Origin: Verrucomicrobiota bacterium | GTDB taxonomy: Bacteria > Verrucomicrobiota > Verrucomicrobiia > Opitutales > Cerasicoccaceae | Reading direction: 5' to 3' | Assembly: GCA_039818205.1 (NCBI GenBank) | Contig: JBCBUK010000015.1 | Location: forward strand, 1-64,000 | DNA: 64,000 bases | Translations under genes and position numbers: made by a program | Shown: one piece after another, positions 1 through 64,000 of the stretch | Numbering within the stretch: position 1 is the stretch's first letter | Layout: each line of letters begins with the position of its first letter | Notes under the pieces: generated by a model | The model's database searches: none | What the model was told of the DNA's origin: nothing | The model's input: only the letters and a program-made list of their open reading frames with translations

Positions 1-80
1 GGTCATAGTGCCATTCCCAGTTAAAGTCACAACGCCGTCGATAAGGAGGGCTCCTAGAGGTCCGGATACTACGGTAACAG
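1..80 (-). pseudogene. Inverted fragment of the same repeat-protein family as the adjacent + strand gene
   Basis: Reverse complement reads VTVVSGPLGALLIDGVVTLTGNGTMT, matching the + strand repeat 'GVIQLVDDGSGYIGLDGEVTLNGSGAMT'; the + frame of the adjacent gene has stops at 22-24 and 55-57. Confidence 0.65.
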
Positions 81-2345
81 CGCTGGCCATACTGTAGATG
101 GCAAATTTGATATATTTGGTGTAGGCTTTGAGAATCACGGCCTCGTAGACGCCAATATTGCTGGACAAAGCGCCTTTGTCGGATTCTCTGGCGATGAGCA
201 AATTAACACTGGGACCCTACAAGCTAGTAACGGAGGGCTGCTTTCCATTGAAGCTCAGGCCCTGGATAATTCTGGAGGAACGATTCACGCAAGCGGAAAT
301 AACAGTGTTGTCTATATTTTCGACACCCTCAGTGGACAGAATACTATATTTGGAGGAACGCTCTCAACCGACGGCGGCAGCATTGAATTGTCGGATGCAA
401 CAATCAAGAACAGCCAACTGGATACGACTAGCGGCGGTTCATTCACGGCGCTGTCAGGAACCTTGGAATCCGTCAGTGTCGCGGGAAACATCATACTGAG
501 CGCGTCAACCAACCAGATACCCATTCTAAAGGGAACCATTCGAAATGACGGTGTCATTCAGCTCGTGGATGATGGCTCTGGTTACATTGGATTGGATGGC
601 GAAGTCACCCTGAATGGCTCGGGGGCCATGACCTTCGTGAGCTCGCATTTCCAATTCGATTATTACGCCAAGCAAAATAAGATCATCAATGAGGCAGGCC
701 ATACTCTAGACGGTCGGATCAGCATCGATATTCCTTTCGATAACCATGGACTGTTCGACGCCAATGCTTCTGGCGAATATTCCTATCTGTTAGCGCCTTA
801 TGCTCAAGACACTGATCAAAGCACCAACACCGGCGTCATCCAGGCGAGCAATGGCGCAATGCTCGCTTTTGAGCCTTGGAATATGGACAGTGCCGGCGGA
901 ACAATTCAGGCAGTAGGCGCCAATAGTATCGTCGATATTACAAGTAACGATGCATATATACCAGGTCTAGTTGGCGGCGAATTCCAAACCTCAGGCGGCG
1001 GTGTTATCAAAGCCTCCAGAACAACATTAAAAGGGTTTACCAATCATAATACCCTGGCAATTGAAAGCCGCTATGTTCCTAACCCCGCTTTTCCAGAAGG
1101 TCGCTACATTAACACAATAACTCGACTAGGCGGAGTCGTCACCAACAATGGTACAATATCTGTCGCACGTGTAAAAGAGGTTAACGACCCCTTCGAGCCC
1201 GGCGGAATCACCGTCGATGAAATCCTGACGCTGAACTCTAGTGGCGAACTCATTATCAAAGACGCCTTATTCCTATCAGGCCATTACGATTCAGATCAGC
1301 AGAGAAACGATTTTCTCATCAACTCAGCAAATCACACTGTTCGAGTGACGGACGGGGTAGCGGGTCTAGCAACCTACATAGGCCCGTATATCACAAACCA
1401 TGGAACCATGACCTTTGAGGCTGATGTAAACTGGGACCCTGAACTAGATTTTTCCTTGATCGGCAGCAACGGCATACAACCGAATACGGTGATCAACCAA
1501 GGGCTTATCCAAGTCCATAACGGCGCCCTGGTCACGGTGAAGAATACCGAAAAGCAATTCAATAACTCCAATGGCCTCGTAACCGCAACTGGTGCCGATT
1601 CGATCTTGTATGTAACCGACGATCGAACAACGTTTCACAAAATTGGCCTAGTTACTGGCGGTGAATTCGATGCCGACAACGGTGGGCGAGTGATCAATAA
1701 CGTTACGTTTCAGGACTTCACCAACTCGGGAATCTTTGAAAATACTCCCCTGGCAAGCCTACAGGGAATGATTCAGAACAACGGGGAGATTCTGATCAAC
1801 GATCCGTTTGATTGGGAGAACAACGACCCATTTGATTGGCACGGCGAAACACCTGACGGTAACCTGAGAGCATTGTCTTGTCCGACTATAGCACCGCGCC
1901 AATAACCGGCGGTTCCAGCCCAGAGATTGACTGGGCATGGTTGAACTTTGGTGATGTCGATCCCGCCACTGAAGCAACGGTTTGGGGTGATGACGCGAAC
2001 CCAGACTTTGATCAATTCTCCAACCTGGAGGAATACGGCTTCGTGTTGAGCCCAGGCGACGCCAACACGATCGAAGACCCAGTCACCTTGAGCGACACGG
2101 CTTCCAGCCCCACCGCCTTCCAACTGCGCGTGCGCCAACGTAAGACCTCCAGTGATCCCAACCTAGCGTATTTGGTTGAGATCTCCGAAACGCTCATCAA
2201 CGGATCCTGGTCCAGCACTGGCATCACTGAAGTGCCTCCAAGAGAATCGATCGACGCCGAGGCGGAATGGGTCACCTACAGTTTGCCCGATCACAACAAC
2301 GACCCACAATTCGTGCGCGTGAATGTGGGGCGGACAGGGCTTTGA
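58..2345 (+). pseudogene. Large Gly/Asn-rich beta-repeat surface protein with C-terminal module; 5'-truncated and frameshifted
   Basis: The frame of ORF 388-1905 is open back to 58 and repeats NxAGHTxDG...NHGLxDAN...NTGxxQASNG...GGTIxAxGxNS. ORF 1878-2345 supplies the C-terminus (DFDQFSNLEEYGF...YLVEISETL..W...FVRV). The frames join if one TTGTC copy at 1873-1882 is removed. Confidence 0.75.
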
Positions 2346-2410
2346 AGGCTACCCTAGAACCGGCGTTGTGAAGGCTCCATGCTCTTGAAGATGCAAGTAT
2401 TGCTCAACGG

Positions 2411-2929
2411 TTTGAGCTGCGGTATCGAGACGCAGCGCCATGGGCGATGGCTGCCGACGGTTTTGGGGCATCGCTCCAGCGGCGCGATTTTTCGGCTTTT
2501 GCCGACGATTTTACGAATTGGCCAGCAGCCTATCCGTCGGGCTCACCAGCCCCCGATACCGATGACGATGGGATCGCCGATTGGTGGGAACGATCTCGTG
2601 GTCTAAGTGTGGGCATTGACGACTCGTTACTCGACCCGGATTTTGATGGCTTTAATAACATTGCCGAACGGGCTGCGGGTACGGACCCGATGGACGGCGA
2701 TAGTTTCCTCGGGATCGATATCGAAACGGGCGCGGTGAATGTGATTATTCAGTTCACGGCAATCGCTGATATTGAATACCAGATTCAGTTCACGAGCGAT
2801 TTTACCCGGATTGACTGGCAGGATGGTAGCCTGATTCCAGCGGGTAGCCGGGACCGCATGATCTCGGTTTCGGAGCCGGTATCTGAAACCAAATTCTTTC
2901 GGGTCATTGCATTGGGAAGTCCCGAATAA
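2411..2929 (+). pseudogene. 5'-truncated remnant of a secreted protein: end of a lamin-tail-like domain plus C-terminal module
   Basis: In-frame YRDAAPWAMAADGFGASLQRR resembles the 'Y.D..PWP..ADG.G.SL.R' lamin-tail ending, then DTDDDGIADWWE...GTDP...YQIQFTSDF..W...KFFRV. No signal peptide; in-frame stop at 2369-2371. Confidence 0.6.
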
Positions 2930-3145
2930 TGGTTCGCAGGGATACGCTGAAGGTATCCTCTATCGAGCCGGTGAAAGCTTCTTTCGTAGGTTTCACCTTT
3001 GTCACTCGATCCCTCAAGGCTGAAGAAATAGGGATTCCATCATTAGCATTATGGCAGCCGTGGAGGATCTGAACTTTGGGGCCACAGGACGCGCTCGCTG
3101 ATTGGCCGCATTCTAGCGAGCCTACGAATTCTTTCCTTGGAAAGG

Positions 3146-3400
3146 CAGCTCTCATTCTTCTAGGCAACTTTGGCCAGCTGGATGAACTGCATGCAGCAGT
3201 TGGTGGTTCAATACCTGGTTGGGGAAAACGATCTTCTCGGCCCGACGAAGACATTATTGCGGCTACTGGCGCATTTCAGGACGAAATGAAAGAAATATGG
3301 GAGCTTGGATTGGATGTGGATTTCCTCCTCTACAGTCCGGCGGGTAGGGGTTTTGCAAATCACGTCTGCAAGGTCTTTGGGTAGGCAGCGTCCAGATCTG
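3146..3400 (+). mobile_element. Degraded N-terminal remnant of an integrase-core IS transposase
   Basis: QLSFF*ATLASWMNCMQQLVVQYLVGENDLL resembles the 'LAGWxNRxQQxVIEYLxEENRVL' start recalled for such transposases; internal stops, no catalytic domain. Confidence 0.4.
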
Positions 3401-3402
3401 GT

Positions 3403-3972
3403 TCACGGCTGGTCCCAAGCAGGCAGCTGATTCGGGTCGGATTGATTTCCCTGGATTCCATAATTGGGGTGTAGCCGAAGGTCGTCATCGGTATACGGGA
3501 TACCGTCGGCCCCGATGGTACGGATTTCCAGTAGCCCAGTGCCCAGGGGATGGATGATGTAGGCCTGCCCCCAGCGATCCGTCAGGATGCCGTTCTTGAA
3601 AACTGGCAGCTCGGGGTTGAGATATTCTAACCTCTCCGGATTGTCGCCCGTGAGGTAGGCGGAGAATTGTTCGTTTGTCGCAACATTCCGTGTATCCAGA
3701 TGTTTAAAGATCCGAGTAACGCCATCCATCACGCGGCCGATCAGTTTCAAATCGTGCACCGCATCATAGTCCGGATGCCCGTGGTCTTCCAGAAACGCAT
3801 CACCGGACGGCCCCGTGTAGGCTTCAACTGGTTCGGCAATGGCTACTGGCGCATTCACCGGAGGAGCGACCTCGTCCGGTTCGGGAGTTGAGGGCCGCAT
3901 CAGCAAGAAAACAGCAACTGCCATCCCGACCAACAGCAGCAATGCAACTATGATGGATCGCGACTTTTCCAT
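3403..3972 (-). CDS. Membrane-anchored hypothetical protein with GspG-like C-terminal motif
   Basis: N-terminal TM helix; DRWGQAY...IRTIGADG...TDDD; last gene of the DUF1800/DUF1501 operon. Confidence 0.65.
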   Translation of the reverse strand: MEKSRSIIVALLLLVGMAVAVFLLMRPSTPEPDEVAPPVNAPVAIAEPVEAYTGPSGDAFLEDHGHPDYDAVHDLKLIGRVMDGVTRIFKHLDTRNVATNEQFSAYLTGDNPERLEYLNPELPVFKNGILTDRWGQAYIIHPLGTGLLEIRTIGADGIPYTDDDLRLHPNYGIQGNQSDPNQLPAWDQP

Positions 3973-3986
3973 CCTAGTTACGCTGC

Positions 3987-5420
3987 TCAGATTGTTGCCG
4001 GAGGAATAAATCCGATATCTGGTTCAGTCGAAAAGTTGCTGAGGTTCGGTAGCACCATGCCCATATCTGACGGTGAGACACCGAACCAGAGCGACATTTC
4101 CTCGTAGAATTTATCGACCGACGTGCTGGGCAACATGCGTCCGCCAAATCCAATGTCGTCAGCTCCGTTTATCGACAGATCCGGGAAAGTACCAAAGACT
4201 TTTCCGCCGTCAATTGGACCTCCCCACACCATCTGATTACCACCCCAGGCGTGGTCGGTGCCGCGACCATTCGAGCGCAGCGTACGGCCAAAATCAGAGG
4301 CGGTATAGCTGATGACATCATTGGCTACGCCAAAAGATTCCAGAGCCTGCTGGTAGGCAGCGATTGCTGGCGAAATTTCAGCCAACATGGCGGCTTGAGT
4401 ATCCAGCAGTTCTCCGTGATGGTCCCACCCACCGCGTTGGATGAAAATCGTGCTGCGGCGCAGACCCAGTTGCTCGCGCGCTTTGATCGTCTTGGCGGCA
4501 GCTAGCAATTGTTGGGCAAAGCCTGAACTGGGAAAGAGTGGTGCAATTGCTGAATCATCAATGCTTTCGTAAACGGAATCAAAGGCTGCCTGTGCGTCAT
4601 GGCTGTTCTTGACATGCTTCGCAAAGGAATCCTGCATCAGATTGTTGTAGGTGTTGTTTAGCAGGCCATCAACGCCGAGGTTCTTGCGGGCCTCGGTACT
4701 ACCGGTCCCGGCATTTGGGCCCGTAGGCAAGAGGGCTCCGTTTTGAGTGATGGCAAACTGTAACGTTTCATTACCAATCTGGAATACATTGTTCCCGGCC
4801 AATGAAATCGACATGGAGGTCGCACCAGTGTTGAGATTCGAATGCAGCACATCTGCCATGCGACCCGCCCAGCCCGTCAGTTCAGACAGCCCTTGTGGCA
4901 CGGATGTCTGCCACTGGTTAATCTGATCGATATGGGAAAAGAGCGATTTAGGCAATGGCACACCTCCGCTGGTGTATTGCTGCATGGTGGTGGGCACTAC
5001 CAGTGTTCCAATGTTACTGATGAAGGAAAGTCTTCGTCCAGAGCCGGAAAACGCGCCCGTGCCATTAAACATGTCTGCTAAACCCTGACAGCTTGGGTGC
5101 AGTCCATACTGATTACCGTCCCCGGAACCTGCTTGGGTGAGGGGGAGCAGTGTTCCGGATGCTAATGCCAGATTGGAACGCGAGTTGGAGTACTCAGAAT
5201 ATCCGCTGCTATCGCGACGCACCAGCAGATTGAAGCTATCAATCCCGCCTGCCAGCAGGATGCAAACGATGGTCTTGCAATCACCGCCGATCGATAGGTT
5301 GGCAGCAGCAGCCTGATTCGCCAGCTTGAGGTTGAGCAGACTGGAAATCACTGAAATAGAACCAATCCCGGCGCATGAGGCCTCTCCTATAAATTTTCGA
5401 CGTGTAAGGTTTCTGGGCAT
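3987..5420 (-). CDS. DUF1501 family Tat-exported protein
   Basis: TRRKFI Tat motif; LAGGIDSFN, GGWDHH, SDFGRTL..NG.GTDHAWGG motifs; adjacent to DUF1800. Confidence 0.9.
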   Translation of the reverse strand: MPRNLTRRKFIGEASCAGIGSISVISSLLNLKLANQAAAANLSIGGDCKTIVCILLAGGIDSFNLLVRRDSSGYSEYSNSRSNLALASGTLLPLTQAGSGDGNQYGLHPSCQGLADMFNGTGAFSGSGRRLSFISNIGTLVVPTTMQQYTSGGVPLPKSLFSHIDQINQWQTSVPQGLSELTGWAGRMADVLHSNLNTGATSMSISLAGNNVFQIGNETLQFAITQNGALLPTGPNAGTGSTEARKNLGVDGLLNNTYNNLMQDSFAKHVKNSHDAQAAFDSVYESIDDSAIAPLFPSSGFAQQLLAAAKTIKAREQLGLRRSTIFIQRGGWDHHGELLDTQAAMLAEISPAIAAYQQALESFGVANDVISYTASDFGRTLRSNGRGTDHAWGGNQMVWGGPIDGGKVFGTFPDLSINGADDIGFGGRMLPSTSVDKFYEEMSLWFGVSPSDMGMVLPNLSNFSTEPDIGFIPPATI

Positions 5421-5439
5421 TGTGTAATCAAGGTTGGAA

Positions 5440-8253
5440 TTATTTCAGACAAGATCCTTCCGGTGCGACCAAAACCAGGTAGGCCGCGAGTCGAGCCCTT
5501 TCCGTCATGTTGGATTCTGCAGCCAAAGCGGTCGTGATTGCGCTTCGACTGTCAGCACCCAAAGTGCCAGCGCAGTAAAGCAGCGAAAGGTGGTCCAGCA
5601 GAGCCGGGATATCATTGGCGAGAGCAACTAGCTCTGCGAGGTCTTCGGATTGTTCTCCATAGTAGTTATTACCGTTCGGGTGTTTGAATCCGACATTACA
5701 CATTCGCCACATCCAATTTGGAAAGGAGATGGAAGAGTAGGAGTTCACAATACCGAATGCAGGTGAATCCAGTTGATTCTCAGCCAGCGCTCCAAAAAGA
5801 CGGAAATCCGGCCGATAATAGTTGAAGACTGTCGGTGAGTGCATCGCCTCCTGTAGTGTTTCCAACTTGTGATTGCCCCAATCCCAGGCCAGCAGATTCT
5901 GGTGCCGATCCAATTTCAACATTCGACCCAGATGAATATACCGCAGGAGAGGTTCACGTAGTTGGCCAAAATACGGGGTGGACAGGTGCTGCATCGGATC
6001 ACGTGCCTCTTCGTCCAGGTAAATTGCGCGGACCACGGCCTCAAGATCGCCAGTTACGCCTGAACCGTTGTCGACAAATACCGATGAAACTCGTTGCACG
6101 TAGGCCGGAGAAGGATTGGAAGTAATAAGAAATTGGATCAACTGGCGACAGATGAACGGTGCCGTGTTGGGATGCCGCACCAGATGGCCGACCGAATCCA
6201 CCACATCCTGCATGGCATTGGCATTGGAGGAACTGCGGGCGGGAATCGTATGGTAGGCTCCATTACCCGCCACAACTAGTTTGGACCCAAAATCATGCTC
6301 CGAAGCATAGGCCTTCATCGGAGTGATCATCCACTGGTCGTTACTATCGCCGTCATCGCGCCAGCCTGATGAAAAGGAAGTATTGGAACTGGTGATCGAG
6401 GCATAGCCCATACCGGTAAATACTCGGGCCAGTTCGGTAATTTCGAAATTTCCGTAGGTCGGAATCGGCTCACCCTGATCATCCAGTTTTTGAGTTCCAT
6501 CTGGGTTCAACTCCCACAGCCCGATGGCAAAGAGCTGCATGATTTCCCTGGCATAGTTTTCGTCCGGATAGCGCTCAATGGATGGGTCTGCCTTTCGATT
6601 ACCAAGATGACTGAGGTAGTGCCCCATATATGGACTAAGCGAGACTTCTAGTAAGAGGTCCTCGAAATTTCCGAAGGCATACTCGATCATGAGATCATAG
6701 TACGCTGCTGTAGCTCGCGGTTGATTCGCCAGGCCAGTCCCACCTCGGGATGCGACCAGAATCTGGCTGAGCGCAAAGGCCACGCGTTGACGCAATTGGT
6801 CATCCGCCTGCAATGCAACTCGAGTCCAGGCCGTTAGATAGTTTGGCCCACCCACATAGGGGCTGCCTCCTCCTCCGCCATTGATCTGATAGCCATCGAG
6901 CGAGGAGTTACTTTGTCCGTTCTCAAAATCAGCCTTAATCGCATCGATATACGTTCTGGTGCGTGTCTCGGGAAGTGCGATTTGCTCATCCATCCAGGCT
7001 TCAGCACCAATTGCGGCGACGTAGTTCACTTCGTTCATGGAAGCCGGGCCAAATGTGCCTTGTAAGAGCAGGCGTGCGGCCTGAGCTTTGGTCAGCTGTT
7101 CGCCCGGATCCGACCGACGATATATCTCGTTGAAAGCAGCAAGGTCCCCACTGAGGTTGGTGTCCGGAATATCGTCATCATCCGTATCATAAGACTTTGG
7201 TTGGGAAACAGAATTGCTGTTGCCGGGGGAATTCGAGAATCCGAGCAGCGGCTCAATCCAGTCCGGAACACCATCGTTGTCCTGATCATTCTCCGAATTG
7301 GCGACATCAAAAAATTCGGCGGGCTGCGAGATCGGCACGGTCAGCTCCCAACGGTCTCCGATGGCCACGGGAGTTCCTGATATGTTGGATAAAGACGCTT
7401 TGTTCAGGTCGCTGAACTTACGGGGTGTACCCGGTCTGTTGTCGAGGCGATTCCAGGACAGAATCACGGTGTCTCCCACTCCTCGCCTGATCTGAAGATC
7501 GGGACGACTATCGGGTTCAAAGGGATTGGTGCCGAATCCTGCTTCCGTTCCGTTGGCGACGCCATCGCCATCGGAATCCGCTGATGGATCTAGCCCCCAG
7601 GCTTGGTATATCGACTCCCAAAGATCCGGCAGACCATTTTGGTCGCGATCCTCCGCGGTGGGATTGGTCGTCAATCCGTGGGGAGGGAGCGCATTGATCT
7701 GGGTCTGATAGTTTACCGTTAGTATTGGTGCCGAGGCGCTCTCGCTGGAGCCAAACGCAGTATCGTTGCCTCCGGAATCCATTTGGACAATAACCGTGTA
7801 GGTTCCATTACCGGTGACCAATGAGCTGACATCAATGTTTATCGTCTGTCCATTACCGATACTGCCACTTCGAACGCCGACTTGATTCTGGGTAGTGGGA
7901 GCATTGCCAGATGTAATGCTGCTTTCCGTCCAACTTGTATTGGTGCTGTTGTAGAAACGAAGGGTTCCGCTACCGGTGTCCACCGATTCGGTCAAACTGA
8001 GACTCGAGCTGGTAACCGGGCTGCCCTCAGGGATTCCCGATACCACGAATTTCATATAGATAACCCGATCTCTGCTGTTACTGTTTTCGACGCGGAGCGC
8101 CGAATTATTAACTACGGAGCCGTTTTCGATATAGACATCCTCAGTAGGAGTAAATGGGGACGACTGGGGCAATGCGTTCAAATGAAGCTGCCCGAACAAC
8201 ACCAAGAAGCCGACCAAGATACCGATCCGAAATTGCAAAGCACCATATTTCAT
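5440..8253 (-). CDS. DUF1800 family protein with N-terminal DNRLRE/CBM96-like domain and Asp-rich Ca-binding repeats
   Basis: AARLLLQGTFG, DQLRQRVAFALSQILV, PDENYAREIMQLFAIGL, HPNTAPFI motifs; signal peptide from ATG 8253 (ORF track starts at 8280). Confidence 0.9.
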   Translation of the reverse strand: MKYGALQFRIGILVGFLVLFGQLHLNALPQSSPFTPTEDVYIENGSVVNNSALRVENSNSRDRVIYMKFVVSGIPEGSPVTSSSLSLTESVDTGSGTLRFYNSTNTSWTESSITSGNAPTTQNQVGVRSGSIGNGQTINIDVSSLVTGNGTYTVIVQMDSGGNDTAFGSSESASAPILTVNYQTQINALPPHGLTTNPTAEDRDQNGLPDLWESIYQAWGLDPSADSDGDGVANGTEAGFGTNPFEPDSRPDLQIRRGVGDTVILSWNRLDNRPGTPRKFSDLNKASLSNISGTPVAIGDRWELTVPISQPAEFFDVANSENDQDNDGVPDWIEPLLGFSNSPGNSNSVSQPKSYDTDDDDIPDTNLSGDLAAFNEIYRRSDPGEQLTKAQAARLLLQGTFGPASMNEVNYVAAIGAEAWMDEQIALPETRTRTYIDAIKADFENGQSNSSLDGYQINGGGGGSPYVGGPNYLTAWTRVALQADDQLRQRVAFALSQILVASRGGTGLANQPRATAAYYDLMIEYAFGNFEDLLLEVSLSPYMGHYLSHLGNRKADPSIERYPDENYAREIMQLFAIGLWELNPDGTQKLDDQGEPIPTYGNFEITELARVFTGMGYASITSSNTSFSSGWRDDGDSNDQWMITPMKAYASEHDFGSKLVVAGNGAYHTIPARSSSNANAMQDVVDSVGHLVRHPNTAPFICRQLIQFLITSNPSPAYVQRVSSVFVDNGSGVTGDLEAVVRAIYLDEEARDPMQHLSTPYFGQLREPLLRYIHLGRMLKLDRHQNLLAWDWGNHKLETLQEAMHSPTVFNYYRPDFRLFGALAENQLDSPAFGIVNSYSSISFPNWMWRMCNVGFKHPNGNNYYGEQSEDLAELVALANDIPALLDHLSLLYCAGTLGADSRSAITTALAAESNMTERARLAAYLVLVAPEGSCLK

Positions 8254-9052
8254 CGTTATTACCTTTTCGTGAGACTGCAAAAATCAAGATCTACCCGTAG
8301 CGGGTATACAAGGGGTTAGATTGCAACTTACCGTATATTACGACGCTAGGCCGATTATTAGTCACTTTTTTTGATAAATTAGAAAAATTTATCAACTTTT
8401 AGAAAATTTTTACAGATTTCGGGTCACTTATAAGGCATTTATTGAGCATTTATGCGATTGGCAGCGTGGATGGTTGTTCCAGAAATCGGCAATCGATCGA
8501 GTTTCTCCGGACGGTCATGGTGAAGGAATGAGCAGTTTGCTCTCTACCCAATGGCCAGATCGATTGGACTATTGAGCGCTTCTACGGTAGTGACTTCAAC
8601 GAAAACGGCGTCTTGTTTTTGGAGGATCTAGACGACACAGATCCCGAAGTTCAAGGTAGTACCAGGGTGGTTACTTTTCCCGGGCAACGGAGTGGGACGT
8701 AGGCGCATCAGTTTCCGACTATGACACAGATCAACGAACGAACCTTCGGACCATTGTTTTCATCGGATTTGGGGAGACTATCGACCGTCTTTGAATATAG
8801 CTGGCTCTATTTCACACACCGAATGCCTGGCAAAATGCACATCCAAAGTTTTGCCAGTTCAAACAATCAATCCGGGATGCGCACCTACTAGCACTAGCAA
8901 GACCATTTCGGAGCGGTGTTTGGTTATCGCTTTGAGACTTAGTTTACGTGTTTGGCTGAAGCATTTCCTTTTAGGAAGAGAAGCGCCCAAACCACAAACT
9001 GGAAAGGGCGCTCTCTGATAGCTCTATGGTTCAAACCGAGTCAGCACTAGGC

Positions 9053-9913
9053 TTACGGAATGTGGGTTTCGACCCAATCAACATAGTAGGATGGATAGTT
9101 GCCGGGTGCTGGCAAATGGGAGACGTGAGGCGACGACGTAAAGAGCATCTCCATCCCGGTATCAACCCGCGTGATGCTTGAAGTGTGTTCCAGGGTGCCA
9201 TTGATATAGAATTTCGCCTGAGTATTTCGGGTCGTTCTTGCCGCCCAATGAGTCCAGTTAGTTACGCGTGCCATTGCCCAATTGTGCTCCCATGCCGGCA
9301 TATTCCAAGAAGCCCATCGTCTTTGGCTTAGCTGGCTTGGGTTGGTTCCCTTCTCGACGTGGGAGTGGTCTAATTCATTGGATTGGTATTGCATGATGTC
9401 GAGCTCGTCACCGTTCCATCGGTCGGTCCAGAAAGTTGGCCAAATATCAGCAAACTTCCATTGTACTTTCGAGTAGCATTGGAATTGCCCCTCAGTTAGC
9501 CAATCAGCTTTTGATGCCAAGACGCCACCCGAATAGTCAAACGTTGCGTTGGCTTTGATCTTCGGATTCCACTCGGTGATGGGGGATGAATGATGCCAAT
9601 TGATAATGCGCATCGTCGAGCCGTCCATAACAACGTTTTGGGTACGGAATCGAGTCCAGGTTTGCTGTCCATTCTTGCGCGTCGATCGCTCCCAATCGTA
9701 GAAGCCGTGGAAGTTTTCCCACTGCCATCCGAGGTTGGTGTCGTTGAAGTTATCAGTAGCCCAGTTGTAGCTAGTCCATCCGCTCGGAACTCCGAGTTTC
9801 GGCTGTGCTTGAACGTAGACCGGTGCGGCTGTGAGTAGGCATAGCAAAGCCATGCGCTTGAACGCAGAAGGCTTAGCCATGACCTTCATTGAGGGTATGT
9901 TTTTCGTTTCCAT
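9053..9913 (-). CDS. Secreted GH16-like glycoside hydrolase with variant catalytic motif (ELDIMQ)
   Basis: Signal peptide; TDNFN, YSGG, WPTFW..DELDIMQ, FYINGT and YYVDWVE match GH16 layout. Confidence 0.7.
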   Translation of the reverse strand: METKNIPSMKVMAKPSAFKRMALLCLLTAAPVYVQAQPKLGVPSGWTSYNWATDNFNDTNLGWQWENFHGFYDWERSTRKNGQQTWTRFRTQNVVMDGSTMRIINWHHSSPITEWNPKIKANATFDYSGGVLASKADWLTEGQFQCYSKVQWKFADIWPTFWTDRWNGDELDIMQYQSNELDHSHVEKGTNPSQLSQRRWASWNMPAWEHNWAMARVTNWTHWAARTTRNTQAKFYINGTLEHTSSITRVDTGMEMLFTSSPHVSHLPAPGNYPSYYVDWVETHIP

Positions 9914-10152
9914 ATTTATTGGGTACGCCTTGGACTACCCCATCGGGGTACGAGAATATTGGTCTACTGCCAACATCTTCGCCGCGTTAACGGGTGATTG
10001 GGGTAATTGGGGCAATTATTAGGGATGATTTTGAGTAACCGCAGACGAAGACATATTGAATCGTCCGTAGTTTCAGTTTACCTGAGATCGTCTAGTCGCA
10101 CAATTGACATTAATCCTAAAAAGTTGTCAGTATTGCGCATCGTTCTTCCCAT

Positions 10153-11076
10153 ATGCCCCAGTTTTTAGCCATTAACTTGTCGGAACGGCCTAGGATTGCC
10201 TGGGCTGGATCGGATACTGTCTCGGAGTTCAAACGGTCGTCATTTCGGCTTAAAGACGTATGGTGTCTCCACTATTACAAGTACTCTGGCCGAATCGTTC
10301 ACAATGGCTCTGAGGAATGTTTTCAGCCCGGAAGTATCGGGATCTGTGAGCCATACGCGAAAATTTCCTATGACGATATCAGCGGCGACAAGGATGAGCA
10401 TCTAGCATTTAACTTTCACTTACGGGAACCCGTAGGAGAGTTTCAGTGGCGCATCCCCTTGATCGTGCAACCGGGTACTGGTGATATCGATGATGCGCTT
10501 AAGCGCTTTGAACGAACGATTCAGTTATATCTTGAGATCCCCATGAGCGAGCCGGTGTCCCTTAAGGCGGAAGTTGAACTATGGGCGCTTCTTCTTGCAT
10601 TCGCAGAAGATTCTGTGATTGAAGCCGAGAACAGTAAGGGGAGGCGTCAAGGTCAGCTACACGTCCGCAAGGCTCTGAAGATAATCGATGCAGAAATTAA
10701 CACTGACATCTATGCCGGGAAGATAGCCGAAGACCTTGGCATTTCGATCTCGCAACTTGGAAGATTGTTCAACGAACATCTTGGTTGTCCAGTGGCGACT
10801 TTTATTCGACGCAAACGTTTGAAGTATGCCTACAACCTGCTTGCCTACTATAACACGCCTATTCGACAGGTTGCTGACTCAATCGGTATGGGTGATCTCG
10901 CCAATTTCAATCGCTTTATTCGACGTGAGTTTGGTCAATCTCCGAAGCAGATTCGGGCCCGTGAGCGCGATGGCCTGAAAGTAATTGATACGGACTCGGA
11001 TCACCCTTTTGCAGTAAGTACATTGAGGTTGCCGAAGCATTTGATCGATGAGGAAAATTCGGAAATGGAACGCTAA
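10153..11076 (+). CDS. AraC family transcriptional regulator
   Basis: C-terminal double HTH (IAEDLGISISQLGRLF...IRQVADSIGMGDLANFNRFIRREFGQSPKQIR); divergent from the GH16-like gene. Confidence 0.9.
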   Translation: MPQFLAINLSERPRIAWAGSDTVSEFKRSSFRLKDVWCLHYYKYSGRIVHNGSEECFQPGSIGICEPYAKISYDDISGDKDEHLAFNFHLREPVGEFQWRIPLIVQPGTGDIDDALKRFERTIQLYLEIPMSEPVSLKAEVELWALLLAFAEDSVIEAENSKGRRQGQLHVRKALKIIDAEINTDIYAGKIAEDLGISISQLGRLFNEHLGCPVATFIRRKRLKYAYNLLAYYNTPIRQVADSIGMGDLANFNRFIRREFGQSPKQIRARERDGLKVIDTDSDHPFAVSTLRLPKHLIDEENSEMER

Positions 11077-11169
11077 TTGTATTCAGTATGGCTCTGCAAA
11101 ATGATCCCGACTATGAGCGGGCATGAGTGGCTGAAGGATGATCGATAATATTGAGTGATGCCATTTTCA

Positions 11170-12264
11170 TCATCTATCGAAGATCCTTAATAGAGTTTGC
11201 TTACAATGGTCCTGGGTGAACTGATGACGGAGTTTTTGATGCCCTCTCATGGCGGTCCTCTCCCAAAGGTCTTTCTCTTGGTGAAGTCTGACTATGAAAT
11301 TGGCGATCGTATTGGTGGTATTGGCAACTAGGATTCCATCTCCTGAATCTAGGTTCAATCCCTCCGAAGCAATATCGGTTCCGACAACTGGGGTCCCTTT
11401 TGCGATACTCTCGAGAACCTTTCCTTTGATTCCTGCACCATAGCGCAAGGGTGCCACTGTTAGGCGTAGCCTCTGGAGGTATGCGGGAAGGTCTTCAATA
11501 TAGCCGACTCGTTTGCAGTTATTCGTACTTGCGATTGATTCCTCATCCAAGGGACCACTTCCGATAATTGATAGGTTTAGGTCTGGCGAAAGTTCCACAC
11601 ATCTCGGCCAGATTTCTTCACACAACCAACGAACGGCGTCAACATTTGGGCCGTGATGGTATGAGCCAATGATACCGACACCTACCCTTGATTCATAGCT
11701 GGGGATTTCGTCGGCCAACTCGTGAATATTGGGTAGCACTAGAATGCTTGCGTTGGGTGCGAGCGACTTTAGGGTCGCGCATTCTTGTTCGCTCACAACT
11801 AAGGTAACATCGGCCTGATTTGCTCGATCAACTTCAGTCTTCTTTGTGGCTATTGCTTTTAAGAGGAGCTTCTGTTTTCCGGTTAACTTAGCTTCCCGAA
11901 ACTCCCGAACATGCCCCAGATCAACCGTATCAAATATATGTTTCGCATCAGCCCGCAGACGCTTGATGAAATCTATGGCGATATTTGCACCTAGGAAGCT
12001 ATCATACCAATAATATTCAAACTGATTGTTAGATACATAGCTTTCCCAATTGGTAGGGTTGGGCACGATGATACCTTGGCTTGCCCAGAACGCGTTTCGA
12101 TCAGAAAGGGTATCTTCGTCAATCGTCTTAAACTTGCGGTGGAGTGGAAGTAGGGTGACTTCGACTCCAAGATCCATGATCAAACGAGTAATCTTCAACA
12201 ATCGGTAAGCTGCGCCCTCGCGTCTTGGATCTGGGATCAGAGGCGTTATGATCAACAGGCGCAT
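11170..12264 (-). CDS. GT4-type (GT-B) glycosyltransferase
   Basis: DTVDLGHVRE, PNVDAV.W, VAPLRYGAGIKGKVLESIAKGTPVV. Confidence 0.9.
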   Translation of the reverse strand: MRLLIITPLIPDPRREGAAYRLLKITRLIMDLGVEVTLLPLHRKFKTIDEDTLSDRNAFWASQGIIVPNPTNWESYVSNNQFEYYWYDSFLGANIAIDFIKRLRADAKHIFDTVDLGHVREFREAKLTGKQKLLLKAIATKKTEVDRANQADVTLVVSEQECATLKSLAPNASILVLPNIHELADEIPSYESRVGVGIIGSYHHGPNVDAVRWLCEEIWPRCVELSPDLNLSIIGSGPLDEESIASTNNCKRVGYIEDLPAYLQRLRLTVAPLRYGAGIKGKVLESIAKGTPVVGTDIASEGLNLDSGDGILVANTTNTIANFIVRLHQEKDLWERTAMRGHQKLRHQFTQDHCKQTLLRIFDR

Positions 12265-13406
12265 TAGGTCGTACTCTTGGCGATTTGTAGGCGGCGCCTG
12301 AGTCGCGATGTAAGGTTGTCGAAAAGGGATTCATGGTCTTCGATGGAGAAGTGGTAGCGTAGGTAGTGCGGGATGTTCTGGATCCTTATAGAAATTGGAT
12401 CACGTGCTGAGGTTGAGCAATAGGTTGACAAGCTAGCCTTCATATAGGGCAAGATCCCCGAGTTGCGCTTTAGCGGGGTGAATTCGTCAGCTAGCTCGTT
12501 GAGTTCACCCGGGTATTCTTCGGCATACGGAAGGTCGATTTCTGGCCGAAGTGCCTTCAGGAATCTAAATGCGGGACCAAGTTTTTGGCGAAAGTTATCC
12601 CGTGGGCAAAGTGACTCAAATAGTTGCCAGTTTATGTTATCGGTACTGTCAAGAATCTCGATCGCATCTGCAACCCAGCGAATGGGTGGAGTTGGGTTTG
12701 GTTCCAAACCGTGGATTAGAACCATTGCTAGATCGATCTCGGGGCTTGGGGTGCTAACCGATAAATCTCTGAATGAAACTTTTCGAACTGAGTTCCATAC
12801 CATTGGAAGATCCTTACGTATATGGCCTGGCAGGCATCTCCAATGGAGATCGATTTCAAAAGAGTCCTCGTCTTCCCATCCCTGGCTAGATCGGACATGA
12901 CGATAGGATTCGGTTACCTTGATCTGAGGTCGGAAATTTCGTGCCTCCAAAATCTCACAAGTTCGATTGTATTCGTCGAACGGTACCGAGATGTCCCAAT
13001 CATTCATTGGCCGCAAACCGATGTCTCGATAGTAGTTAACCAGTAGGGAAACTCCTTTGACGAGTATCACCGGTATCTGTGCATCGCTAAGAGCGCGAAC
13101 AACCCCGTTCAGTCGATGTATCGTTAGATTGTTTCGATAAACCGTGTAACGATACTTGCTTTTCAGGCGTGTAAACTCGGGAATGTCGATGCCGTCCGCT
13201 TTCACGCGACGATATAGAAGCGGAAGCAGCCGCAACATGCCGGCGTCGGCGGTATCAATCTCGCAATGTTCCCGCCATCGTCCTAGAGCATCCTGATTGT
13301 CGTCCAAATAGATTGCCTGCAACAAATCCCAATGAGTTTCCTTTGGCCAATAGCCGTAGGGATTCTCCCAGGTTGCTGGGGCATCGGAATTGACTAGCGG
13401 TTTCAT
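12264..13406 (-). CDS. Nucleotidyltransferase family protein (NTP_transf_5-like)
   Basis: VKGVSL...YYRDIGLRPMNDWDISVP, EIDLHW, RWVAD motifs. Confidence 0.85.
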   Translation of the reverse strand: MKPLVNSDAPATWENPYGYWPKETHWDLLQAIYLDDNQDALGRWREHCEIDTADAGMLRLLPLLYRRVKADGIDIPEFTRLKSKYRYTVYRNNLTIHRLNGVVRALSDAQIPVILVKGVSLLVNYYRDIGLRPMNDWDISVPFDEYNRTCEILEARNFRPQIKVTESYRHVRSSQGWEDEDSFEIDLHWRCLPGHIRKDLPMVWNSVRKVSFRDLSVSTPSPEIDLAMVLIHGLEPNPTPPIRWVADAIEILDSTDNINWQLFESLCPRDNFRQKLGPAFRFLKALRPEIDLPYAEEYPGELNELADEFTPLKRNSGILPYMKASLSTYCSTSARDPISIRIQNIPHYLRYHFSIEDHESLFDNLTSRLRRRLQIAKSTT

Positions 13407-14095
13407 GGATTCTTTGAGCGCCTTCGCTTGATCGATTCAAGAAGGATCTTGGCCATGTCCTGCCGTTCACTGGAGTCCTTCCGACTCATGTTGGTGCTGT
13501 GTATTCTACGTTTCGCGAGAACTTCGGGTAGCATGATTTCTTTTACGTTGAGCTCTTTTGCGCGTGCATACCAATCAATGAATTCACCGACCCGCCATCT
13601 GCTGTCGAATTGCCCGACTCTTTCGAAGACTGAGCGGTGGGCAAGGAGTGTCGATTTAAATGGAGCAGGCAAAATTTTCTTATCGATCGGAATTCTTGCT
13701 TGGTCCTCGGGGCTGAGGTCAGGGCTGATGAACTGCTCGATATGGCTAAAGATGCAGGTGTTCTCTTGGTCGTCTTCCATCTGCTCAAGAGATTGCCACT
13801 GACGTTCAATTTTTTCTGGAAGCCAAAGATCATCGGCATCCACAAACCCGAGCCATTCGCATACCGCATTGGAAATGCCGCGATTGAGGCTTTCGGCAAG
13901 ACCTAGGTTGTGTTCGTTGTTGAGAATGCGTGCACCGGACAGGCGAGCTATTTCTTCGGTGCGATCTGTCGATCCATCGTTCACGACAATAACTTCCTGT
14001 GGGCGCATCGTTTGCGCCGCGACGCTTGCGAGCGTTTCTGGTAGATAGCGCTCGGCCTGATAGGATGGAATAATGACAGATATTGGTGCTAGCAT
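13403..14095 (-). CDS. GT2 family glycosyltransferase
   Basis: ISVIIPSY, VVNDGSTD, FVDADDLW. Confidence 0.92.
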   Translation of the reverse strand: MLAPISVIIPSYQAERYLPETLASVAAQTMRPQEVIVVNDGSTDRTEEIARLSGARILNNEHNLGLAESLNRGISNAVCEWLGFVDADDLWLPEKIERQWQSLEQMEDDQENTCIFSHIEQFISPDLSPEDQARIPIDKKILPAPFKSTLLAHRSVFERVGQFDSRWRVGEFIDWYARAKELNVKEIMLPEVLAKRRIHSTNMSRKDSSERQDMAKILLESIKRRRSKNP

Positions 14096-14097
14096 TG

Positions 14098-14778
14098 CTA
14101 CTGCTCATTCCTTTTTCTGCGGATCGATGTACGCATGGTTTGCATAATGACCTTTCTGAGTCGTTCATTATCTTGAACGGCATTTCCGCTATGAATTCGC
14201 CGAAGGACCAAGGGCTCTTCGACGATATATGATTTCAACTTGAGATCTATTGCTCGCGTAAACCACTCGAAGTCTGCACCCATCTTAAGTTCCGGCTGGA
14301 AGGTACCAACTTTTTCAAATGTTTTCCTTGGCGCGAAGAGAGCGCTTGGAAAAAAGCTCCCAACAGACTCAGTTTTCTCAGCGAGTGCCCAGTCAGCCTG
14401 TTGAAAACCTTCTTCGGCTTGAACTTTTATACGGCAAAAAACATAATCGAGTTCGGGGTATGTGATAGCGGCATTCAACTGTTGCTGAATTTTTGTTGGA
14501 AACCAACAGTCGTCGTCATCCAGATATGCAATGTAGTCACCCGTTGCTTCTTGCAGAATCCGGTTTCGAGCAGCTCCTTCGCCCAGGTTGTCCTGAGTCA
14601 CCAATTTCACCTGATGAAACTGACTGGCAATTTTGGCCGTCAGGTCTGTTGATCCGTCATCAACAACAATGATTTCGATATTCTGGTAGGACTGATCAAG
14701 AATGCTCTGTATCGCTTCGCGAATAAACTTTTCGCCGTTGAAAGAGACTATGCCAGCGGTGACCAATGGTTCGTTCAT
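14098..14778 (-). CDS. GT2 family glycosyltransferase
   Basis: VVDDGSTD, GAARN, YLDDDDCW. Confidence 0.92.
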   Translation of the reverse strand: MNEPLVTAGIVSFNGEKFIREAIQSILDQSYQNIEIIVVDDGSTDLTAKIASQFHQVKLVTQDNLGEGAARNRILQEATGDYIAYLDDDDCWFPTKIQQQLNAAITYPELDYVFCRIKVQAEEGFQQADWALAEKTESVGSFFPSALFAPRKTFEKVGTFQPELKMGADFEWFTRAIDLKLKSYIVEEPLVLRRIHSGNAVQDNERLRKVIMQTMRTSIRRKRNEQ

Positions 14779-15860
14779 GGCTCAAGGTCAGTTAGGAAAT
14801 TAGCAAGATAGACCGCGTTTTCTTTTAGATTGGGTCCGACGTGAAAGCAGAAGCAAGGCATCGAATTAACGACATCTCTTAACCGTGCAAAGAGGGCCTC
14901 TCGATTGACAGGTATCTGAAACAGGGTGCTCGGTGCTAATGCCTTTAACATCGCAATCTTTCGCATCGGTTCGATGCGTGGGCCGGTTGGGCTGATCGAT
15001 GGGTGGATAATTGCTCTTAGTGGACGTTCGCGCGCAATCTGATCTCGAAAGTTTTCGAGGTAGACAACTCGTTTGTCCTCATCATCGGAAACGCCTAGCG
15101 TATAGGAATCGCTCTGCTCAAGGCCTAGCTCTTCGACGCGGTTCGCTGATACCTTTGCAGTGGTTGACAATGCATGAATCTTGGGATTCTTCCCGGGTTC
15201 TACAATTACGTAATCATCGCCGAGGTAGTCCAAACCATGTGCCAGCGCGGAAAGTGAAGTCGTCGATTTGCCACTGCCCGACTTGCCGACAATGAGTACT
15301 GCCCCGGATTGATTTCCAACAGCACCCGCGTGAACTAGCATCCCGGGATAACGATCGCCTAGCCATGCGATGGGATATCGCAAAGGGAAGCTGGACTCCC
15401 AATGAGGAACCGCATTGGCATCCTTGGTCCAGGACATGCCCCATTTTGCCTCGAGATCGAGCAGGAAGAGCGATCTTGATCCCGTTTGCCATACGGCTCT
15501 CCGATGCTCCGAATCAAGGCCGGAAAGTACTCCCTGTGCCTCAAAGCCGAAACTCTGCCATGGAATCGTTGGTATCTGATAGCCCGATGTGTCTTCGTCG
15601 AGGAAGTAGAATTTGAAATCAGGTGGGGGGGCTACATCGGTTGAAAGGTACTGCCAGGAGCGGCCCATGCGATTTGCCAGCGTATGGGATCCAAATGCAA
15701 CGTCAATTGCTGGTAGCGCACTTCCAAAAGCACAAGACCGCCGCTCCTGTATGGGGAAGCCTGAAAGCGATTCTCGAATACACTCAAAGTATTCGGAGCC
15801 TGACTTTGCCTGAGGCATCGCGACCGCGCCTAGTTGCTGCCATCTTGCCGATGCGGCCAT
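14775..15860 (-). CDS. HPr-kinase-related P-loop kinase (real start possibly 15818)
   Basis: HAGAV...GKSGSGKSTT...YLGDDYVIV HPrK/PEPCK-type signature. Confidence 0.85.
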   Translation of the reverse strand: MAASARWQQLGAVAMPQAKSGSEYFECIRESLSGFPIQERRSCAFGSALPAIDVAFGSHTLANRMGRSWQYLSTDVAPPPDFKFYFLDEDTSGYQIPTIPWQSFGFEAQGVLSGLDSEHRRAVWQTGSRSLFLLDLEAKWGMSWTKDANAVPHWESSFPLRYPIAWLGDRYPGMLVHAGAVGNQSGAVLIVGKSGSGKSTTSLSALAHGLDYLGDDYVIVEPGKNPKIHALSTTAKVSANRVEELGLEQSDSYTLGVSDDEDKRVVYLENFRDQIARERPLRAIIHPSISPTGPRIEPMRKIAMLKALAPSTLFQIPVNREALFARLRDVVNSMPCFCFHVGPNLKENAVYLANFLTDLEP

Positions 15861-16261
15861 CCTGATTCCTCAACCTCATGTATTGGATCAAGCATCAGCA
15901 ACTCTTGCATGTCCGTGTAGCATTCCAGAGCAAAGTTTTCGCCAGAGCTTGGTAATTCGCCACGAAGTTCGATCCCGTTGTCTGATGGCGCCTCTGGAGA
16001 TCGAACCAGTAGTTCGACCTGAAGCAGGCGCTCGACTAGCTGATTTGCATGGGTACCGATATCGAAACCGACAAACGACAACGCGAGTTGGCCAACCACT
16101 GTTTCCAGCGAAACTCCCGCAATCAAGTTGTTCCATAGGTATGCTCCAGCTCCATCTAGGCTGTAGTAGGAACCATTGTTTATGTTAATAATGACTACCT
16201 CGCCGTCTATAGACTCTGTTACTATGTCGTTGCTTTGCTTCTGGTAATAGGTGTTCTCCAT
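15830..16261 (-). CDS. PqqD family / RiPP recognition element (RRE) protein with C-terminal peptide extension
   Basis: ESIDGEVVIINI.NGSYYSLDGAGAYLWN.L...LVERL..VELL RRE pattern, then tail LECYTDMQELLMLDPIHEVEESGWP. Confidence 0.85.
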   Translation of the reverse strand: MENTYYQKQSNDIVTESIDGEVVIININNGSYYSLDGAGAYLWNNLIAGVSLETVVGQLALSFVGFDIGTHANQLVERLLQVELLVRSPEAPSDNGIELRGELPSSGENFALECYTDMQELLMLDPIHEVEESGWPHRQDGSN

Positions 16262-16414
16262 ACAATAGTGGTCGGTTGTGCAGGTCTCGATGCAGCATGC
16301 AAATGCTCGATCAGAAGTCTACCCAAATCCTTCTGTGCGGCTTTCTGTTGTTAGTATTTTCCAATGTTGATGGGCATTTGAATCGATTAATCAGAGTGTC
16401 TCATTTTGCGGTTG

Positions 16415-16783
16415 TCACCAACCCTGATACGCTAGAAATATCCGGTAGACCTCGTGCTGCTTTCCGTCGTGTTGGTTGATGGTCGTATAGTCTGCCTCCT
16501 CGTATGCTCTCATCAATGAGAAGCTGTTTTGCAGAAACTGTGCCAATGAATCTGCGGAAATTCGGAAATAGTTGGCGGCTTCAGCAATGCCCAATAAAAA
16601 CGGCAGGAATCCCGTTTTTAAGGCAAGTACAGGACCGTGTATCCACATCCCAGAAGAAAAGCCATAGGCACCGATAGGCCGTTCCCCAATCCAATACCCA
16701 GGCTTGGCAAATGCCGGGTATAGCGGCGGAAATTCGATCGTTGGTCCGATTGGCGCGCGCATTGGTAAAGAGAGCTCGTGCAC
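16415..16783 (-). pseudogene. Possible remnant of a membrane protein
   Basis: PTIEFPPLYP resembles a motif near the start of membrane GT-C-like proteins; the rest is uninformative. Confidence 0.2.
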
Positions 16784-17078
16784 CTAAGAATTTTCTTTCA
16801 TGGAAAGTGTTCAAATTTTTTATTGTAAAAACATTATACTTTGTAGAGTTTCATACCACTGCCTCTTCTGAGGCGCTCGCCCCCTAGTAAACAGTCGTTT
16901 ACCCCCAATATACGACCCCTGCCGCAAGGCAAAACTCAAACAGCTATATTTCAAAACTGATGTGCAGTGTTTTGCGTATCGGTGTTGAGTTTGGCACTCG
17001 TATATTAACTCCCCTAAGCACGTGCTTTGGCTACTCCGCTACCACGCGAGGCTGCCGCTGTATGTTGCATACCCTCAG

Positions 17079-20000
17079 ATGAAAATATCTCTCAATTGCT
17101 ATCTCATAGCATCGCTCATGCTATTTGCTGGAAACCTGTTACGCGCTGACTTCTTTAGCGATCTCAAGACTGGCCAGGTCGAATCCACCCCTTTGGTTGA
17201 GTGGCAACATTTCGGACCTGGTATGTCAGGTTACATCGATATGTTTTGGATTCACGATACGGATCCTAATGCCATGTTCGACTCCCTCGATATGGGAAAC
17301 TCCCAAGGTACATGGGATGGTGGTCAGACCTGGGAATCGATCAAACCGTACGATGACGAGGACACGGTCCTGGACGCGATAACCTATGTGGAGTTCTCTC
17401 ACCAGAATCCGAACTTCGGTCTGCTACTGGATAAGAGTGGTATCTATTCGACCAATGACCGCGGTCGTACATGGAGTTTTCTTGTCGATGCAGATACCAC
17501 GAATTCGGAGAAGCACAACGTAATGACAGTTGACCCGAATAATGACAATATCTGGTATATCGGCGCGGGCCAGGGCTGGCAGATCAAACACACGCACCAC
17601 ACCAAGAATGGTATGGTGGTGAGCAGTGATCGTAACCATTCGGAAGGCTATATCTTGAAGTCGACCAATAAAGGGCAGTCCTGGACTAAGATCTCATCCC
17701 CGTTTCCGGCTGACGCTGATTTTAGTAATATCATTGTGAATCCCGGCAATTCAAATCACGTCTATGCTTCGTGCCAGTATGGCGTCTACCGTAGTACGAA
17801 TAAGGGCAACAGTTGGTCAAAGGTTGCTGGCACTGGGTTGCCGAACCACCGCCCGCGAGACATGGATTTCTACTACAACGCGACAACCGGTGAGTTCCTC
17901 CTCTACATTGTCGAGGTGACGCATTATCAGCCAGCAGGTAGCTCGATTAGCACCAGCGGTGGGGTATATCGAAGTTCAGATGGAGGAGCAAATTGGACCA
18001 ACCTTACTGGTAATCTTGGAATCGATCTAAACAAGGTTAATTCCTGGGGATATAGAAACCATTACTATCGTGCGATCGCCCACTACCTGCAGATCAGCCA
18101 ATCGGCGGCAGAGTCAAATTATCCCAACTTGCCAACGGATACTTTCAGCCAATTCAGTGGCATCGAGGTAGATCCGAACAACAAAAACCGCATCTACCTC
18201 GTGCATAATACCAAGCACGACTACGCGTTCCCGCCCGGCAATATCTGGATGACTTCCAACGGTGGCACTAGCTGGATCGCAGCTGCTCGCGAAGGGCCCT
18301 ACTGGGGCAATGAAACCGATAAGGCCTATTGGCAAAGCCGGGGAAACCCATTGGGCATCAATACGGTATTCGCCCATGTTGAGCGTGAACACAACGGAAC
18401 GACGGACAATGTTCGGACGGGGCCGCGTTTCCTTGCGATCAATAGTAACAGTGAAGTCTATACGGCATTTGCCCAGCAAGTAATGAAATCATCGGACAAC
18501 GGCGCGACCTGGGTCCAAGTTGACGATGACGAAACTTCGCCTGGTAGCGGTCACTGGGTTGGGCGGGGCAACAGCAACCTGCCTGGTGAAACGCTCAATC
18601 TGGATACTGGAACGCCAGGTATCTATTTGTTTGGTAGTGGTGAGCACGGTCTCTGGCGCACGACGAATGATGGCGGGTTAGTCTACCCAGGAGCGATCGC
18701 AGTCGAGCAGCTTGCTGGCCAAAGCACATCGAATATCGATGCGTTGTCGATCAGCACGATCGCAGTCCACCCTACGAATAAGAATCGAATCTATACCTTG
18801 CAGTTTCGCCAGACTCAGCGGGGTAGTTTGAGATACTCGCCGGATGGTGGCGCTAGTTGGCAGACCTTGTCGACTCCGGTCAATTTTCCAGCCGCAAATG
18901 ATGTGATTAAACAGCGCTCGCTGCTCATTGATCCATCAAATCCAAGTATCATGTATTTCTGCGTTCCAATCTCGGAGATCGCCTATTGGTCGTCAACCCA
19001 GTGGGTCGCAAATGCACCCAGCTCATTCAATGCCTTTGGCGTCTACAAATCGACAAATGGAGGTGCTTCGTGGAGCCGCGTGAATAGTGGCCTGCCGTCG
19101 AACAAGAGCGTTTATCGTTTGACGATGGATCCAAGCAATCCGCAGGTTCTCTATGCGGCATCGAACCAAACACATACCTTGGTTGATGGTGGTCTTTTTC
19201 GGAGTAATAATCGCGGCGCCTCCTGGAGCTCGGTGAACTTGCCTGCTGGCGTAAGATCTGTTCAGGAAGTCCACATCGAGGATGCAACGGGTAAAATCTA
19301 CATTGCTACCGGAACGTATTCTTCCGACGGCTCAACGGGAGGAGTTTGGGTGAGTAACAACGGCGGAAATAGTTGGTCGTTGTTGTTTGATATGCCGCAT
19401 GTTCGTCACATCGATGTATCAGCCGTTGATCCGAACGTGATGGTCGTGAATGTTGGGCCGGAGCGGTCGATTGGGCGTCGAAATCCAGGTTTGTACGTCT
19501 CCGTCGATGGCGGTGTCAGCTGGTCGAAAATAAATCGAAAAATCGGGCAGAAAGGCCGGATAACCAACGTTCAAACGGATCCGTATAATGCAGATGTCAT
19601 TTGGTGCAGCGTGCTGGGGACCGGGTTCTTTCGTGCCGATATATCGAAGCTTCGCAATGAGAGTCCAGCGTTGGCCTATCGCTATTACCATGGAACCTGG
19701 AATAGTCTCCCGGACTTCGATCTGCTTACTCCGGAGAAGGTGGGTAGCGTCAGCAACTTTGACCTGGCTCCGCGGACCCAGAACGACAACTTCGGATTTG
19801 TATTCGAAGGGAAGATCGACGTTCCTGCCACGGGAAGTTGGACCTTCTATACCACCTCAGATGACGGCAGCCAGTTGTTTATCAATGGAACACGGGTGGT
19901 TAACAACGATGGGCTCCATGGTGCACGTGAACGCTCGGGGTCAATTAGTCTAAATGCCGGTGTGCATGATATCAAAGTAACCTACTTTGAGAAGGGGGGC

Positions 20001-20975
20001 GGCGAGATCCTGCAAGCGCGTTGGGCAGGTCCAGGCGTGAGCAAAGCGCGGATCCCAGACACGGCATTTGTTAGCTCCGGGTTCGTCTCTGGTGCTACCC
20101 GTGAGTACTGGACCGGTGTGAGTGGTTCATCGGTGAACAGTATCCCACTGAATACTGATCCGTTCGGCATCGACACGCTTGACCGACTGGAGGCCGTTAG
20201 CTGGAATAATCCGTCGGTAACCAAGAACTGGGCAAACAGCTATGGCCAGCGAATCTCTGGCTATATCAGAGCTCCAAGCACCGGTAGCTATACATTCTGG
20301 GTCGCGTCGGATGATAATAGTGAGTTTTACCTAAGCACCGATGCAACGCCGGCGAATGCGACGCTTCGAGCATCAGTTGGAGCTTGGGTAAGCCAATACC
20401 AATGGGACAAGTTCGCCTCCCAGAAATCGACTCCGGTTGCGCTAGAGGCTGGAAAACTCTATTACTTCGAGGTTTTGCAAAAAGAGAACGGCGGGGGTGA
20501 CCATGTCTCGGTCGGCTGGGCACGGCCCGGTGAATCGACGGCGGCTCCGAGCGAGGTTGTTCCCGGAGATTACTTGGCGACTGCGCCGGGTGCCATTGGC
20601 GGCGCTGACCTCGGTATACTTATACAAGCTGAGGCATTTGATAGCCAGCAAGGGGTGCAGGTAGTCGGCGGAAGCAAAGTTGGCTATGTGAACAATGGCG
20701 ATTGGATCCGGTTTGCCGATATGGAGATCGTTGGTGCGACGACTTTCACTGCGAGCGTTGCTAGTCCGATGTCCGGTGGAACCATCGAGATCCGGTCGGG
20801 TTCTGCCACTGGTAGTTTGCTCGGAACGGCTTCGGTTGGTAATACTGGTGGCTGGAACAGCTTCGTTCCCGTGACCGCTACAATCTCTAGTGCCTCTGCA
20901 ACGGCCGATCTGTTCTTGGTCTTTAAGGGAGGCAGCGGATTCCTATTCGATATCGATTCGATCCAGTTCGATTGA
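17079..20975 (+). CDS. Secreted BNR/Asp-box beta-propeller (VPS10/GH74-like) protein with two PA14 domains and a C-terminal CBM6
   Basis: Many SxDxGxxW Asp-boxes; PA14 motifs (TTSDDGSQLFI, VASDDNSEFYL); IQAEAFD...GYVNNGDWI...TGGWNSF CBM6; signal peptide from ATG 17079. Confidence 0.85.
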   Translation: MKISLNCYLIASLMLFAGNLLRADFFSDLKTGQVESTPLVEWQHFGPGMSGYIDMFWIHDTDPNAMFDSLDMGNSQGTWDGGQTWESIKPYDDEDTVLDAITYVEFSHQNPNFGLLLDKSGIYSTNDRGRTWSFLVDADTTNSEKHNVMTVDPNNDNIWYIGAGQGWQIKHTHHTKNGMVVSSDRNHSEGYILKSTNKGQSWTKISSPFPADADFSNIIVNPGNSNHVYASCQYGVYRSTNKGNSWSKVAGTGLPNHRPRDMDFYYNATTGEFLLYIVEVTHYQPAGSSISTSGGVYRSSDGGANWTNLTGNLGIDLNKVNSWGYRNHYYRAIAHYLQISQSAAESNYPNLPTDTFSQFSGIEVDPNNKNRIYLVHNTKHDYAFPPGNIWMTSNGGTSWIAAAREGPYWGNETDKAYWQSRGNPLGINTVFAHVEREHNGTTDNVRTGPRFLAINSNSEVYTAFAQQVMKSSDNGATWVQVDDDETSPGSGHWVGRGNSNLPGETLNLDTGTPGIYLFGSGEHGLWRTTNDGGLVYPGAIAVEQLAGQSTSNIDALSISTIAVHPTNKNRIYTLQFRQTQRGSLRYSPDGGASWQTLSTPVNFPAANDVIKQRSLLIDPSNPSIMYFCVPISEIAYWSSTQWVANAPSSFNAFGVYKSTNGGASWSRVNSGLPSNKSVYRLTMDPSNPQVLYAASNQTHTLVDGGLFRSNNRGASWSSVNLPAGVRSVQEVHIEDATGKIYIATGTYSSDGSTGGVWVSNNGGNSWSLLFDMPHVRHIDVSAVDPNVMVVNVGPERSIGRRNPGLYVSVDGGVSWSKINRKIGQKGRITNVQTDPYNADVIWCSVLGTGFFRADISKLRNESPALAYRYYHGTWNSLPDFDLLTPEKVGSVSNFDLAPRTQNDNFGFVFEGKIDVPATGSWTFYTTSDDGSQLFINGTRVVNNDGLHGARERSGSISLNAGVHDIKVTYFEKGGGEILQARWAGPGVSKARIPDTAFVSSGFVSGATREYWTGVSGSSVNSIPLNTDPFGIDTLDRLEAVSWNNPSVTKNWANSYGQRISGYIRAPSTGSYTFWVASDDNSEFYLSTDATPANATLRASVGAWVSQYQWDKFASQKSTPVALEAGKLYYFEVLQKENGGGDHVSVGWARPGESTAAPSEVVPGDYLATAPGAIGGADLGILIQAEAFDSQQGVQVVGGSKVGYVNNGDWIRFADMEIVGATTFTASVASPMSGGTIEIRSGSATGSLLGTASVGNTGGWNSFVPVTATISSASATADLFLVFKGGSGFLFDIDSIQFD

Positions 20976-21030
20976 ATTCTACCGGTTGGATTTCACTCTG
21001 AATAGCTAGACAGTCATATATCCCCGTTAT

Positions 21031-21068
21031 GGCGTCTCCATCACTTGCTGGTGGAGACGTCTTCTTTT
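21031..21068 (+). terminator. Rho-independent terminator
   Basis: GGCGTCTCCATCA-cttgc-TGGTGGAGACGTC stem followed by TTCTTTT, downstream of 17079-20975 and between convergent genes. Confidence 0.8.
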
Positions 21069-21193
21069 AACAATGATCATTTCTCTGGAACAAATGTGCG
21101 CCAGTATTGCGGATAATGTCCTGAGTCTCGACCCATGACAGCATCTGTTCTAGGAGCGCGAACCACCACTCGATTTATCGACCTTGAATACGG

Positions 21194-22099
21194 TCAACTG
21201 CGTGGTTTTATCCAATCCAATGTGGGGCCAAGCGGTACGATGCGACTTGGGTTGATGTCGTCGTGAGTGTAATAGTAGTGCCGCTTGATGTGGTCGAAGT
21301 CTACGGTTTCGGCGACCCCTGGCGAGTGATAGACACGTTCTAAAAATTGCTGTAGTGACGGAAAGTCTTTGATCTGGCGTTTGTTGCATTTGAAGTGCCC
21401 AAAGTATACCGGGTCAAAGCGGACAAGTGTGCAAAACAATCGATAGTCTGTTTCTACAATGCGGTCGCCAAAAAGGAAAGGTCCGCCCGTTGTTAGTCGG
21501 GCCTCTAGTCCTTCAAGTGTCGCGAACAGCTTTTCATAGGCTTGATTGTAGGCATTTTGCGTGGAGGCAAAGCCTGCTTCGTAAACACCGTTGTTGACGC
21601 TATCGTAAATTTCTAAGCTGAGCTCGCCCTGCTGCGTCTTTATGTCATTGGGAAAGAGGTCAACCGGGTGTTTGGCGAGAGGCTTGAACACGCCGGACCA
21701 CATCAATATGATATCGTCCTCGGAGTTGTTCACGATGCGTTTATCCTTCTTGTCCCAAAGCACGGGGACCGTGATTCTTCCAGGGAAAACGGGATTCGTT
21801 TTAAAATAGGCTTCTGAGAGAAAGTCGAATCCTTCGACATCATCGAGACCGTGTCCGTCGCCTTCCCGAAATGCCCATCCAGTCTCTTCGTCGCGAATCG
21901 GATCAACAAAGTTTACGCTGATTGCCTCGTCGAGTCCCATGAGGTTACGCGTCAGCCACGCACGGTGTGCCCAGGGACATGCTTTGCAAATGAAGAGATG
22001 GTATCGTCCGGCCTCAGGTGTTTCCACCCAATCGCGAAACTCATCTGGCTGGCGTTTGAATGAACCATCGTTGCCTTCTTCATTTGGAAATTGTGCCAT
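21194..22099 (-). CDS. yqjG: Glutathionyl-hydroquinone reductase (YqjG/ECM4-like GST)
   Basis: ACPWAHR, TVPVLWDK..IVNNS, NNGVY.AGFA, TLVRFD.VY..HFKCN, HIKRHYY, INPSRIVPLGP. Confidence 0.92.
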   Translation of the reverse strand: MAQFPNEEGNDGSFKRQPDEFRDWVETPEAGRYHLFICKACPWAHRAWLTRNLMGLDEAISVNFVDPIRDEETGWAFREGDGHGLDDVEGFDFLSEAYFKTNPVFPGRITVPVLWDKKDKRIVNNSEDDIILMWSGVFKPLAKHPVDLFPNDIKTQQGELSLEIYDSVNNGVYEAGFASTQNAYNQAYEKLFATLEGLEARLTTGGPFLFGDRIVETDYRLFCTLVRFDPVYFGHFKCNKRQIKDFPSLQQFLERVYHSPGVAETVDFDHIKRHYYYTHDDINPSRIVPLGPTLDWIKPRS

Positions 22100-22110
22100 A
22101 GCTGAGTGAT

Positions 22111-22138
22111 AATCTAGTCAGAATGATTCTGAGTGCAA
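22111..22138 (-). promoter_or_regulatory. Putative sigma70 promoter with a palindromic operator in the spacer
   Basis: Minus strand TTGCAC-16nt-TAGATT; spacer holds TCAGAAT-N-ATTCTGA (22118-22132); 11 nt upstream of the ATG. Confidence 0.5.
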
Positions 22139-22622
22139 GGTCGAGAGTTCGACGGAACGAAATACGCTAACGTGTCACTGCTGAATCTATGCCAATTGGG
22201 GTTGAGGTCGACTTAAAGTTCCTGGGCGGCAGGACGTATTGGTTGGTGTTTCAAAACGGTGCAACGAGCCGTTTCATCTGGGTGAGACTCAGAATGGCAA
22301 GCTAGGAAATAACGAACCTAGCGTGTGCTTGGTGGCGCTGAGCAAACCTTGAGTGCGCGATTCTATGCTCCTCAATTCGCAATATAAGGTTTGAAGGTCG
22401 GAGGAATGATCCGCATGATTGAAATTATTATTTTAATCCGAGCACTTGGATCCGGAGCCGTCTCAAATCAAACCTATCCCTCGCGCCCTTGATCCAAATA
22501 GTGCGGCCAGATCTTCTGTTAGTTAGAGCGAGATCTGATCCTAATTTGTTGCCCTAAAGGTGCCTCCAAGGCGTAAGCAAGTGAGCCGTTCATTTGCTGA
22601 AAATTATGCCTCGGCTTTCCCA

Positions 22623-25600
22623 ATGAAAGTTCTTCACCAGATTTCTTTCCTGCTTTTTTCGATGTGCCCGTTGCTCGGTGCATTGGTGGATGAGTTCACG
22701 GATACATTCTCCCTCGGGGGCGCTGGTGGAATCGGTGCCTATACGCCGTTCGGAGGAAATTCGAGCCAGACTCAGACATTTACGATTCGAGGAGATTCTC
22801 CGGACGGTAGTTTTGTTGACGGATCAGATGATGGCTTTGCGCACCTGCATCGAACGCTTCTCGATCGGGCAACGGTTGGGATGGTCAGAGACCTTGGAGT
22901 GATTTCTAGCGGTGATGTTGGAGCAACGGTTCTAGTTGATGCTGGGTTCCGTCATCGTTCCGGCATGACGAGCGTTTGGTCTTTGGTTTTGGGAGGCGCC
23001 GCTTTGGTTGGTGAGGGTCAGTTAAGTGTCTCCTCGTTTAGTAGTGGGAGTATCGCGTCCAACAGTGATGTTCTGCTTTCTGCGATTGATCCATCCGGCG
23101 ATTCCGGGCGATTGGGTGCCGGACCGCTAGCATACACGATCCAATTGGGTGATGTCGGGAAGCGTCTTGAGCTCCAGTTCTCCGTGTACGATAGCACAAA
23201 CAGTGGCTCGGGTGAAGGAACACGAGATCTCAGCGTCGATTTTATTAGCTATCAAAAAGTTGCTGCTAAATACGGGAATTACCGAAACTCGCGTATCGGT
23301 TTAATCAATGGTCAGACGCCAGATTCGTTGCTGTTTTTCCCATGGAGAGAGCTGCTCTATGACTTCGATACCGATCAACCACTCAACGGCGTCCAGGCAA
23401 ATGCTTCCGCAATCGCCACTAGTGCGAGCTACTACATGACTGCGCCCCAATCGCTGCGGTGGCGTGCCTCGAATGGCTCCACACTGATATTGGATGCCGG
23501 CATGTCCTTACCTTACGAATGGCGGGTAACCTATTTTCTGTCGATGGGATTGTTCCAAGAGGATAGTCCAGGCGGAAACGATAAGCGGGCTTTTCGGATT
23601 GAGTTGATTTCGAGCGACGGCGTCGTGAGGCAAACGAGGCAGATGTACCTGCACAAAAGTGGATGGAACATCCTCTGCTCTGAACTCGACGACTTGCGGC
23701 AGTATCCGATAGACCGCATTCGAGTCACCCAGGTTAGCGGAAGTGGCGGCGATTTCTATGTGGACAATGCAATGGTTTTTGCGTCCCAGAATACCCGGAG
23801 CGCGGTTGCGACGAGTGGCATTGAGAAGGAAACTCTTTGGATTGAGAATTCAAGTAGCTACCCAACGACACCGCTGACCCCGGAGGAACGCGACGCTTTC
23901 TATACGATTGCTGAGCGCGTAATCCCGCTGCCCAGTAAGGTGTCCAGTATTTCGTCTTCTCGAATGAATGAGTTTCGTGCCCTTCATGCCTACTTCAAAG
24001 TCGAGAGGAACGGCGAATTTGCTAACGGCGCTAACCCACTCTACTACTATCGGGGGTTAGACAAGTTGGACGGTGAGTCTGATCCTACTTTGCAGTATCG
24101 GATGAACAGTGAACTGTGCGACGAGTTAGAGCACATTGGGAAAGCTTGGTATCAAACCCAAGATGTTAATCAGAAAGAAGAACTTGCTGAGATGGTCACC
24201 GACTTGGTCCGGCTTTCAGTAACCTATGGTGGAATACCCAATCCCTGGTACAATGGACGAGGCTTCGCCGAAGGCGTATTCTACTCCAAGGATTTGCTGG
24301 AGAGTGAAGGGTTGTTGGAAAAGGTAACCGAGCAGATCTTCCTTCAGTACAACGTCGATCGAATTCTATACAACGAGCACAGCTGGGAGAATCCGGTTGC
24401 GCAGAGCGATCGAAGTCCAGAGTTCTTCTGGCAGGCAACGGCTGATGACCTAAACACCGGGAGCAAAAGCACGCTGCTTAGCATCTTAGTTGCGCCGGAT
24501 TCGCCAGAGAAAGCGCGAGATCTGCAACGCCTGAGAAGCTGGCTTGAAAACGTGGCATTGGCATTTTCTCCCAATACGCTCGGAACGTTAAAGCCCGATG
24601 GATCTTGGTTTCATCATTGGGGAAATCGCTTCGACAATTATGGCTGGGTAGCAGCCTGGCGAGGTTCGTGCGAATGGGTTTGGTGGTTGAGCCACACCCC
24701 GTTCGGAGTTGGGTCTGAGGCTAAGGAGCGGATGCACTTTATGGCCGATATTCATTTCGAGATCATGAACAAGGATGGCTACGTGGGCCCGCAGGATGCG
24801 ATGAGTTATATTCCATCTTCTGGTTTTATGAATCTTGCTCTAGCGGGTTCGCCCGATGGTTCAGAAGCTATCGATCCGGTTATGGCTTCTTACTGGTTGG
24901 CTTATCCAAACGATTCGACCTACCGTCGGAATGCGGACCTTGTTTCGAGCCTGAGTTCAAGCAGTATCGTGCCAGCTGATAAGGTAGACAGTAATTCGAC
25001 TCTTAGCTACGACATTTCGAACGTTCATCGGCGAGGAGACTGGCAGGTTTATACACGCGGAGCGTCAAATAGTCTTTATCATACGCAATACGAGCGGGAT
25101 GGGTTTCTGTTCTACAATATCGGTGGACTATCTTTGGTGAAAGAAGGAGAGGCGACAGGTATGCAGCAGAGCTACGGGTCCTCGCTTCTGCTTCGACATC
25201 TGTCGGATCTGCCGAGCCTGACCCCCGGTTACAACACTAGTCGGGCTCCCGGAGTTACCTCGATCGATTCGAGTTATAATAACCTGCGTCAAATATACTA
25301 TCAGCGGGGCTCATCGGATTTCGTTGGAGGTCTATCAACATTCGATGGAATGGGAATCTTTGTTCAAGAGTTCGACGCTCGAGATAACAGCACCTACTCC
25401 AATCGAATTGCACGCGGACTAAGGTTTAAAAAGTCTTACTTCTACTTCGGAGACGACATCGTCATGCTCGCCAGCAATATCTCAAATAATGGGAGTACAA
25501 CCGCTGTAGAAACTGGCTTGCTGCAGGAGCCAACGAGTGCCGGCAATCGATTCTTGTTGAGCAATGGTACCAATACTGGAGGTGGTAACGTAAACGTCAG

Positions 25601-27272
25601 TCATTCCTCAGCGGACATTCCGTGGATATTCAACGAGACGCAGGGAGTTGGAGTTTACCTGACTCCGGGGCAGAGCTTTCGGCTGTTTAAGGGGCCTCAG
25701 ACTTTTGGCCCATCAACGGGCGATATCGTGAGCGCCTATCTGCACCATAGCGATCAAAGCGATGGATGGTACGAATGCGTTTTACGGCTCAATGCGAACG
25801 AATCGAGCATGGTCGACTTAGCATCGAGCATGGATAGTGGTTCTCCGGAGTTCTCGATCTTGCGTAGAGATTCGAAGGCACATGTTGTGCGTAGCGAGGA
25901 ATATGAGTCGGTCGGTTATGCAATCTTTGATTCATCAAACTTGATCTTTGCGGACGGCGTATTGGCGAGTGTTGATCAACCCTGTGTTGTAATGGTGCAG
26001 GAGCACGATAGCGGCTTGGTCAATCTAACGGTATCATGCCCCGACAAGAAGATGCAGAAAACAGCAAGCAATCCGCTTGGGTGGAGCGATCCGGTTGAGT
26101 TACAGCTGGTGTTAAATGGTGCGTTTGGCTTGGAGGGTGCATTGTCTGGAAATCCGAATGTCGCGGTCGATTACGTTGGAACCAAGATGCTCTTGAGAGT
26201 GACGGTGCAAGACGGATTGCCTCAAGCGGTTAGTTTGCGACGGGTAGAATCGATTGGGGCATCGCAGGTGTTCGCATCTTGGAACTTCGACGATGAAGGA
26301 GCGAATGGAACGGATTCTGGACGATCTCAAACCAACTGGTCAGACTCAGCACCGACAACGGCTGAACCCGCGTGGATTCTTACGTCAACAGGAGCGGGAT
26401 CTGGCTCCGGAATTAGCGTGGATCCAATGTCGGGAGAGTTGATTCTGAGTGGTGTTGGCGGTGACGTTACACAGGCGATTTTGCCCTTTGGTCGAGATGC
26501 CTTGGAAGGGCGAGTTTCCGTTGAGCTCGGTGTTGACTCTGGAAACACCTGGAGTGGGGCAAAGTTCAACCTGGTTCAAGTGGATTCGCAGCGCATTGAT
26601 ACCCTGGTGGAAGTTCGGGTTCAGCGGAATGGAAGCAACACTAATAACCTGATATCGACGGCAACGGTCGGCGCTGCCATCAATGGTCAGTGGGAGGACT
26701 CCTTTAATGCGCTCGAGATTCAGTGGGATGTCGATGGTGCCGACATTGTTCTCTCGGGATTGGAAAGCGGCGACGTCACGATTGAACGAGGTGGGTTCCT
26801 GGCGCCATTGATTCCCAATGCATTGCTCATCGAGGTGGATGCGGCGGATGACCGATTGCGACGGCTAAAGTTGAGATCCCTGGACGTTGCGTTTCCCATG
26901 ATGAGTTATCTCGAGTGGGTAGGGGCCTTCGGTATTGAAGGATTCGAAGATACCTTGCTGGTCGCGGACTTTGATGGCGATGGATATGATAACCGTTCTG
27001 AGTATATCGCTATGACCGACCCGGCTTCAGGGGGGCAGTTCCCTTCCGTCCTCCAAGTTGCCTCGACCACCGTTGACGATGGATTAGAGATCTCAATTAG
27101 TTGGATTCCACTGCAAGGTCGTGTTTACGATGTCTATGGTTCGACTGATCTACGGGACGGCTTTTCACGCATCGAAGCCGGTTTGAGGTATCCAATTGAT
27201 AGGTATACGTGGAAGGTTCCCGACGCAGCTAACCATGGATTTATTCGTTTAGAAATGCGCTTGGAGGAGTAG
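22623..27272 (+). CDS. Secreted PL8-type (chondroitinase ABC-like) polysaccharide lyase with accessory domains and C-terminal module
   Basis: GTLKPDGSWFHH, FKKSYFYFGDDIVMLASNISN, ILRRDSKAHVV, VDQPCVVMV, LTVSCPD; signal peptide from ATG 22623. Confidence 0.8.
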   Translation: MKVLHQISFLLFSMCPLLGALVDEFTDTFSLGGAGGIGAYTPFGGNSSQTQTFTIRGDSPDGSFVDGSDDGFAHLHRTLLDRATVGMVRDLGVISSGDVGATVLVDAGFRHRSGMTSVWSLVLGGAALVGEGQLSVSSFSSGSIASNSDVLLSAIDPSGDSGRLGAGPLAYTIQLGDVGKRLELQFSVYDSTNSGSGEGTRDLSVDFISYQKVAAKYGNYRNSRIGLINGQTPDSLLFFPWRELLYDFDTDQPLNGVQANASAIATSASYYMTAPQSLRWRASNGSTLILDAGMSLPYEWRVTYFLSMGLFQEDSPGGNDKRAFRIELISSDGVVRQTRQMYLHKSGWNILCSELDDLRQYPIDRIRVTQVSGSGGDFYVDNAMVFASQNTRSAVATSGIEKETLWIENSSSYPTTPLTPEERDAFYTIAERVIPLPSKVSSISSSRMNEFRALHAYFKVERNGEFANGANPLYYYRGLDKLDGESDPTLQYRMNSELCDELEHIGKAWYQTQDVNQKEELAEMVTDLVRLSVTYGGIPNPWYNGRGFAEGVFYSKDLLESEGLLEKVTEQIFLQYNVDRILYNEHSWENPVAQSDRSPEFFWQATADDLNTGSKSTLLSILVAPDSPEKARDLQRLRSWLENVALAFSPNTLGTLKPDGSWFHHWGNRFDNYGWVAAWRGSCEWVWWLSHTPFGVGSEAKERMHFMADIHFEIMNKDGYVGPQDAMSYIPSSGFMNLALAGSPDGSEAIDPVMASYWLAYPNDSTYRRNADLVSSLSSSSIVPADKVDSNSTLSYDISNVHRRGDWQVYTRGASNSLYHTQYERDGFLFYNIGGLSLVKEGEATGMQQSYGSSLLLRHLSDLPSLTPGYNTSRAPGVTSIDSSYNNLRQIYYQRGSSDFVGGLSTFDGMGIFVQEFDARDNSTYSNRIARGLRFKKSYFYFGDDIVMLASNISNNGSTTAVETGLLQEPTSAGNRFLLSNGTNTGGGNVNVSHSSADIPWIFNETQGVGVYLTPGQSFRLFKGPQTFGPSTGDIVSAYLHHSDQSDGWYECVLRLNANESSMVDLASSMDSGSPEFSILRRDSKAHVVRSEEYESVGYAIFDSSNLIFADGVLASVDQPCVVMVQEHDSGLVNLTVSCPDKKMQKTASNPLGWSDPVELQLVLNGAFGLEGALSGNPNVAVDYVGTKMLLRVTVQDGLPQAVSLRRVESIGASQVFASWNFDDEGANGTDSGRSQTNWSDSAPTTAEPAWILTSTGAGSGSGISVDPMSGELILSGVGGDVTQAILPFGRDALEGRVSVELGVDSGNTWSGAKFNLVQVDSQRIDTLVEVRVQRNGSNTNNLISTATVGAAINGQWEDSFNALEIQWDVDGADIVLSGLESGDVTIERGGFLAPLIPNALLIEVDAADDRLRRLKLRSLDVAFPMMSYLEWVGAFGIEGFEDTLLVADFDGDGYDNRSEYIAMTDPASGGQFPSVLQVASTTVDDGLEISISWIPLQGRVYDVYGSTDLRDGFSRIEAGLRYPIDRYTWKVPDAANHGFIRLEMRLEE

Positions 27273-27589
27273 CCAGCGATTGATTGAATTCGATGCTTTT
27301 CCCGTTGATGTCTAAATTGTCGTTTGTGCGATCTAACGCCAGGTGGGCGCAGTATCAGACTTCCCATTAGAGCTAGAGCTGATCCAGTTTGAGCGTGGTG
27401 CTGGTGGTTTCACGTTTTGCTACGCGCAGCGGCGCTCGGTCTGGGTCTTCTACGGCGCACCGCAGGATGATGCTTTAAATACTTGGGTATTTCGAGGAAC
27501 TAGGTATTGATATCGCTCCATTTTGCTCTTCATTGATGGAGCAATTTTACGGTGCCACTTACCCGAACGAACCATCTAAGTCTAAAGTA

Positions 27590-28447
27590 ATGAAAATCTC
27601 ACTGTTTGTCATCCCGCTTCTCGCCTTGAACGCAACCCTATCGAGTTTTGCCGACCAGGCGCCTCGCCTGGAACTGGTCTGGGAGACCGAACCTATTTTC
27701 TCCTACCCGGAAAGTGTCGTCTACGACCCTGCGCGATCAGTATTGTATGTGAGCAATATCGGTGAAACTCCCAAAGATAATTCCGCCAACGGTGATGGCT
27801 TTGTGTCGATTCTCAGCTTGAGCGGAACTCCTATTGTTAAGAACTACATTCGGGGATTGAATGACCCGAAGGGTATGGACCTGGATGGGGATACGCTTTG
27901 GGTCAATGATCGGGATGCGATTGTTGAATGGGACCTTGCGGAAGATCAGTTGGAGAAGCGGCATGAGCTGGAGAACATTGTGTTCCTCAATGATATCAGT
28001 GTTGGCCCTGAAGGAGAGATTTTTTCCAATGACGCCGACGGTCATAAAGTTCTGAAGTTAGAGGGTGATCAGTGGAATGTCTTCTGGAGTGATCCCGATG
28101 AAGGGCGGCCCAACGGTATTCGCGTTGAGAAAGATCGGATCATGTTAGCGATGAACTGGTCGCACCAGCTAATTGCCATTGATAAAGGCACGATGGAAAT
28201 TTCGCTCCTTCTGGATGGAATTGGTGCTGGCGATGGCATCGAGCCAGTTGGCAATGGGGGTTACCTCATCACCGATTACCTTGGGCGAATTATTTACCTT
28301 TCGCCTGAAGGTGTCGGTAGTGTCCTCATCGATTCGAGAGAAGATAAATTAACCGCGGATCTTGAATATATTCAGGATCAAAACCTAGTCCTGATTCCAA
28401 GACATAAGAATAATTCGGTGGCGGCATATCGCCTGATCTGGGATTAG
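27590..28447 (+). CDS. Secreted SMP-30/gluconolactonase-like beta-propeller
   Basis: PESVVYD...LYVSNI, GLNDPKGM, FLNDI, PNGI, GDGIE, ADLEY; signal peptide. Confidence 0.75.
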   Translation: MKISLFVIPLLALNATLSSFADQAPRLELVWETEPIFSYPESVVYDPARSVLYVSNIGETPKDNSANGDGFVSILSLSGTPIVKNYIRGLNDPKGMDLDGDTLWVNDRDAIVEWDLAEDQLEKRHELENIVFLNDISVGPEGEIFSNDADGHKVLKLEGDQWNVFWSDPDEGRPNGIRVEKDRIMLAMNWSHQLIAIDKGTMEISLLLDGIGAGDGIEPVGNGGYLITDYLGRIIYLSPEGVGSVLIDSREDKLTADLEYIQDQNLVLIPRHKNNSVAAYRLIWD

Positions 28448-28688
28448 GTCTTTCGACCAAGTTGGAGTCTTAAGCCCTCCGGCTTTGGGGCGGGTTGCCT
28501 GCGCTCTCAACGCGTTTTGTTTGTCGATGAAGGGCGAGCGAATTGTCCTGTATTTCGAGCCGCTAATCCGGACCGCGATCATCGCAATATTTTGAACCAC
28601 GTGGGGGAGCAACAGTCAGAGTATGAGCACCATTAGATTTAGTCTCTGTGACCTGGGCGCTCTCGGATCTCGTTGAAACGAGCTGCGT

Positions 28689-29888
28689 TCAATTGTGGCT
28701 CAGCATCTTGTAGACTTCGGAACCGGCCGCTAAGAAGGCGCCGATTCCATAAACCTCAGTCTTGTCAGGAAACGAGTCTCCGGGTGCAGCTCCGACGGGT
28801 TGGACATGCCCAAGCATGCCTTCGGGCGTTACGCATTCTTCAAGGGCGGACCATGCTTTGAGTATGATTGGCTCGTAGGTGGCTCGATCGAGGATCCCGT
28901 TGTTCACGCCCCACGCCAACCCATATACGAAGAATGACGTCCCGCTGGTCTCCTTTATCGGATAGCCTTGTTCGCCGCCAAGTAAACCCATTGACCACGT
29001 GCCATCTGCTCTTTGCAATGATACAAGACTGGCTGCCATTTGTTTGAATACTTCGACATAGAACGGGCGAAATTCCCAGTCGTCGGGCATATCGGGGATC
29101 ATCAGGGCTAGGCCAGCGAACACCCAGCCATTGCCGCGGGACCAAAATAGCTTCCGTCCGTTCTGTTCACGCTTATTGAAAAAGCTAGTATCCCGCCAGA
29201 ATAGTTTCTCTTCGTCGTCCCAGAGCAGGTCGTAGGTTGCCCTGTACTCCTGATGCATGAAATCGAGGTATTTTTGCTCTCCCGTTATTTTGGCTAGCCG
29301 CGTCCATACCGGTGGCGCCATAAACAGTGCATCACACCAACCCCACCGATCAAGCCAATCGGTATTGGGGTTCTTATAGCCGCTGTATTTCATGGATCCC
29401 ATTTTGGGCTCGGCGAGGATTGCGTCGAAACGCTTGCGGGTCGGCTCAATCATTTCTGGGGCACCGATGTCCTCGTAGAGATTCAAATAGAACTGACCAA
29501 CAGTATGGTCGTCGGCGTGATACTTGCGCTTGTGTAGTTTCCAATGATTCCGTTTGCCAATCATCATCAGCCAATCAGCGTACTTTGGGTCATCGCCCGC
29601 CGTACTCCATTCATACATGCCGACATAGAGAGCGCCTTTGTGCCATCCGAGTTCGGGCCAACGCCATGGGACCCAGCCATTCTCTTCGTTCTGTTTTTTC
29701 TGGTGAGTACTCAACGCACGGTATTCTAACTCCTTGTCGAAATTCGCTATCTGCCAATCAGCAACACGATTGGTGAGCGCCTTTACTGATTCAGCGCTCG
29801 GGCGATTGGATTCTGATGTTGCTGAGACATTCATTGTCAGAACGACGAGAACGTTCAGTAGTGTTAGTATTCGAGTCGAGTGCCTCAT
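28689..29888 (-). CDS. GH105 (GH88/105 group) unsaturated glycuronyl hydrolase
   Basis: HADDHTVGQ, WGWCDALFMAPP, FWSRGNGW, ETSGTSFFVYG, YGIGAFLAAG. Confidence 0.9.
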   Translation of the reverse strand: MRHSTRILTLLNVLVVLTMNVSATSESNRPSAESVKALTNRVADWQIANFDKELEYRALSTHQKKQNEENGWVPWRWPELGWHKGALYVGMYEWSTAGDDPKYADWLMMIGKRNHWKLHKRKYHADDHTVGQFYLNLYEDIGAPEMIEPTRKRFDAILAEPKMGSMKYSGYKNPNTDWLDRWGWCDALFMAPPVWTRLAKITGEQKYLDFMHQEYRATYDLLWDDEEKLFWRDTSFFNKREQNGRKLFWSRGNGWVFAGLALMIPDMPDDWEFRPFYVEVFKQMAASLVSLQRADGTWSMGLLGGEQGYPIKETSGTSFFVYGLAWGVNNGILDRATYEPIILKAWSALEECVTPEGMLGHVQPVGAAPGDSFPDKTEVYGIGAFLAAGSEVYKMLSHN

Positions 29889-30615
29889 GGTCTAAGCTGG
29901 GAGCGGTTGGAGTTTTCTGTCTGCCTTGTGGCGTGGATTGTCGCGCACAGAGCTGTTAACTGCGTTCCTGCATCACGCGGTTAGCATGGATTCTAGAACG
30001 CTAAATCGGAATTTTGAGGGTATTGATGGGTCTTTGATTGATAAGACCTGAGCTGAATAATTTATGAATATGACATTCCTGCTGTCGAAACTCCATGCCA
30101 AGATGCTCACTCTAACTTACCATTTTGCGACACTTTGAGAACGGGCCGATTGGAATGGGGGTTGGTTCTGTCTAAGTGTATCGGATTGGTTTGGGAAGGC
30201 TGCGTTTTGCGTTGTTACTTACGTCCAATAGACGGGATATGCTATGAAACGCGTTCATTCCGGCTGGATATACCATTAGCTTTTCCCTCTTCCGGAAATT
30301 CTACGGGAAACACTTTTCTATCCCTTTATGCGCCATTTTGCCTCTAGTGCGGGCGGCAGATTGTGTTCTTGAACGGGGCGTTTCGCGAATCCTGTTCCGT
30401 TCTAGAAAGGGATCATGCGGTATATATGCCTTGCCAAAATACTGAATTATATCTAATGTTTTCCATTAGTATCATTACATCGGCGACCTCATTTGATAGC
30501 CCACGATGGCGCTTGTTTTATATCTACTTCATTAAGCACGACCAATCTCAAACGACGCATTTCATTACCTGCCTTTCGATAACGGGCAGACGTAGTAAGG
30601 CGATCGTCGGTAATA

Positions 30616-33600
30616 TTGAAAACTGTCATGAATGTCTTTTTTCGCATTTTTAGCGCGCCCAGATTGGGACTTTCTTTAGTTTTTAGCGTACTGGGATTTG
30701 CTGCTCCTTCTTTGGCGCACATTTGTGGGCCCAGCGAAATTTTCCTGATTCCAGGCCAAACATTTGTGTATTCAATCGTCGCAGATGTTTCGGAAAAGGA
30801 GAAGTCGTCTTACAAGCTTGCAATGATTGACAACCCAGCAATCGTCTCGGTTTCACCGGAGCAGCAGTTTTCTCGGTTTGTACGAGGTGTATTTAAAATT
30901 AAGGCGCTTGAGGTTGGCCAGACGAATGTCGCGATGACTTGGACGTATGATCCGAACAATGCCGGAGCAACGTGTATTGTCTCAGTGAATGTTGTTGCTA
31001 CTGAGGAAGAAGCAGCATTGGGAAGGGCGGTTTCAACGCTTTTTTCGTTTTCTGGTTCCGCCGCGGACCCAATCAGTACCTACACTGGCGACTTCTACAT
31101 GCATTCCGCGCCTGACCTCGCTCTTGGTGGTCCGATGCCGCTGTTCTTTCAGCGCTACTATAATTCTGGCCTTAGCCGGCAAGGATTCGTTACCCAACAA
31201 ATGGGACGCAACTGGACACATAATTACGACCTCTACCTTTACCCTTTTGGAGATGAGGTCTTCATCGTTCACCGGGATGGCAAAGTCCTCCAATTTCAGT
31301 TGAATGGCGAAAGTTGGGATCTGGTTTCGCCGCTAAGCCAGCCCTATCAATTGCTGGAAGACCAGGGTGAATACGTGCTCATGGATCCCACGGACCAACG
31401 TCGCTATTTCTTTAATTCGGACGGAAATCTCACGGCAATCAAAGATCGCAACGACAACACCCACACGATGACCGTTGCCAATGAGAATCTGATCGAGATT
31501 TCCGATGGTTTGGGGCGACGATTGAGCCTGACCTATGGCGGCCTCAACAAGGTTGCTTCTGTGTCGGACGGCACCCGGACAGTCACCTTCACAAATTTCT
31601 TTTTGGATTTGGAGGAGGTTCGCGACGCCCGAGGTCACACCACCGACTACCATTATCCTAGCTCTGACGGAAGGCTTGGCTCGATCACTCGCCCAGAGGG
31701 CAACACCCCGCTGAGCCGAACCTTTACGGGTGACCAGGCGACACGTGAAACTGATGCCGACAACAATCAGACGTTAATTGACTATAACGGCCTCCAAACC
31801 GAAATTATTGATCCATTGTCGGACATACGGAAGCACATTCACAGCGATAACGGTGAGTTGCTGCAATCGATTGATCCACTCAACCGTGCGACAACGCTGG
31901 GATACAACGCAGATACCCAGCGCAACTCGATTACTGACCGCGAAGGCAATGAGACCTCCTGGTCGATTCATGAGGCTTCGGGGCGTATCGAGAGCTACAC
32001 CGACGCCGAAGGCCAAACGACCGAGTATACATATACCGCTCAACAGCAACACGGCTTTACCTTCTACGACATCACTGAGATCCACTACTCCGATAATACG
32101 ATGACCACCATTACTGTGGATGCGAGTGGCAATCCGTTGACGGTCACTAATCCGGATAACGAGACGTGGGCCTTCACCTACAATAGTCGCGGCCAGGTGA
32201 TTACCGAAACCAACCCGACGAATGGCGTCACGACCTACGGTTATGATGCCAATGGCGATCTGGAAACTATCAGAAATCATTTCAACGACCTGACGTCTTA
32301 TGACTACGACGGCTTTTCACGGGTCACTCGTGTTGACTATCCAGGCGGTGACCATCGTGAGATGACCTACGACGACAACGACAACCTTCTCACGGTTACG
32401 GATGAGAGAAATCAGACTTGGACTTACACCTACGATGACAACAACAACCTCGTCACTGCAACCGACCCTCGAGGTGAGACCTTGACCAATGTTTATGACG
32501 ACATGGATCGCATTTCGCGTATCGTAGACCGCGAGGCCAATCAAATCGATTTCACTTATGATGAGCGCGGGCGCATGAAGACCCTGGTGAATGGTGCGGG
32601 TGAAACGACAACCTATGGCTACGATGTCAATGACCGCCAGGTTACTACCGCTGACAATGGAAATCGCACGGTTACCACCGAACGTAACTCAGAGGGAGAA
32701 GTCACCTCGGTAACCGACCCATTGAACAATGTCTGGTCAATCGAAACCGATGCCGTCGGCCGTGTGGTAAAGCAAACGAATCCACGGGGTGGAGAAAGCA
32801 CCTTTGAGTATGATGGCCGTGGTCGCTTGTTGAGATCCTACAACGAAGTCGGAACGTCGGTTGAGCGTACCTATGATTCAGTTGGACGTATCTCGTCTAT
32901 GACGGTGGATACTGGTTCTCAGGTAACCTATGGCCGGAATGCGTTGGGTATCATCAATGAAATTACAGACCCGAATCAAGGTGTTTGGACACGCGGATTT
33001 GATCCTTCTGGGCGTATGACCAGCGAAACGGATCCTCTTGGTCGGTCTGCCAATTTTACCTACGATAACCGAAGCAGAATAGAGGAAATGGCAACGGAAC
33101 TAGGCAATCTGACTTTCTCTTACGATGCCGCCGGGAACCTGACCAGCCGCGCTTACTCTGATGGTAAGTTAATCACATACGGCTATGATGACAATAGCCG
33201 GTTGGTTTCCGCAACCAACTTGGCATTGGGCTACGACGGCGAACGGAACATCATCGATTGCAACGGAATGACCATGACCTACGATGGCGCCAGCCGGTTG
33301 GAGACGATTCAATACGCACCGGGAAAGATCGTTACCTATACCTATGATACCCGGGGGTTGATTTCTACCGTTACCGACTGGGTGTCGGGAACCACTGAGT
33401 TGGACTACGATGATGCCGGTAATCTCGTCTCGATTACTCGGCCTAACCAACTTGAAACACGACTTGATTATGATGACGTCGGCGAGCTTTCTAGCAGCGA
33501 GGTCGTTGATCTGGGTGAAAATGGTGCACCGACTATTTCTTCGATACTGCTAACGCGCGATTTGACTGGCCGCATTACAGGTGTTGCTCGTGATTTGCCG

Positions 33601-35082
33601 TCCTCGGGTTCTCCGGCTAACGAAGAGTCGCTTTATACTCCGGACGCAGGGCATCAACTGGCTGGGGGTAGCTACGCTTACGATGCAATGGGTCGTCGAA
33701 TAGCCGACTCGAATCGAAACTATACCTGGGACTTGGCATCGATGCTAACCGCTTATACTGCGTCTGGTGGGCTGGTGAATTCCACCTATGATGCCTATGG
33801 AATACGGACGCAGCGCACCCAAGGCAGCACAACCCGTGGCTATGTGGTGAATTATGCCCTTAGCTTTCCCTCGATCTGTACCATGACTGATGGTTCGTCA
33901 GATCTTACCTACTACGTCTACCTCCCAAGCGGCACGCTGCTCTACTCGATTGCCGCGTCGAATAACTCCCGCCGCTTTTATCACTTTGATGAAGTTGGTA
34001 ATACCATCTATCTTTCAGATGACTCCGGCGCGATAACGGATACCTACAAACTGACTCCTTTTGGCCGACTAATTTCTCAGACGGGAGCAACCGAAAACCC
34101 CTTCATCTACGGTGGTCTATTCGGTGTGGTTTCCGAAGGAGCGGGGCTGTATTACATGAGGGCGCGTTACTACGATGCCGAATCGGCCCGCTTCATCTCG
34201 AAGGATCCCGTTAAGGGACTCATGCCTAGTAGCGTGAACCCTTACCAGTTCGCGTTTAATAACCCCAACCTATACGCCGATCCAAGCGGTCGAGAGGTCA
34301 CCTTGGGAGGCTACGGAAGATTCGGGCTCGCCTACAACGAGTCGCCTAGTGTTCGCGGTAGTGAGCAGGAGCATAGAATCGAACAGCGTTTTCGATTAAC
34401 CATCACCGGAACGACTGAGTCCGATGGTGGGGTGCAATTCGAAGGTAGAATTCGCTTGCGAGAGGATAATGACCAGCGCCACGATAATTCGGGATTTGGT
34501 GCTGCAGGATTTGCTGTTAGTTCCGGCGGATTCCGGCTGGATGTCGGCAACGTAGCAGACGTTCTTGATCAGGGAGATACGGTTTACTACTACGGTTACG
34601 ATGTCGGACTCACGAGCTTCTCCGACTACAACTCAAATTACGATGGATTTGGTTCGATAGGCGGCTTTGGAACCGCTGCCCGGAGTGACCCGACTCCCAG
34701 TAAGGAAAAATATTTCTATTTGGCGGGTTTGCAGGGCTTATCAGGATTGGGCGCGGGCTCGGATGTCGGTGGCCCAGTGGGAGGGTTTGGCAGTGGTTCC
34801 CCCGATGTAAGCGCTATTAAGTTACGCTACACGGCAGGCGACTTCACGATCGGCGTTGGTGGATCGCCAACCCAAATCGATCCCGGAACCTATACCGGAG
34901 CAGTTCCGACGGGGGGAAGCTTTTGGGGTTCCGACTCTGGACCTACCTTTGGTGTTGGTTACGAATCTAACTTTTCCGATTTCAGTCACGACCTAGGTGG
35001 CGGTATCCTCATTCGAGGAAGCATCGGCCAAAGTCCGAATAGTGCCACTATCTCGGATCTGGGATTGAGTTTTAGGCCTTAA
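30616..35082 (+). CDS. Sec-exported Rhs/YD-repeat protein with porin-like C-terminal cargo
   Basis: Signal peptide; ADPISTYTGD (DUF6531-like start); dozens of YD repeats; Rhs core GLYYMRARYYD...NPYQFAFNNPNLYADPSG; 263-aa C-terminal region. Confidence 0.93.
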   Translation: MKTVMNVFFRIFSAPRLGLSLVFSVLGFAAPSLAHICGPSEIFLIPGQTFVYSIVADVSEKEKSSYKLAMIDNPAIVSVSPEQQFSRFVRGVFKIKALEVGQTNVAMTWTYDPNNAGATCIVSVNVVATEEEAALGRAVSTLFSFSGSAADPISTYTGDFYMHSAPDLALGGPMPLFFQRYYNSGLSRQGFVTQQMGRNWTHNYDLYLYPFGDEVFIVHRDGKVLQFQLNGESWDLVSPLSQPYQLLEDQGEYVLMDPTDQRRYFFNSDGNLTAIKDRNDNTHTMTVANENLIEISDGLGRRLSLTYGGLNKVASVSDGTRTVTFTNFFLDLEEVRDARGHTTDYHYPSSDGRLGSITRPEGNTPLSRTFTGDQATRETDADNNQTLIDYNGLQTEIIDPLSDIRKHIHSDNGELLQSIDPLNRATTLGYNADTQRNSITDREGNETSWSIHEASGRIESYTDAEGQTTEYTYTAQQQHGFTFYDITEIHYSDNTMTTITVDASGNPLTVTNPDNETWAFTYNSRGQVITETNPTNGVTTYGYDANGDLETIRNHFNDLTSYDYDGFSRVTRVDYPGGDHREMTYDDNDNLLTVTDERNQTWTYTYDDNNNLVTATDPRGETLTNVYDDMDRISRIVDREANQIDFTYDERGRMKTLVNGAGETTTYGYDVNDRQVTTADNGNRTVTTERNSEGEVTSVTDPLNNVWSIETDAVGRVVKQTNPRGGESTFEYDGRGRLLRSYNEVGTSVERTYDSVGRISSMTVDTGSQVTYGRNALGIINEITDPNQGVWTRGFDPSGRMTSETDPLGRSANFTYDNRSRIEEMATELGNLTFSYDAAGNLTSRAYSDGKLITYGYDDNSRLVSATNLALGYDGERNIIDCNGMTMTYDGASRLETIQYAPGKIVTYTYDTRGLISTVTDWVSGTTELDYDDAGNLVSITRPNQLETRLDYDDVGELSSSEVVDLGENGAPTISSILLTRDLTGRITGVARDLPSSGSPANEESLYTPDAGHQLAGGSYAYDAMGRRIADSNRNYTWDLASMLTAYTASGGLVNSTYDAYGIRTQRTQGSTTRGYVVNYALSFPSICTMTDGSSDLTYYVYLPSGTLLYSIAASNNSRRFYHFDEVGNTIYLSDDSGAITDTYKLTPFGRLISQTGATENPFIYGGLFGVVSEGAGLYYMRARYYDAESARFISKDPVKGLMPSSVNPYQFAFNNPNLYADPSGREVTLGGYGRFGLAYNESPSVRGSEQEHRIEQRFRLTITGTTESDGGVQFEGRIRLREDNDQRHDNSGFGAAGFAVSSGGFRLDVGNVADVLDQGDTVYYYGYDVGLTSFSDYNSNYDGFGSIGGFGTAARSDPTPSKEKYFYLAGLQGLSGLGAGSDVGGPVGGFGSGSPDVSAIKLRYTAGDFTIGVGGSPTQIDPGTYTGAVPTGGSFWGSDSGPTFGVGYESNFSDFSHDLGGGILIRGSIGQSPNSATISDLGLSFRP
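34291..35082 (+). other. Rhs C-terminal domain resembling Rhodobacteraceae-type outer-membrane porin
   Basis: EVTLGGYGRFGLAYNE..IEQRFRLTITGTTESDGGVQFEGRIRL..GFRLDVGNV..IKLRYTAGDFTIGVG..GGGILIRGSIGQ..TISDLGLSFRP; amphipathic beta-strands. Confidence 0.8.
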
Positions 35083-35100
35083 GCAATTCTTAAAGAGCAG

Positions 35101-35673
35101 ATGAAAATGAGAAATTTTATTTTTGGCTTTTGGTTCGTGTGCATCTTGCCGGTTGCCGTTTTCGCTCAATCGGAGCAGGTTGTCTATACATACGACAATA
35201 GCGGTCGGTTGACCGGCGCGTATACCGATAACGGCACAAGCGTAACCTACGTCTATGATGCCGCCGGAAATCTATTACGACGCAAGACGACGGTGATTGT
35301 CGACAGCGATGGCGACTTCATGGATGATACCTTTGAGATGTCCAATTTTGGTAGCCTCTCCCGTGATGGCACGGCCGATTTCGATTTCGACGGACAATCT
35401 GACCTCGCGGAATTCTATGCGGGCACCGACCCAGATGATTCGACATCCGTTTTGAACGTTACCTCGTCCAGTGATGACGTTTCTGGTTTCACCATCACTT
35501 GGGCAGCGGTCAGCGGAAAGCGCTACCGGGTTCAATACAAGGATCATCTCAATTCGCCCGCATGGTTTGACTTGGCTGGTGATGTGACCGCCTCAGGTGC
35601 CAGTGCATCGAAGGTCGATACGCGCGCCCTGACGGATGGAAGGCGTTTCTATCGTATCATAGTGATGCAATGA
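35101..35673 (+). CDS. Small secreted YD-repeat protein with C-terminal module
   Basis: Signal peptide; YTYDNSGRLT...YVYDAAGNLL; DSDGDFMDD.FE...GTDP...YRVQYKDHL...W...RRFYRIIV; starts 18 nt after the Rhs stop. Confidence 0.85.
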   Translation: MKMRNFIFGFWFVCILPVAVFAQSEQVVYTYDNSGRLTGAYTDNGTSVTYVYDAAGNLLRRKTTVIVDSDGDFMDDTFEMSNFGSLSRDGTADFDFDGQSDLAEFYAGTDPDDSTSVLNVTSSSDDVSGFTITWAAVSGKRYRVQYKDHLNSPAWFDLAGDVTASGASASKVDTRALTDGRRFYRIIVMQ

Positions 35674-35886
35674 TGGGTGAGGTGAGGATGTTCAGTTAGC
35701 GCGGGTTCTGCTCGGTTTCCGACGATAGCGGTTGGATTGTTACGCCGCGCTCGGATAGGGAGGCGAATTCGTGGAATATGGGGCTTCGGCCTTAAGTTTG
35801 ACAGGGGTTTGCCGCTGTAGTATGAATACTCGATTAATCTTCTGCCTAAACTTATCGACCGCTTTAATCTATTTTTCCGATTTGGT

Positions 35887-38800
35887 ATGGCCGTGCTCTT
35901 TGGGGCGGCGGTCTTTGTCGGTGGCAGGGCGCACGCGCAACTCATTTATACGGAGTCCTTTCGGTTCGAAAGCGCCCCTGGATGGGAGTTTCGACAAGAT
36001 AGTAATGGGACTGATCCTCCGGCCAGATTGACGGCCAATGCGGTTCCCAACGCAGCAGATCCAGAGTCGGGCACCCCGCAGATCGATGTGAATGGCAACG
36101 GGTGGTTACGCCTGGCGACCACGACCGGAAATCAGGCCAACGCAGTTGCGCTTGATACGGCTATCCCAGCGACTGACAACACGATACGAATTTCGTTTGA
36201 TTACTCCTTTTGGAAACCTGACACGGCCCCCGCAGATGGTATCACCGTGTTTTTATGGGATGCGGGTCAGGCATTCGATCCTGGCGCCTTCGGGGGATCG
36301 CTGGGTTATGCGAACCGGACAGGCGTCGATGGCCTTTCCGGGGCATACGTGGGTGTTGGGCTCGACGTATATGGAAACTTTTCGAACCCGACAGAAGACA
36401 GAAACGGTGGCGTGGGGTTTCGGCCCAACGAGGTAGCGATCCGCGGGGCCGGTAGCGGCCAAACGGGATATGACTATATTGAGGGCACTGGAGATGGCAC
36501 GAATCCATCGCTGACCTCCGTCTTCGGTTCGGGTTTCAGCATGGATTTTATTAATTCCCCAAGTCGGCCCGATCAGGATGCCGATGATTATCGCGGTTTC
36601 CAGCTAGAGTTGGACGAGAACGATGTGCTGACGATTTGGTTGCAGGACGGGTTTAGCGGCACGCTGACCCAGGTTCTGCAGACGACTCTAACGGATCCAC
36701 GACCGGACCAGTTGCGAGTCGGTTTTGCTGGTTCAACGGGTGGTTCGGTCGAAGTATACGAGATTAGGAACCTGGAGATTGAAACAACCGGAGGCACGAA
36801 CGCTTTCTACTGGGACAACGAGGATGGCGACCAGCAATGGGGCACCGGAACGAACTGGGATCAGGATGTTGTTCCAACCGATCACAGCTTCGTTGTCTTC
36901 TCGGATCTGTTTCCGGACACGATGACCGACCAGTTGGTTGAAATTAACGGCGGGGACAAAACAATAAGCACCGCGACCTTCACCGGGACATCGAGCTACA
37001 CGCTGACTCCAGAAAGCGCACAAACGCTGATTTTTGATACGGACGGCAATGGCAAGAGCTACCTTAACGTTTTGAATAGCCCAAACGGCAACGCCGACCA
37101 CACGATCAATGCGGATATCCAAGCGAGTGGGAATGATCTGGATATTCAGAACTTGGTGGATCAAACGCTGACGCTTAACGGAGATATTGACGGGGCTGGC
37201 AACGATTTGGGTTTTGAGTCCGCTGGTTTGATTGTGGCCAATGGTGCGATTTCCGACAGTTCGGGGACGACCAATGTGACGGTTACCGGGAATGGCGAAA
37301 CGCAGTTCGCTGGCAGTAACACCTATTCTGGAACCACTACGGTGGGCAGTGCCGGAGGGGACTCGACCACGCTTACGATCAGCAACGCGATTGCGCTTGG
37401 AACGACCGGAGCGGCGACCACCGTTTTGGATGGATCGACGCTCGCCTTGGAAAACAACATTACCTTTGCGGCAGAAACGGTTAATATCACCGGTTCCGGG
37501 GTCGACGGTGTGGGTGCACTCTTCAACAGCTCCGGCACGAACACTTGGGATGGAAACATCAACTTAGCAGGTGATGCCACAATCGGAGCGGCTTCGGGAA
37601 CCTCTTTGACACTAGATACGGGTACGTTGGATGGCGTTGGCAACGAGATCACCTTTTTGCCGGAATCAGGAGCAACGATTACGGTGGATCAGACGATAAC
37701 CGATTCATCTGGAACCACGAACGTAGTCTTCGATGGTGCCGGAATGACCGAGATCGGCTTTTTCCAGAACAACACCTACGAAGGCACAACGACCATCCGA
37801 TCCGGAACCGTTTTGTCCGGAAGTAGTGTGGGCGCTTTTGGTGAAGAAGCATTCGGCGCGTCGAGCTCGAATATTGAACTTGGCGATGGTGGAACGGATG
37901 CCACCGACAACATCACGCTTAGTTTCGATACGAGTTTCTTCAACCACATTGTTGATCGGCAGATTGACATCAACAACTCAGGTGCCACGACGACACTTGG
38001 CGTTGTTGGTAACAACACCCTCAATTATAATGCGGCGGTGAACCTCGCCAAAGATCTCACCGTGGACGCAGTGGATATCAGTGGGGCGATCGGAGCAGAG
38101 ATCATATTCGACAATGATGGCGCGTCGGGTGAACTGACAGGCACGGGTGATATTACGAAAACGGGTAACGGAATTATGACCTTACGCGGTGGTCACTCGA
38201 GGACGGGTGACCTGAACATCAACGGCGGGACCGTGAACGTCGAAGGTAATGGAGCCAGTGCACTTGACAATAGTGGCCGGGTCACGCTGGCCGATGTCGC
38301 CGGTGCCCAGCTGAACATCATTGATAGCGAGGTCATTGGTTCATTGGCAGGCGGTGGTGCGAGTGGAGGCAATGTTGCGATTGACGTGGGACAAACGTTA
38401 ACCGCCGGATTCGATGGTACCGACTCAACGTTTTCGGGAACCGTTTCTGGCTTTGGCAACCTCACCAAAGAGGGCGCCGGCAACTTGACCTTCGATGGAA
38501 CCAATACATTCACCGGTACGCTTTTGCTGGATGAAGGGACTGTAACTGCCGGTGCGGATAACACTTTTAATGATTCCATGGCGGTTGATTTCTCTGGCGG
38601 TACGCTCGCTATCGATGGGGTCACGGATACCGTCGGAGGCTTCAATCTTTCGTCCGACTCGACACTGGATTTTCTGGGAGCTGCTGGTGGAACCGTCACC
38701 TTTGGCGACTTGGACCGCACTGCGGGAGATCTTACGGTGGATAACTGGATTGGCAGTCTTAGTGGAGGTGGTGATACGCAGTTCCGATTTACGGGAACGG

Positions 38801-41220
38801 ACTCTGGTTTTACTTCTGGCGCGTCTGCTGATCTGAATGAAATCTCTTTTACCGGTTGGGGCACCGGAGCTGATCTTGTCGACTTTGGGACCTACCAGGA
38901 GATCGTTCCATCGCTCAATGAGTTTTTCATTTGGGATGGCTCCACCGGCAACTCCACGTGGACGACGGTTGCGAACTGGCAGGATGCAGATGGTAACGCG
39001 GTTTCTCGCGACCCGGACCTTGCTGGCGATCGAGTATTATTTAGCGACCTCGATCCGAGCCTGAATGGCGACACCATTCAATTGGATACCGATATTACGC
39101 TTGGAGTCTTGGTGATCGACAACGACGATGCCTTTACCATCTCGTCGGACAATAATGGCGATGAGTTTTTCTTCGACAATAACGGCAGCGATGCATTCCT
39201 GACGGTCCAGGGATCGAGTAGCCCAACGATTGATCGCGAGATCGAAATGCAAGATGATCTGGTGATTACCAACAACTCATCGGGCACCTTGACGATTACC
39301 GATGCGACCAGCGGAGGCTTCGATATTAACACCAGTAATTCTGGTAGCAACGAGCTGACCTTTCGCGGCACTGGGTTCACCTTGATCGAGAGCGATATTA
39401 TTGGCAGCGGTTCGGTTGTTAAAACCGGCAGTGGAACGTTGCGACTGACCGATAACAGCACCGTCACTGGTGGATTCACGATCGAGGAAGGCACCGTTCA
39501 AGCGGCGAATAATCAGGCATTCGGAACCGGCACTATCGACATCGATGGCGGAACCATTGAAGCCTTCGGCAGCAATCGCAACATTAGTGAGGCCTACAAC
39601 ATCAACAATGATTTCACCTTCGGAAATGCAGATGGCAGCGATATACTATTTTCTGGTAACGGTGTTCTGGCCGCTGGCGAACAGACCATCACCGTTGAAA
39701 ATGGAATCACCGCGACCTTAGGTGCGGCCGGCAATCTTACGGGTACGGGTTCGATTGTAAAGGAGGGCGATGGCACGCTCGCTTTCGGCGGTAACGACAA
39801 CAGCTTCTCGGGTGACGTAACGATCAATGACGGAACGGCGGAGGTGTCCTCGGGTGGCACTTCGATCACGCTTGCGGGATCTCAAGGTAGCCAGAACTTC
39901 ATGGGAACGGGCGACGTCACCGTAAACTCAGGCGGAACGCTTTCATTATCTAACACCGTTGATCTGACAATCGCGAGTGGAGGGACGGTGACGAATACGG
40001 GCGGAACGATCACCGCCAATATTGGAAACGGGAACAACGATGACATCGTTTTCGCGGGTAACTTCAATCAAACCGGTGGAAATTCAACGTTTACCGCTTC
40101 GGACAATATCAGACAGACCGGAACAAGTCAGATTTTGGTCTCTGGCGGAGACTTGGCGCTTAACCTGCAAGATGATTTTTCGACCGGCGATGGTGGGTCG
40201 ACCTTCAGTACAACGAATGGAGCGACCTCGTCTGTAACCCTGAATACTGGGGTCGGTTCGAGCCAGTTTACATTGTCTGAGAATGACTTCTTAACGGTCG
40301 ACGGGAGTGGATCGACTCTTACGGTGACTACTGAGGATAACGGTAGTGTGAATCTTGATGGAACGATTCAGCTGTCAAACTCAGGGCAAATGATCGTTGC
40401 GCAGGGGCCTACAACTTTCGGTGCGAACTCGACTTTCGATGGTAGCGATGCATTGACCGCCGGAACACTGGAGGTTCGCGATGATTTAACGTTCACGAGC
40501 GGCATGGATATTGCCAATGCGCCAAATATCACATTGAACATCGCAGGTGGTGATTCTTCGGTGATCACTGCGGCAGCTGCTTCGACAAATATAGAAAACC
40601 TGGGCGTGATAACCAAAACTGGAGATGGTGATACGACGATCGGAAGCAACCTGAACAACTTGCAGGGTAGCAAGATTCTCATCAATGGTGGAACGTTGTT
40701 CAACAGCAGCGACAATCAGATCGAGAACAATACGGCTTTGGAATTTGCGGATAATGGCAGTGGAGTCACGACTCCAACTTGGAATCTCGATGATCGTAGC
40801 GAGGTACTTGGATCGCTCACACTGAGCAACAATTCGACTGTTGAGTTGGACTTTGGAAGTGATGCTGGGGATGGCGGCGTCGTCCAGTTTGCCGATAGCT
40901 CTGGCGCACTTTGGAGTGGTTCGGGTACGCTCAGCATTGATAACTGGAATGGATCCACATCGGGTGGTGGTTTAGATCAACTATTTGCTGGTTCGAGCAG
41001 TAGCGGACTAACCAGTAGCCAACTTTCGCGCATCAAGTTCTTCAACCCAGCGGGATTAACGCCAGGAGTTTATGACGCCAGAATTCTTTCAACAGGCGAG
41101 ATTGTTCCGGTTCAAGCAGTGCCGGAACCTGGTACCTACCTCGCGGGCGCCGGTTTAGTTGGTTTGCTTGTCGTGCTAGAGATTCGACGACGGCAGAGGC
41201 AGCAGTCAATCAGTTCATAG
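35887..41220 (+). CDS. PEP-CTERM surface adhesin with L-type lectin-like domain and autotransporter-passenger beta-strand repeats
   Basis: GWLRL..., ADGITVFL, GGSLGY, VGLDVYGNFSN lectin-like domain; repeated K.G.G.L.L...NT..G...I..GT; VPEPGTY-TM-RRRQR; no barrel domain. Confidence 0.88.
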   Translation: MAVLFGAAVFVGGRAHAQLIYTESFRFESAPGWEFRQDSNGTDPPARLTANAVPNAADPESGTPQIDVNGNGWLRLATTTGNQANAVALDTAIPATDNTIRISFDYSFWKPDTAPADGITVFLWDAGQAFDPGAFGGSLGYANRTGVDGLSGAYVGVGLDVYGNFSNPTEDRNGGVGFRPNEVAIRGAGSGQTGYDYIEGTGDGTNPSLTSVFGSGFSMDFINSPSRPDQDADDYRGFQLELDENDVLTIWLQDGFSGTLTQVLQTTLTDPRPDQLRVGFAGSTGGSVEVYEIRNLEIETTGGTNAFYWDNEDGDQQWGTGTNWDQDVVPTDHSFVVFSDLFPDTMTDQLVEINGGDKTISTATFTGTSSYTLTPESAQTLIFDTDGNGKSYLNVLNSPNGNADHTINADIQASGNDLDIQNLVDQTLTLNGDIDGAGNDLGFESAGLIVANGAISDSSGTTNVTVTGNGETQFAGSNTYSGTTTVGSAGGDSTTLTISNAIALGTTGAATTVLDGSTLALENNITFAAETVNITGSGVDGVGALFNSSGTNTWDGNINLAGDATIGAASGTSLTLDTGTLDGVGNEITFLPESGATITVDQTITDSSGTTNVVFDGAGMTEIGFFQNNTYEGTTTIRSGTVLSGSSVGAFGEEAFGASSSNIELGDGGTDATDNITLSFDTSFFNHIVDRQIDINNSGATTTLGVVGNNTLNYNAAVNLAKDLTVDAVDISGAIGAEIIFDNDGASGELTGTGDITKTGNGIMTLRGGHSRTGDLNINGGTVNVEGNGASALDNSGRVTLADVAGAQLNIIDSEVIGSLAGGGASGGNVAIDVGQTLTAGFDGTDSTFSGTVSGFGNLTKEGAGNLTFDGTNTFTGTLLLDEGTVTAGADNTFNDSMAVDFSGGTLAIDGVTDTVGGFNLSSDSTLDFLGAAGGTVTFGDLDRTAGDLTVDNWIGSLSGGGDTQFRFTGTDSGFTSGASADLNEISFTGWGTGADLVDFGTYQEIVPSLNEFFIWDGSTGNSTWTTVANWQDADGNAVSRDPDLAGDRVLFSDLDPSLNGDTIQLDTDITLGVLVIDNDDAFTISSDNNGDEFFFDNNGSDAFLTVQGSSSPTIDREIEMQDDLVITNNSSGTLTITDATSGGFDINTSNSGSNELTFRGTGFTLIESDIIGSGSVVKTGSGTLRLTDNSTVTGGFTIEEGTVQAANNQAFGTGTIDIDGGTIEAFGSNRNISEAYNINNDFTFGNADGSDILFSGNGVLAAGEQTITVENGITATLGAAGNLTGTGSIVKEGDGTLAFGGNDNSFSGDVTINDGTAEVSSGGTSITLAGSQGSQNFMGTGDVTVNSGGTLSLSNTVDLTIASGGTVTNTGGTITANIGNGNNDDIVFAGNFNQTGGNSTFTASDNIRQTGTSQILVSGGDLALNLQDDFSTGDGGSTFSTTNGATSSVTLNTGVGSSQFTLSENDFLTVDGSGSTLTVTTEDNGSVNLDGTIQLSNSGQMIVAQGPTTFGANSTFDGSDALTAGTLEVRDDLTFTSGMDIANAPNITLNIAGGDSSVITAAAASTNIENLGVITKTGDGDTTIGSNLNNLQGSKILINGGTLFNSSDNQIENNTALEFADNGSGVTTPTWNLDDRSEVLGSLTLSNNSTVELDFGSDAGDGGVVQFADSSGALWSGSGTLSIDNWNGSTSGGGLDQLFAGSSSSGLTSSQLSRIKFFNPAGLTPGVYDARILSTGEIVPVQAVPEPGTYLAGAGLVGLLVVLEIRRRQRQQSISS

Positions 41221-41386
41221 CTTAAGATCTCTTGCAAAAGTGCGTTTGACATCCGGCCGTCGCTAGAGTGGCCCGCTATTCTGTTGTTCAATCTTGGAGC
41301 TCTCAAATTGTCTAGTCGCTGCCGTGGCCATACGAGCTACTCAGCCAAAAATGCTTCGACCTTGGTGAAGTATTTTTGGCGGCTTC

Positions 41387-41551
41387 GGGAAGCATCACAT
41401 CAAGGGCGATGGCATCTTACTCTCAGTATTGGGCGTGGTAGATTCCTTCAGAACCATTCCCAACTGTGTCGGCAAGATAGCTGGATTCAGTGAGAACCTG
41501 CTCCAGGCTGATTCGTACATCTCGACAGCCATCGATTACCAATACTTTCAT
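41387..41551 (-). pseudogene. Decayed response-regulator receiver N-terminus (OmpR-like)
   Basis: MKVLVIDGCRDVRISLEQVLTESSYLADTVGNGSEGIYHAQY*E*DAIALDVMLP: two in-frame stops, similarity ends after DVMLP. Confidence 0.75.
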
Positions 41552-41660
41552 CGAAATCTAAAGTCAGCTTCCTACACTAGCATACCTTAGGTGAATGCCT
41601 TTGAATTGTATTAGGTGACAAGAACTACGATGGACAACGAGTCTTCTTGCAGCCGCATCT

Positions 41661-44600
41661 CTACTGATTTGATGAGCCATCATCGTCGGGTTCTCGATCT
41701 ATGGATCTTTGCTCAGGGTTCTCGATGCCGGTGTGCCGGAAAAGCAGGTGGAACGCTGCGAGTATTTGATCGAGCGTATCGTCTGTTCGTTCGTCTAGGG
41801 ACAGCTTGGGCAAAACAACACTCGGTCGGTCGGCGAGTTTGTCGCCGAGTTTTTCGATGGCATTGGCAAAGAGTTGCGCAGACTCGTTCCCTTGAGCAGT
41901 TGCTTCGGTACCTCGGGTGGCAGATTCGATCGTTCGGGCTAGTTGGTCAAGCACTTCGGACGTCTCTTTGGATAAAGCGATTTCAGGCTTCTCTGCCTGG
42001 TCTGTAGTGAGTATTTTTTTCAGCCCAGCCAATGATTCAGCATCGATTTGGAAGGGTTGTTGCGGGGATGGTTTCGGTATGAGCGTCGCGAGCTTAGTTA
42101 GTGTTTGCTCGTCGATCTGGAGAGGTCGAGCTTCGGGTCTAGGTGGTAGGATTGCCTTAAGTTTTTCGAGGGTCTCGTCGTCGAATGAAACCGGTTGGCG
42201 CATAGCGGCCAGGCGCTCACCCAGTCCTTCGAGGCCAGAGCTCAATGCCATATTGTTATCGGCTAGTTGATTGACGACTTTGTTAACTGGATCGCTCTCT
42301 GATCCACCGAGTATCTTGTTTTTGACGAAGCGTTTCTTGATCTCCTCCCAGCGCTCAATTTCCGGTTCAGTGATTTTACCTTCTAGTTGACGAAATTTTA
42401 ATAGGTTCGCCTCGGCACCATTGGTCAAGGTCTGTGCCTCGTTCTCGTAGTGGTCGTCGATAATGGATTCGACTTCGTCATCGGTCATTATCGGGAGGAG
42501 TTTCTCCGCAATTCGGTTCATGTTCCGGTAAGAGCCCTGCAGTTTAAACGGCGGCTCGGTTCGGAATTCATCGGCTTGTGCTGCGCTTTTGATATACTCG
42601 AGGTTTACGCGTAAAATCGTGTCTCGGACTCGCATCATTTTCTTCATGACACCGACCATTTCTTCGGTCTCTTCAGCGGTATAGCTGCCTTCAAAATCGA
42701 CACCTTCGCGAATGCCGGTCTTTGCTATTTTGATGACTGCATAGACATCTTTTCGGCTTCGATTGGACAGAGGGCGAAGCGCGGCATTTGACGTGAGGGC
42801 ATTCTCCAAATAGCTGTTCTCAAAGGCGCTGTGGTGCCCGCCAACAATGTCGCCAAGGTTGTAGGTATCGGCGCGGTTCGCCAGCATATCGGGGATTTGG
42901 AACTTGCCGCCGGTTTCAGTGTATGGGTTGCCAGCCATCACGACTGCAACTTTGCGACCTTTGAGATCATAAGTTCTCGCTTTTCCTTTGTAGACACCTT
43001 CGATTTTCCGTTGGGCATCGCATAAGGAAATGAACTTCTGGAGTAGCTCGGGATTGCAGTGCTGGATGTCGTCGAGGTAAATCATGACATTGTCACCCAT
43101 CTCGAAGGCTAGGTTTAGCTTCTCAACTTCTTCAGCAGCAGCTTTGTTGGGTGCCTCTTCTGGATCGATACTGGTAACATGGTGACCGATTGCGGGTCCG
43201 TTGATTTTGACGAAAGTTATCCCTAGGCGATTGGCAACATACTCCATGAGGGTCGTTTTACCATACCCGGGTGGGGAGATTAGGAGCAACATCCCCATGC
43301 GGTCGGTGCGGGCATCTTCGCCGGCGGTACCGATCTGTTTGGCGAGATTCTCACCAATGACTGGAAGATATACTTTATCGAGTAGTTGATTTCGAACAAA
43401 GGCACTCATCACTCGAGGCTTCATTTCCTCCAAACGGAGGTCGTCTTTTACTAGGTCGACCAGTTCGGCTTTGCGATCCAGGTAGCGTCGATAGGTTGGG
43501 ACGACCTCGCGCTCATGATGGCGAAGCTTCATGAGAAAGTGGTTGTAGTTGAGGTGCAGCTTCCGGTCTACAATGATTGGGTGATCGCCTCGGAGGCCGT
43601 CGATGTCGACTTCTATGGGCACTTCTACAATATGACGCTTTTCGATTGGTCCACGCAGCAAGTGAGCGGCCGCCTCGTCGATATATTCAAAGTCTCGTTC
43701 GGGTAAGTTCTGGGTCAACGCAAAGCCACGAAGCCAGTCACGTAGGATCTGAAACTCACCTGCGGCATCGTTCTTCATTGCAGCTCGGGCATCTTCAATC
43801 TTCTCGGTATAGCGTTTAGCGACAAGTTCGTGATGGAAGGCTTCCGCTAGCGCAGCGGACTCCCGAGAAATCGCGTAAGACTCTCGGTCGACTAATTCAA
43901 AGAAGAGATACTCGGCCGCGTCCTCCGAAAACTGGTGATCGCAAAGCATATGTTCGGAGCGAAAGGCCTCAATACGGAGTTTAAGTTCTCCGATATAGCC
44001 TTTTTGTGAATGGTGCTCGGGGAACAAGCGAAGCATCTCACCGAACGCGTCGACTTTCGCAGCCAAAAGGTCATCGCTATTCTGCTCAGTACTGAAGTGC
44101 TTCCAGTAGACTAATGCGAGCGCACGAGCGGTCGGATGATAGCGAAGAAGGCCGACCGATGTATGAATATCCAGCAGAGCATTAATGAGCTTTTGCCCGT
44201 CCTCGTCGTGGACACCTTTCATGTAGGCTTCGTCGTATCGAGGCGCCATGAATTTTTGTACCAACTCGATTTGAGCCGATTCTTCCATTGTCTGATAGTC
44301 TTCGGTTGAAATCCTGAGCTCGCTTGATATCTCTGGCAATGGAGTTTCGAAGTGCTTCAGTAGCTGATAGGCGAGAAACTCTCCCCGGTAAACACTGTCG
44401 GTTTCGCTGACAGTGCTCATTTCCCAAACGGGTTTTGTTTCAAGCAGAACTGAATCATCAATGCGCTCGAAGAACTGAGTCCCGGCTAGGTGGAAGTAAA
44501 TATCGTCTTCTCGCTGCACCGTCGTTAATGCCAGTTCTTGAGTGTTGACGCTGAATCGATAGCGCCCAAACCGTATGATATCTTCACCGTCGACGAAGAG

Positions 44601-47144
44601 CTCTTGTTTATCTTTCAGTTGGCGAATCGCGTCGCTCTGAATGGTTTTCAGCTGACCGAGGATATCGTCGCCCTTGAGGTTTTCGCCTATCTGGTTGAGT
44701 TCGCCCGCGAGATCGCGGACCTTTTCAACCATTAGGTCGCTGGCGAAATAGCCATTGATATCGGTTGTCTCTTTAAAGCCTTTCGCTCGATTCTCAATCC
44801 CATGAAGGATCCGTTTTGCGCTGGCAATGAGGCGAGTAGTTTGCCGGTTGCGGGCCTCTTGTAAGGCCATTTTCTTTGTCTCGAAGGCATTGTATAGCTC
44901 GTCTCGTTTCGTTGAGAGCTCATCCAGATACTCGTCAAAATCGGAGTATCGGCTCTCTAGCTCCTCAAGCTGAATCATCAACTTAGAGAGGTAATCGTCA
45001 CACTGCGCTGGCGTGTCGCAGATGTCCAAATAGTTGGCGACCGCCTGATTCAGTAGCTTAAGTTGCGCATTGAACTGAGCTGCTCCTTCCGACTTCATCA
45101 GCTCTTTCCGGCGATTCTTCAGCTCATTTCTAATCTGATTTAGACGGGAGTAGATATTGGAAACTGAATCAATGATGCGAGTTGTCTGAGTGGCGTCTTC
45201 AATTTTGAGATTCCCGACAATTTCGATAAGTAGTTCGAGCTCTGCACCAGCTTCTCCCAGTTTTTCTTCAATCTCATTTGCCTCAGTTACCTTCTCAATG
45301 GATTCAAGAGCTTCTGCCTGTAACTCGACGGCCTCCCGATATGGGTCTAGGGCTTCATCAAGGAGTAAAAATTCCACTGCTTGGTGAGCCACTTGTTCGG
45401 ATAGCCCGCGCACCTGCTCTTCCATCGTTTGGGTAAGTGCTATCTCCGCATAGCGCAAATCGCGCAGGCCAATGATCTCACCCCGTAGCGTTCGAAGGTC
45501 TGCAAGGCTACGCACAAAGCCCATAATATCATCTGGGCGAGTACTACCGATCTCAGTGGTTAGCTGACGGACTCGCTTCGAAACATCTTTTGTTTGCTCT
45601 TTGGTGGCCTTGCGTATTCGTCGCACTTTGTCGAACTCATCGATAGCGCTTTGAGCCGTCTTGTTGATCGACTGTAGCGTGGCGCGGATATTTCCGGCTT
45701 CGTCATTATCGAGCCAGAAGTAGGTGTCGAGAACATCGCTGGTCAATTTCACGAGGTCGATATAGATGCCTGAGTAGGTCTCGTCCTTTTGCAAAAGATT
45801 ATACACTTCATAGCATTCGCTCATTGCGCGAACGACTTCTTTGTTTCCCACTTTGAAAAGATAACTATCTGCCTTGCCGGTGGGAGGCAAACTGTCACTT
45901 GCATAGGGGGTTTGCCAGATCTGCAGCGAATGATGTTTCTGAGCTTCCTGATCTCCTCGAATGTAAACCATCTCACCGTTGTCAAAGATGGTAAAGCCGT
46001 GACAGATAATCGGTGTCGAAACGGTTTGTCGAATCAGGTTGTAACTCATCAAGACGTATTCTCCGCCACCCCGTTCGTAGAACGAGAAAAGGAAGTCTTC
46101 CCCGTTGGGTGCCTTGACCAATCGCTCGAACCACATGTTGCTGTGTTCGCTATCGAATAGCTTGCACTCGCCGTTGTGCAGGTAATAGCCATTGGCAAAA
46201 ATGACTCCCTGGTCTTCGGGGAGCGCGACACAGCTTGTGCCGATGGCATCCGTCCGCTGAACTTCATTTACTTTGCTGTTGAAAATGAAGTAGCGGATAT
46301 CTTTTTCCTGATAGGGCTTGATACGAAGGAGAACTAGGTCGCCCACGACTGCGTAAAAGATGTCCGCATCGTCGAGAGTCTGGTCAACATGATCAACAGG
46401 CTCCGAGTAGATGCCTTCACCACTCTCCGTGTTGTCTTCAACCTTAATGGTCAGGTCGCCGCCAACAGTCTCGACAAAGAGTTTGTCTTCAATTGAAACA
46501 TGGGGGTGTTGGCCGCTCCGTTGCATGTCTCTATGCGCCCGCTTCCACTCGAAGGTATGCTGAGACGGAAATCGATACTCTGGGTCAAATCGATTGCCGA
46601 GATACTCCAAGCCGTCGTCGGTAATCAACCATTTGAAGACTTTTATGTCGCGGACATCTTCGCTGATCCGAAACGCCATGTAGAGCTGCTGGCCAACTAC
46701 AAGGAATTTTACAAAAGTGGTCGACTTGTAATACTTGTATAAGTATGCGAAGTCTTCGCGAAACTCGACGTTGGCTAGCAGGACTAGAGATTCGGAGTGG
46801 AACGATTTGTCTTCGGTTAGGTGAAAAACGGCAAAGACATCGCCGATCTCCATCTGAGACTTTAATCCGAGTTTGACGTTATAGCCAAATAGAAATCGGT
46901 TGCCTGGCAGGGCGAACATGTCTCGCGGCACACAGTTGTGTGCAGTCGTGACTCGATCCGTTGCTACTAACCGATTCTCGATGGCGCCGAATACGACCTG
47001 CCGTTGCGCATCGAGTAGATTCAACCGCTCGAGCAGCTCGGAACCCTGTTGGTCAAGGCGTTGGCGAATAACTTCGTAGGCGCCGCCTTCGAGCCGTTCG
47101 CTCGAGGCCTTTGTCGTATCGTTCTTCGTGGCGGTTTCTGCCAT
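41661..47144 (-). CDS. Large coiled-coil AAA+ ATPase (DUF3686 / so-called DNA repair ATPase family)
   Basis: GGAYEVIRQRL N-terminus; long coiled coil; Walker A ISPPGYGKTT, Walker B IYLDDIQH, MAGNPY; GGAG RBS before ATG 47144. Confidence 0.85.
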   Translation of the reverse strand: MAETATKNDTTKASSERLEGGAYEVIRQRLDQQGSELLERLNLLDAQRQVVFGAIENRLVATDRVTTAHNCVPRDMFALPGNRFLFGYNVKLGLKSQMEIGDVFAVFHLTEDKSFHSESLVLLANVEFREDFAYLYKYYKSTTFVKFLVVGQQLYMAFRISEDVRDIKVFKWLITDDGLEYLGNRFDPEYRFPSQHTFEWKRAHRDMQRSGQHPHVSIEDKLFVETVGGDLTIKVEDNTESGEGIYSEPVDHVDQTLDDADIFYAVVGDLVLLRIKPYQEKDIRYFIFNSKVNEVQRTDAIGTSCVALPEDQGVIFANGYYLHNGECKLFDSEHSNMWFERLVKAPNGEDFLFSFYERGGGEYVLMSYNLIRQTVSTPIICHGFTIFDNGEMVYIRGDQEAQKHHSLQIWQTPYASDSLPPTGKADSYLFKVGNKEVVRAMSECYEVYNLLQKDETYSGIYIDLVKLTSDVLDTYFWLDNDEAGNIRATLQSINKTAQSAIDEFDKVRRIRKATKEQTKDVSKRVRQLTTEIGSTRPDDIMGFVRSLADLRTLRGEIIGLRDLRYAEIALTQTMEEQVRGLSEQVAHQAVEFLLLDEALDPYREAVELQAEALESIEKVTEANEIEEKLGEAGAELELLIEIVGNLKIEDATQTTRIIDSVSNIYSRLNQIRNELKNRRKELMKSEGAAQFNAQLKLLNQAVANYLDICDTPAQCDDYLSKLMIQLEELESRYSDFDEYLDELSTKRDELYNAFETKKMALQEARNRQTTRLIASAKRILHGIENRAKGFKETTDINGYFASDLMVEKVRDLAGELNQIGENLKGDDILGQLKTIQSDAIRQLKDKQELFVDGEDIIRFGRYRFSVNTQELALTTVQREDDIYFHLAGTQFFERIDDSVLLETKPVWEMSTVSETDSVYRGEFLAYQLLKHFETPLPEISSELRISTEDYQTMEESAQIELVQKFMAPRYDEAYMKGVHDEDGQKLINALLDIHTSVGLLRYHPTARALALVYWKHFSTEQNSDDLLAAKVDAFGEMLRLFPEHHSQKGYIGELKLRIEAFRSEHMLCDHQFSEDAAEYLFFELVDRESYAISRESAALAEAFHHELVAKRYTEKIEDARAAMKNDAAGEFQILRDWLRGFALTQNLPERDFEYIDEAAAHLLRGPIEKRHIVEVPIEVDIDGLRGDHPIIVDRKLHLNYNHFLMKLRHHEREVVPTYRRYLDRKAELVDLVKDDLRLEEMKPRVMSAFVRNQLLDKVYLPVIGENLAKQIGTAGEDARTDRMGMLLLISPPGYGKTTLMEYVANRLGITFVKINGPAIGHHVTSIDPEEAPNKAAAEEVEKLNLAFEMGDNVMIYLDDIQHCNPELLQKFISLCDAQRKIEGVYKGKARTYDLKGRKVAVVMAGNPYTETGGKFQIPDMLANRADTYNLGDIVGGHHSAFENSYLENALTSNAALRPLSNRSRKDVYAVIKIAKTGIREGVDFEGSYTAEETEEMVGVMKKMMRVRDTILRVNLEYIKSAAQADEFRTEPPFKLQGSYRNMNRIAEKLLPIMTDDEVESIIDDHYENEAQTLTNGAEANLLKFRQLEGKITEPEIERWEEIKKRFVKNKILGGSESDPVNKVVNQLADNNMALSSGLEGLGERLAAMRQPVSFDDETLEKLKAILPPRPEARPLQIDEQTLTKLATLIPKPSPQQPFQIDAESLAGLKKILTTDQAEKPEIALSKETSEVLDQLARTIESATRGTEATAQGNESAQLFANAIEKLGDKLADRPSVVLPKLSLDERTDDTLDQILAAFHLLFRHTGIENPEQRSIDREPDDDGSSNQ

Positions 47145-47243
47145 AGTTGTTTTGGCTCCCAGCTGGTGGAGATTTACACAGACCTTCGATGACACCGCTG
47201 CCTTCTCGAGAAACGGTGTGTCGATGCCCAGTTGGTTCGGAAA

Positions 47244-49292
47244 CTAGTTCTGAAAAAGCTGGTCGAGGAACTCTCCTGCTTTTTTGCCACTGATTCCATA
47301 TTTCTCGGCGAGAGACTTTAGGTCGGTCACCTCCTTTTTATCCTGCCCTTCAGCTTGATCGGATATCCGTGCAAGTAATGCGGCGATAGAGAGGTTCTTG
47401 ATGTCCTCAGAGGAGATGTTGAACTGTTCGGTCCACTCCTTCAGCTTCGCTTTGAAGTACTCACCATTGCCATTGAAGAAGGTTTCCTTGACGTCCGTTA
47501 GCGCCTTCGAGTTGTCCATTAGACGGTCAATAGATTTTCCGCGCGAGACTGCACCTACAACTCGGTCGTAGAAGTCGGTGTTGCCACCCACAATATCGAC
47601 GCGAGTATTCTTGAGCGCCGCTCCAAGAACCTGTGCTTGGTGTTCGGCAATCTTCTCATTGACCTCTATTTCTGCGAGCTCAACTTCCTTGTCCTTCTGG
47701 AGCCGCAGCTTGAATTCTTCATGTTCTTTGCCGGCCTCGTTGAATACCTTCATTGCTTCAGCCTTTTTATTAATGCCCTCTGCCTCGGCCAGGTATTTCT
47801 TTTCGTCAGCGCTTGCTTCAGCCGCTCCCTTCTCGCCGATGCCTTTTGCTTCGGCAAGGAACTTCTTCTCGGCTACAGATGCCTCGGCTTCACCTTGCTT
47901 CTGGTAGGCATCAGCTTTGGCTTCTAAGACTTTCGCTTCACCCAAGCCCATCGCGGCGGCTTCGGCCGTTCGGCCGTCAGCCAAGGTTTTCTTGGCGGCG
48001 GAATCACGTCCAGCAGCTGTTTCCCGCGCTTCGGCTGAGATGACGGTCTCTTCGGCTTCAAGCTCGATCGCTTTCTTGGATGATTCGGCTTTGCGGACTT
48101 CGTGGTAGTAGAGTTCATCGGCTTTCAGTTGCTCGGCCTCTTTGCTCGCTTGCGCGGTTTTGACCTTCTCGACCAATTGTTCTTCAGCCCTTTGTTCGGC
48201 TGCCGTAATCGCAACTTTCTTCTCTCGCTCTGCGCCAGCAAACGCTTCGGTGTCTTTGATTTTTTCTTGTTCAACGACCACGGTTTTTTCCACCATGACT
48301 CGTTCTTTGATTACCTCTTGAATCTCACGTTTTTCTTTTTCAACGGCTTTATCTTTCTCGATATCAGCCAATGACGTAACTTTGTCACGCTCTACGACTT
48401 CGAGTTGGCGGTCGCGCTCTACCCGCTCAGTTTCAACCGCATCGGTGCGCTGCTTGTTTTTCTGGGCTACAATAATTTGCCGCTCCTTATTTTCCTCGGC
48501 AATTGAGATCTCTTCTTCGGTTACGATGCGTGCTTGCTCGGCCCGCAAGCGTTGCTCCTCGTGCACGCGTGCTGCCTCAGCTTCTTCGCGTGAGGTTATA
48601 ACGGATATCTCACGTTTTTGTTTCTGCTCAGCTTCCGCTTGTTGCTTCTCAAGTTCCAACACGGCTTCACGTGCTTCAACGTTCTGTTTGGTGATCGTTT
48701 TGATGCGATCCTGGTCAATCTGGTTCGCTAAGATTTTCTCGCGGGATGTCCGGTCGGTAATCTTTTTGATGCCTTCGGCATCTAGAATATTCTGGGGATT
48801 GAGGTCGTTGATCGACGTCTGCTCTAGAAAGTCGATCGCAGCATCATCCAGAACATATCCGTTCAGGTCGGTTCCGATAACTTTGGTGATTTCATCGCGG
48901 AAGCTTTCGCGTTCGATATAGAGTTCTTCGAAGTCGAACTGCTTGCCAACGGTTTTCAATGCCTCGGAAAACTTCGCGTCGAAAAGTTCCTTGATCTTTT
49001 CCGGATCGCTGGCGCGGTCGCAACCGATCGTGGTCGCAACTTGGCGGACGTCTTCAATGGTGTTGTTGACCCGAACGAAGAAGTCGACGGTGATGTCGGC
49101 GCGGATGTTGTCTTTACAGATTAATCCTTCCTTGCCGCGTCGATCAACGCGAACGCGCTTGATGGAGATGTCCATCCGCTCCAGTAGGTGGGCGAACGGA
49201 AGAACAAACATTCCCGAAAAGGAGACCTGGGTGCCACCGATGCCGGTGCGAACCATTGCAAGGCCCTTCTTAGTCTTACGATATACGATCAT
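47244..49292 (-). CDS. Flotillin/SPFH coiled-coil protein (YqiK-like) lacking an N-terminal TM helix
   Basis: GLICKDNIRADI.V.FFVRVN, FSEALKTVGKQ, ILDAEGI.KIT; AEA-rich coiled coil. Confidence 0.88.
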   Translation of the reverse strand: MIVYRKTKKGLAMVRTGIGGTQVSFSGMFVLPFAHLLERMDISIKRVRVDRRGKEGLICKDNIRADITVDFFVRVNNTIEDVRQVATTIGCDRASDPEKIKELFDAKFSEALKTVGKQFDFEELYIERESFRDEITKVIGTDLNGYVLDDAAIDFLEQTSINDLNPQNILDAEGIKKITDRTSREKILANQIDQDRIKTITKQNVEAREAVLELEKQQAEAEQKQKREISVITSREEAEAARVHEEQRLRAEQARIVTEEEISIAEENKERQIIVAQKNKQRTDAVETERVERDRQLEVVERDKVTSLADIEKDKAVEKEKREIQEVIKERVMVEKTVVVEQEKIKDTEAFAGAEREKKVAITAAEQRAEEQLVEKVKTAQASKEAEQLKADELYYHEVRKAESSKKAIELEAEETVISAEARETAAGRDSAAKKTLADGRTAEAAAMGLGEAKVLEAKADAYQKQGEAEASVAEKKFLAEAKGIGEKGAAEASADEKKYLAEAEGINKKAEAMKVFNEAGKEHEEFKLRLQKDKEVELAEIEVNEKIAEHQAQVLGAALKNTRVDIVGGNTDFYDRVVGAVSRGKSIDRLMDNSKALTDVKETFFNGNGEYFKAKLKEWTEQFNISSEDIKNLSIAALLARISDQAEGQDKKEVTDLKSLAEKYGISGKKAGEFLDQLFQN

Positions 49293-49329
49293 GATTCGAT
49301 AGTTGTTTCAATATTGTTGTTTAAAAGTG

Positions 49330-49923
49330 TTAGCGTAGCTCATCCGCTTTTGTCCCTTGAGCCGAATGATACTCGGGTGGAAATTTATCTAGATGGTCAA
49401 ATGCGACGCGATCGACTAACAGTCCGGAGAGATGGGAATCGAGCGCTCGAGATATTTCGCCTTTCAGCCTCTTGGGGTCTTTCTGAACATCAGCCCATGC
49501 AATCCGATTCGATTCTGATTGGATGACTTTGGTTGCTTGTTGTTCGATCAACGGGCGCAGTAATTCTCCATTGTTCAATGCGTCGACTCCATACTGCCGA
49601 ATCGCATATAAGGCTTCGTTTGGTTTGTCCGAAAGGCGAAAGTTGATGCCGATCTCGAGGTCAAACATTTGACCGTCTTCGGTCATGAGTGATTCCTCCG
49701 GACCCCGAAAGGAAAGCGCGAATGGAATGATCGTCAGGTCTAGAACACGATAGGTTTGTATGAGCGGAATGACCACCAGCGCATCAGCGGATAGCTTTGG
49801 ACCACCGAAACCGTCTCGGAATATCGCCGAACCCGCTGGGGAGTTCTTCAGGCACAGAAGAGCTAGAACTCCAATCAGGAGGAAGAAAGATACTACTAAT
49901 ACAGCGATTTCGCCGGTGCTCAC
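49330..49923 (-). CDS. Short SPFH-domain protein with N-terminal TM helix
   Basis: TM helix, then GFGGPK...VIPL...LDL...L.TEDG pattern paralogous to the neighbouring flotillin head; start overlaps upstream stop. Confidence 0.75.
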   Translation of the reverse strand: MSTGEIAVLVVSFFLLIGVLALLCLKNSPAGSAIFRDGFGGPKLSADALVVIPLIQTYRVLDLTIIPFALSFRGPEESLMTEDGQMFDLEIGINFRLSDKPNEALYAIRQYGVDALNNGELLRPLIEQQATKVIQSESNRIAWADVQKDPKRLKGEISRALDSHLSGLLVDRVAFDHLDKFPPEYHSAQGTKADELR

Positions 49924-50609
49924 GTCTTTCCTCCTTCCTCTGCTGAGTGGGGAGCCTCTTCGGTGGCGATCACGATGTAGCGACGACCGTCATCGCTTTT
50001 TCTGACGATTTTTGCATGGTCACCCTTGGAGAGAAGATGCTCTCCTGCGTCCAATTGTACGCTGAACTTGCAGGGCACGCCATCATGCGAAACTACTATC
50101 TCGCCAAAGCTATCGGTGACCTCGCCGGTCGTGACGGTGCCCACGGCTCCAATAAATGTTTCCTTCTGGGAGGTGATTCCAAATATTCTTCTAATTAGAC
50201 GGGCGAAAAATCTCATAACAACTCGAGTAACGTACCAGGCAATTGCCAGCGATCCGGCCATGATGGCGATTCCAATGCCCCAGACGCTGACTGGATTAAA
50301 AAAGTAGTTCAGCAGCATCATGGCCGACCACATAAGGGTAATAAAGAAAGTGAGCGAAACCGTGAACGGAGCTTCACCATCGCTCAGTGCCCGTGAGAAT
50401 CGCGCAAAGAAACCGGAGCCGTCGCTGTCGACTCCACCCTCTCCGTCCACGTCTAGGTCAAAGTCAAATGCAGCGCCAAAAATACTACCAAGAATGCTAA
50501 GCGTCCAGTAGAGTAGCACGAGGCCTAACATGATGGTAAATGGCAAATTATACCAGCGTGTTGCCTCGGTGTAAATTTGCTCTAGAAGGTCCATGGTTGG
50601 GAAGTTCAT
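49920..50609 (-). CDS. YqiJ/NfeD-like membrane protein with C-terminal OB fold
   Basis: Three TM segments, acidic DFDLDVD loop, IGAVGTVTTGEV...FGEIVV...LSKGD. Confidence 0.8.
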   Translation of the reverse strand: MNFPTMDLLEQIYTEATRWYNLPFTIMLGLVLLYWTLSILGSIFGAAFDFDLDVDGEGGVDSDGSGFFARFSRALSDGEAPFTVSLTFFITLMWSAMMLLNYFFNPVSVWGIGIAIMAGSLAIAWYVTRVVMRFFARLIRRIFGITSQKETFIGAVGTVTTGEVTDSFGEIVVSHDGVPCKFSVQLDAGEHLLSKGDHAKIVRKSDDGRRYIVIATEEAPHSAEEGGKT

Positions 50610-50848
50610 CTTTTTTGTGACTTATATGCGGTTTTGTCGAGTATAGTTGCTCGGATGTATCGAAATCCATTACATTAATCACGGTCTTTTATAAAGAGAC
50701 TGAAGGTTGCCGATCACTCGTTTTTTTGAAATCCTTTTTCCTGGACGATTGATTGGAATCTCACGCAGTATGGCTTAGTGAGCTCGATCTGAGCCGCACA
50801 TGTAAATTCAAGCTGGCCGAAAGAGCGGATTCTTTTATCAATTAATCT

Positions 50849-52891
50849 GTGGAAAATTGTGTTCACCGGCTAGACTCGATTAATAGCTCCAGTGTTGGTT
50901 TTGCTGGCGGAAAGGGGGCTTCGCTTGGCGAGTTGATCTCGGCAGGTTTCAATGTCCCCCAGGGATTCGTTGTTTCCCGGGTGGCCTTCGATGCATTTTT
51001 AGAAAATGCTGATCCCGACGGAAGAATTTCATCGCTCCTCGCCGATATCACTGACCGTAAATCCAAAGTGTTTCCGATTGCCCAAGAGATTTCGGCTTTC
51101 CTGGGGCCGGCTGAGATTCCGTCTAGTGTTTTAGGAGCGGTGGTTGGGCTCTATCGTCAGATGGGATTGGGGCGAGTGGCAATCCGATCCAGTGCGACCT
51201 GCGAGGATGGAGCCCAAAGTGCCTGGGCTGGCCAATTGGACACCTATTTTAATGTGAGTGAGGCGGAACTCGGAGAGAAACTCAAGGAGTGTTGGCTATC
51301 CGCGTTCAGTCGTCGCGCGCTTGCTTATGCCGCTACGCACGGTTTTGACGGCTCGAATTTTGGCGTCGCGGTTGTTGTTCAAGAGATGATACCGAGCGCG
51401 ATCTCTGGCATCGGCTTCTCGGTTCACCCCGTAACACAGGAGCCCAATCTAAGCCTAATCGAGGCGTGTTTTGGCTTAGGTGAGGCAATTGTGTCTGGAG
51501 AAGTCTCTCCGGACGCTTTCCTGCTGGATAAGGAAACGGGTGGGATTGTCGAGAGCTCCCGAGGCAATCAGAAGAAAGCCTTGGTGCTCGAGCCAGAGTC
51601 TCCGCAGCCGACTTGGCGCAATCTCGGTGACAAGGGTGCTGAGCCGAAACTGACTGATAGCCAAGCGCTCGAATACGGTGACATTTTGAACCGCATAGAG
51701 GCGCACTACTGCCGTCCGATGGATACGGAATGGGCCTACTACAACGGCGGGTTTCATGTGTTGCAAGCCCGGCCGATTACGACACTTGCCCCAGGATACG
51801 ACGAAAAATTTATTGATGATTCCGAGCCGTGGATGCGGCTTGTTAAACGTCCGTTTTCGCTGCTGGAGTATTCCATCATCGGGCATTGGACGGATCCTAA
51901 ACATGCCGCGAAAGACCTCGGCATCGAACGCTTGGATCACTTTCTTGGAATTCAGGATGATGCCGGGATGACGCATATGTATTTCCCAGAGCCACGGCTT
52001 ATCGCGGCTCACGATCACCTGCTTGATCTGCGACAGAACGACCGCGATAAATTGATCGGTATCCTGGAGAAGGGCAAACAGCTCTACGAAGAAGGGATGC
52101 AACGAATCGACAACGGAGTCACCTTCTCGAGTTTGCAAGAAGCCGCCGATTACTTCTGTGAAATCGGAAAATACACGGTGATCGTGCCAGCTTGGCTGCT
52201 GCTCGCAATGGAACGTGTGGGGGTGGATGATTCTGAAGTCCATGAACGTGCTGAGTGGTTGCGTGGTCACTCGGTGTATCCTCGCTTGGTCCATAAACTG
52301 CTGCATCCCTACGTGATTGAACATGCTCGCGGGATCGGCTTTTCGGACCCCGAGCAAATACCCTTTGTCGCGACTTGGGATGAACTTGTGCAAGGCGTAG
52401 ATCTATCCGTGCTGGAAGCGCGTTTGGAGGCTGTTCGGTCCGGCTCGCGATTTGTCTACCAGATGATCGGCGAAGAATACCAAGTTCGTTTGCTTCCGCA
52501 GACCGGTTACCTATTGATGCGATTGGCCCACGCGCACCTTCCGCCGGATCCGGAAGACGCGAATTGTTTAACGGGCCAAACCGCTTGGCCAGGATTCCAT
52601 CGTGGGCGAGCGCGCTTGGTATTGTCTTCTAATCCCGAGGGTTACCAGGTCGACCCTGGCGATGTCTTGGTTTCAGTTCAGTCCAATCCGAATCTAATGC
52701 CTTTGCTCAGGCATGCGGGAGCGATCGTCACCGACGAGGGTGGGGTTGCATGTCATGCGAGCATTGTCGCACGTGAACTCAAGGTGCCCGCGGTCACAGG
52801 CGTCGGGAATGCGACCAGTGCCATTCATGATGGCGACTTGATCGAAGTCGATGCGACTGAACAAGTCGTTAGGATCATCGAGCGTGTATAA
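50849..52891 (+). CDS. PEP-synthase / rifampicin-phosphotransferase-like dikinase
   Basis: GGKGASLGEL, AIRSSATCED..SAWAGQ, GLGEAIVSG, LQARPIT; C-terminal His swivel TDEGGVACHASIVARE. Confidence 0.85.
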   Translation: MENCVHRLDSINSSSVGFAGGKGASLGELISAGFNVPQGFVVSRVAFDAFLENADPDGRISSLLADITDRKSKVFPIAQEISAFLGPAEIPSSVLGAVVGLYRQMGLGRVAIRSSATCEDGAQSAWAGQLDTYFNVSEAELGEKLKECWLSAFSRRALAYAATHGFDGSNFGVAVVVQEMIPSAISGIGFSVHPVTQEPNLSLIEACFGLGEAIVSGEVSPDAFLLDKETGGIVESSRGNQKKALVLEPESPQPTWRNLGDKGAEPKLTDSQALEYGDILNRIEAHYCRPMDTEWAYYNGGFHVLQARPITTLAPGYDEKFIDDSEPWMRLVKRPFSLLEYSIIGHWTDPKHAAKDLGIERLDHFLGIQDDAGMTHMYFPEPRLIAAHDHLLDLRQNDRDKLIGILEKGKQLYEEGMQRIDNGVTFSSLQEAADYFCEIGKYTVIVPAWLLLAMERVGVDDSEVHERAEWLRGHSVYPRLVHKLLHPYVIEHARGIGFSDPEQIPFVATWDELVQGVDLSVLEARLEAVRSGSRFVYQMIGEEYQVRLLPQTGYLLMRLAHAHLPPDPEDANCLTGQTAWPGFHRGRARLVLSSNPEGYQVDPGDVLVSVQSNPNLMPLLRHAGAIVTDEGGVACHASIVARELKVPAVTGVGNATSAIHDGDLIEVDATEQVVRIIERV

Positions 52892-52915
52892 TTGAAGACG
52901 AAATCGGCAACGTTA

Positions 52916-55657
52916 CTATGGGGCTACTTGCTCGACCTTGAGCCGAAAGAACCGCCGTTCAGGAGTTGGGGGAGTGATTGCGATCTCATCGAATTCATTG
53001 CGCTTGATCGATACCCAGGAGGAGTGAGTCCAATCGCTGCTGCCACTACGCTGGGTAATGGTCGACCACGATTGGGCCTCGAGACTAGTGCTTGTTTGTA
53101 TCTCGCAAATGATATCGCTCGGAAAGCTGCCGGGTACTTTTAGGGTGATCGCTAGAGCGCCGCCCTCGGTGGTCGTTTGCATGGCGCGGTTATTCAGTTG
53201 ACGATACGACTGTAGTGGCTCGAAGCCGTAAACCTGTTCCACGATGAGCGAGAGCCCGTCGCCGTCGATATCGTCATCGGGAAGGCTGCCTGCTGGAATG
53301 GAGGGATAGAGCGCGAGCCAGTTGGCGAATGTTCGTCCTGAGATGCTTCGAACTTCGATCCCGTGAATCATGCCGCCACCGACCATAGAGATGATGTCGA
53401 TGTTCAAAAAACCGTCATCCACGTAGCGTTCCATTTGGTAGGCAGAAGGAGCGTTTCCATGGTTCGCAAATACGTCGAGATCATCCAGTGCAATTTCATC
53501 TTCGATAACAACGTCGAAGACCCGATCACCCGCGGAGATACTTGTTGGTGGCAACGGCTCGCGAAAGAAGAGCGTGATCTGATAGAGCCCGTTGGCGATC
53601 GGGACGCTCCAATTGATTGGTTCGGGGCGGGTTGGGGCAACGTAGCGAAAACGCCCGAAAATGTCCTTGGGAGCGCTGGTCGTGTTTGGACCATTAAAAT
53701 TTGGAGGACCGCTTTTGAAAACCCATTGGTCATCGACGAGATAGGTCGAGGTCGGATCGTCGGTTGTCCAATTCAGTTGATTATCGACCAGCTCGGGTCC
53801 GGCACAGTTGATGCGTAGAACGACACTGCCGCCGTTAGGAACGTAGAAGCTATCCGAAGCTTGTGCGCCGGCGCTATCGTTAACCGTGCAGGAATAGGTT
53901 CCCGTTGGTAGGCTGGAAAGGGACTCGGTGGTTGGACCGTGGTTCCATTGGACAGAGTAGGGGGCAATGCCACCGCGGATCCTTAGCGCAATCGAGCCAT
54001 TGGAGGCATGGTCGGTTTCGGCTATGATGTCCGCGGCCACTTCAACTGCATCCGGTTGAGTTAATCGTACGATACCATCGATCGAGTTAGAATCGCTATC
54101 GGTTATCGTGTATGCGTAGTTGATTCCACCGATAAGTCCTGAACGTTGGGAGCCGCTTGCGCCATCGGACCATGCGACGGAGTAGGGTGGGGTGCCGCCA
54201 ATCGTATGAAGCTCGATGCTGCCGTTGGGGCTCTGGTAGCGAGTTGGGCGGGTAATGACCGTTTGAACGGACAGGTTCCCGGATTCATGGGCACCAAGAT
54301 CGTATGCGTTTCCTGCTGGCCGTGGGCCGCCAAATAGATCAGCGGTCACTCCAAGGGATGAGAGATCTTCACCGCCATCAATCGCTGTGGAGCCATTGGT
54401 GAGGCGGTAGTCGTCTCGAGTCGGGTCGGAAAATGCTAGTGATGCAAGGTGGTGGGTTAACAGATTGTTCTGTACGACCACCGGGACACCGCCGTCGTTG
54501 ATGTAAATCTGGTCGCTATCGATCGCTTGAAGTAAGATGAGATTATTCCGATAATCCTTTGTCGTAATGTGACCGTAGGCGGCCAGCGGATGGCTTTCAC
54601 TCAGAATGATCGTGTTGTTGAAAATCCGATGGGTTCCCGGAACCGATCGATTGCGATCAGCTGAAAGGATACCGACTCCTCCCGGCCGTATGATCATGTT
54701 GTTGTAGATCTCACAGTCACCCAGGCCGAGATCGAATATACCAGCCCCACCGTTGCCGTCTTTAACCAGGTTGTTGAAACACTCCATTCGGCTGCCAGGA
54801 TTGATTTGAATGCCTGCCCGTTGGCCAAAAACCTGAAGGGTGCCCGTATTGCAAACCGTGTTGTTGAAGATTCGGCTCCCTCCAATTGCAGATCCGACTT
54901 GGATGCCATCCCAACCGCAATCGGTAACGATATTGTCGTAGATATCTATATTCGCGACGGAGTGTCGATAGTAGGGCACGCCATCGACGAGTGTGGTGTT
55001 ATCATAGTTAGAGTGACCACAATACATACCTTCGTGAACAACTCCGTGAACGTAGTTGTTGTGGATGTCGACATTGCGCATGGTGAATTCCCCCTCAACC
55101 GCCAGACGTTCGACACCATCAATTATGTAGCGACCGGTCTCGGTTTTTGCGTTGATCCCACTGCTATCGACATTCGCTATTTCGATATAGCACATGACAA
55201 AGTCGGACGTGAACGGCGCGAACGAAATGCCGTGGTGGGTGGCGTTGGTTATCTTGATACCATAAGGAAGACCAGCAACGCCATCGCCACGAAACTCAAA
55301 ATGATTGCATTGATCAAATACAACTCCTTCAACCAATGACGCCGCGTCGCTGCCATCAATGATCACCTGGCCGCCGGTGTTTTCAACGATAACTGGGTTA
55401 TCCGCTGTCCCGTTAATTTTGGTGAATCGCATGTTCCCGCGGCGGCCGGGAGAGAGCTGGATGATGTCTCCCGGAGAGACGCCCAATGTGTCACCGTGGA
55501 CGATCTCTTGTGACAAGGGAATCACATGCGTTGCGGAATTCGCAGTTGCCAGGAATAGGAAGAAAAATACGCCTCCAAAAAACGTATTGAAGAGAGCTCG
55601 CTGCCGCCGCGGAGGATCGCTACGACCTTGAAAAAACTTCGGTGTAAGATGTAACAT
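52916..55657 (-). CDS. Secreted right-handed beta-helix protein with SprB-like repeats, malectin-like domain and C-terminal module
   Basis: IHNNYVH/IYDNIV..WDGIQ beta-helix; GGTPPYSVAWSDG repeats; RINCAG...RVFDVVIE...LDVF malectin-like; RRFFRLKV tail. Confidence 0.82.
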   Translation of the reverse strand: MLHLTPKFFQGRSDPPRRQRALFNTFFGGVFFFLFLATANSATHVIPLSQEIVHGDTLGVSPGDIIQLSPGRRGNMRFTKINGTADNPVIVENTGGQVIIDGSDAASLVEGVVFDQCNHFEFRGDGVAGLPYGIKITNATHHGISFAPFTSDFVMCYIEIANVDSSGINAKTETGRYIIDGVERLAVEGEFTMRNVDIHNNYVHGVVHEGMYCGHSNYDNTTLVDGVPYYRHSVANIDIYDNIVTDCGWDGIQVGSAIGGSRIFNNTVCNTGTLQVFGQRAGIQINPGSRMECFNNLVKDGNGGAGIFDLGLGDCEIYNNMIIRPGGVGILSADRNRSVPGTHRIFNNTIILSESHPLAAYGHITTKDYRNNLILLQAIDSDQIYINDGGVPVVVQNNLLTHHLASLAFSDPTRDDYRLTNGSTAIDGGEDLSSLGVTADLFGGPRPAGNAYDLGAHESGNLSVQTVITRPTRYQSPNGSIELHTIGGTPPYSVAWSDGASGSQRSGLIGGINYAYTITDSDSNSIDGIVRLTQPDAVEVAADIIAETDHASNGSIALRIRGGIAPYSVQWNHGPTTESLSSLPTGTYSCTVNDSAGAQASDSFYVPNGGSVVLRINCAGPELVDNQLNWTTDDPTSTYLVDDQWVFKSGPPNFNGPNTTSAPKDIFGRFRYVAPTRPEPINWSVPIANGLYQITLFFREPLPPTSISAGDRVFDVVIEDEIALDDLDVFANHGNAPSAYQMERYVDDGFLNIDIISMVGGGMIHGIEVRSISGRTFANWLALYPSIPAGSLPDDDIDGDGLSLIVEQVYGFEPLQSYRQLNNRAMQTTTEGGALAITLKVPGSFPSDIICEIQTSTSLEAQSWSTITQRSGSSDWTHSSWVSIKRNEFDEIAITPPTPERRFFRLKVEQVAP

Positions 55658-56027
55658 AGATATTGGCGATTGGGATTGCCGATGGCATTAGTTTATAAAC
55701 TGGTACTAATCAAGTGTAGCGTTTTGTTGCCTTAGCTATCCGCTTTTGATTCACAATCGCTAGATATCTAGATCATTGATGACGAATTGTTTAAGTGTTC
55801 AAACTATAGCGTTTTCTTGATTTCGTTGGTCTGGGAGTTTTACGTTTTCACACAAGTTTCACGATCGCTTTTCCAATGCCTCCAACAATGCGGTCTGCAT
55901 TGATTCTCAGACCTTTCAGCGAACCGCACCATAGCTTTGAAGCCGCACATATCGGTATTAGGCGACCGCGAGTGCTAGAAACGATTTCTCTCGCCCTTTA
56001 GATACTATCGGAGATATTTGACGGTGG

Positions 56028-58214
56028 ATGTGTAAGTTTTGGAGTCGCTCCGCACTGGTTTTTGCCGCCTGGCTGATCAGCGCTAGCATAGATGCTGAGC
56101 CCCTGAAGAGTATCGGTGAGATTTGGAATCTCGATCTCATACCGACTGATGAGCCTCGTCCCGTCGAGTTCGAATCGCAGGTCGTCTGGGTCGATGAGGT
56201 TAAGGGGGCATTTTTTATCTACGACGGAGACCGTGGAATCTACGTCTACCGAGAACGTTCTTATGATCCCAATATCCATCCCGAGGTTGGTGATATTGTT
56301 GCGATCACCGGGTATGCCGCCCCGGGTGGAATCTCACCAGCAATCGAGGAGGCCGACTTCCGAGTTGTGGGGCATGAGCCACTTCCCGAAGCTAAGGTTT
56401 ACTCGGGTGATCTGCGCGAGAGTGCGATGCTTGATTGTGAGTGGATGAAACTTTCCGGTCGATTGGTCTCCATGCGAGTGTTTACCAATCTCGAGGTCAT
56501 CCTAGTCGAGGTCGTGCGGAATAACTATACGTTGAACATTAAGTTACCCTACAGCCAGGAGTCCGTCAGACGCTTTCAAGAAATCATGCTGGATGTGGTT
56601 GAGGTGGATGTGGTCGCCGGGTCCACTTACAATACGGACCGGCAGCTTACGGGTCGGATCTTCTTCGCAAGTTCCGCGGATGATTTTGTTGTCGTGGACT
56701 CCCAAGCGGGCGAGTTCCAGAACCCGGATGACTACGCAATCGGCGAATTTATGGGACGGTCCTTTGACCACCGCCGAGTGGTCAGGAGTGAGGGCGTAGT
56801 CACTGCGGTCGGTGACCGGGAGATCTATCTTCAGGATGGAGACTCAAGTGTTCAGGTTAGCGTCGTTTACCCAAGCCAGTTTGGAGTGGGCAACCTGGTT
56901 TCGGTCGAAGGTTTTGTCGTCCCTGGTCCGGTTAGCCCGGGGTTTCTCGCCCGCAAGAGCAAGTTCATTAGTAGAGCCAACGTTCCGTCGCCGACTCGTA
57001 TTGATGCCAGCGTCGATCTACCGTCGCGATACAACTATGACCTTGTTAAGGTTGACGCGGTTATTGTTGATATTGTTCAACAAATTCCTCCGCCGAGCTG
57101 GATGGCAAAAGCGGGTAAGGGGATCGTATTGATGTGCCGTGCTGGCGATCGATTGTTTGAGGCGCGTTTGCCTCGAGGCGCTGAAGTGGCTGATAAATTG
57201 ACCGTTGGGTCGACGGTCGAGTTGACCGGTATCTGTCATTTGATTCGGAACCCAGATGTTCAATGGACCGTTGGTATTCGCGGTTTTTGGCTACAGCTCA
57301 GAGACATACGAGATATCAAAATTATTGCTCCAGCCCCCTGGTGGACGGCGGAGCGCGCTGCTTGGGTCGTTGGCGGCGCGCTGGGGCTATCAGCTCTTTT
57401 CTTCGCTTGGATTCTGTTGCTTCATCGAACCGTTGAGCGCCAAACGAAGTTGATCGGCGAGAAAATTGAGCAAGAAACTTTGATCAACGAGCGGCAACGG
57501 GTAGCTCGCGAGCTTCACGACAATTTGGATCAGGGTCTTACCGGCGCAGCGGTACATTTGCGGGCGAGCCGAAAGTTCCTCAGTTCGCGGATCGACAAAT
57601 TTGTTGGTTCTATCCGGGGAGTAATTGAGTCCTCTGATGGCCTGAATACATCTTGCAAGGAGCAGCTTAACCAGCAGCTGTCCGAACTAGCAACCGACAA
57701 GGAGAAAGGGCTTCATGAGCTCGGAACCATTCAATCCATGCTGACCTATTGCGGACGGGAGTCTCGTTCCTATATTCTCGAGTTGCGCGGCGGACTTCTG
57801 GAGAAAATGGATTTGCCGGCTGCAGTTGATGAGGTCACCCGACCTTTGGTGGTTCCATTTGGGGCAGAGTTGGCAATCTCGACTCACGGCTCATATCGGC
57901 GATTGCGCCAAGACGTTGAATGGCATCTGTTGATGGTCGTACGAGAGTCCGTCGCTAATGCAATGATGCATGGGCAGCCAAAATCGGTGTCGGTTGTTAT
58001 GCGTTTCGAGGGAGATGGTCTCCAGTTTTCCGTGTCTGATGACGGGCAAGGGTTTGATTTGAAGTCTGCCCTGAAATCGGGGCGGCTCGGTATTCAAGGA
58101 ATGAAAGAGCGCATGAATCGCCTGGGTGGTGTGCTGGATATCGAAAGTGAACCCGGGAAGGGAACGGAGGTAATCATCAGTGTTGATTCGTTCCGAAAAT
58201 CGGAATTGAATTAG
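56028..58214 (+). CDS. Sensor histidine kinase (HisKA_3) with large periplasmic repeat region
   Basis: [52 protein letters not shown]. Confidence 0.92.
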
Positions 58215-58216
58215 GA

Positions 58217-58846
58217 ATGCTCAAAGAAACCCGGGTTTTGGTCGTTGATGACAACGGCTTGCTAAGAATTGGGCTGACAGCAGCAATTAATCTCGAAAGC
58301 GGATTGGAGTCAGTTGGTGCGGCGGCGAGCGCAGATGAAGCCCTTGCCCTCTATCGCGAGACGATGCCAGATGTCGTGACGATGGATTTCCGTATGCCAG
58401 GCAAATCCGGGATTGAATGCACCAAAGAACTTTTGGCCGAGTACCCGGAGGCGAAGATCATCCTGTATTCAGTCTATGAATCTGAAGATGATATCTGGAA
58501 TGCGGTGCAAGCAGGGGTAGTTGGTTATTTGACCAAGGATGCTGGCGAGGTTGAGGAGTATATGGAGGCAATTCGTGAAGTTGCCAATGGTGAGACATTT
58601 TTTCCCGCTTCCATTTCTGAGAAGATTGAGGCGCGCAGGCAATGGATCGACCTCACGGCTCGAGAGCTGGAAATCTTGCAACTCCTGGGAGAAGGCAAGA
58701 GTAACAAGGAGCTTGCTGAACGATTAGATATTTCGCTGAACACGACGAAGATTCATATTAAGAATATTCGTGAAAAGCTCGGAGCGAGCGATCGCACCCA
58801 GGCAGTTGTTATTGCATTCAAGCGTGGAATTTTGCGGGTCCAGTAG
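58217..58846 (+). CDS. NarL/LuxR family response regulator
   Basis: [34 protein letters not shown]. Confidence 0.95.
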
Positions 58847-58902
58847 AGATAGGGTCTAGTTAGACGGCTTTGATCCCGCATAACTAGTAGGATCAAGTCC
58901 AA

Positions 58903-58920
58903 ATAGCTCTTTTGAGCTAT
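58903..58920. promoter_or_regulatory. Perfect inverted repeat, candidate response-regulator site
   Basis: ATAGCTC-TTTT-GAGCTAT between the RR gene and the PEP-CTERM gene. Confidence 0.55.
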
Positions 58921-59072
58921 AGGCAATTTTTACAATTGTTGATACTATCTTATCCGAACCACGGTTCATCCTAACCTAACCTCTTGGTATGCACGAATAA
59001 AGTGCACCCCCTCCAAGAGGCTTGGACGTGGTTTATTGATAGTTCGTTAGACCCTAAAACAAAATAATCCTC

Positions 59073-59846
59073 ATGAAGCTTGTTCAAAAGAAGTTCTACT
59101 GCCTACTGATCGGTTCGTCCATTTCAGCGTCGAGCGCCTTCGCGCTGGTTCCGTTCTCGGACGATTTCACCGCTGCCGATGGCTACACTGAAGGCGAAAA
59201 TATCAACGGAATCAACGGCTGGAGTGATGCATCAGGCACATTTGACGTTTCTGATGTCGCCGGAGAAGGCATCCTCCAGATCACATCCGGCGTTCAACCG
59301 AATTTTACTAAGATTAGCAACACTTCGATCGGTTCGACTTTTGATGTCGGCGATACGGTCATTTTCTCAAGCGAATTCGCGTTTGGCAACGGTGGCAACA
59401 ACATCGGATTCAATGCCTACGGGTGGTTCATTGGTCTGGGCGACACCGCAACGGCGATTGACATTGGCGTTCAAGTTGGTGGCGTTGGCACGGATACTTT
59501 GGCGAGTATCTCGGGCGCAGTTTCCAACAACAATGTTGGGGCGCGAGATACCAACCAACACATCGCCTCAGTTTCCATTACCAAGTCGGCCACTCCGGAC
59601 CAGTTCGACGTCCAACTTTTCTTCGATGGTAGCTCGATCGAAACCACGACCATCACAAATGCTGGTCTTTACAGCGCAGCGAACTATTTCCTGGTCGCCC
59701 AGAATGGCGGCGGCGGTGTGAACTCCGTTGGAGGCGTTGCGGTCGACAGTGTTAGCGTGGTAGTTCCTGAGCCAAGCACTTACGCGCTTGTTGCTGGGCT
59801 AAGCGCCTTGATCGGCCTTGGAATCGTCCGCCGCAAACGCGCGTAG
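59073..59846 (+). CDS. PEP-CTERM protein
   Basis: Signal peptide; VPEPSTYALVAGLSALIGLGIVRRKRA. Confidence 0.93.
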   Translation: MKLVQKKFYCLLIGSSISASSAFALVPFSDDFTAADGYTEGENINGINGWSDASGTFDVSDVAGEGILQITSGVQPNFTKISNTSIGSTFDVGDTVIFSSEFAFGNGGNNIGFNAYGWFIGLGDTATAIDIGVQVGGVGTDTLASISGAVSNNNVGARDTNQHIASVSITKSATPDQFDVQLFFDGSSIETTTITNAGLYSAANYFLVAQNGGGGVNSVGGVAVDSVSVVVPEPSTYALVAGLSALIGLGIVRRKRA

Positions 59847-60085
59847 CGGATTTATCAAACAACTTTATTGGTGTTAGATTGCACGAATAAAAGCTGTTGA
59901 GAAGCAGCTGAACAGACAGTATACTATTAGGGGGCAAATGCCACGTTCGAGAGATCCTCACCGTGGCATTTGCTGTGTCTGGACAGATTCTTTTGGTGCT
60001 GCGAGGATTTCGACGGAGTAGATCGCCGTCTGCTTTTGAGAAGTAGGGTGTTGACGATTGAGCATCCTGGCCTACTGATCACGGA

Positions 60086-60826
60086 ATGCGATCGGTCATC
60101 TTCATACTGGTTGCCTCACTTTTTCTCATCGGATGCGGGGCTAGTCAAAAGATCACAGTAGACAAACAGCTTACCAATCGTGCGTTGTCTACGGGAACCT
60201 CGACCCCGATGGGCCTGGTGTTTGGATCAATTGGGCATGGGAAACAGGATGGAGAGGGGTTTCCGCACAAAGAGATGCATTTGAAATACGAGGGAGATCG
60301 CCACAAAAGCAAGTTTGAGTTGACCAGCACAAGTGTCTTTGACCATGTGGACGACCAAGGAAACGTCGAGATTTTCGCTGAGATGATGCCACCGGGTCGC
60401 TATGCGATAACCGGATTTTATGTTTCTACGTTAAGTATGTTTGGCGGAGGATCCTGGGAGAATAGAAACCCGTTTTACATCCAATTTGAAGTTAAGGCCG
60501 GGCAAGCTACCTACATTGGTGAGTATTTACACCACATGGCATTGCGAAGTGGAGACCCGTCATGGTTTGCCATACACGGCGGCACTTACTTCGTTGTCAG
60601 CGACCAGTTCGAGCGCGATGAAGCTTTGTTTGAAGACAAATTTCCTAACTTTCAGCTTCGGGATGTCTTTCAAGACGTTCCGACGCGCGATGAGGTGCCT
60701 GATAACGTCTTTTTCTTCTTCAACGATACGCGATTACTGCCTGATGGCCTGGACCGGATCGAGGACGAGCACTACGACGAGTACATTCGTCCGGTGGTCA
60801 TCCCGGTTGTTGTTCCTGCTTCGTAA
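60086..60826 (+). CDS. Hypothetical lipoprotein
   Basis: Lipobox LIGC; PPGRYAI...FEVKAGQATYIG beta-sandwich pattern. Confidence 0.75.
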   Translation: MRSVIFILVASLFLIGCGASQKITVDKQLTNRALSTGTSTPMGLVFGSIGHGKQDGEGFPHKEMHLKYEGDRHKSKFELTSTSVFDHVDDQGNVEIFAEMMPPGRYAITGFYVSTLSMFGGGSWENRNPFYIQFEVKAGQATYIGEYLHHMALRSGDPSWFAIHGGTYFVVSDQFERDEALFEDKFPNFQLRDVFQDVPTRDEVPDNVFFFFNDTRLLPDGLDRIEDEHYDEYIRPVVIPVVVPAS

Positions 60827-60865
60827 GGGTTTGGAGCTTCCTGGTGTTCTCCTTTGAAATATGTC

Positions 60866-61321
60866 TTAACAAGGCCAAGGAAAGCTTCTCGAGCGGGCGT
60901 GGTCGGGGTAACCACTTGGGCATACTTGCACTTCGCTGGATGGAAGCGTGTAGATGAACTTCGTCGCTTGTGGCTTGTTCGCTGCGACATCCAAACGCCA
61001 TTGTATGGTTTGTCCGGCATGTATGCGGCAGACGTCACCGGTATTCGAATCGGTCCACCAGCGGTCAAAGGTGTAGAATACAGCACCATCGGCATCGGTC
61101 TCTATCTCGGCGGGACGGATATCGAGCAGGTCCCACCACACCTTTGGGTACTTCAATCGAAAGGCGGCTTGTCCGGCCATGACCGTTGATCGGTCTTCGC
61201 CAAGGGGTGGATAGCTAATGTCTGGTGCGAACAGCGATGCGATGCCATCGAGGTCGTGCTCGTTGCTTAGTTGGCAATATGTGCGGGTTGCGCGGATAAA
61301 TATGTCACTTTCGATTGTCAT
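60866..61321 (-). CDS. SnoaL/NTF2-like protein
   Basis: YCQLSNEHDLDGIASLFAPDISY N-terminal signature. Confidence 0.65.
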   Translation of the reverse strand: MTIESDIFIRATRTYCQLSNEHDLDGIASLFAPDISYPPLGEDRSTVMAGQAAFRLKYPKVWWDLLDIRPAEIETDADGAVFYTFDRWWTDSNTGDVCRIHAGQTIQWRLDVAANKPQATKFIYTLPSSEVQVCPSGYPDHARSRSFPWPC

Positions 61322-61502
61322 CGGTGGTTGTTGATTTTCAATCGCCGTGTCGGCTTAGGCAAGCGTGGGCTAAGCTTGAATCTCAGGGACTCGGGTTCGG
61401 CCTTCTGAAGCCGGCCGTATTTGATAATTGTGTTCAATTCGATTAGGCGCTAGTCAACGTCTGAATTTTCGTTGGTATAGTCCCTTATCGTTGAATGCAA
61501 AT

Positions 61503-62993
61503 ATGAGCCTGAGGAATCGATTACTGTGGGTTGGATTGGCGCTGGTGACTTCGTTCCTACTCGCTTTGACCCTCGGCGAGATTTATCCCGCGTGGTGGAT
61601 ACTGCCAACACTTGCATTGGTCGCCGGATCCGTCTTTGCGGCAACGTCAGAAGGCTTTGAGCGGCGATTCGTGCCCCAGTGCGGTCCTCGACCACTTGGG
61701 CTTTGTCGAATCGTTGTGGCGTTCTCCCTGCTTGTGCTGACTTTCAATACCGAAAGTATTCCATCGACAAGTTATTTGCCCGCCGAGCTTCAGAAGCACA
61801 TGGGTTTCTATTCGCTGCTTACACAAATCCCTTTCGTGGATGTGTTGGTAGGCAATCATCTCGTTCTGATGATCATCCAACATGGAACCCAACTGGCATT
61901 GGTCGGGGTTATTTTGGGTTGGCGGCTGAAGATTACGTTGCCAGTCGCGTGCCTGGGCTATTTTTGTATCGCCGCGATACTTCGGCAGTACAGCTGGTTC
62001 TATCATACTGGGCTGATTCCGTGGCTATCGCTAGTTACGCTAGCTTTTTTCCCTTCGGGTGATGCTCTAAGGATTGGCAAAAAGGACGTGCGTGATTCTT
62101 CGTCTTTGTCCAACAATTATGGCTGGGGGCTGTTTTGTGTTTGGGCAACCATAGCGATCCCCTATATGGCTGCCGGGTTAAGTAAGCTGCGCTTTGGCGG
62201 ACTATGGTGGGAGGGTGCGAATATTCAGGGGCATATGTTGCAGACGGCTCTGGATCCTATGGCATTCGATTTCGGCTGGGCAGTACACAGCATTCATTGG
62301 CCTCATTGGATACTTGTGATACTTGGATTGAGTGCCGTATTTGGCGAGCTGGCAATGATCTTGGTGCTCTTCTCTCGCACGGCTCGTATGGTTCTCCCGG
62401 CAGTCATGGTGCTGATGCATATCGGGATTCTTTTTCTTCAAAACATTTTGTTCCTTGATCTAATACTAATTCAAGCGGTGTTTTACGTTACTTTGTTTGA
62501 CCGCTTTGTTCCGCAGAGTGAAATTGGATCCGGCTATGTTTCAGCTAGAAGCAATCTGTTCCACCGAGGTAAACTAGTATTGATGGCATGGGTAACGTTG
62601 CTCGTTACTTCATGGATGTTTACGATCGAGTTCTTTCCACTTACCTCGATGCGAATGTTCAGCAAACGTGCCGACTCGGGCACAGTGGTGTACTATGAGT
62701 TATGGCAACAGCACCCTGATGGCAGATTGGTCAAAGCAGATCCTAGTGTGGAGCTTGCCTGTATGGATGACAGCCGATATCGCCGGTATCTCAGCGGTGC
62801 GTTTTCGCCGAATGGCGCGCCGCAAGCCTCTGCCTTTTTTCGTTCTTGGGTGAGCGTCTACAACGAACAATCTGAGGCCAACAAAAGAATTGTCCGGTTG
62901 ATCCTTGTCCGTAAGCAATGGAATTACCGCGAAGATCCTGATTCAGAATCTAGATCTACTCGTGAATTCAAGATCTCTCTGGACTTGGATTAG
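61503..62993 (+). CDS. HTTM-like multi-pass membrane protein with soluble C-terminal domain
   Basis: LGLCRI, Y.AAGLSKL, GEL...MHIGI, FPLTSMRMFS; ATG 61503. Confidence 0.65.
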   Translation: MSLRNRLLWVGLALVTSFLLALTLGEIYPAWWILPTLALVAGSVFAATSEGFERRFVPQCGPRPLGLCRIVVAFSLLVLTFNTESIPSTSYLPAELQKHMGFYSLLTQIPFVDVLVGNHLVLMIIQHGTQLALVGVILGWRLKITLPVACLGYFCIAAILRQYSWFYHTGLIPWLSLVTLAFFPSGDALRIGKKDVRDSSSLSNNYGWGLFCVWATIAIPYMAAGLSKLRFGGLWWEGANIQGHMLQTALDPMAFDFGWAVHSIHWPHWILVILGLSAVFGELAMILVLFSRTARMVLPAVMVLMHIGILFLQNILFLDLILIQAVFYVTLFDRFVPQSEIGSGYVSARSNLFHRGKLVLMAWVTLLVTSWMFTIEFFPLTSMRMFSKRADSGTVVYYELWQQHPDGRLVKADPSVELACMDDSRYRRYLSGAFSPNGAPQASAFFRSWVSVYNEQSEANKRIVRLILVRKQWNYREDPDSESRSTREFKISLDLD

Positions 62994-63086
62994 GTATCGA
63001 TCGCAACCGAGCGGCTTGAGCCGATTGGGTTTTCAATATAGCGACACGTAAGCGGTGTCGGCATTGCATATCCCATTGGGGTGCGG

Positions 63087-64000
63087 CTACTGGAACTGAT
63101 TGAGTGAGAATTTCGCCGCTTGATAGCGCAAAAGGACTCCGCATCCATCATAGTCATCCAGATAACTGCCACGCGGGACAAACTCGATTGGTAGATCCTT
63201 ACGGAAGGCGAGTTCGATGAGATCTTCCAAACGTTTTTCAGTTGTCATAAATTCACCCGAGGCCGTGCGATGATGGTAGGCACGGAGACGTTTAGTTTGC
63301 TCTTCTTCTGACGCAGCAAGAATGATCAGGTCAGCTACCCCTGCGCGAACTGCAGCTTCGCATTTATCCAGGCCGACGGCTGCACCGCCACCATTGAGAA
63401 TGCATGTTCTTAGTCTTTCCAAATGAACTTCCGATTGGCGGGTTTCTTCTTCGACAAAAGCCTTGATCGTTTCGGCGACGACTTTCTCCCGCTGGTCGTT
63501 GACGCCTAACCGCCGAATATCGATAACTCGTTGTTTCAGGTGGGATGGAAGGGCTTTCTCGATCATCGCGATTCGATCGACTTTTCCGGCAAGCACGAGA
63601 TGAGTGTAGCCTCCCTGGGTCATCAATCGATCGAGTAGCTCGATCTTCTCTCGAACAAATCGGCGGTCCCGGTCGCGACGATGGTTCTGGTAGTGTTGGC
63701 GGGTCCATTCGCGACCAACTCGTTTCCGGAGCTCAGGACGATTGAGCCATTCTTCTCGGGTAACCGAGCCGAGCACGATCTCAACAATGCGTGCTTCTTC
63801 CTCGGTGCTGATCAGGACGATGTAGCGATCGTAGCTGTCTTTCAGCTCGATGAGTGGAACAATGTTGGGCGAGAAGTCAGCAATCGCATTTGGCTTTAGC
63901 GGCACATGAAAGGCGATTATCTTGATGAAAGGCTCACGACCACCTCGTGCATGCACCGCGATTCCTCGGAAAGTGCTGTCGATTCCTTGGCCAATCGCAT
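63087..64000 (-). CDS. baeRF/eRF1-like release-factor family protein (5' end beyond the window)
   Basis: LVLAG domain 2; AAVGLD...VADLIIL...IEFV...GCGVLLRY eRF1 domain-3 pattern; frame open to the window edge. Confidence 0.75.
   Translation of the reverse strand, partial: AIGQGIDSTFRGIAVHARGGREPFIKIIAFHVPLKPNAIADFSPNIVPLIELKDSYDRYIVLISTEEEARIVEIVLGSVTREEWLNRPELRKRVGREWTRQHYQNHRRDRDRRFVREKIELLDRLMTQGGYTHLVLAGKVDRIAMIEKALPSHLKQRVIDIRRLGVNDQREKVVAETIKAFVEEETRQSEVHLERLRTCILNGGGAAVGLDKCEAAVRAGVADLIILAASEEEQTKRLRAYHHRTASGEFMTTEKRLEDLIELAFRKDLPIEFVPRGSYLDDYDGCGVLLRYQAAKFSLNQFQ

Follow-up and report, generated by a model that had tools for sequence, protein, structure and literature searches.

The gene at positions 30616–35082 of the 64,000-nt stretch of DNA analysed here (the window, to which all coordinates refer) encodes for an Rhs/YD-repeat protein in which a homologue of alphaproteobacterial porins occupies the C-terminal cargo position. 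We tentatively propose that this cargo may well represent a new, membrane-directed class within the polymorphic Rhs toxin family, with a presumed mode of action. Our literature searches yielded no description of an Rhs cargo of the porin class, as the initial annotation of this DNA had supposed. The host belongs to the Verrucomicrobiota, as judged from RpoB, which is 77–80% identical to that of Verrucomicrobiota/Opitutales MAGs. The source genome is itself a MAG from a marine metagenome.

Rhs shell, protease and porin homology

The following features were distinguished:

30616–35082, + strand: Rhs/YD-repeat gene, 1488 codons from TTG 30616 (ORF listing)
30628–30720, + strand: putative signal-peptide-like N-terminus, MNVFFRIFSAPRLGLSLVFSVLGFAAPSLAH (judged by eye)
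31066–31296, + strand: DUF6531 (PF20148), residues 151–227 (Pfam, E 3.7e-16)
31297–34203, + strand: YD/RHS-repeat shell (11 RHS_repeat stretches)
34204–34293, + strand: putative aspartyl-protease plug motif, D(34204–34206)PVKG...D(34279–34281)PSG-R (sequence and analogy with Tse5)
34294–34713, + strand: well-conserved part of the cargo, comprising strands ~1–5, the L3 (constriction-loop) region and the first part of strand 6 (profile positions 21–161, 168 bits)
34768–34866, + strand: second copy of ...GGFG...IKLRYTAGDFT... (profile match, positions 140–173)
34867–34977, + strand: 37 Gly/Ser/Pro-rich residues in place of ~103 profile positions, roughly strands 7–14 (profile gap)
34978–35079, + strand: last porin hairpin, HDLGGGILIRGSIGQ...TISDLGLSFRP (profile match, positions 277–308)
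35101–35673, + strand: partner gene for a 190-aa protein, 18 nt downstream of the Rhs gene (ORF, domain and neighbourhood comparison)

The start of the Rhs gene is uncertain, since three calls differ: TTG 30616 gives 1488 aa, ATG 30628 gives 1484 aa, which is also the protein length called on an independently built Logan contig, and the NCBI call gives 1438 aa. Pfam matched RHS_repeat (PF05593) in 11 stretches (E 6.5e-70), and P0122 has PF25023 (TEN_YD-shell) among its precomputed domains. No family matched residues 1–151; the signal-like N-terminus resembles the N-termini of the homologues L027 and L028. The plug role of DUF6531 is assigned from the passages on Tse5 cited here from PMC10684867. 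Homologues with core ends 50–57% identical bear unrelated tails, so the cargo varies among related cores. By its repeats, DUF6531, protease motif and variable cargo, the protein can be assigned to the Rhs/YD-repeat polymorphic toxins. It does not have the features of a T6SS effector, i.e. a PAAR/VgrG-binding N-terminus and the absence of a signal peptide, and the Pfam search found no PAAR or VgrG domains in it.

The core ends in ...NPNLYADPSG (DPSG at 34279–34290), followed by R-EVTLGGYGRFGLAYNE..., and the Rhs aspartyl protease has both of its catalytic Asp. They lie 25 residues apart vs 23 in Tse5, and the first motif copy carries one extra residue (DPVKG). The Tse5 motif is given in the cited passages as DPXGX19DPXG, with D1141/D1164 and a cut between L1168 and I1169, which is four residues past the second of the catalytic Asp (PMC10684867). 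By this analogy we infer a cut between Arg and Glu, between 34293 and 34294, that would leave exactly the native mature porin N-terminus; the initial annotation had placed the start of the cargo close to that residue.

The tail of 263 aa ends in ...ISDLGLSFRP before the stop codon, and its last 262 residues are porin-homologous. Porin_4 (PF13609; E 1.6e-9, 38.5 bits, cut-off 27) was the sole Pfam family matching the tail at E ≤ 0.01, and no autotransporter family did so. In the PDB the tail matched nine distinct Rhodobacter blasticus porin sequences (E 4.5e-13 to 1.9e-11; 1PRN, E 4.5e-13), with tail residue 2 (Glu) pairing with chain residue 1 of these porins. A search of 5.8 billion proteins with the tail gave 198 proteins at E ≤ 0.001, the best at E 1.5e-47 with 43% identity and 99% coverage. 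Among the matches listed, PF13609 was present in 120/120 and the closest named relatives were porins of Tateyamaria, Epibacterium, Tritonibacter and Paracoccaceae. The best Foldseek matches of the cargo were Rh. blastica porin (E 2e-9). Judged from these alignments, the porin match of the Rhs tail lies far beyond chance, and the Gram-negative porin and Rhodobacteraceae matches that had been predicted for the translation of 34294–35079 were obtained. Porin similarity was not found in other frames. The cargo is 40–51% identical to 38 native homologues, all of which (38/38) carry an MKK...AAA signal peptide directly before the Glu, the place of which is taken by DPSG-R in the cargo. No remnant of a signal peptide was found at the Rhs–porin join, and a single reading frame runs through it.

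Departures from an intact porin

A profile built from the 38 native homologues matches tail residues 2–141, 160–192 and 230–261, and profile positions 174–276 have no counterpart in the tail. Residues 160–192 duplicate positions ~140–161. On its sequence this segment (roughly 20–35 aa) is an old internal duplication, and TRF found no matching DNA-level repeat for it. In an alignment of 39 rows, the 38 natives and the Rhs tail (A1), the N-terminal half of the cargo keeps every invariant column; the terminal residue is Pro in the cargo and Phe in 38/38 natives. AF2 was confident for tail residues 1–89 and 226–263 and gave pLDDT < 50 at 90–225. With about one third of the barrel absent and Pro in place of the terminal Phe, a normal 16-strand trimeric porin was ruled out. 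Of the mature porin postulated in the initial annotation there remains a porin homologue in the cargo position that begins at mature residue 1, but with these two losses it can no longer be called an intact mature porin.

Genuineness of the fusion, related proteins and partner gene

The initial annotation had reckoned with a chimeric join at about 34290, but an assembly artefact is unlikely. The Logan contig, from a second assembler (10,444 nt, depth 25), crosses the join as a single contig and spans 32500–36500 with 0 differences. The genome being a MAG from a marine metagenome and the sole run containing the sequence probably the MAG's own source, a chimera of a verrucomicrobial Rhs gene and a roseobacter porin gene, made in assembly or binning, has to be considered. 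It is extremely improbable: the reading frame is kept across the join, which falls exactly at the mature N-terminus, signal-peptide codons are absent, and the join sits mid-way along a contig of 102,979 nt. The best porin identity is merely 43–51%, and therefore there is no known donor sequence. The GC of the cargo (0.536) equals the mean of the genome's ORFs (0.536) and its GC3 is 0.511, neither of them above host values. Two unrelated MAGs have the same architecture.

The search for further fusions proposed in the initial annotation returned three more Rhs proteins (L027, L028 and P0227) with the identical, exact junction, two of them in other genomes and one on a metagenome fragment. Their sources are a second, Chthoniobacterales-like verrucomicrobial lineage, a gammaproteobacterial MAG and the metagenome fragment. 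In each, only porin strands 1–3 (~55 aa) are present, followed by unrelated tails. In the L027 cargo a Porin_4 N-terminus (27.6 bits) is followed by the last strands of LamB as the C-terminus (E 2.3e-13), ending in ...QMESWW as is typical of OMPs; L028 and P0227 have no OMP-like or barrel-like C-terminus. Apart from this LamB match, the variable tails of the three matched no known toxin family. Since the same junction recurs with only strands 1–3 porin-like, the conserved unit is the porin N-terminal module. This module is 57–60% identical among the three proteins, their Rhs bodies just 34–36%, a difference that points to exchange of the module or to selection acting on it. The cargo frames are open for 225–262 codons in three genomes. 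A pattern scan found the Rhs–porin class in 3 of 185,579 species genomes, the host's own included. The full-length cargo form is known from one MAG only. The porin family was not found in 60 relatives (0/60) or in 300 other genomes of Verrucomicrobiota (0/300), and the Rhs cargo is the only porin-profile match in G061 and in G062. For the capture from another phylum that had been envisaged, the verrucomicrobial host and the missing porin family are favourable, but it was no one-off by this organism, as the junction also occurs in two other lineages.

A cognate immunity gene was not found directly downstream of the Rhs gene. In the partner protein, a signal-like N-terminus is accompanied by two YD repeats, Asp-rich repeats and a C-terminal module. 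The next gene encodes for a large PATR/PEP-CTERM protein. Partner genes also stand beside Rhs genes with other cargos (3/5 of the host's own loci, and G005, G002, L027 and L028). On this neighbourhood comparison, the partner, a secreted YD-repeat protein, is conserved next to this kind of Rhs gene and does not represent a cargo-specific immunity gene. Other Rhs proteins of the host combine the same partner gene with hydrophobic, Gly-rich cargo starts, helical by eye, and membrane-directed cargos therefore seem usual among Rhs proteins of this kind.

Possible roles of the porin cargo

In the explanation we favour, a Sec-exported Rhs/YD-shell protein would carry, as encapsulated cargo, a remodelled piece of a general porin of the alphaproteobacterial (Rhodobacteraceae) type. 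By cutting after DPSG-R, the protease would free a chain of 262 aa that begins with the native porin N-terminus. Within the shell, this aggregation-prone, insertion-competent chain would be kept unfolded and apart from the producer's envelope, as was shown for the pore-former Tse5-CT in the passages cited from PMC10684867. At the target envelope the released chain may insert as a beta-sheet or reduced beta-barrel and harm the integrity of the membrane or the biogenesis of the outer membrane; the effect on roseobacter membranes suggested in the initial annotation is hypothetical. The N-terminal strands of the porin seem to be the conserved working unit, as only they are common to the three other junction-bearing proteins, with the rest variable as in other polymorphic toxins. 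Several findings sit uneasily with this explanation: a generic pore former would as a rule require an immunity gene and no cargo-specific one was found, the barrel has lost about one third and has Pro in place of the terminal Phe, AF2 confidence is low over residues 90–225, ~55 porin-like residues in the three other proteins are too few for a barrel, and the full-length form is confined to one MAG.

Tse5 (RhsP1) of Pseudomonas aeruginosa shows, in the passages cited, that an Rhs shell can deliver a pore former (PMC9637101, PMC10684867). It shares the DUF6531 plug, the YD shell and the DPxG...DPxG protease, the cut being predicted here, likewise four residues past the second Asp, and a non-enzymatic, membrane-directed cargo kept disordered in the shell, which for the 30616–35082 protein is presumed. 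Tse5 is delivered by the T6SS and has an immunity protein (Tsi5), whereas here there are a putative Sec signal and no immunity gene; its cargo of ~16 kDa is not described as porin-related in the cited part of PMC10684867, in contrast to the 262-aa porin homologue. Zhang et al. (2012; PMC3482391) catalogued Tox-WTIP as the only pore-forming domain of polymorphic toxins. It is likewise a non-catalytic, membrane-directed cargo with RHS repeats, but consists of two transmembrane helices and not of porin-derived beta-strands. Bipartite CdiA-CT and polymorphic-toxin C-termini, in which an entry domain precedes a variable toxin (PMC3482391, PMC9424206), also have a conserved N-terminal sub-module followed by variable tails, but the known entry domains are not OMP fragments, unlike the porin strands 1–3 found here. 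With the Rhodobacteraceae general porins (Porin_4, 1PRN) the cargo shares 40–51% identity, the residue-1 start, strands ~1–6, L3 and the last hairpin; it differs in having an Rhs shell instead of a signal peptide, ~103 positions gone, a duplicated segment and Pro for Phe. The TcB-TcC cocoon of the Tc (ABC) toxins is Rhs-type and autoproteolytic, and stores an unfolded C-terminal cargo of a size comparable to 262 aa. The 30616–35082 protein resembles it in these respects, with cleavage predicted, but the cargos of Tc toxins are enzymes that enter animal cells by injection through TcA, and TcA/TcB-type parts were not seen here.

Other explanations have to be weighed against the favoured one. It seems rather unlikely that the cargo is a decaying relic of a captured porin, eroding without function, with the three others as later stages. 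The graded series from about two thirds of a porin to ~55 aa, the low-complexity Gly/Ser/Pro sequence in the middle, the lost terminal Phe, the low AF2 confidence and the rarity of the class (3/185,579) would fit such a course, but the N-terminal half, with all A1 invariant columns, and the last hairpin are kept while the middle is replaced, which is evidence against uniform decay. Moreover, frames are open over 225–262 codons in three genomes, the module is better conserved than the Rhs bodies (57–60% vs 34–36%), and the junction is exact in 4/4 proteins. Type Va autotransporters consist of a signal peptide, a large passenger and a C-terminal beta-barrel of 12 strands, and the layout of the 30616–35082 protein mimics theirs. 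A cargo barrel inserted into the outer membrane of the producer, serving as anchor or translocator to display or export the shell, which aspartyl cleavage would then free, would agree with the OMP-like end of L027 (...QMESWW). We consider it quite doubtful, as the tail matched no autotransporter family (Pfam, E ≤ 0.01), the 30616–35082 barrel lacks strands and has Pro at its end, neither L028 nor P0227 shows a barrel-like C-terminus, the cargo starts of sister Rhs proteins that share the partner were read by eye as helical and not barrel-like, and the solved Rhs proteins of the cited passages enclose the chain that follows DPxG (PMC10684867). A Tc-like effector against grazers or algae, whose porin fragment is routed to mitochondria, is very unlikely. 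Mitochondria can import bacterial beta-barrel proteins, and bacterial porins can target them. The missing immunity gene, the putative Sec dependence without PAAR or VgrG domains and a cargo size resembling that of Tc cargos agree with such an effector, for which analogy is the sole basis; the barrel is not complete, and neither a TcA-like translocator nor eukaryote-directed domains were seen.

Lastly, the cargo could, with a low probability, be an assembly poison or entry module, in which porin N-terminal strands, together with LamB C-terminal strands in L027, mimic unfolded OMP ends. The OMP-folding pathway of the target (chaperones, BAM, or nascent porins by strand pairing) would take up the cargo and be jammed or used for entry, which is likewise improbable on present evidence. 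An N-terminal strand set without a whole barrel is common to all four proteins, L027 joins the termini of two different OMP families (Porin_4, LamB), and the cargo barrel looks unclosable and has an altered C-terminal residue. No immunity gene is present and the producers lack this porin family (0/300 in the phylum; Rhs cargo as sole profile match in G061 and G062); specificity for bacteria with cognate porins would make an immunity gene unneeded in such a producer. BAM recognises a C-terminal beta-signal, but L028 and P0227 lack an OMP-like C-terminus and the 30616–35082 cargo has lost its terminal Phe, which speaks against this explanation. In its favour, stalled substrates that jam BAM harm E. 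coli in the cited parts of PMC8740687 and PMC6529637. A 'Trojan' OMP precursor of this kind, delivered by Sec-dependent Rhs shells, imitating the ends of foreign porins and accepted, in cells that make such porins, by the beta-barrel assembly or nascent porins of the victim, is a speculative proposal of low probability; that it would jam outer-membrane biogenesis or build a leaky hybrid barrel is equally speculative. If true, it would account for the lack of an immunity gene as well as for the chimera of Porin_4 and LamB in L027, and the target of the toxin would be OMP assembly itself, with specificity set by the porin family.

Rhs gene and porin-derived cargo

The window contains a gene for an Rhs polymorphic-toxin-type protein, which is a genuine in-frame fusion. 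Its cargo, the part that follows the core, stems from a family of porins that is foreign to the phylum of the host, and it begins at the native mature N-terminus of that family.

30616–35082, + strand: Rhs ORF, 1488 aa when read from TTG
34294–35079, + strand: cargo

An alternative start at ATG 30628 gives 1484 aa, as called on an independently assembled (Logan) contig, and the NCBI call is 1438 aa; the protein cluster of the gene has these two calls, differing in length, as its only members. Pfam finds RHS_repeat in 11 stretches of the ORF (E 6.5e-70) and the plug domain DUF6531 at residues 151–227, and by eye the N-terminus looks like a putative Sec signal peptide. The core ends in ...YYMRARYYDAESARFISKDPVKG...NPNLYADPSG, with 25 residues from Asp to Asp. 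For Tse5, the Pseudomonas aeruginosa Rhs effector with a pore-forming C-terminal fragment, the excerpted text of PMC10684867 gives the motif DPXGX19DPXG, catalytic D1141 and D1164 and a cut at L1168/I1169, four residues past the second Asp. Because we applied this spacing to the window's motif, the predicted cut lies between Arg (34291–34293) and Glu (34294–34296).

The initial annotation expected the translation of 34294–35079 to match porins, and it does. The 263-aa tail scores 38.5 bits against Pfam Porin_4 (cut-off 27) and, in the PDB, matches nine sequences of the R. blasticus porin with E-values of 4.5e-13 to 1.9e-11. A search of 5.8 billion proteins returned 198 at E ≤ 0.001, with PF13609 present in all of the best 120; the top match (E 1.5e-47) has 43% identity over 99% coverage. 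Named matches among those listed are porins of Tateyamaria, Epibacterium, Tritonibacter, Paracoccaceae, Rhodobacteraceae and ‘Pseudomonadota’ MAGs. Identity to the 38 native Rhodobacteraceae-type porins that were aligned with the tail (alignment A1) is 40–51%. All 38 natives have a signal peptide ending in ...AAA before E-V-T-F-G-G, and DPSG-R stands at that place in the window. The proposed start at the mature N-terminus was borne out, as the first Glu of the tail aligns to chain residue 1 of the R. blasticus porin, which PDB titles (‘E1M mutant’) confirm to be Glu. The AF2 model of the tail has a mean pLDDT of 52.9 and is confident only at residues 1–89 and 226–263; in the PDB it is closest to entries of the Rh. 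blastica porin (E ~2e-9, TMq 0.47–0.55), with other general porins next.

Conservation along the cargo is strikingly uneven. In its N-terminal half, all columns invariant across the 39 rows of A1 (38 natives and the tail) are retained, and the last hairpin is kept too, while the middle is replaced.

Match of the cargo to a profile of the 38 native porins without the window's tail (310 positions)
Tail residues 2–141: profile positions 21–161, 168 bits; well conserved
Tail residues 160–192: profile positions 140–173, 17 bits; second copy of positions ~140–161
Tail residues 193–229: no profile match (174–276 unmatched); 37 Gly/Ser/Pro-rich residues in place of ~103 positions
Tail residues 230–261: profile positions 277–308, 24 bits; last hairpin

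The C-terminal residue is Pro, compared with Phe in 38 of 38 natives. On this alignment at most about 12 strands would be left, which excludes a normal 16-strand porin. The earlier description of the cargo as a mature porin thus holds for its porin derivation and native start, but not for a complete barrel, about a third of which is missing together with the terminal Phe. The possibility that the middle of the cargo hides frameshifted remnants of a porin was rejected, since tblastn with nine native porins placed all similarity in one frame. Behind the protein-level duplication we found no DNA-level tandem repeat in the cargo except a 10-nt micro-repeat. Modelling of the cargo as a trimer (three copies, A1) reached a median score of 0.36, with the mark at 0.42.

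Authenticity of the join and its occurrence elsewhere

The join is in frame, carries no signal-peptide codons and is internal to a contig of 102,979 nt; completeness of the genome is 99.97% and contamination 0.37%. The GC content of the cargo (0.536) equals the genome ORF mean (0.536), and its GC3 is 0.511 versus 0.60 ± 0.05 for the genome. A roseobacter gene would be expected to have a high GC3, and that of the cargo is not of this kind. The stretch was found in one sequencing run (X1), a marine metagenome that is probably the window's own source; no RNA run was among the runs found to contain it, and X2 and X3, two runs from that study, gave no matching contig. In the Logan assembly of X1 a single contig of 10,444 nt (k-mer depth 25) shows 0 differences over 32500–36500. 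It crosses the join but comes from the same reads and therefore checks the assembler only. Stronger support for a genuine fusion is that the same junction occurs in other genomes, and we regard an assembly artefact as extremely unlikely.

A junction query of the last 150 core residues and first 130 cargo residues, compared with 1.84 billion representatives, matched 95,666 proteins at E ≤ 0.001. Among the best 150 of these, the match extends into the porin part in two: P0125 (1488 aa, query positions 1–277) and P0227, a 354-aa JGI metagenome fragment named ‘RHS repeat-associated protein’. P0236 matched to query position 253 and was rejected, its tail not being porin-like by eye. Faint echoes of the porin start, which may be due to chance, are visible by eye at the start of the tails of two more Rhs homologues, P0127 (1397 aa; ‘...DPDGREVT...’, then Gly-rich and hydrophobic) and P0237 (1680 aa; ‘...QRVEQSF...’). 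Scanning one genome per species (185,579 species) with a degenerate DNA pattern that encodes D-x-x-G-x-[DE]-V-x-[LIVFM]-x-G-Y-G-R-F-G yielded four stretches. L028, from a MAG titled Gammaproteobacteria, encodes P0125, and L027 is another Rhs gene; L029 and L030, unrelated ~600-aa proteins with a GYGRFGQ motif, were discarded as chance matches. A relaxed pattern returned L027 and L028 as the only Rhs loci. Two pattern scans of metagenome contigs gave 0 matches, which is weak evidence as P0227 is itself from a JGI metagenome. Long-protein searches for full Rhs-porin fusions with the tail and the profile gave only the window's protein and a 672-aa porin (P0124), again weak evidence; searches with single proteins found no related loci, and the protein atlas gave no usable match. 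RpoB of the L027 genome has 72–75% identity to its six best MAGs (titled Chthoniobacterales, Verrucomicrobiae or Spartobacteria), suggesting a Chthoniobacterales-like organism; identity to RpoB of the window's genome is 66% for the L027 genome and 47% for that of L028.

In L027, L028 and P0227 the residue after D-x-x-G-x corresponds to residue 1 of the R. blasticus porin (1PRN). The first 52 residues of the L028 cargo match 1PRN with E 3.6e-7 and the first 60 of L027 with E 1.3e-6; hhalign of the short modules with A1 gives 95.6–95.8% probability, and Porin_4 scores are 27.6 bits for L027, 30.2 for P0227 and 19.1 (below the cut-off) for L028. The porin-like part comprises only ~50–64 residues (strands 1–3) in these three proteins, and the rest of each tail shows no relationship to porins or to the other two tails, except for the end of L027. 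The last 56 residues there are a LamB maltoporin C-terminus (PF02264 positions 323–378 of 378, E 2.3e-13), so that this cargo appears as a chimera of two outer-membrane-protein families:

L027, 5016–5735: cargo; first 58 aa Porin_4 N-terminus, ~125 residues between, last 56 aa LamB C-terminus

The Rhs cargo is the sole porin-profile match in both genomes (G061 with L027, G062 with L028), and in G061 also the sole LamB match. Identity among the three short modules is 57–60%, versus 34–36% among the Rhs bodies. The modules share ...TSRLRLQ..., as in the R. blasticus porin (SSRLRI), while ...EQRFRLT... is found in the window's cargo and in the 113 natives nearest to it, none of which has the S-R-L-R type; from these sequence types, two separate captures are possible.

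The host belongs to a lineage in whose searched genomes we did not find this porin family. RpoB of the window's genome has 80, 78 and 77% identity to MAGs titled Verrucomicrobiota, Opitutales and Verrucomicrobia. Searches of 60 relatives, 5 of them from the same genus and 10 from the same family, did not find the tail; the A1 profile had no match in 300 further genomes of the phylum (149 genera, the window's own included), and the window's genome holds no second copy. The cargo therefore does not nest among native verrucomicrobial proteins of these genomes. We used A1 for the phylum count because a PF13609 whole-genome family search gave 0 matches in the own genome despite the 38.5 bits of the tail in hmmscan, so that negatives of that search call for caution with short or divergent domains.

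Partner gene and genomic neighbourhood

A small gene follows the Rhs gene after 18 nt, and equivalents are found elsewhere:

35101–35673: partner ORF, 190 aa; signal-like N-terminus, two YD repeats (RHS_repeat E 1.2e-6), Asp-rich repeats and a C-terminal module
L007, 4502–5212: equivalent of the partner gene
L016, 3227–3937: equivalent
L027, 5729–6994: equivalent
L028, reverse strand: equivalent

An equivalent lies directly 3' of three of the five Rhs genes in the window's genome (contigs C2, C16 and C15), after Rhs genes in two genomes of the same genus and directly after those of both L027 and L028. Since it stands beside Rhs genes of differing cargo, the partner is a conserved companion of this Rhs type, independent of the cargo, rather than an immunity protein specific to one cargo, and the locus contains no further candidate for an immunity gene. 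The Sec-type Rhs gene and its partner seem to form a conserved two-gene unit in Verrucomicrobiota and a gammaproteobacterial MAG, and we know of no described role for the second member. The C-terminal module of the partner (residues ~65–188, window 35290–35670) recurs in many large ORFs: it has 12 matches within the window's own genome and was matched in 22 of 31 genomes searched, including 14 of 15 within the family. It could represent a sorting or surface domain specific to the lineage.

The genome has other large Rhs proteins:

C2, 121366–127749
C16, 65451–73184, reverse strand
C7, 86382–94703

Their cargos have no Pfam match and start with a hydrophobic Gly/Ala-rich segment right after DPxGE; they are possibly helical and membrane-inserting. 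The genes on C2 and C16 both have the partner gene, and no obvious immunity gene was seen near any of the three among ORFs of at least 70 aa. The Rhs gene on C9 has a pretoxin-HINT module instead of such a cargo. After the partner in the window follows a 1777-aa PATR/PEP-CTERM protein. Just upstream (22560–29888) lies a polysaccharide-degradation cluster with a 1570-aa PL8-type lyase (Lyase_catalyt, Lyase_8, Lyase_8_C) and a GH88 unsaturated glucuronyl hydrolase, which fits a glycan-degrading marine verrucomicrobium. At 41661–50609 (reverse strand), an 1844-aa DUF3686/DUF7902/AAA ATPase precedes two unassigned ORFs (682 and 229 aa) and an SPFH/Band 7 protein; the group may form a defence-like or repair-like operon.

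Possible function of the cargo

Cleavage between Arg and Glu would set free a cargo that is presumably stored unfolded within the shell and would act on a target envelope. By analogy with Tse5, we tentatively favour a membrane-directed, non-enzymatic cargo, a reading that may well be correct. A function is favoured over a decaying relic, which we consider not very probable, because conservation is uneven, the N-terminal module is better conserved than the core and the frames are open in three genomes. A simple release of a working porin is disfavoured by the missing third of the barrel, the lost terminal Phe and the absence of an immunity gene. The cargo could instead mimic outer-membrane-protein ends and thereby exploit or jam the victim's OMP assembly; we judge this unlikely. 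It is informative that the signal-peptidase boundary is reused exactly as the predicted Rhs cleavage boundary and that the relatives keep only porin terminal strands, which together point to recognition of OMP ends. An anchor in the outer membrane is distinctly less plausible, and a cargo directed at eukaryotes or mitochondria very improbable.

The cargos known from Rhs and other polymorphic toxins are enzymes and, in rare cases, helical pore formers. The initial annotation knew of no Rhs effector of the porin class, and our full-text literature searches likewise found no description of a porin or OMP barrel as the cargo of an Rhs protein or polymorphic toxin; in the excerpted text of one catalogue the sole pore-forming domain is the two-helix Tox-WTIP, and an OmpA peptidoglycan-binding domain occurs at some C-termini (Zhang et al., 2012; PMC3482391). 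A new effector class would be represented by Rhs cargo that is a fragment of an outer-membrane beta-barrel, and an alphaproteobacterial-type porin in verrucomicrobial and gammaproteobacterial Rhs genes would be a clear cross-phylum domain capture. Should the cargo act on BAM or on the assembly of porins, it would represent a natural protein that inhibits an antibiotic-target pathway; if it is simply a pore, the Rhs cage would be shown able to chaperone an unfolded beta-barrel.

Follow-up and report, generated by a model that had tools for sequence, protein, structure and literature searches.

A shortened roseobacter-type porin as apparent C-terminal cargo of a verrucomicrobial Rhs protein, with recurrent counterparts in related Rhs proteins

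Cargoes of known Rhs proteins are mostly enzymes or helical pore formers, and they are paired with immunity proteins. In the Rhs/YD-repeat polymorphic toxins, as presented in the portions of the sources considered here (Tse15, PMC11461821; survey PMC3482391), a YD cocoon and a core with two aspartates and a DPxG motif precede a variable cargo of about 200-260 aa; that of Tse15 measures 195 aa, is rich in Gly and Ser, and lies unfolded in the cage (PMC11461821). Titles and abstract openings in the literature contained no description of an Rhs protein with a porin or another envelope mimic as cargo; supplements, including those of PMC3482391, may list such proteins, and the porin passages seen in PMC3482391 concern two-partner secretion.

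The window analysed here is a stretch of 64,000 nucleotides from a Verrucomicrobiota bacterium (GCA_039818205.1, contig JBCBUK010000015.1). It encodes an Rhs protein that resembles the above toxins in its YD-repeat shell and Rhs core, in the two aspartates and the DPxG motif ahead of the cargo, and in the combination of a conserved body with a variable C-terminal cargo (Table 1). The spacing of the two aspartates is the commonest in the family (116 of 174 parsed Rhs cores). The cargo makes up the final 263 codons of the ORF (34291-35082), directly after DPSG, and every porin motif quoted in an earlier, sequence-only reading of the window is present there at its place, in frame, at the end of the 1488-aa ORF. 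Because of the analogous DPxG(L/W) motif in the part of PMC11461821 considered, a cut is predicted after DPSG-R; such a cut would expose the exact mature N-terminal Glu of a roseobacter-type porin, where signal peptidase leaves natural porins.

Table 1. Features of the Rhs ORF and of the gene that follows it (positions within the window)
Feature	Position	Strand	Basis or remark
Rhs/YD-repeat protein	30616..35082	+	1488 aa from TTG; likely start is ATG 30628
Sec-type signal peptide with A-x-A-like site at its end, then mature N-terminus	30628..30717	+	judged by eye, without predictor; cleavage context matches that of relative L009
DUF6531 domain	31066..31296	+	E 3.7e-16
RHS/YD repeats (cocoon)	31300..34050 (approximate bounds)	+	14 stretches matched
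Rhs core, ending in DPSG	34054..34290	+	TIGR03696, E 2e-14
Two autoprotease aspartates in Rhs core	codons 34204-34206 and 34279-34281	+	Asp spacing 25
Porin strands 1-5, starting at the Glu with which mature natural porins begin; modelled trimer interface	34294..34554	+	homology and model
L3 constriction loop, score inside natural range	34555..34671	+	strand profiles
Decayed first copy of L3-end/strand-6 segment	34672..34755	+	HMM double match
Second copy: L3 end, intact strand 6, degenerate strand 7	34756..34866	+	HMM, strand profiles
Gly/Pro-rich linker replacing strands 8-14	34867..34986	+	first part common to the P0123 cargo
HDLGGG turn and weakened strands 15-16	34987..35073	+	HMM, strand profiles, model
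RP, two extra residues after Phe, then stop	35074..35082	+	ORF translation
Partner gene: signal peptide, YD hairpin, TSP3-like repeat, C-terminal domain common to many secreted proteins	35101..35673	+	

The exact protein is known from a single contig, which is the one point in favour of an assembly chimera; we regard this explanation as having a practically negligible probability, as the junction is seamless and in frame, the GC3 of the cargo (0.51, against 0.565 in the Rhs body) is host-like, one contig crosses the junction, and nine other fusions of the same kind were found, one of them sharing the linker. The Logan contig concerned spans 30000-36500 without any difference; its run is probably the source of this DNA and so not independent, and runs X2 and X3 gave no cover of the region. 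A sequencing run matching this DNA is labelled marine, and a PEP-CTERM protein is encoded nearby in the window; this neighbour and the Atlas neighbours of the partner gene both point to Verrucomicrobiota. A search of the host genome by the Porin_4 family missed even this cargo, and a purpose-built porin HMM was used instead, with which no second porin of this family was detected in that genome. Likewise, none was found in 300 genomes of the order (cargo as query) or in 400 genomes of the class (first strands of a related cargo as query; this sample overlaps the order sample). The genome, which is 99.97% complete, gave no match to PF05943 (TssC) or PF04717 (VgrG), and neither a PAAR/VgrG link nor a T6SS was found for this Rhs protein, the N-terminus of which is a signal peptide.

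Judged by sequence comparison, the region following the DPSG motif is a roseobacter-type porin, with a homology far beyond chance. It matched Pfam Porin_4 with an E value of 1.7e-9 (38.4 bits, cut-off 27) and the R. blastica porin 1PRN with an E value of 4.5e-13 over residues 1-127, starting from the first cargo residue; NCBIfam gave no match for the cargo. A total of 198 porin matches were obtained, the best with 43% identity over 99% of the length, and among the 120 best of these the closest free-standing relatives are porins named from Tateyamaria, Epibacterium, Tritonibacter, and Paracoccaceae. The L3 loop and the basic eyelet residues typical of Porin_4 are present; the 16 transmembrane strands and the C-terminal aromatic beta-signal are absent from the cargo.

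The state of the individual strands, numbered by our own assignment on the natural porin P0003, was determined with ungapped profiles that were built from matches to this cargo and are thus biased in its favour in the N-terminal half. Strands 1, 2, 4, 5, and 6, as well as L3, scored inside the natural 5-95% range, and strand 3 reached 22 against a natural range of 36-49, still above shuffled sequences. In strands 1-5, charged, hydrophobic, and Gly positions alike are retained at natural rates, and 13 of the 15 lumen-facing charged residues are kept. Conservation across the porin family is highest in these strands too, which makes them the easiest to recognise. In contrast to this half, strands 7-14 scored no higher than the 99th percentile of shuffled sequences. 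Taken singly, strands 15 and 16 gave marginal scores (11.4 versus 11.8 and 6.0 versus 3.4, respectively); together they match as a single HMM domain (E 7e-7). Between strand 6 and the HxLGGG turn lie 56 aa (93 from the first copy), compared with 114-180 in 110 natural porins, which leaves the barrel short by at least 58-80 residues, and the middle of the cargo consists to 51% of G, S, P, and T. The 10-11 candidate strands counted previously were therefore too many, only about six being well kept and 8-10 present in all, while the internal loss of middle strands is borne out: strands 7-14 score at chance, and strands 8-14 are unrecognisable.

The GGFG motif that had been noticed twice in the long L3-like loop does occur twice, and the cause is an internal duplication of the L3 end and strand 6 (about 40 aa), in which HMM positions 132-151 match twice; no DNA repeat marks it. 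The altered beta-signal is likewise real, since this cargo ends in FRP and 115 of the 120 natural matches listed end in F. Two other assignments were discarded, namely the MAFFT placement of the duplicated segment on strands 6-11, dropped after the HMM and strand-profile results, and an autotransporter-like C-terminal translocator barrel, excluded on the grounds that the barrel is incomplete and its position hypervariable across the Rhs family.

AlphaFold modelling of the cargo, proposed in the sequence-only reading, was carried out for the monomer with a 100-row alignment of full porins and gave 15 strand elements; its superposition on 2PRN covers 253 of 262 residues (rmsd 3.2, Z 21). Strands 1-5 (pLDDT 76-95) and the last three strands (residues 231-262, pLDDT 80-88) were confidently modelled; the middle (residues 141-230) was threaded as extra strands with a pLDDT of 41-54, and prediction from the single sequence gave a pLDDT of 31. 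That the model closes a near-complete barrel counts against the deletion. We take this closed barrel as forced by the alignment, because MAFFT had placed the duplicate and the linker over the missing strands.

In order to see how far the Rhs relatives share this cargo, the N-terminal 500 aa were used as query (296 relatives, of which the 120 best were used), and the core plus cargo as query yielded 150 further rows. Among 255 parsed Rhs cores, the porin HMM (E<0.01) recognised nine cargoes (this one, P0123, P0202, P0213, P0224, P0225, P0242, P0243, and L007); L065 is a tenth Rhs protein with a porin cargo and P0167 a weak eleventh. As judged from the listed matches, porin cargoes occur in 5 of the 119 relatives chosen by the N-terminal 500 aa alone, that is, blind to the cargo. 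In a tree of 103 columns with nine cargoes and 49 natural porins, in which columns are few and the bootstrap has not settled, the nine cargoes fall into three natural porin clades; none of 200 bootstrap trees united them, and a single clade was rejected (AU p=1.8e-10). The Rhs bodies that carry them belong, in a tree of 119 such bodies, to at least three clades that are about 35% identical to one another. Porin capture by Rhs proteins thus appears to have happened repeatedly, one origin being rejected.

Compilation of the cargo sequences revealed that (i) those of P0123, P0202, P0225/L064, and L065 keep the first and last strands and have lost roughly 60-80 middle residues, (ii) P0224 and L007 have porin strands joined to the last strands of LamB, and (iii) P0242, P0243, and P0213 show strands 1-3 followed by unrelated tails, so that with L007 four cargoes hold only strands 1-3 and an unrelated continuation. 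P0262 resembles a decayed porin start. As the linker is shared between this cargo and that of P0123 (52% over 33 aa, E 1e-7), the deletions in the two are probably one event. Whether homologous Rhs C-termini carry the deletion had been raised as a check, with decay peculiar to this copy as the alternative; the four related cargoes under (i) do share it, which together with the purifying selection described below sets that alternative aside. Terminal F or W is seen in 6 of the 11 porin cargoes (the ten and the weak P0167), the other five having no aromatic end; the frequency of F/W endings (5 of 10, against 15 of 221 cargoes) is not independent across relatives and was not used as a test. Atlas matches for the P0123 cargo, taken as a lead only, were porin clusters at 0.87-0.90. 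A homologue search for longer proteins returned this protein alone among 8000 scored candidates; it missed the fusions found later and is no evidence of uniqueness. The junction DNA pattern was present at 2 loci in genome contigs and 0 in metagenome contigs, and searches of viral contigs and plasmids gave no match.

A plainer cause of the deletion, missed in the sequence-only reading, lies in the length of the cargoes, which in this family tops out near 260-300 aa. For 222 cargoes of at least 60 aa with an intact DxxG (four duplicate or mis-parsed rows dropped, some cargoes being perhaps truncated by contig ends), the length has a median of 209 aa and a 95th percentile of 262, with 301 as the longest; mature porins measure 279-343 aa (n = 105). 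A whole porin would therefore rarely fit the capsule, and the deletion may be partly due to capsule capacity. Pressure to keep the full barrel seems to have been absent, because this copy devotes about 40 residues to a duplicated segment.

Over 136 columns, the N-terminal half of the cargo is 64% identical to P0003, with 38 of the 43 near-invariant columns retained. Its preferred-codon index is 24/53 (0.45), and that of 35 porin genes from Pseudomonadota genomes, none of them from the closest porin clade, ranges from 0.52, the lowest of all, to 1.0 (median 0.95). In neutral simulations, a low codon index, a conserved protein, and an open frame coincided in at most 5 of 2100 runs under any of 16 settings. 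Between the deleted cargoes of L064 and L065, dN/dS by segment was 0.39, 0.40, and 0.22, compared with 0.31 for the bodies (one pair, 43-93 codons per segment, with a frameshift in the body of L065). These values point to purifying selection at the protein level, with the porin codon bias lost at silent sites, and we consider it very probable that the porin-like cargo is selected.

The same data bear on the view that the tip is a recombination sink, which takes up foreign gene pieces in frame, cuts them to fit the capsule, keeps them only for generic properties, and later replaces them, without a specific target. The cargoes are indeed patchworks, in which a porin piece is joined to LamB, to a helical tail, or to a sorting tail, the N-terminal cargo halves diverge fast between the close relatives L066 and L068, the C-terminal half of this cargo is decayed, the length limit applies, and the Rhs body of L065 carries a frameshift. 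However, the silent sites are scrambled with the residues conserved, dN/dS lies at 0.2-0.4, the signal peptide is left out of every porin cargo seen, and one porin family has been chosen repeatedly, so that we rate this view as unlikely.

The wider family was examined for the partner gene and for other cargoes. In 10 of 13 loci examined, the gene after the Rhs gene encodes, whatever the cargo, a signal-peptide YD-hairpin protein with a variable tail, which is a T9SS sorting domain in L010 and here a domain that ends many secreted enzymes. In L011, L064, and L065 this YD/sorting partner is not directly downstream; in L065 it lies upstream, between two Rhs genes. Because the partner does not vary with the cargo, it is not a cognate immunity gene. 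No cognate immunity gene is present directly downstream of this Rhs gene, and the same absence holds family-wide, helical cargoes included; it therefore says little about the target of this particular cargo. A Pfam scan of 100 relatives (30 of them hand-picked), in which most cargoes had no match, revealed in the cargo regions a TonB plug (P0147, P0151), secretin (P0157, P0310), LamB, DUF1559 (P0278, P0305), Hcp (P0220, P0236, P0241, which have degenerate cores), and weak FG-GAP and amidase pieces. Matches to KaiA_N and DUF2520 in two helical cargoes (E ~0.005) were taken as chance. No toxin family was recognised among the precomputed domains of 119 relatives, as judged by their accessions.

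On this basis we tentatively propose, with slightly more doubt than conviction, that the cargo is a selected porin-mimic effector against alphaproteobacterial envelopes that works as a poison subunit or as a burden on assembly. The Sec-exported Rhs cocoon of a marine verrucomicrobial bacterium would hold the porin mimic as autocleaved cargo, the YD/sorting partner may help to export or anchor the cocoon, and the cargo would travel unfolded. In a neighbouring alphaproteobacterium, it could act as a poison subunit, either by pairing with the target's porin monomers via its intact trimer face or by loading the target's outer-membrane-protein assembly pathway as a substrate unable to close a barrel. 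Since the target porin is missing from the producer, no immunity would be required there. The confinement of the modelled contacts to the kept parts and the lethality of assembly-defective porins favour the poison subunit or the assembly-pathway burden; in the part of PMC2724633 considered, expression of assembly-defective OmpF/OmpC or of Phe-less PhoE is lethal.

These contacts come from a mixed-trimer model (two P0003 and one cargo), in which all confident ones fall on cargo residues 1-85, 235-238, and 260-262. The model scored 0.66 against 0.00 for the best of 3 controls, with the runs agreeing in at least 76% of contacts and a partner pLDDT of only 43-44; the calibration mark, roughly applicable here, is reached by 116 of 157 solved and by 2 of 215 mismatched pairs. 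As porin trimers have already been solved, the score probably reflects likeness to them and shows no binding. Of the dominant-negative mimic suggested before, retention of the modelled interface and a shared, selected deletion hold, its function being a prediction, and the proposed heterotrimer test yielded probable likeness. Several observations weigh against the mechanism. It would require a route for the cargo into another cell's periplasm; vesicles, suggested for the Akkermansia Rhs without direct proof (PMC11923206, as far as the portion considered goes), are by analogy a possible one. Retention is no poorer for the lumen-facing charges and L3 than for the interface, and a pure interface poison would not need them. 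The four cargoes with strands 1-3 only and the decayed-looking P0262 fit it poorly, and the limited size of the capsule would by itself lead one to expect a shortened porin.

Conservation of both faces of strands 1-5 and of L3 would rather be expected if the cargo itself damaged membranes, its 8-10 contiguous kept strands (15-16 joined to 1-6) oligomerising, or recruiting the Gly-rich middle, into a leaky barrel in the target membrane, and the near-complete barrel of the alignment-driven model and the terminal F or W of six cargoes would agree with this. We hold it to be fairly unlikely, given that every missing strand scores at chance, that the middle has the composition and low pLDDT described above, and that four cargoes keep three strands only. 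Jamming of BAM by the beta-signal, put forward in the sequence-only reading, fits less well than the poison subunit, the C-terminal strands being the most decayed here and five of the 11 porin cargoes having no aromatic end. Its phage-receptor decoy also fits less well, as the deletion has removed the outer loops that follow L3, and a porin of this kind is missing from the producer itself. In a broader form, the cargo would act outside cells as a decoy, as bait, or as a recognition tag for the binding of phages, bacteriocins, predators, or neighbours, and would be no intracellular poison. Phages and bacteriocins classically use porins, LamB, and TonB receptors as their receptors, the cargo pieces that can be recognised in the family belong to proteins of the surface or envelope (Porin_4, LamB, TonB plug, secretin, Hcp, DUF1559), and no immunity gene accompanies them; yet the kept parts are membrane strands and an internal loop, the later outer loops are lost, and neither the producer nor 700 sampled relatives (overlapping samples) have such a porin to protect, which makes this form improbable. 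The family-wide lack of immunity would also fit non-bacterial targets, and bacterial porins such as PorB reach mitochondria (PMC2724633, portion considered), so that eukaryotic grazers or hosts might be affected by a beta-barrel-like chain that is imported into mitochondria or triggers porin-sensing responses. This is very unlikely: it would not explain why three roseobacter porin clades are followed, the C-terminal strand of this copy is degraded, and other bacterial OMPs were harmless in yeast (PMC2724633, same portion).

Extension of the poison-subunit proposal to the Rhs family as a whole is doubtful. Its members would be immunity-free poison-subunit effectors that take from the envelope machines of other lineages (porins, LamB, TonB receptors, secretins, Hcp, pilin-like DUF1559) those ends that are competent for assembly, trim them to capsule size, swap them to track targets, and sabotage the assembly of neighbours, the YD-hairpin partner coupling the capsule to the host's surface-export system.

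Overall, the porin cargo is real, recurrent, and very probably selected, and its mechanism is only proposed. That a porin of another lineage, and other envelope proteins in sister capsules, have been captured repeatedly and under selection points to antagonism or signalling by mimicry, and suggests a little-known interference with neighbours by imitating their envelope proteins. If the cargo poisons porin or barrel assembly, it would be an inhibitor of outer-membrane biogenesis that occurs in nature and selects by taxon, and the assembly of porin trimers could be probed with it directly. The partner with interchangeable sorting domains (T9SS-type in L010) also offers a handle on the exit of non-T6SS Rhs proteins.

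Darobactin and LlpA bacteriocins are BAM-targeting mimics that hit BamA from outside, via a short beta-signal mimic or a lectin. The proposal made here has in common with them the idea of harming rivals through outer-membrane-protein assembly, and differs in that the N-terminal half of the porin is conserved and the beta-signal dispensable. Assembly-defective OmpF/OmpC and PhoE without the last Phe (PMC2724633, portion considered) are comparable as incomplete or badly signalled barrels, toxic in the periplasm; those, however, are engineered and made by the affected cell, whereas a natural, recurrent, packaged version made in another lineage is proposed here. The Akkermansia Rhs in extracellular vesicles (PMC11923206) is likewise a verrucomicrobial Rhs proposed for competition; the portion of that report considered describes no porin-like cargo and no demonstrated activity either. 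With the 16-stranded trimeric porins of Roseobacter/Rhodobacter (Porin_4; 1PRN, 2POR), the cargo shares the mature N-terminus, strands 1-6, the basic ladder, the L3 acids, and a modelled trimer face; unlike them, it lacks a signal peptide of its own, the terminal Phe, and the porin codon bias, is shortened and internally duplicated, and occurs in a lineage without this porin. The Rhs polymorphic toxins, as far as the sources go, differ from the present protein in four respects: (i) here a signal peptide is present and no T6SS was found, (ii) the residue after DPxG is R and not L/W, (iii) the next gene is the YD/sorting partner and not an immunity gene, and (iv) the cargo copies a foreign envelope protein and is not an enzyme toxin. 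By its sequence features, the protein would thus combine the architecture of an Rhs polymorphic effector, minus the immunity gene, with a cargo derived from a porin, minus the 16 strands and the beta-signal.

The gene directly downstream of the window's Rhs gene encodes a YD-hairpin protein, and a partner of the same kind comes after each of two more large secreted Rhs genes on contigs C2 and C16 of genome G000, whose cargoes are hydrophobic and helical and share a C-terminal tail. Comparison of the partners at three loci with Rhs relatives (L010, L008 and L007) showed that their C-terminal part changes from one lineage to another, which suggests that the YD-hairpin protein is a general adaptor in the export of non-T6SS Rhs proteins. 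On contig C9 of G000, the Rhs protein, as judged by eye, seems to carry a Hint domain and an HNH-like tip; the small gene that follows it could be an immunity gene, and this locus appears to be a conventional system that can serve as a contrast. In the window, a Pfam search with the 682-aa gene preceding the DUF3686/AAA ATPase gene returned no matches.

Coordinates of Rhs genes, partners and neighbouring genes
Feature	Location	Strand	Remarks
Large secreted Rhs gene + partner	G000 C2:121366-128467		
Large secreted Rhs gene + partner	G000 C16:64687-73142		
Rhs gene	G000 C9:3299-14175		Rhs protein 3411 aa; small gene follows
YD-hairpin partner	L010:5495-6049		C-terminal part, T9SS sorting domain
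YD-hairpin partner	L008:5490-7370		
YD-hairpin partner	L007:8747-10012		
Tandem Rhs, partner, Rhs	L065:210-7631		
Polysaccharide-degradation cluster	window 17022-29888		PA14/CBM6/BNR protein, family 8 lyase, GH88 hydrolase
PEP-CTERM protein	window 35887-41220		1777 aa; passenger-associated transport repeats; directly after partner gene
DUF3686/AAA ATPase + preceding gene	window 41661-49292	-	1844 aa; 682 aa

Pieces of secretin, TonB plug or DUF1559 make up the cargoes of six Rhs relatives (P0157, P0310, P0147, P0151, P0278 and P0305). By eye, the secretin cargoes look like a first strand and the last strands that have lost the middle or carry something else in its place. Three further relatives (P0220, P0236 and P0241) end in a nearly whole Hcp; their core is degenerate, the DPxG motif is not evident and the repeats are NG-rich.

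In the close relatives L066 and L068 (body dS 0.27), the N-terminal end of the cargo is steeply diverged while the C-terminal end is 97-100% identical, a gradient that deserves a mechanistic explanation. The second Rhs gene of the L065 tandem is frameshifted near 6141-6273. In the porin cargoes of L064 and L065 a piece of loop L3 is repeated, which parallels the duplication in the window copy.
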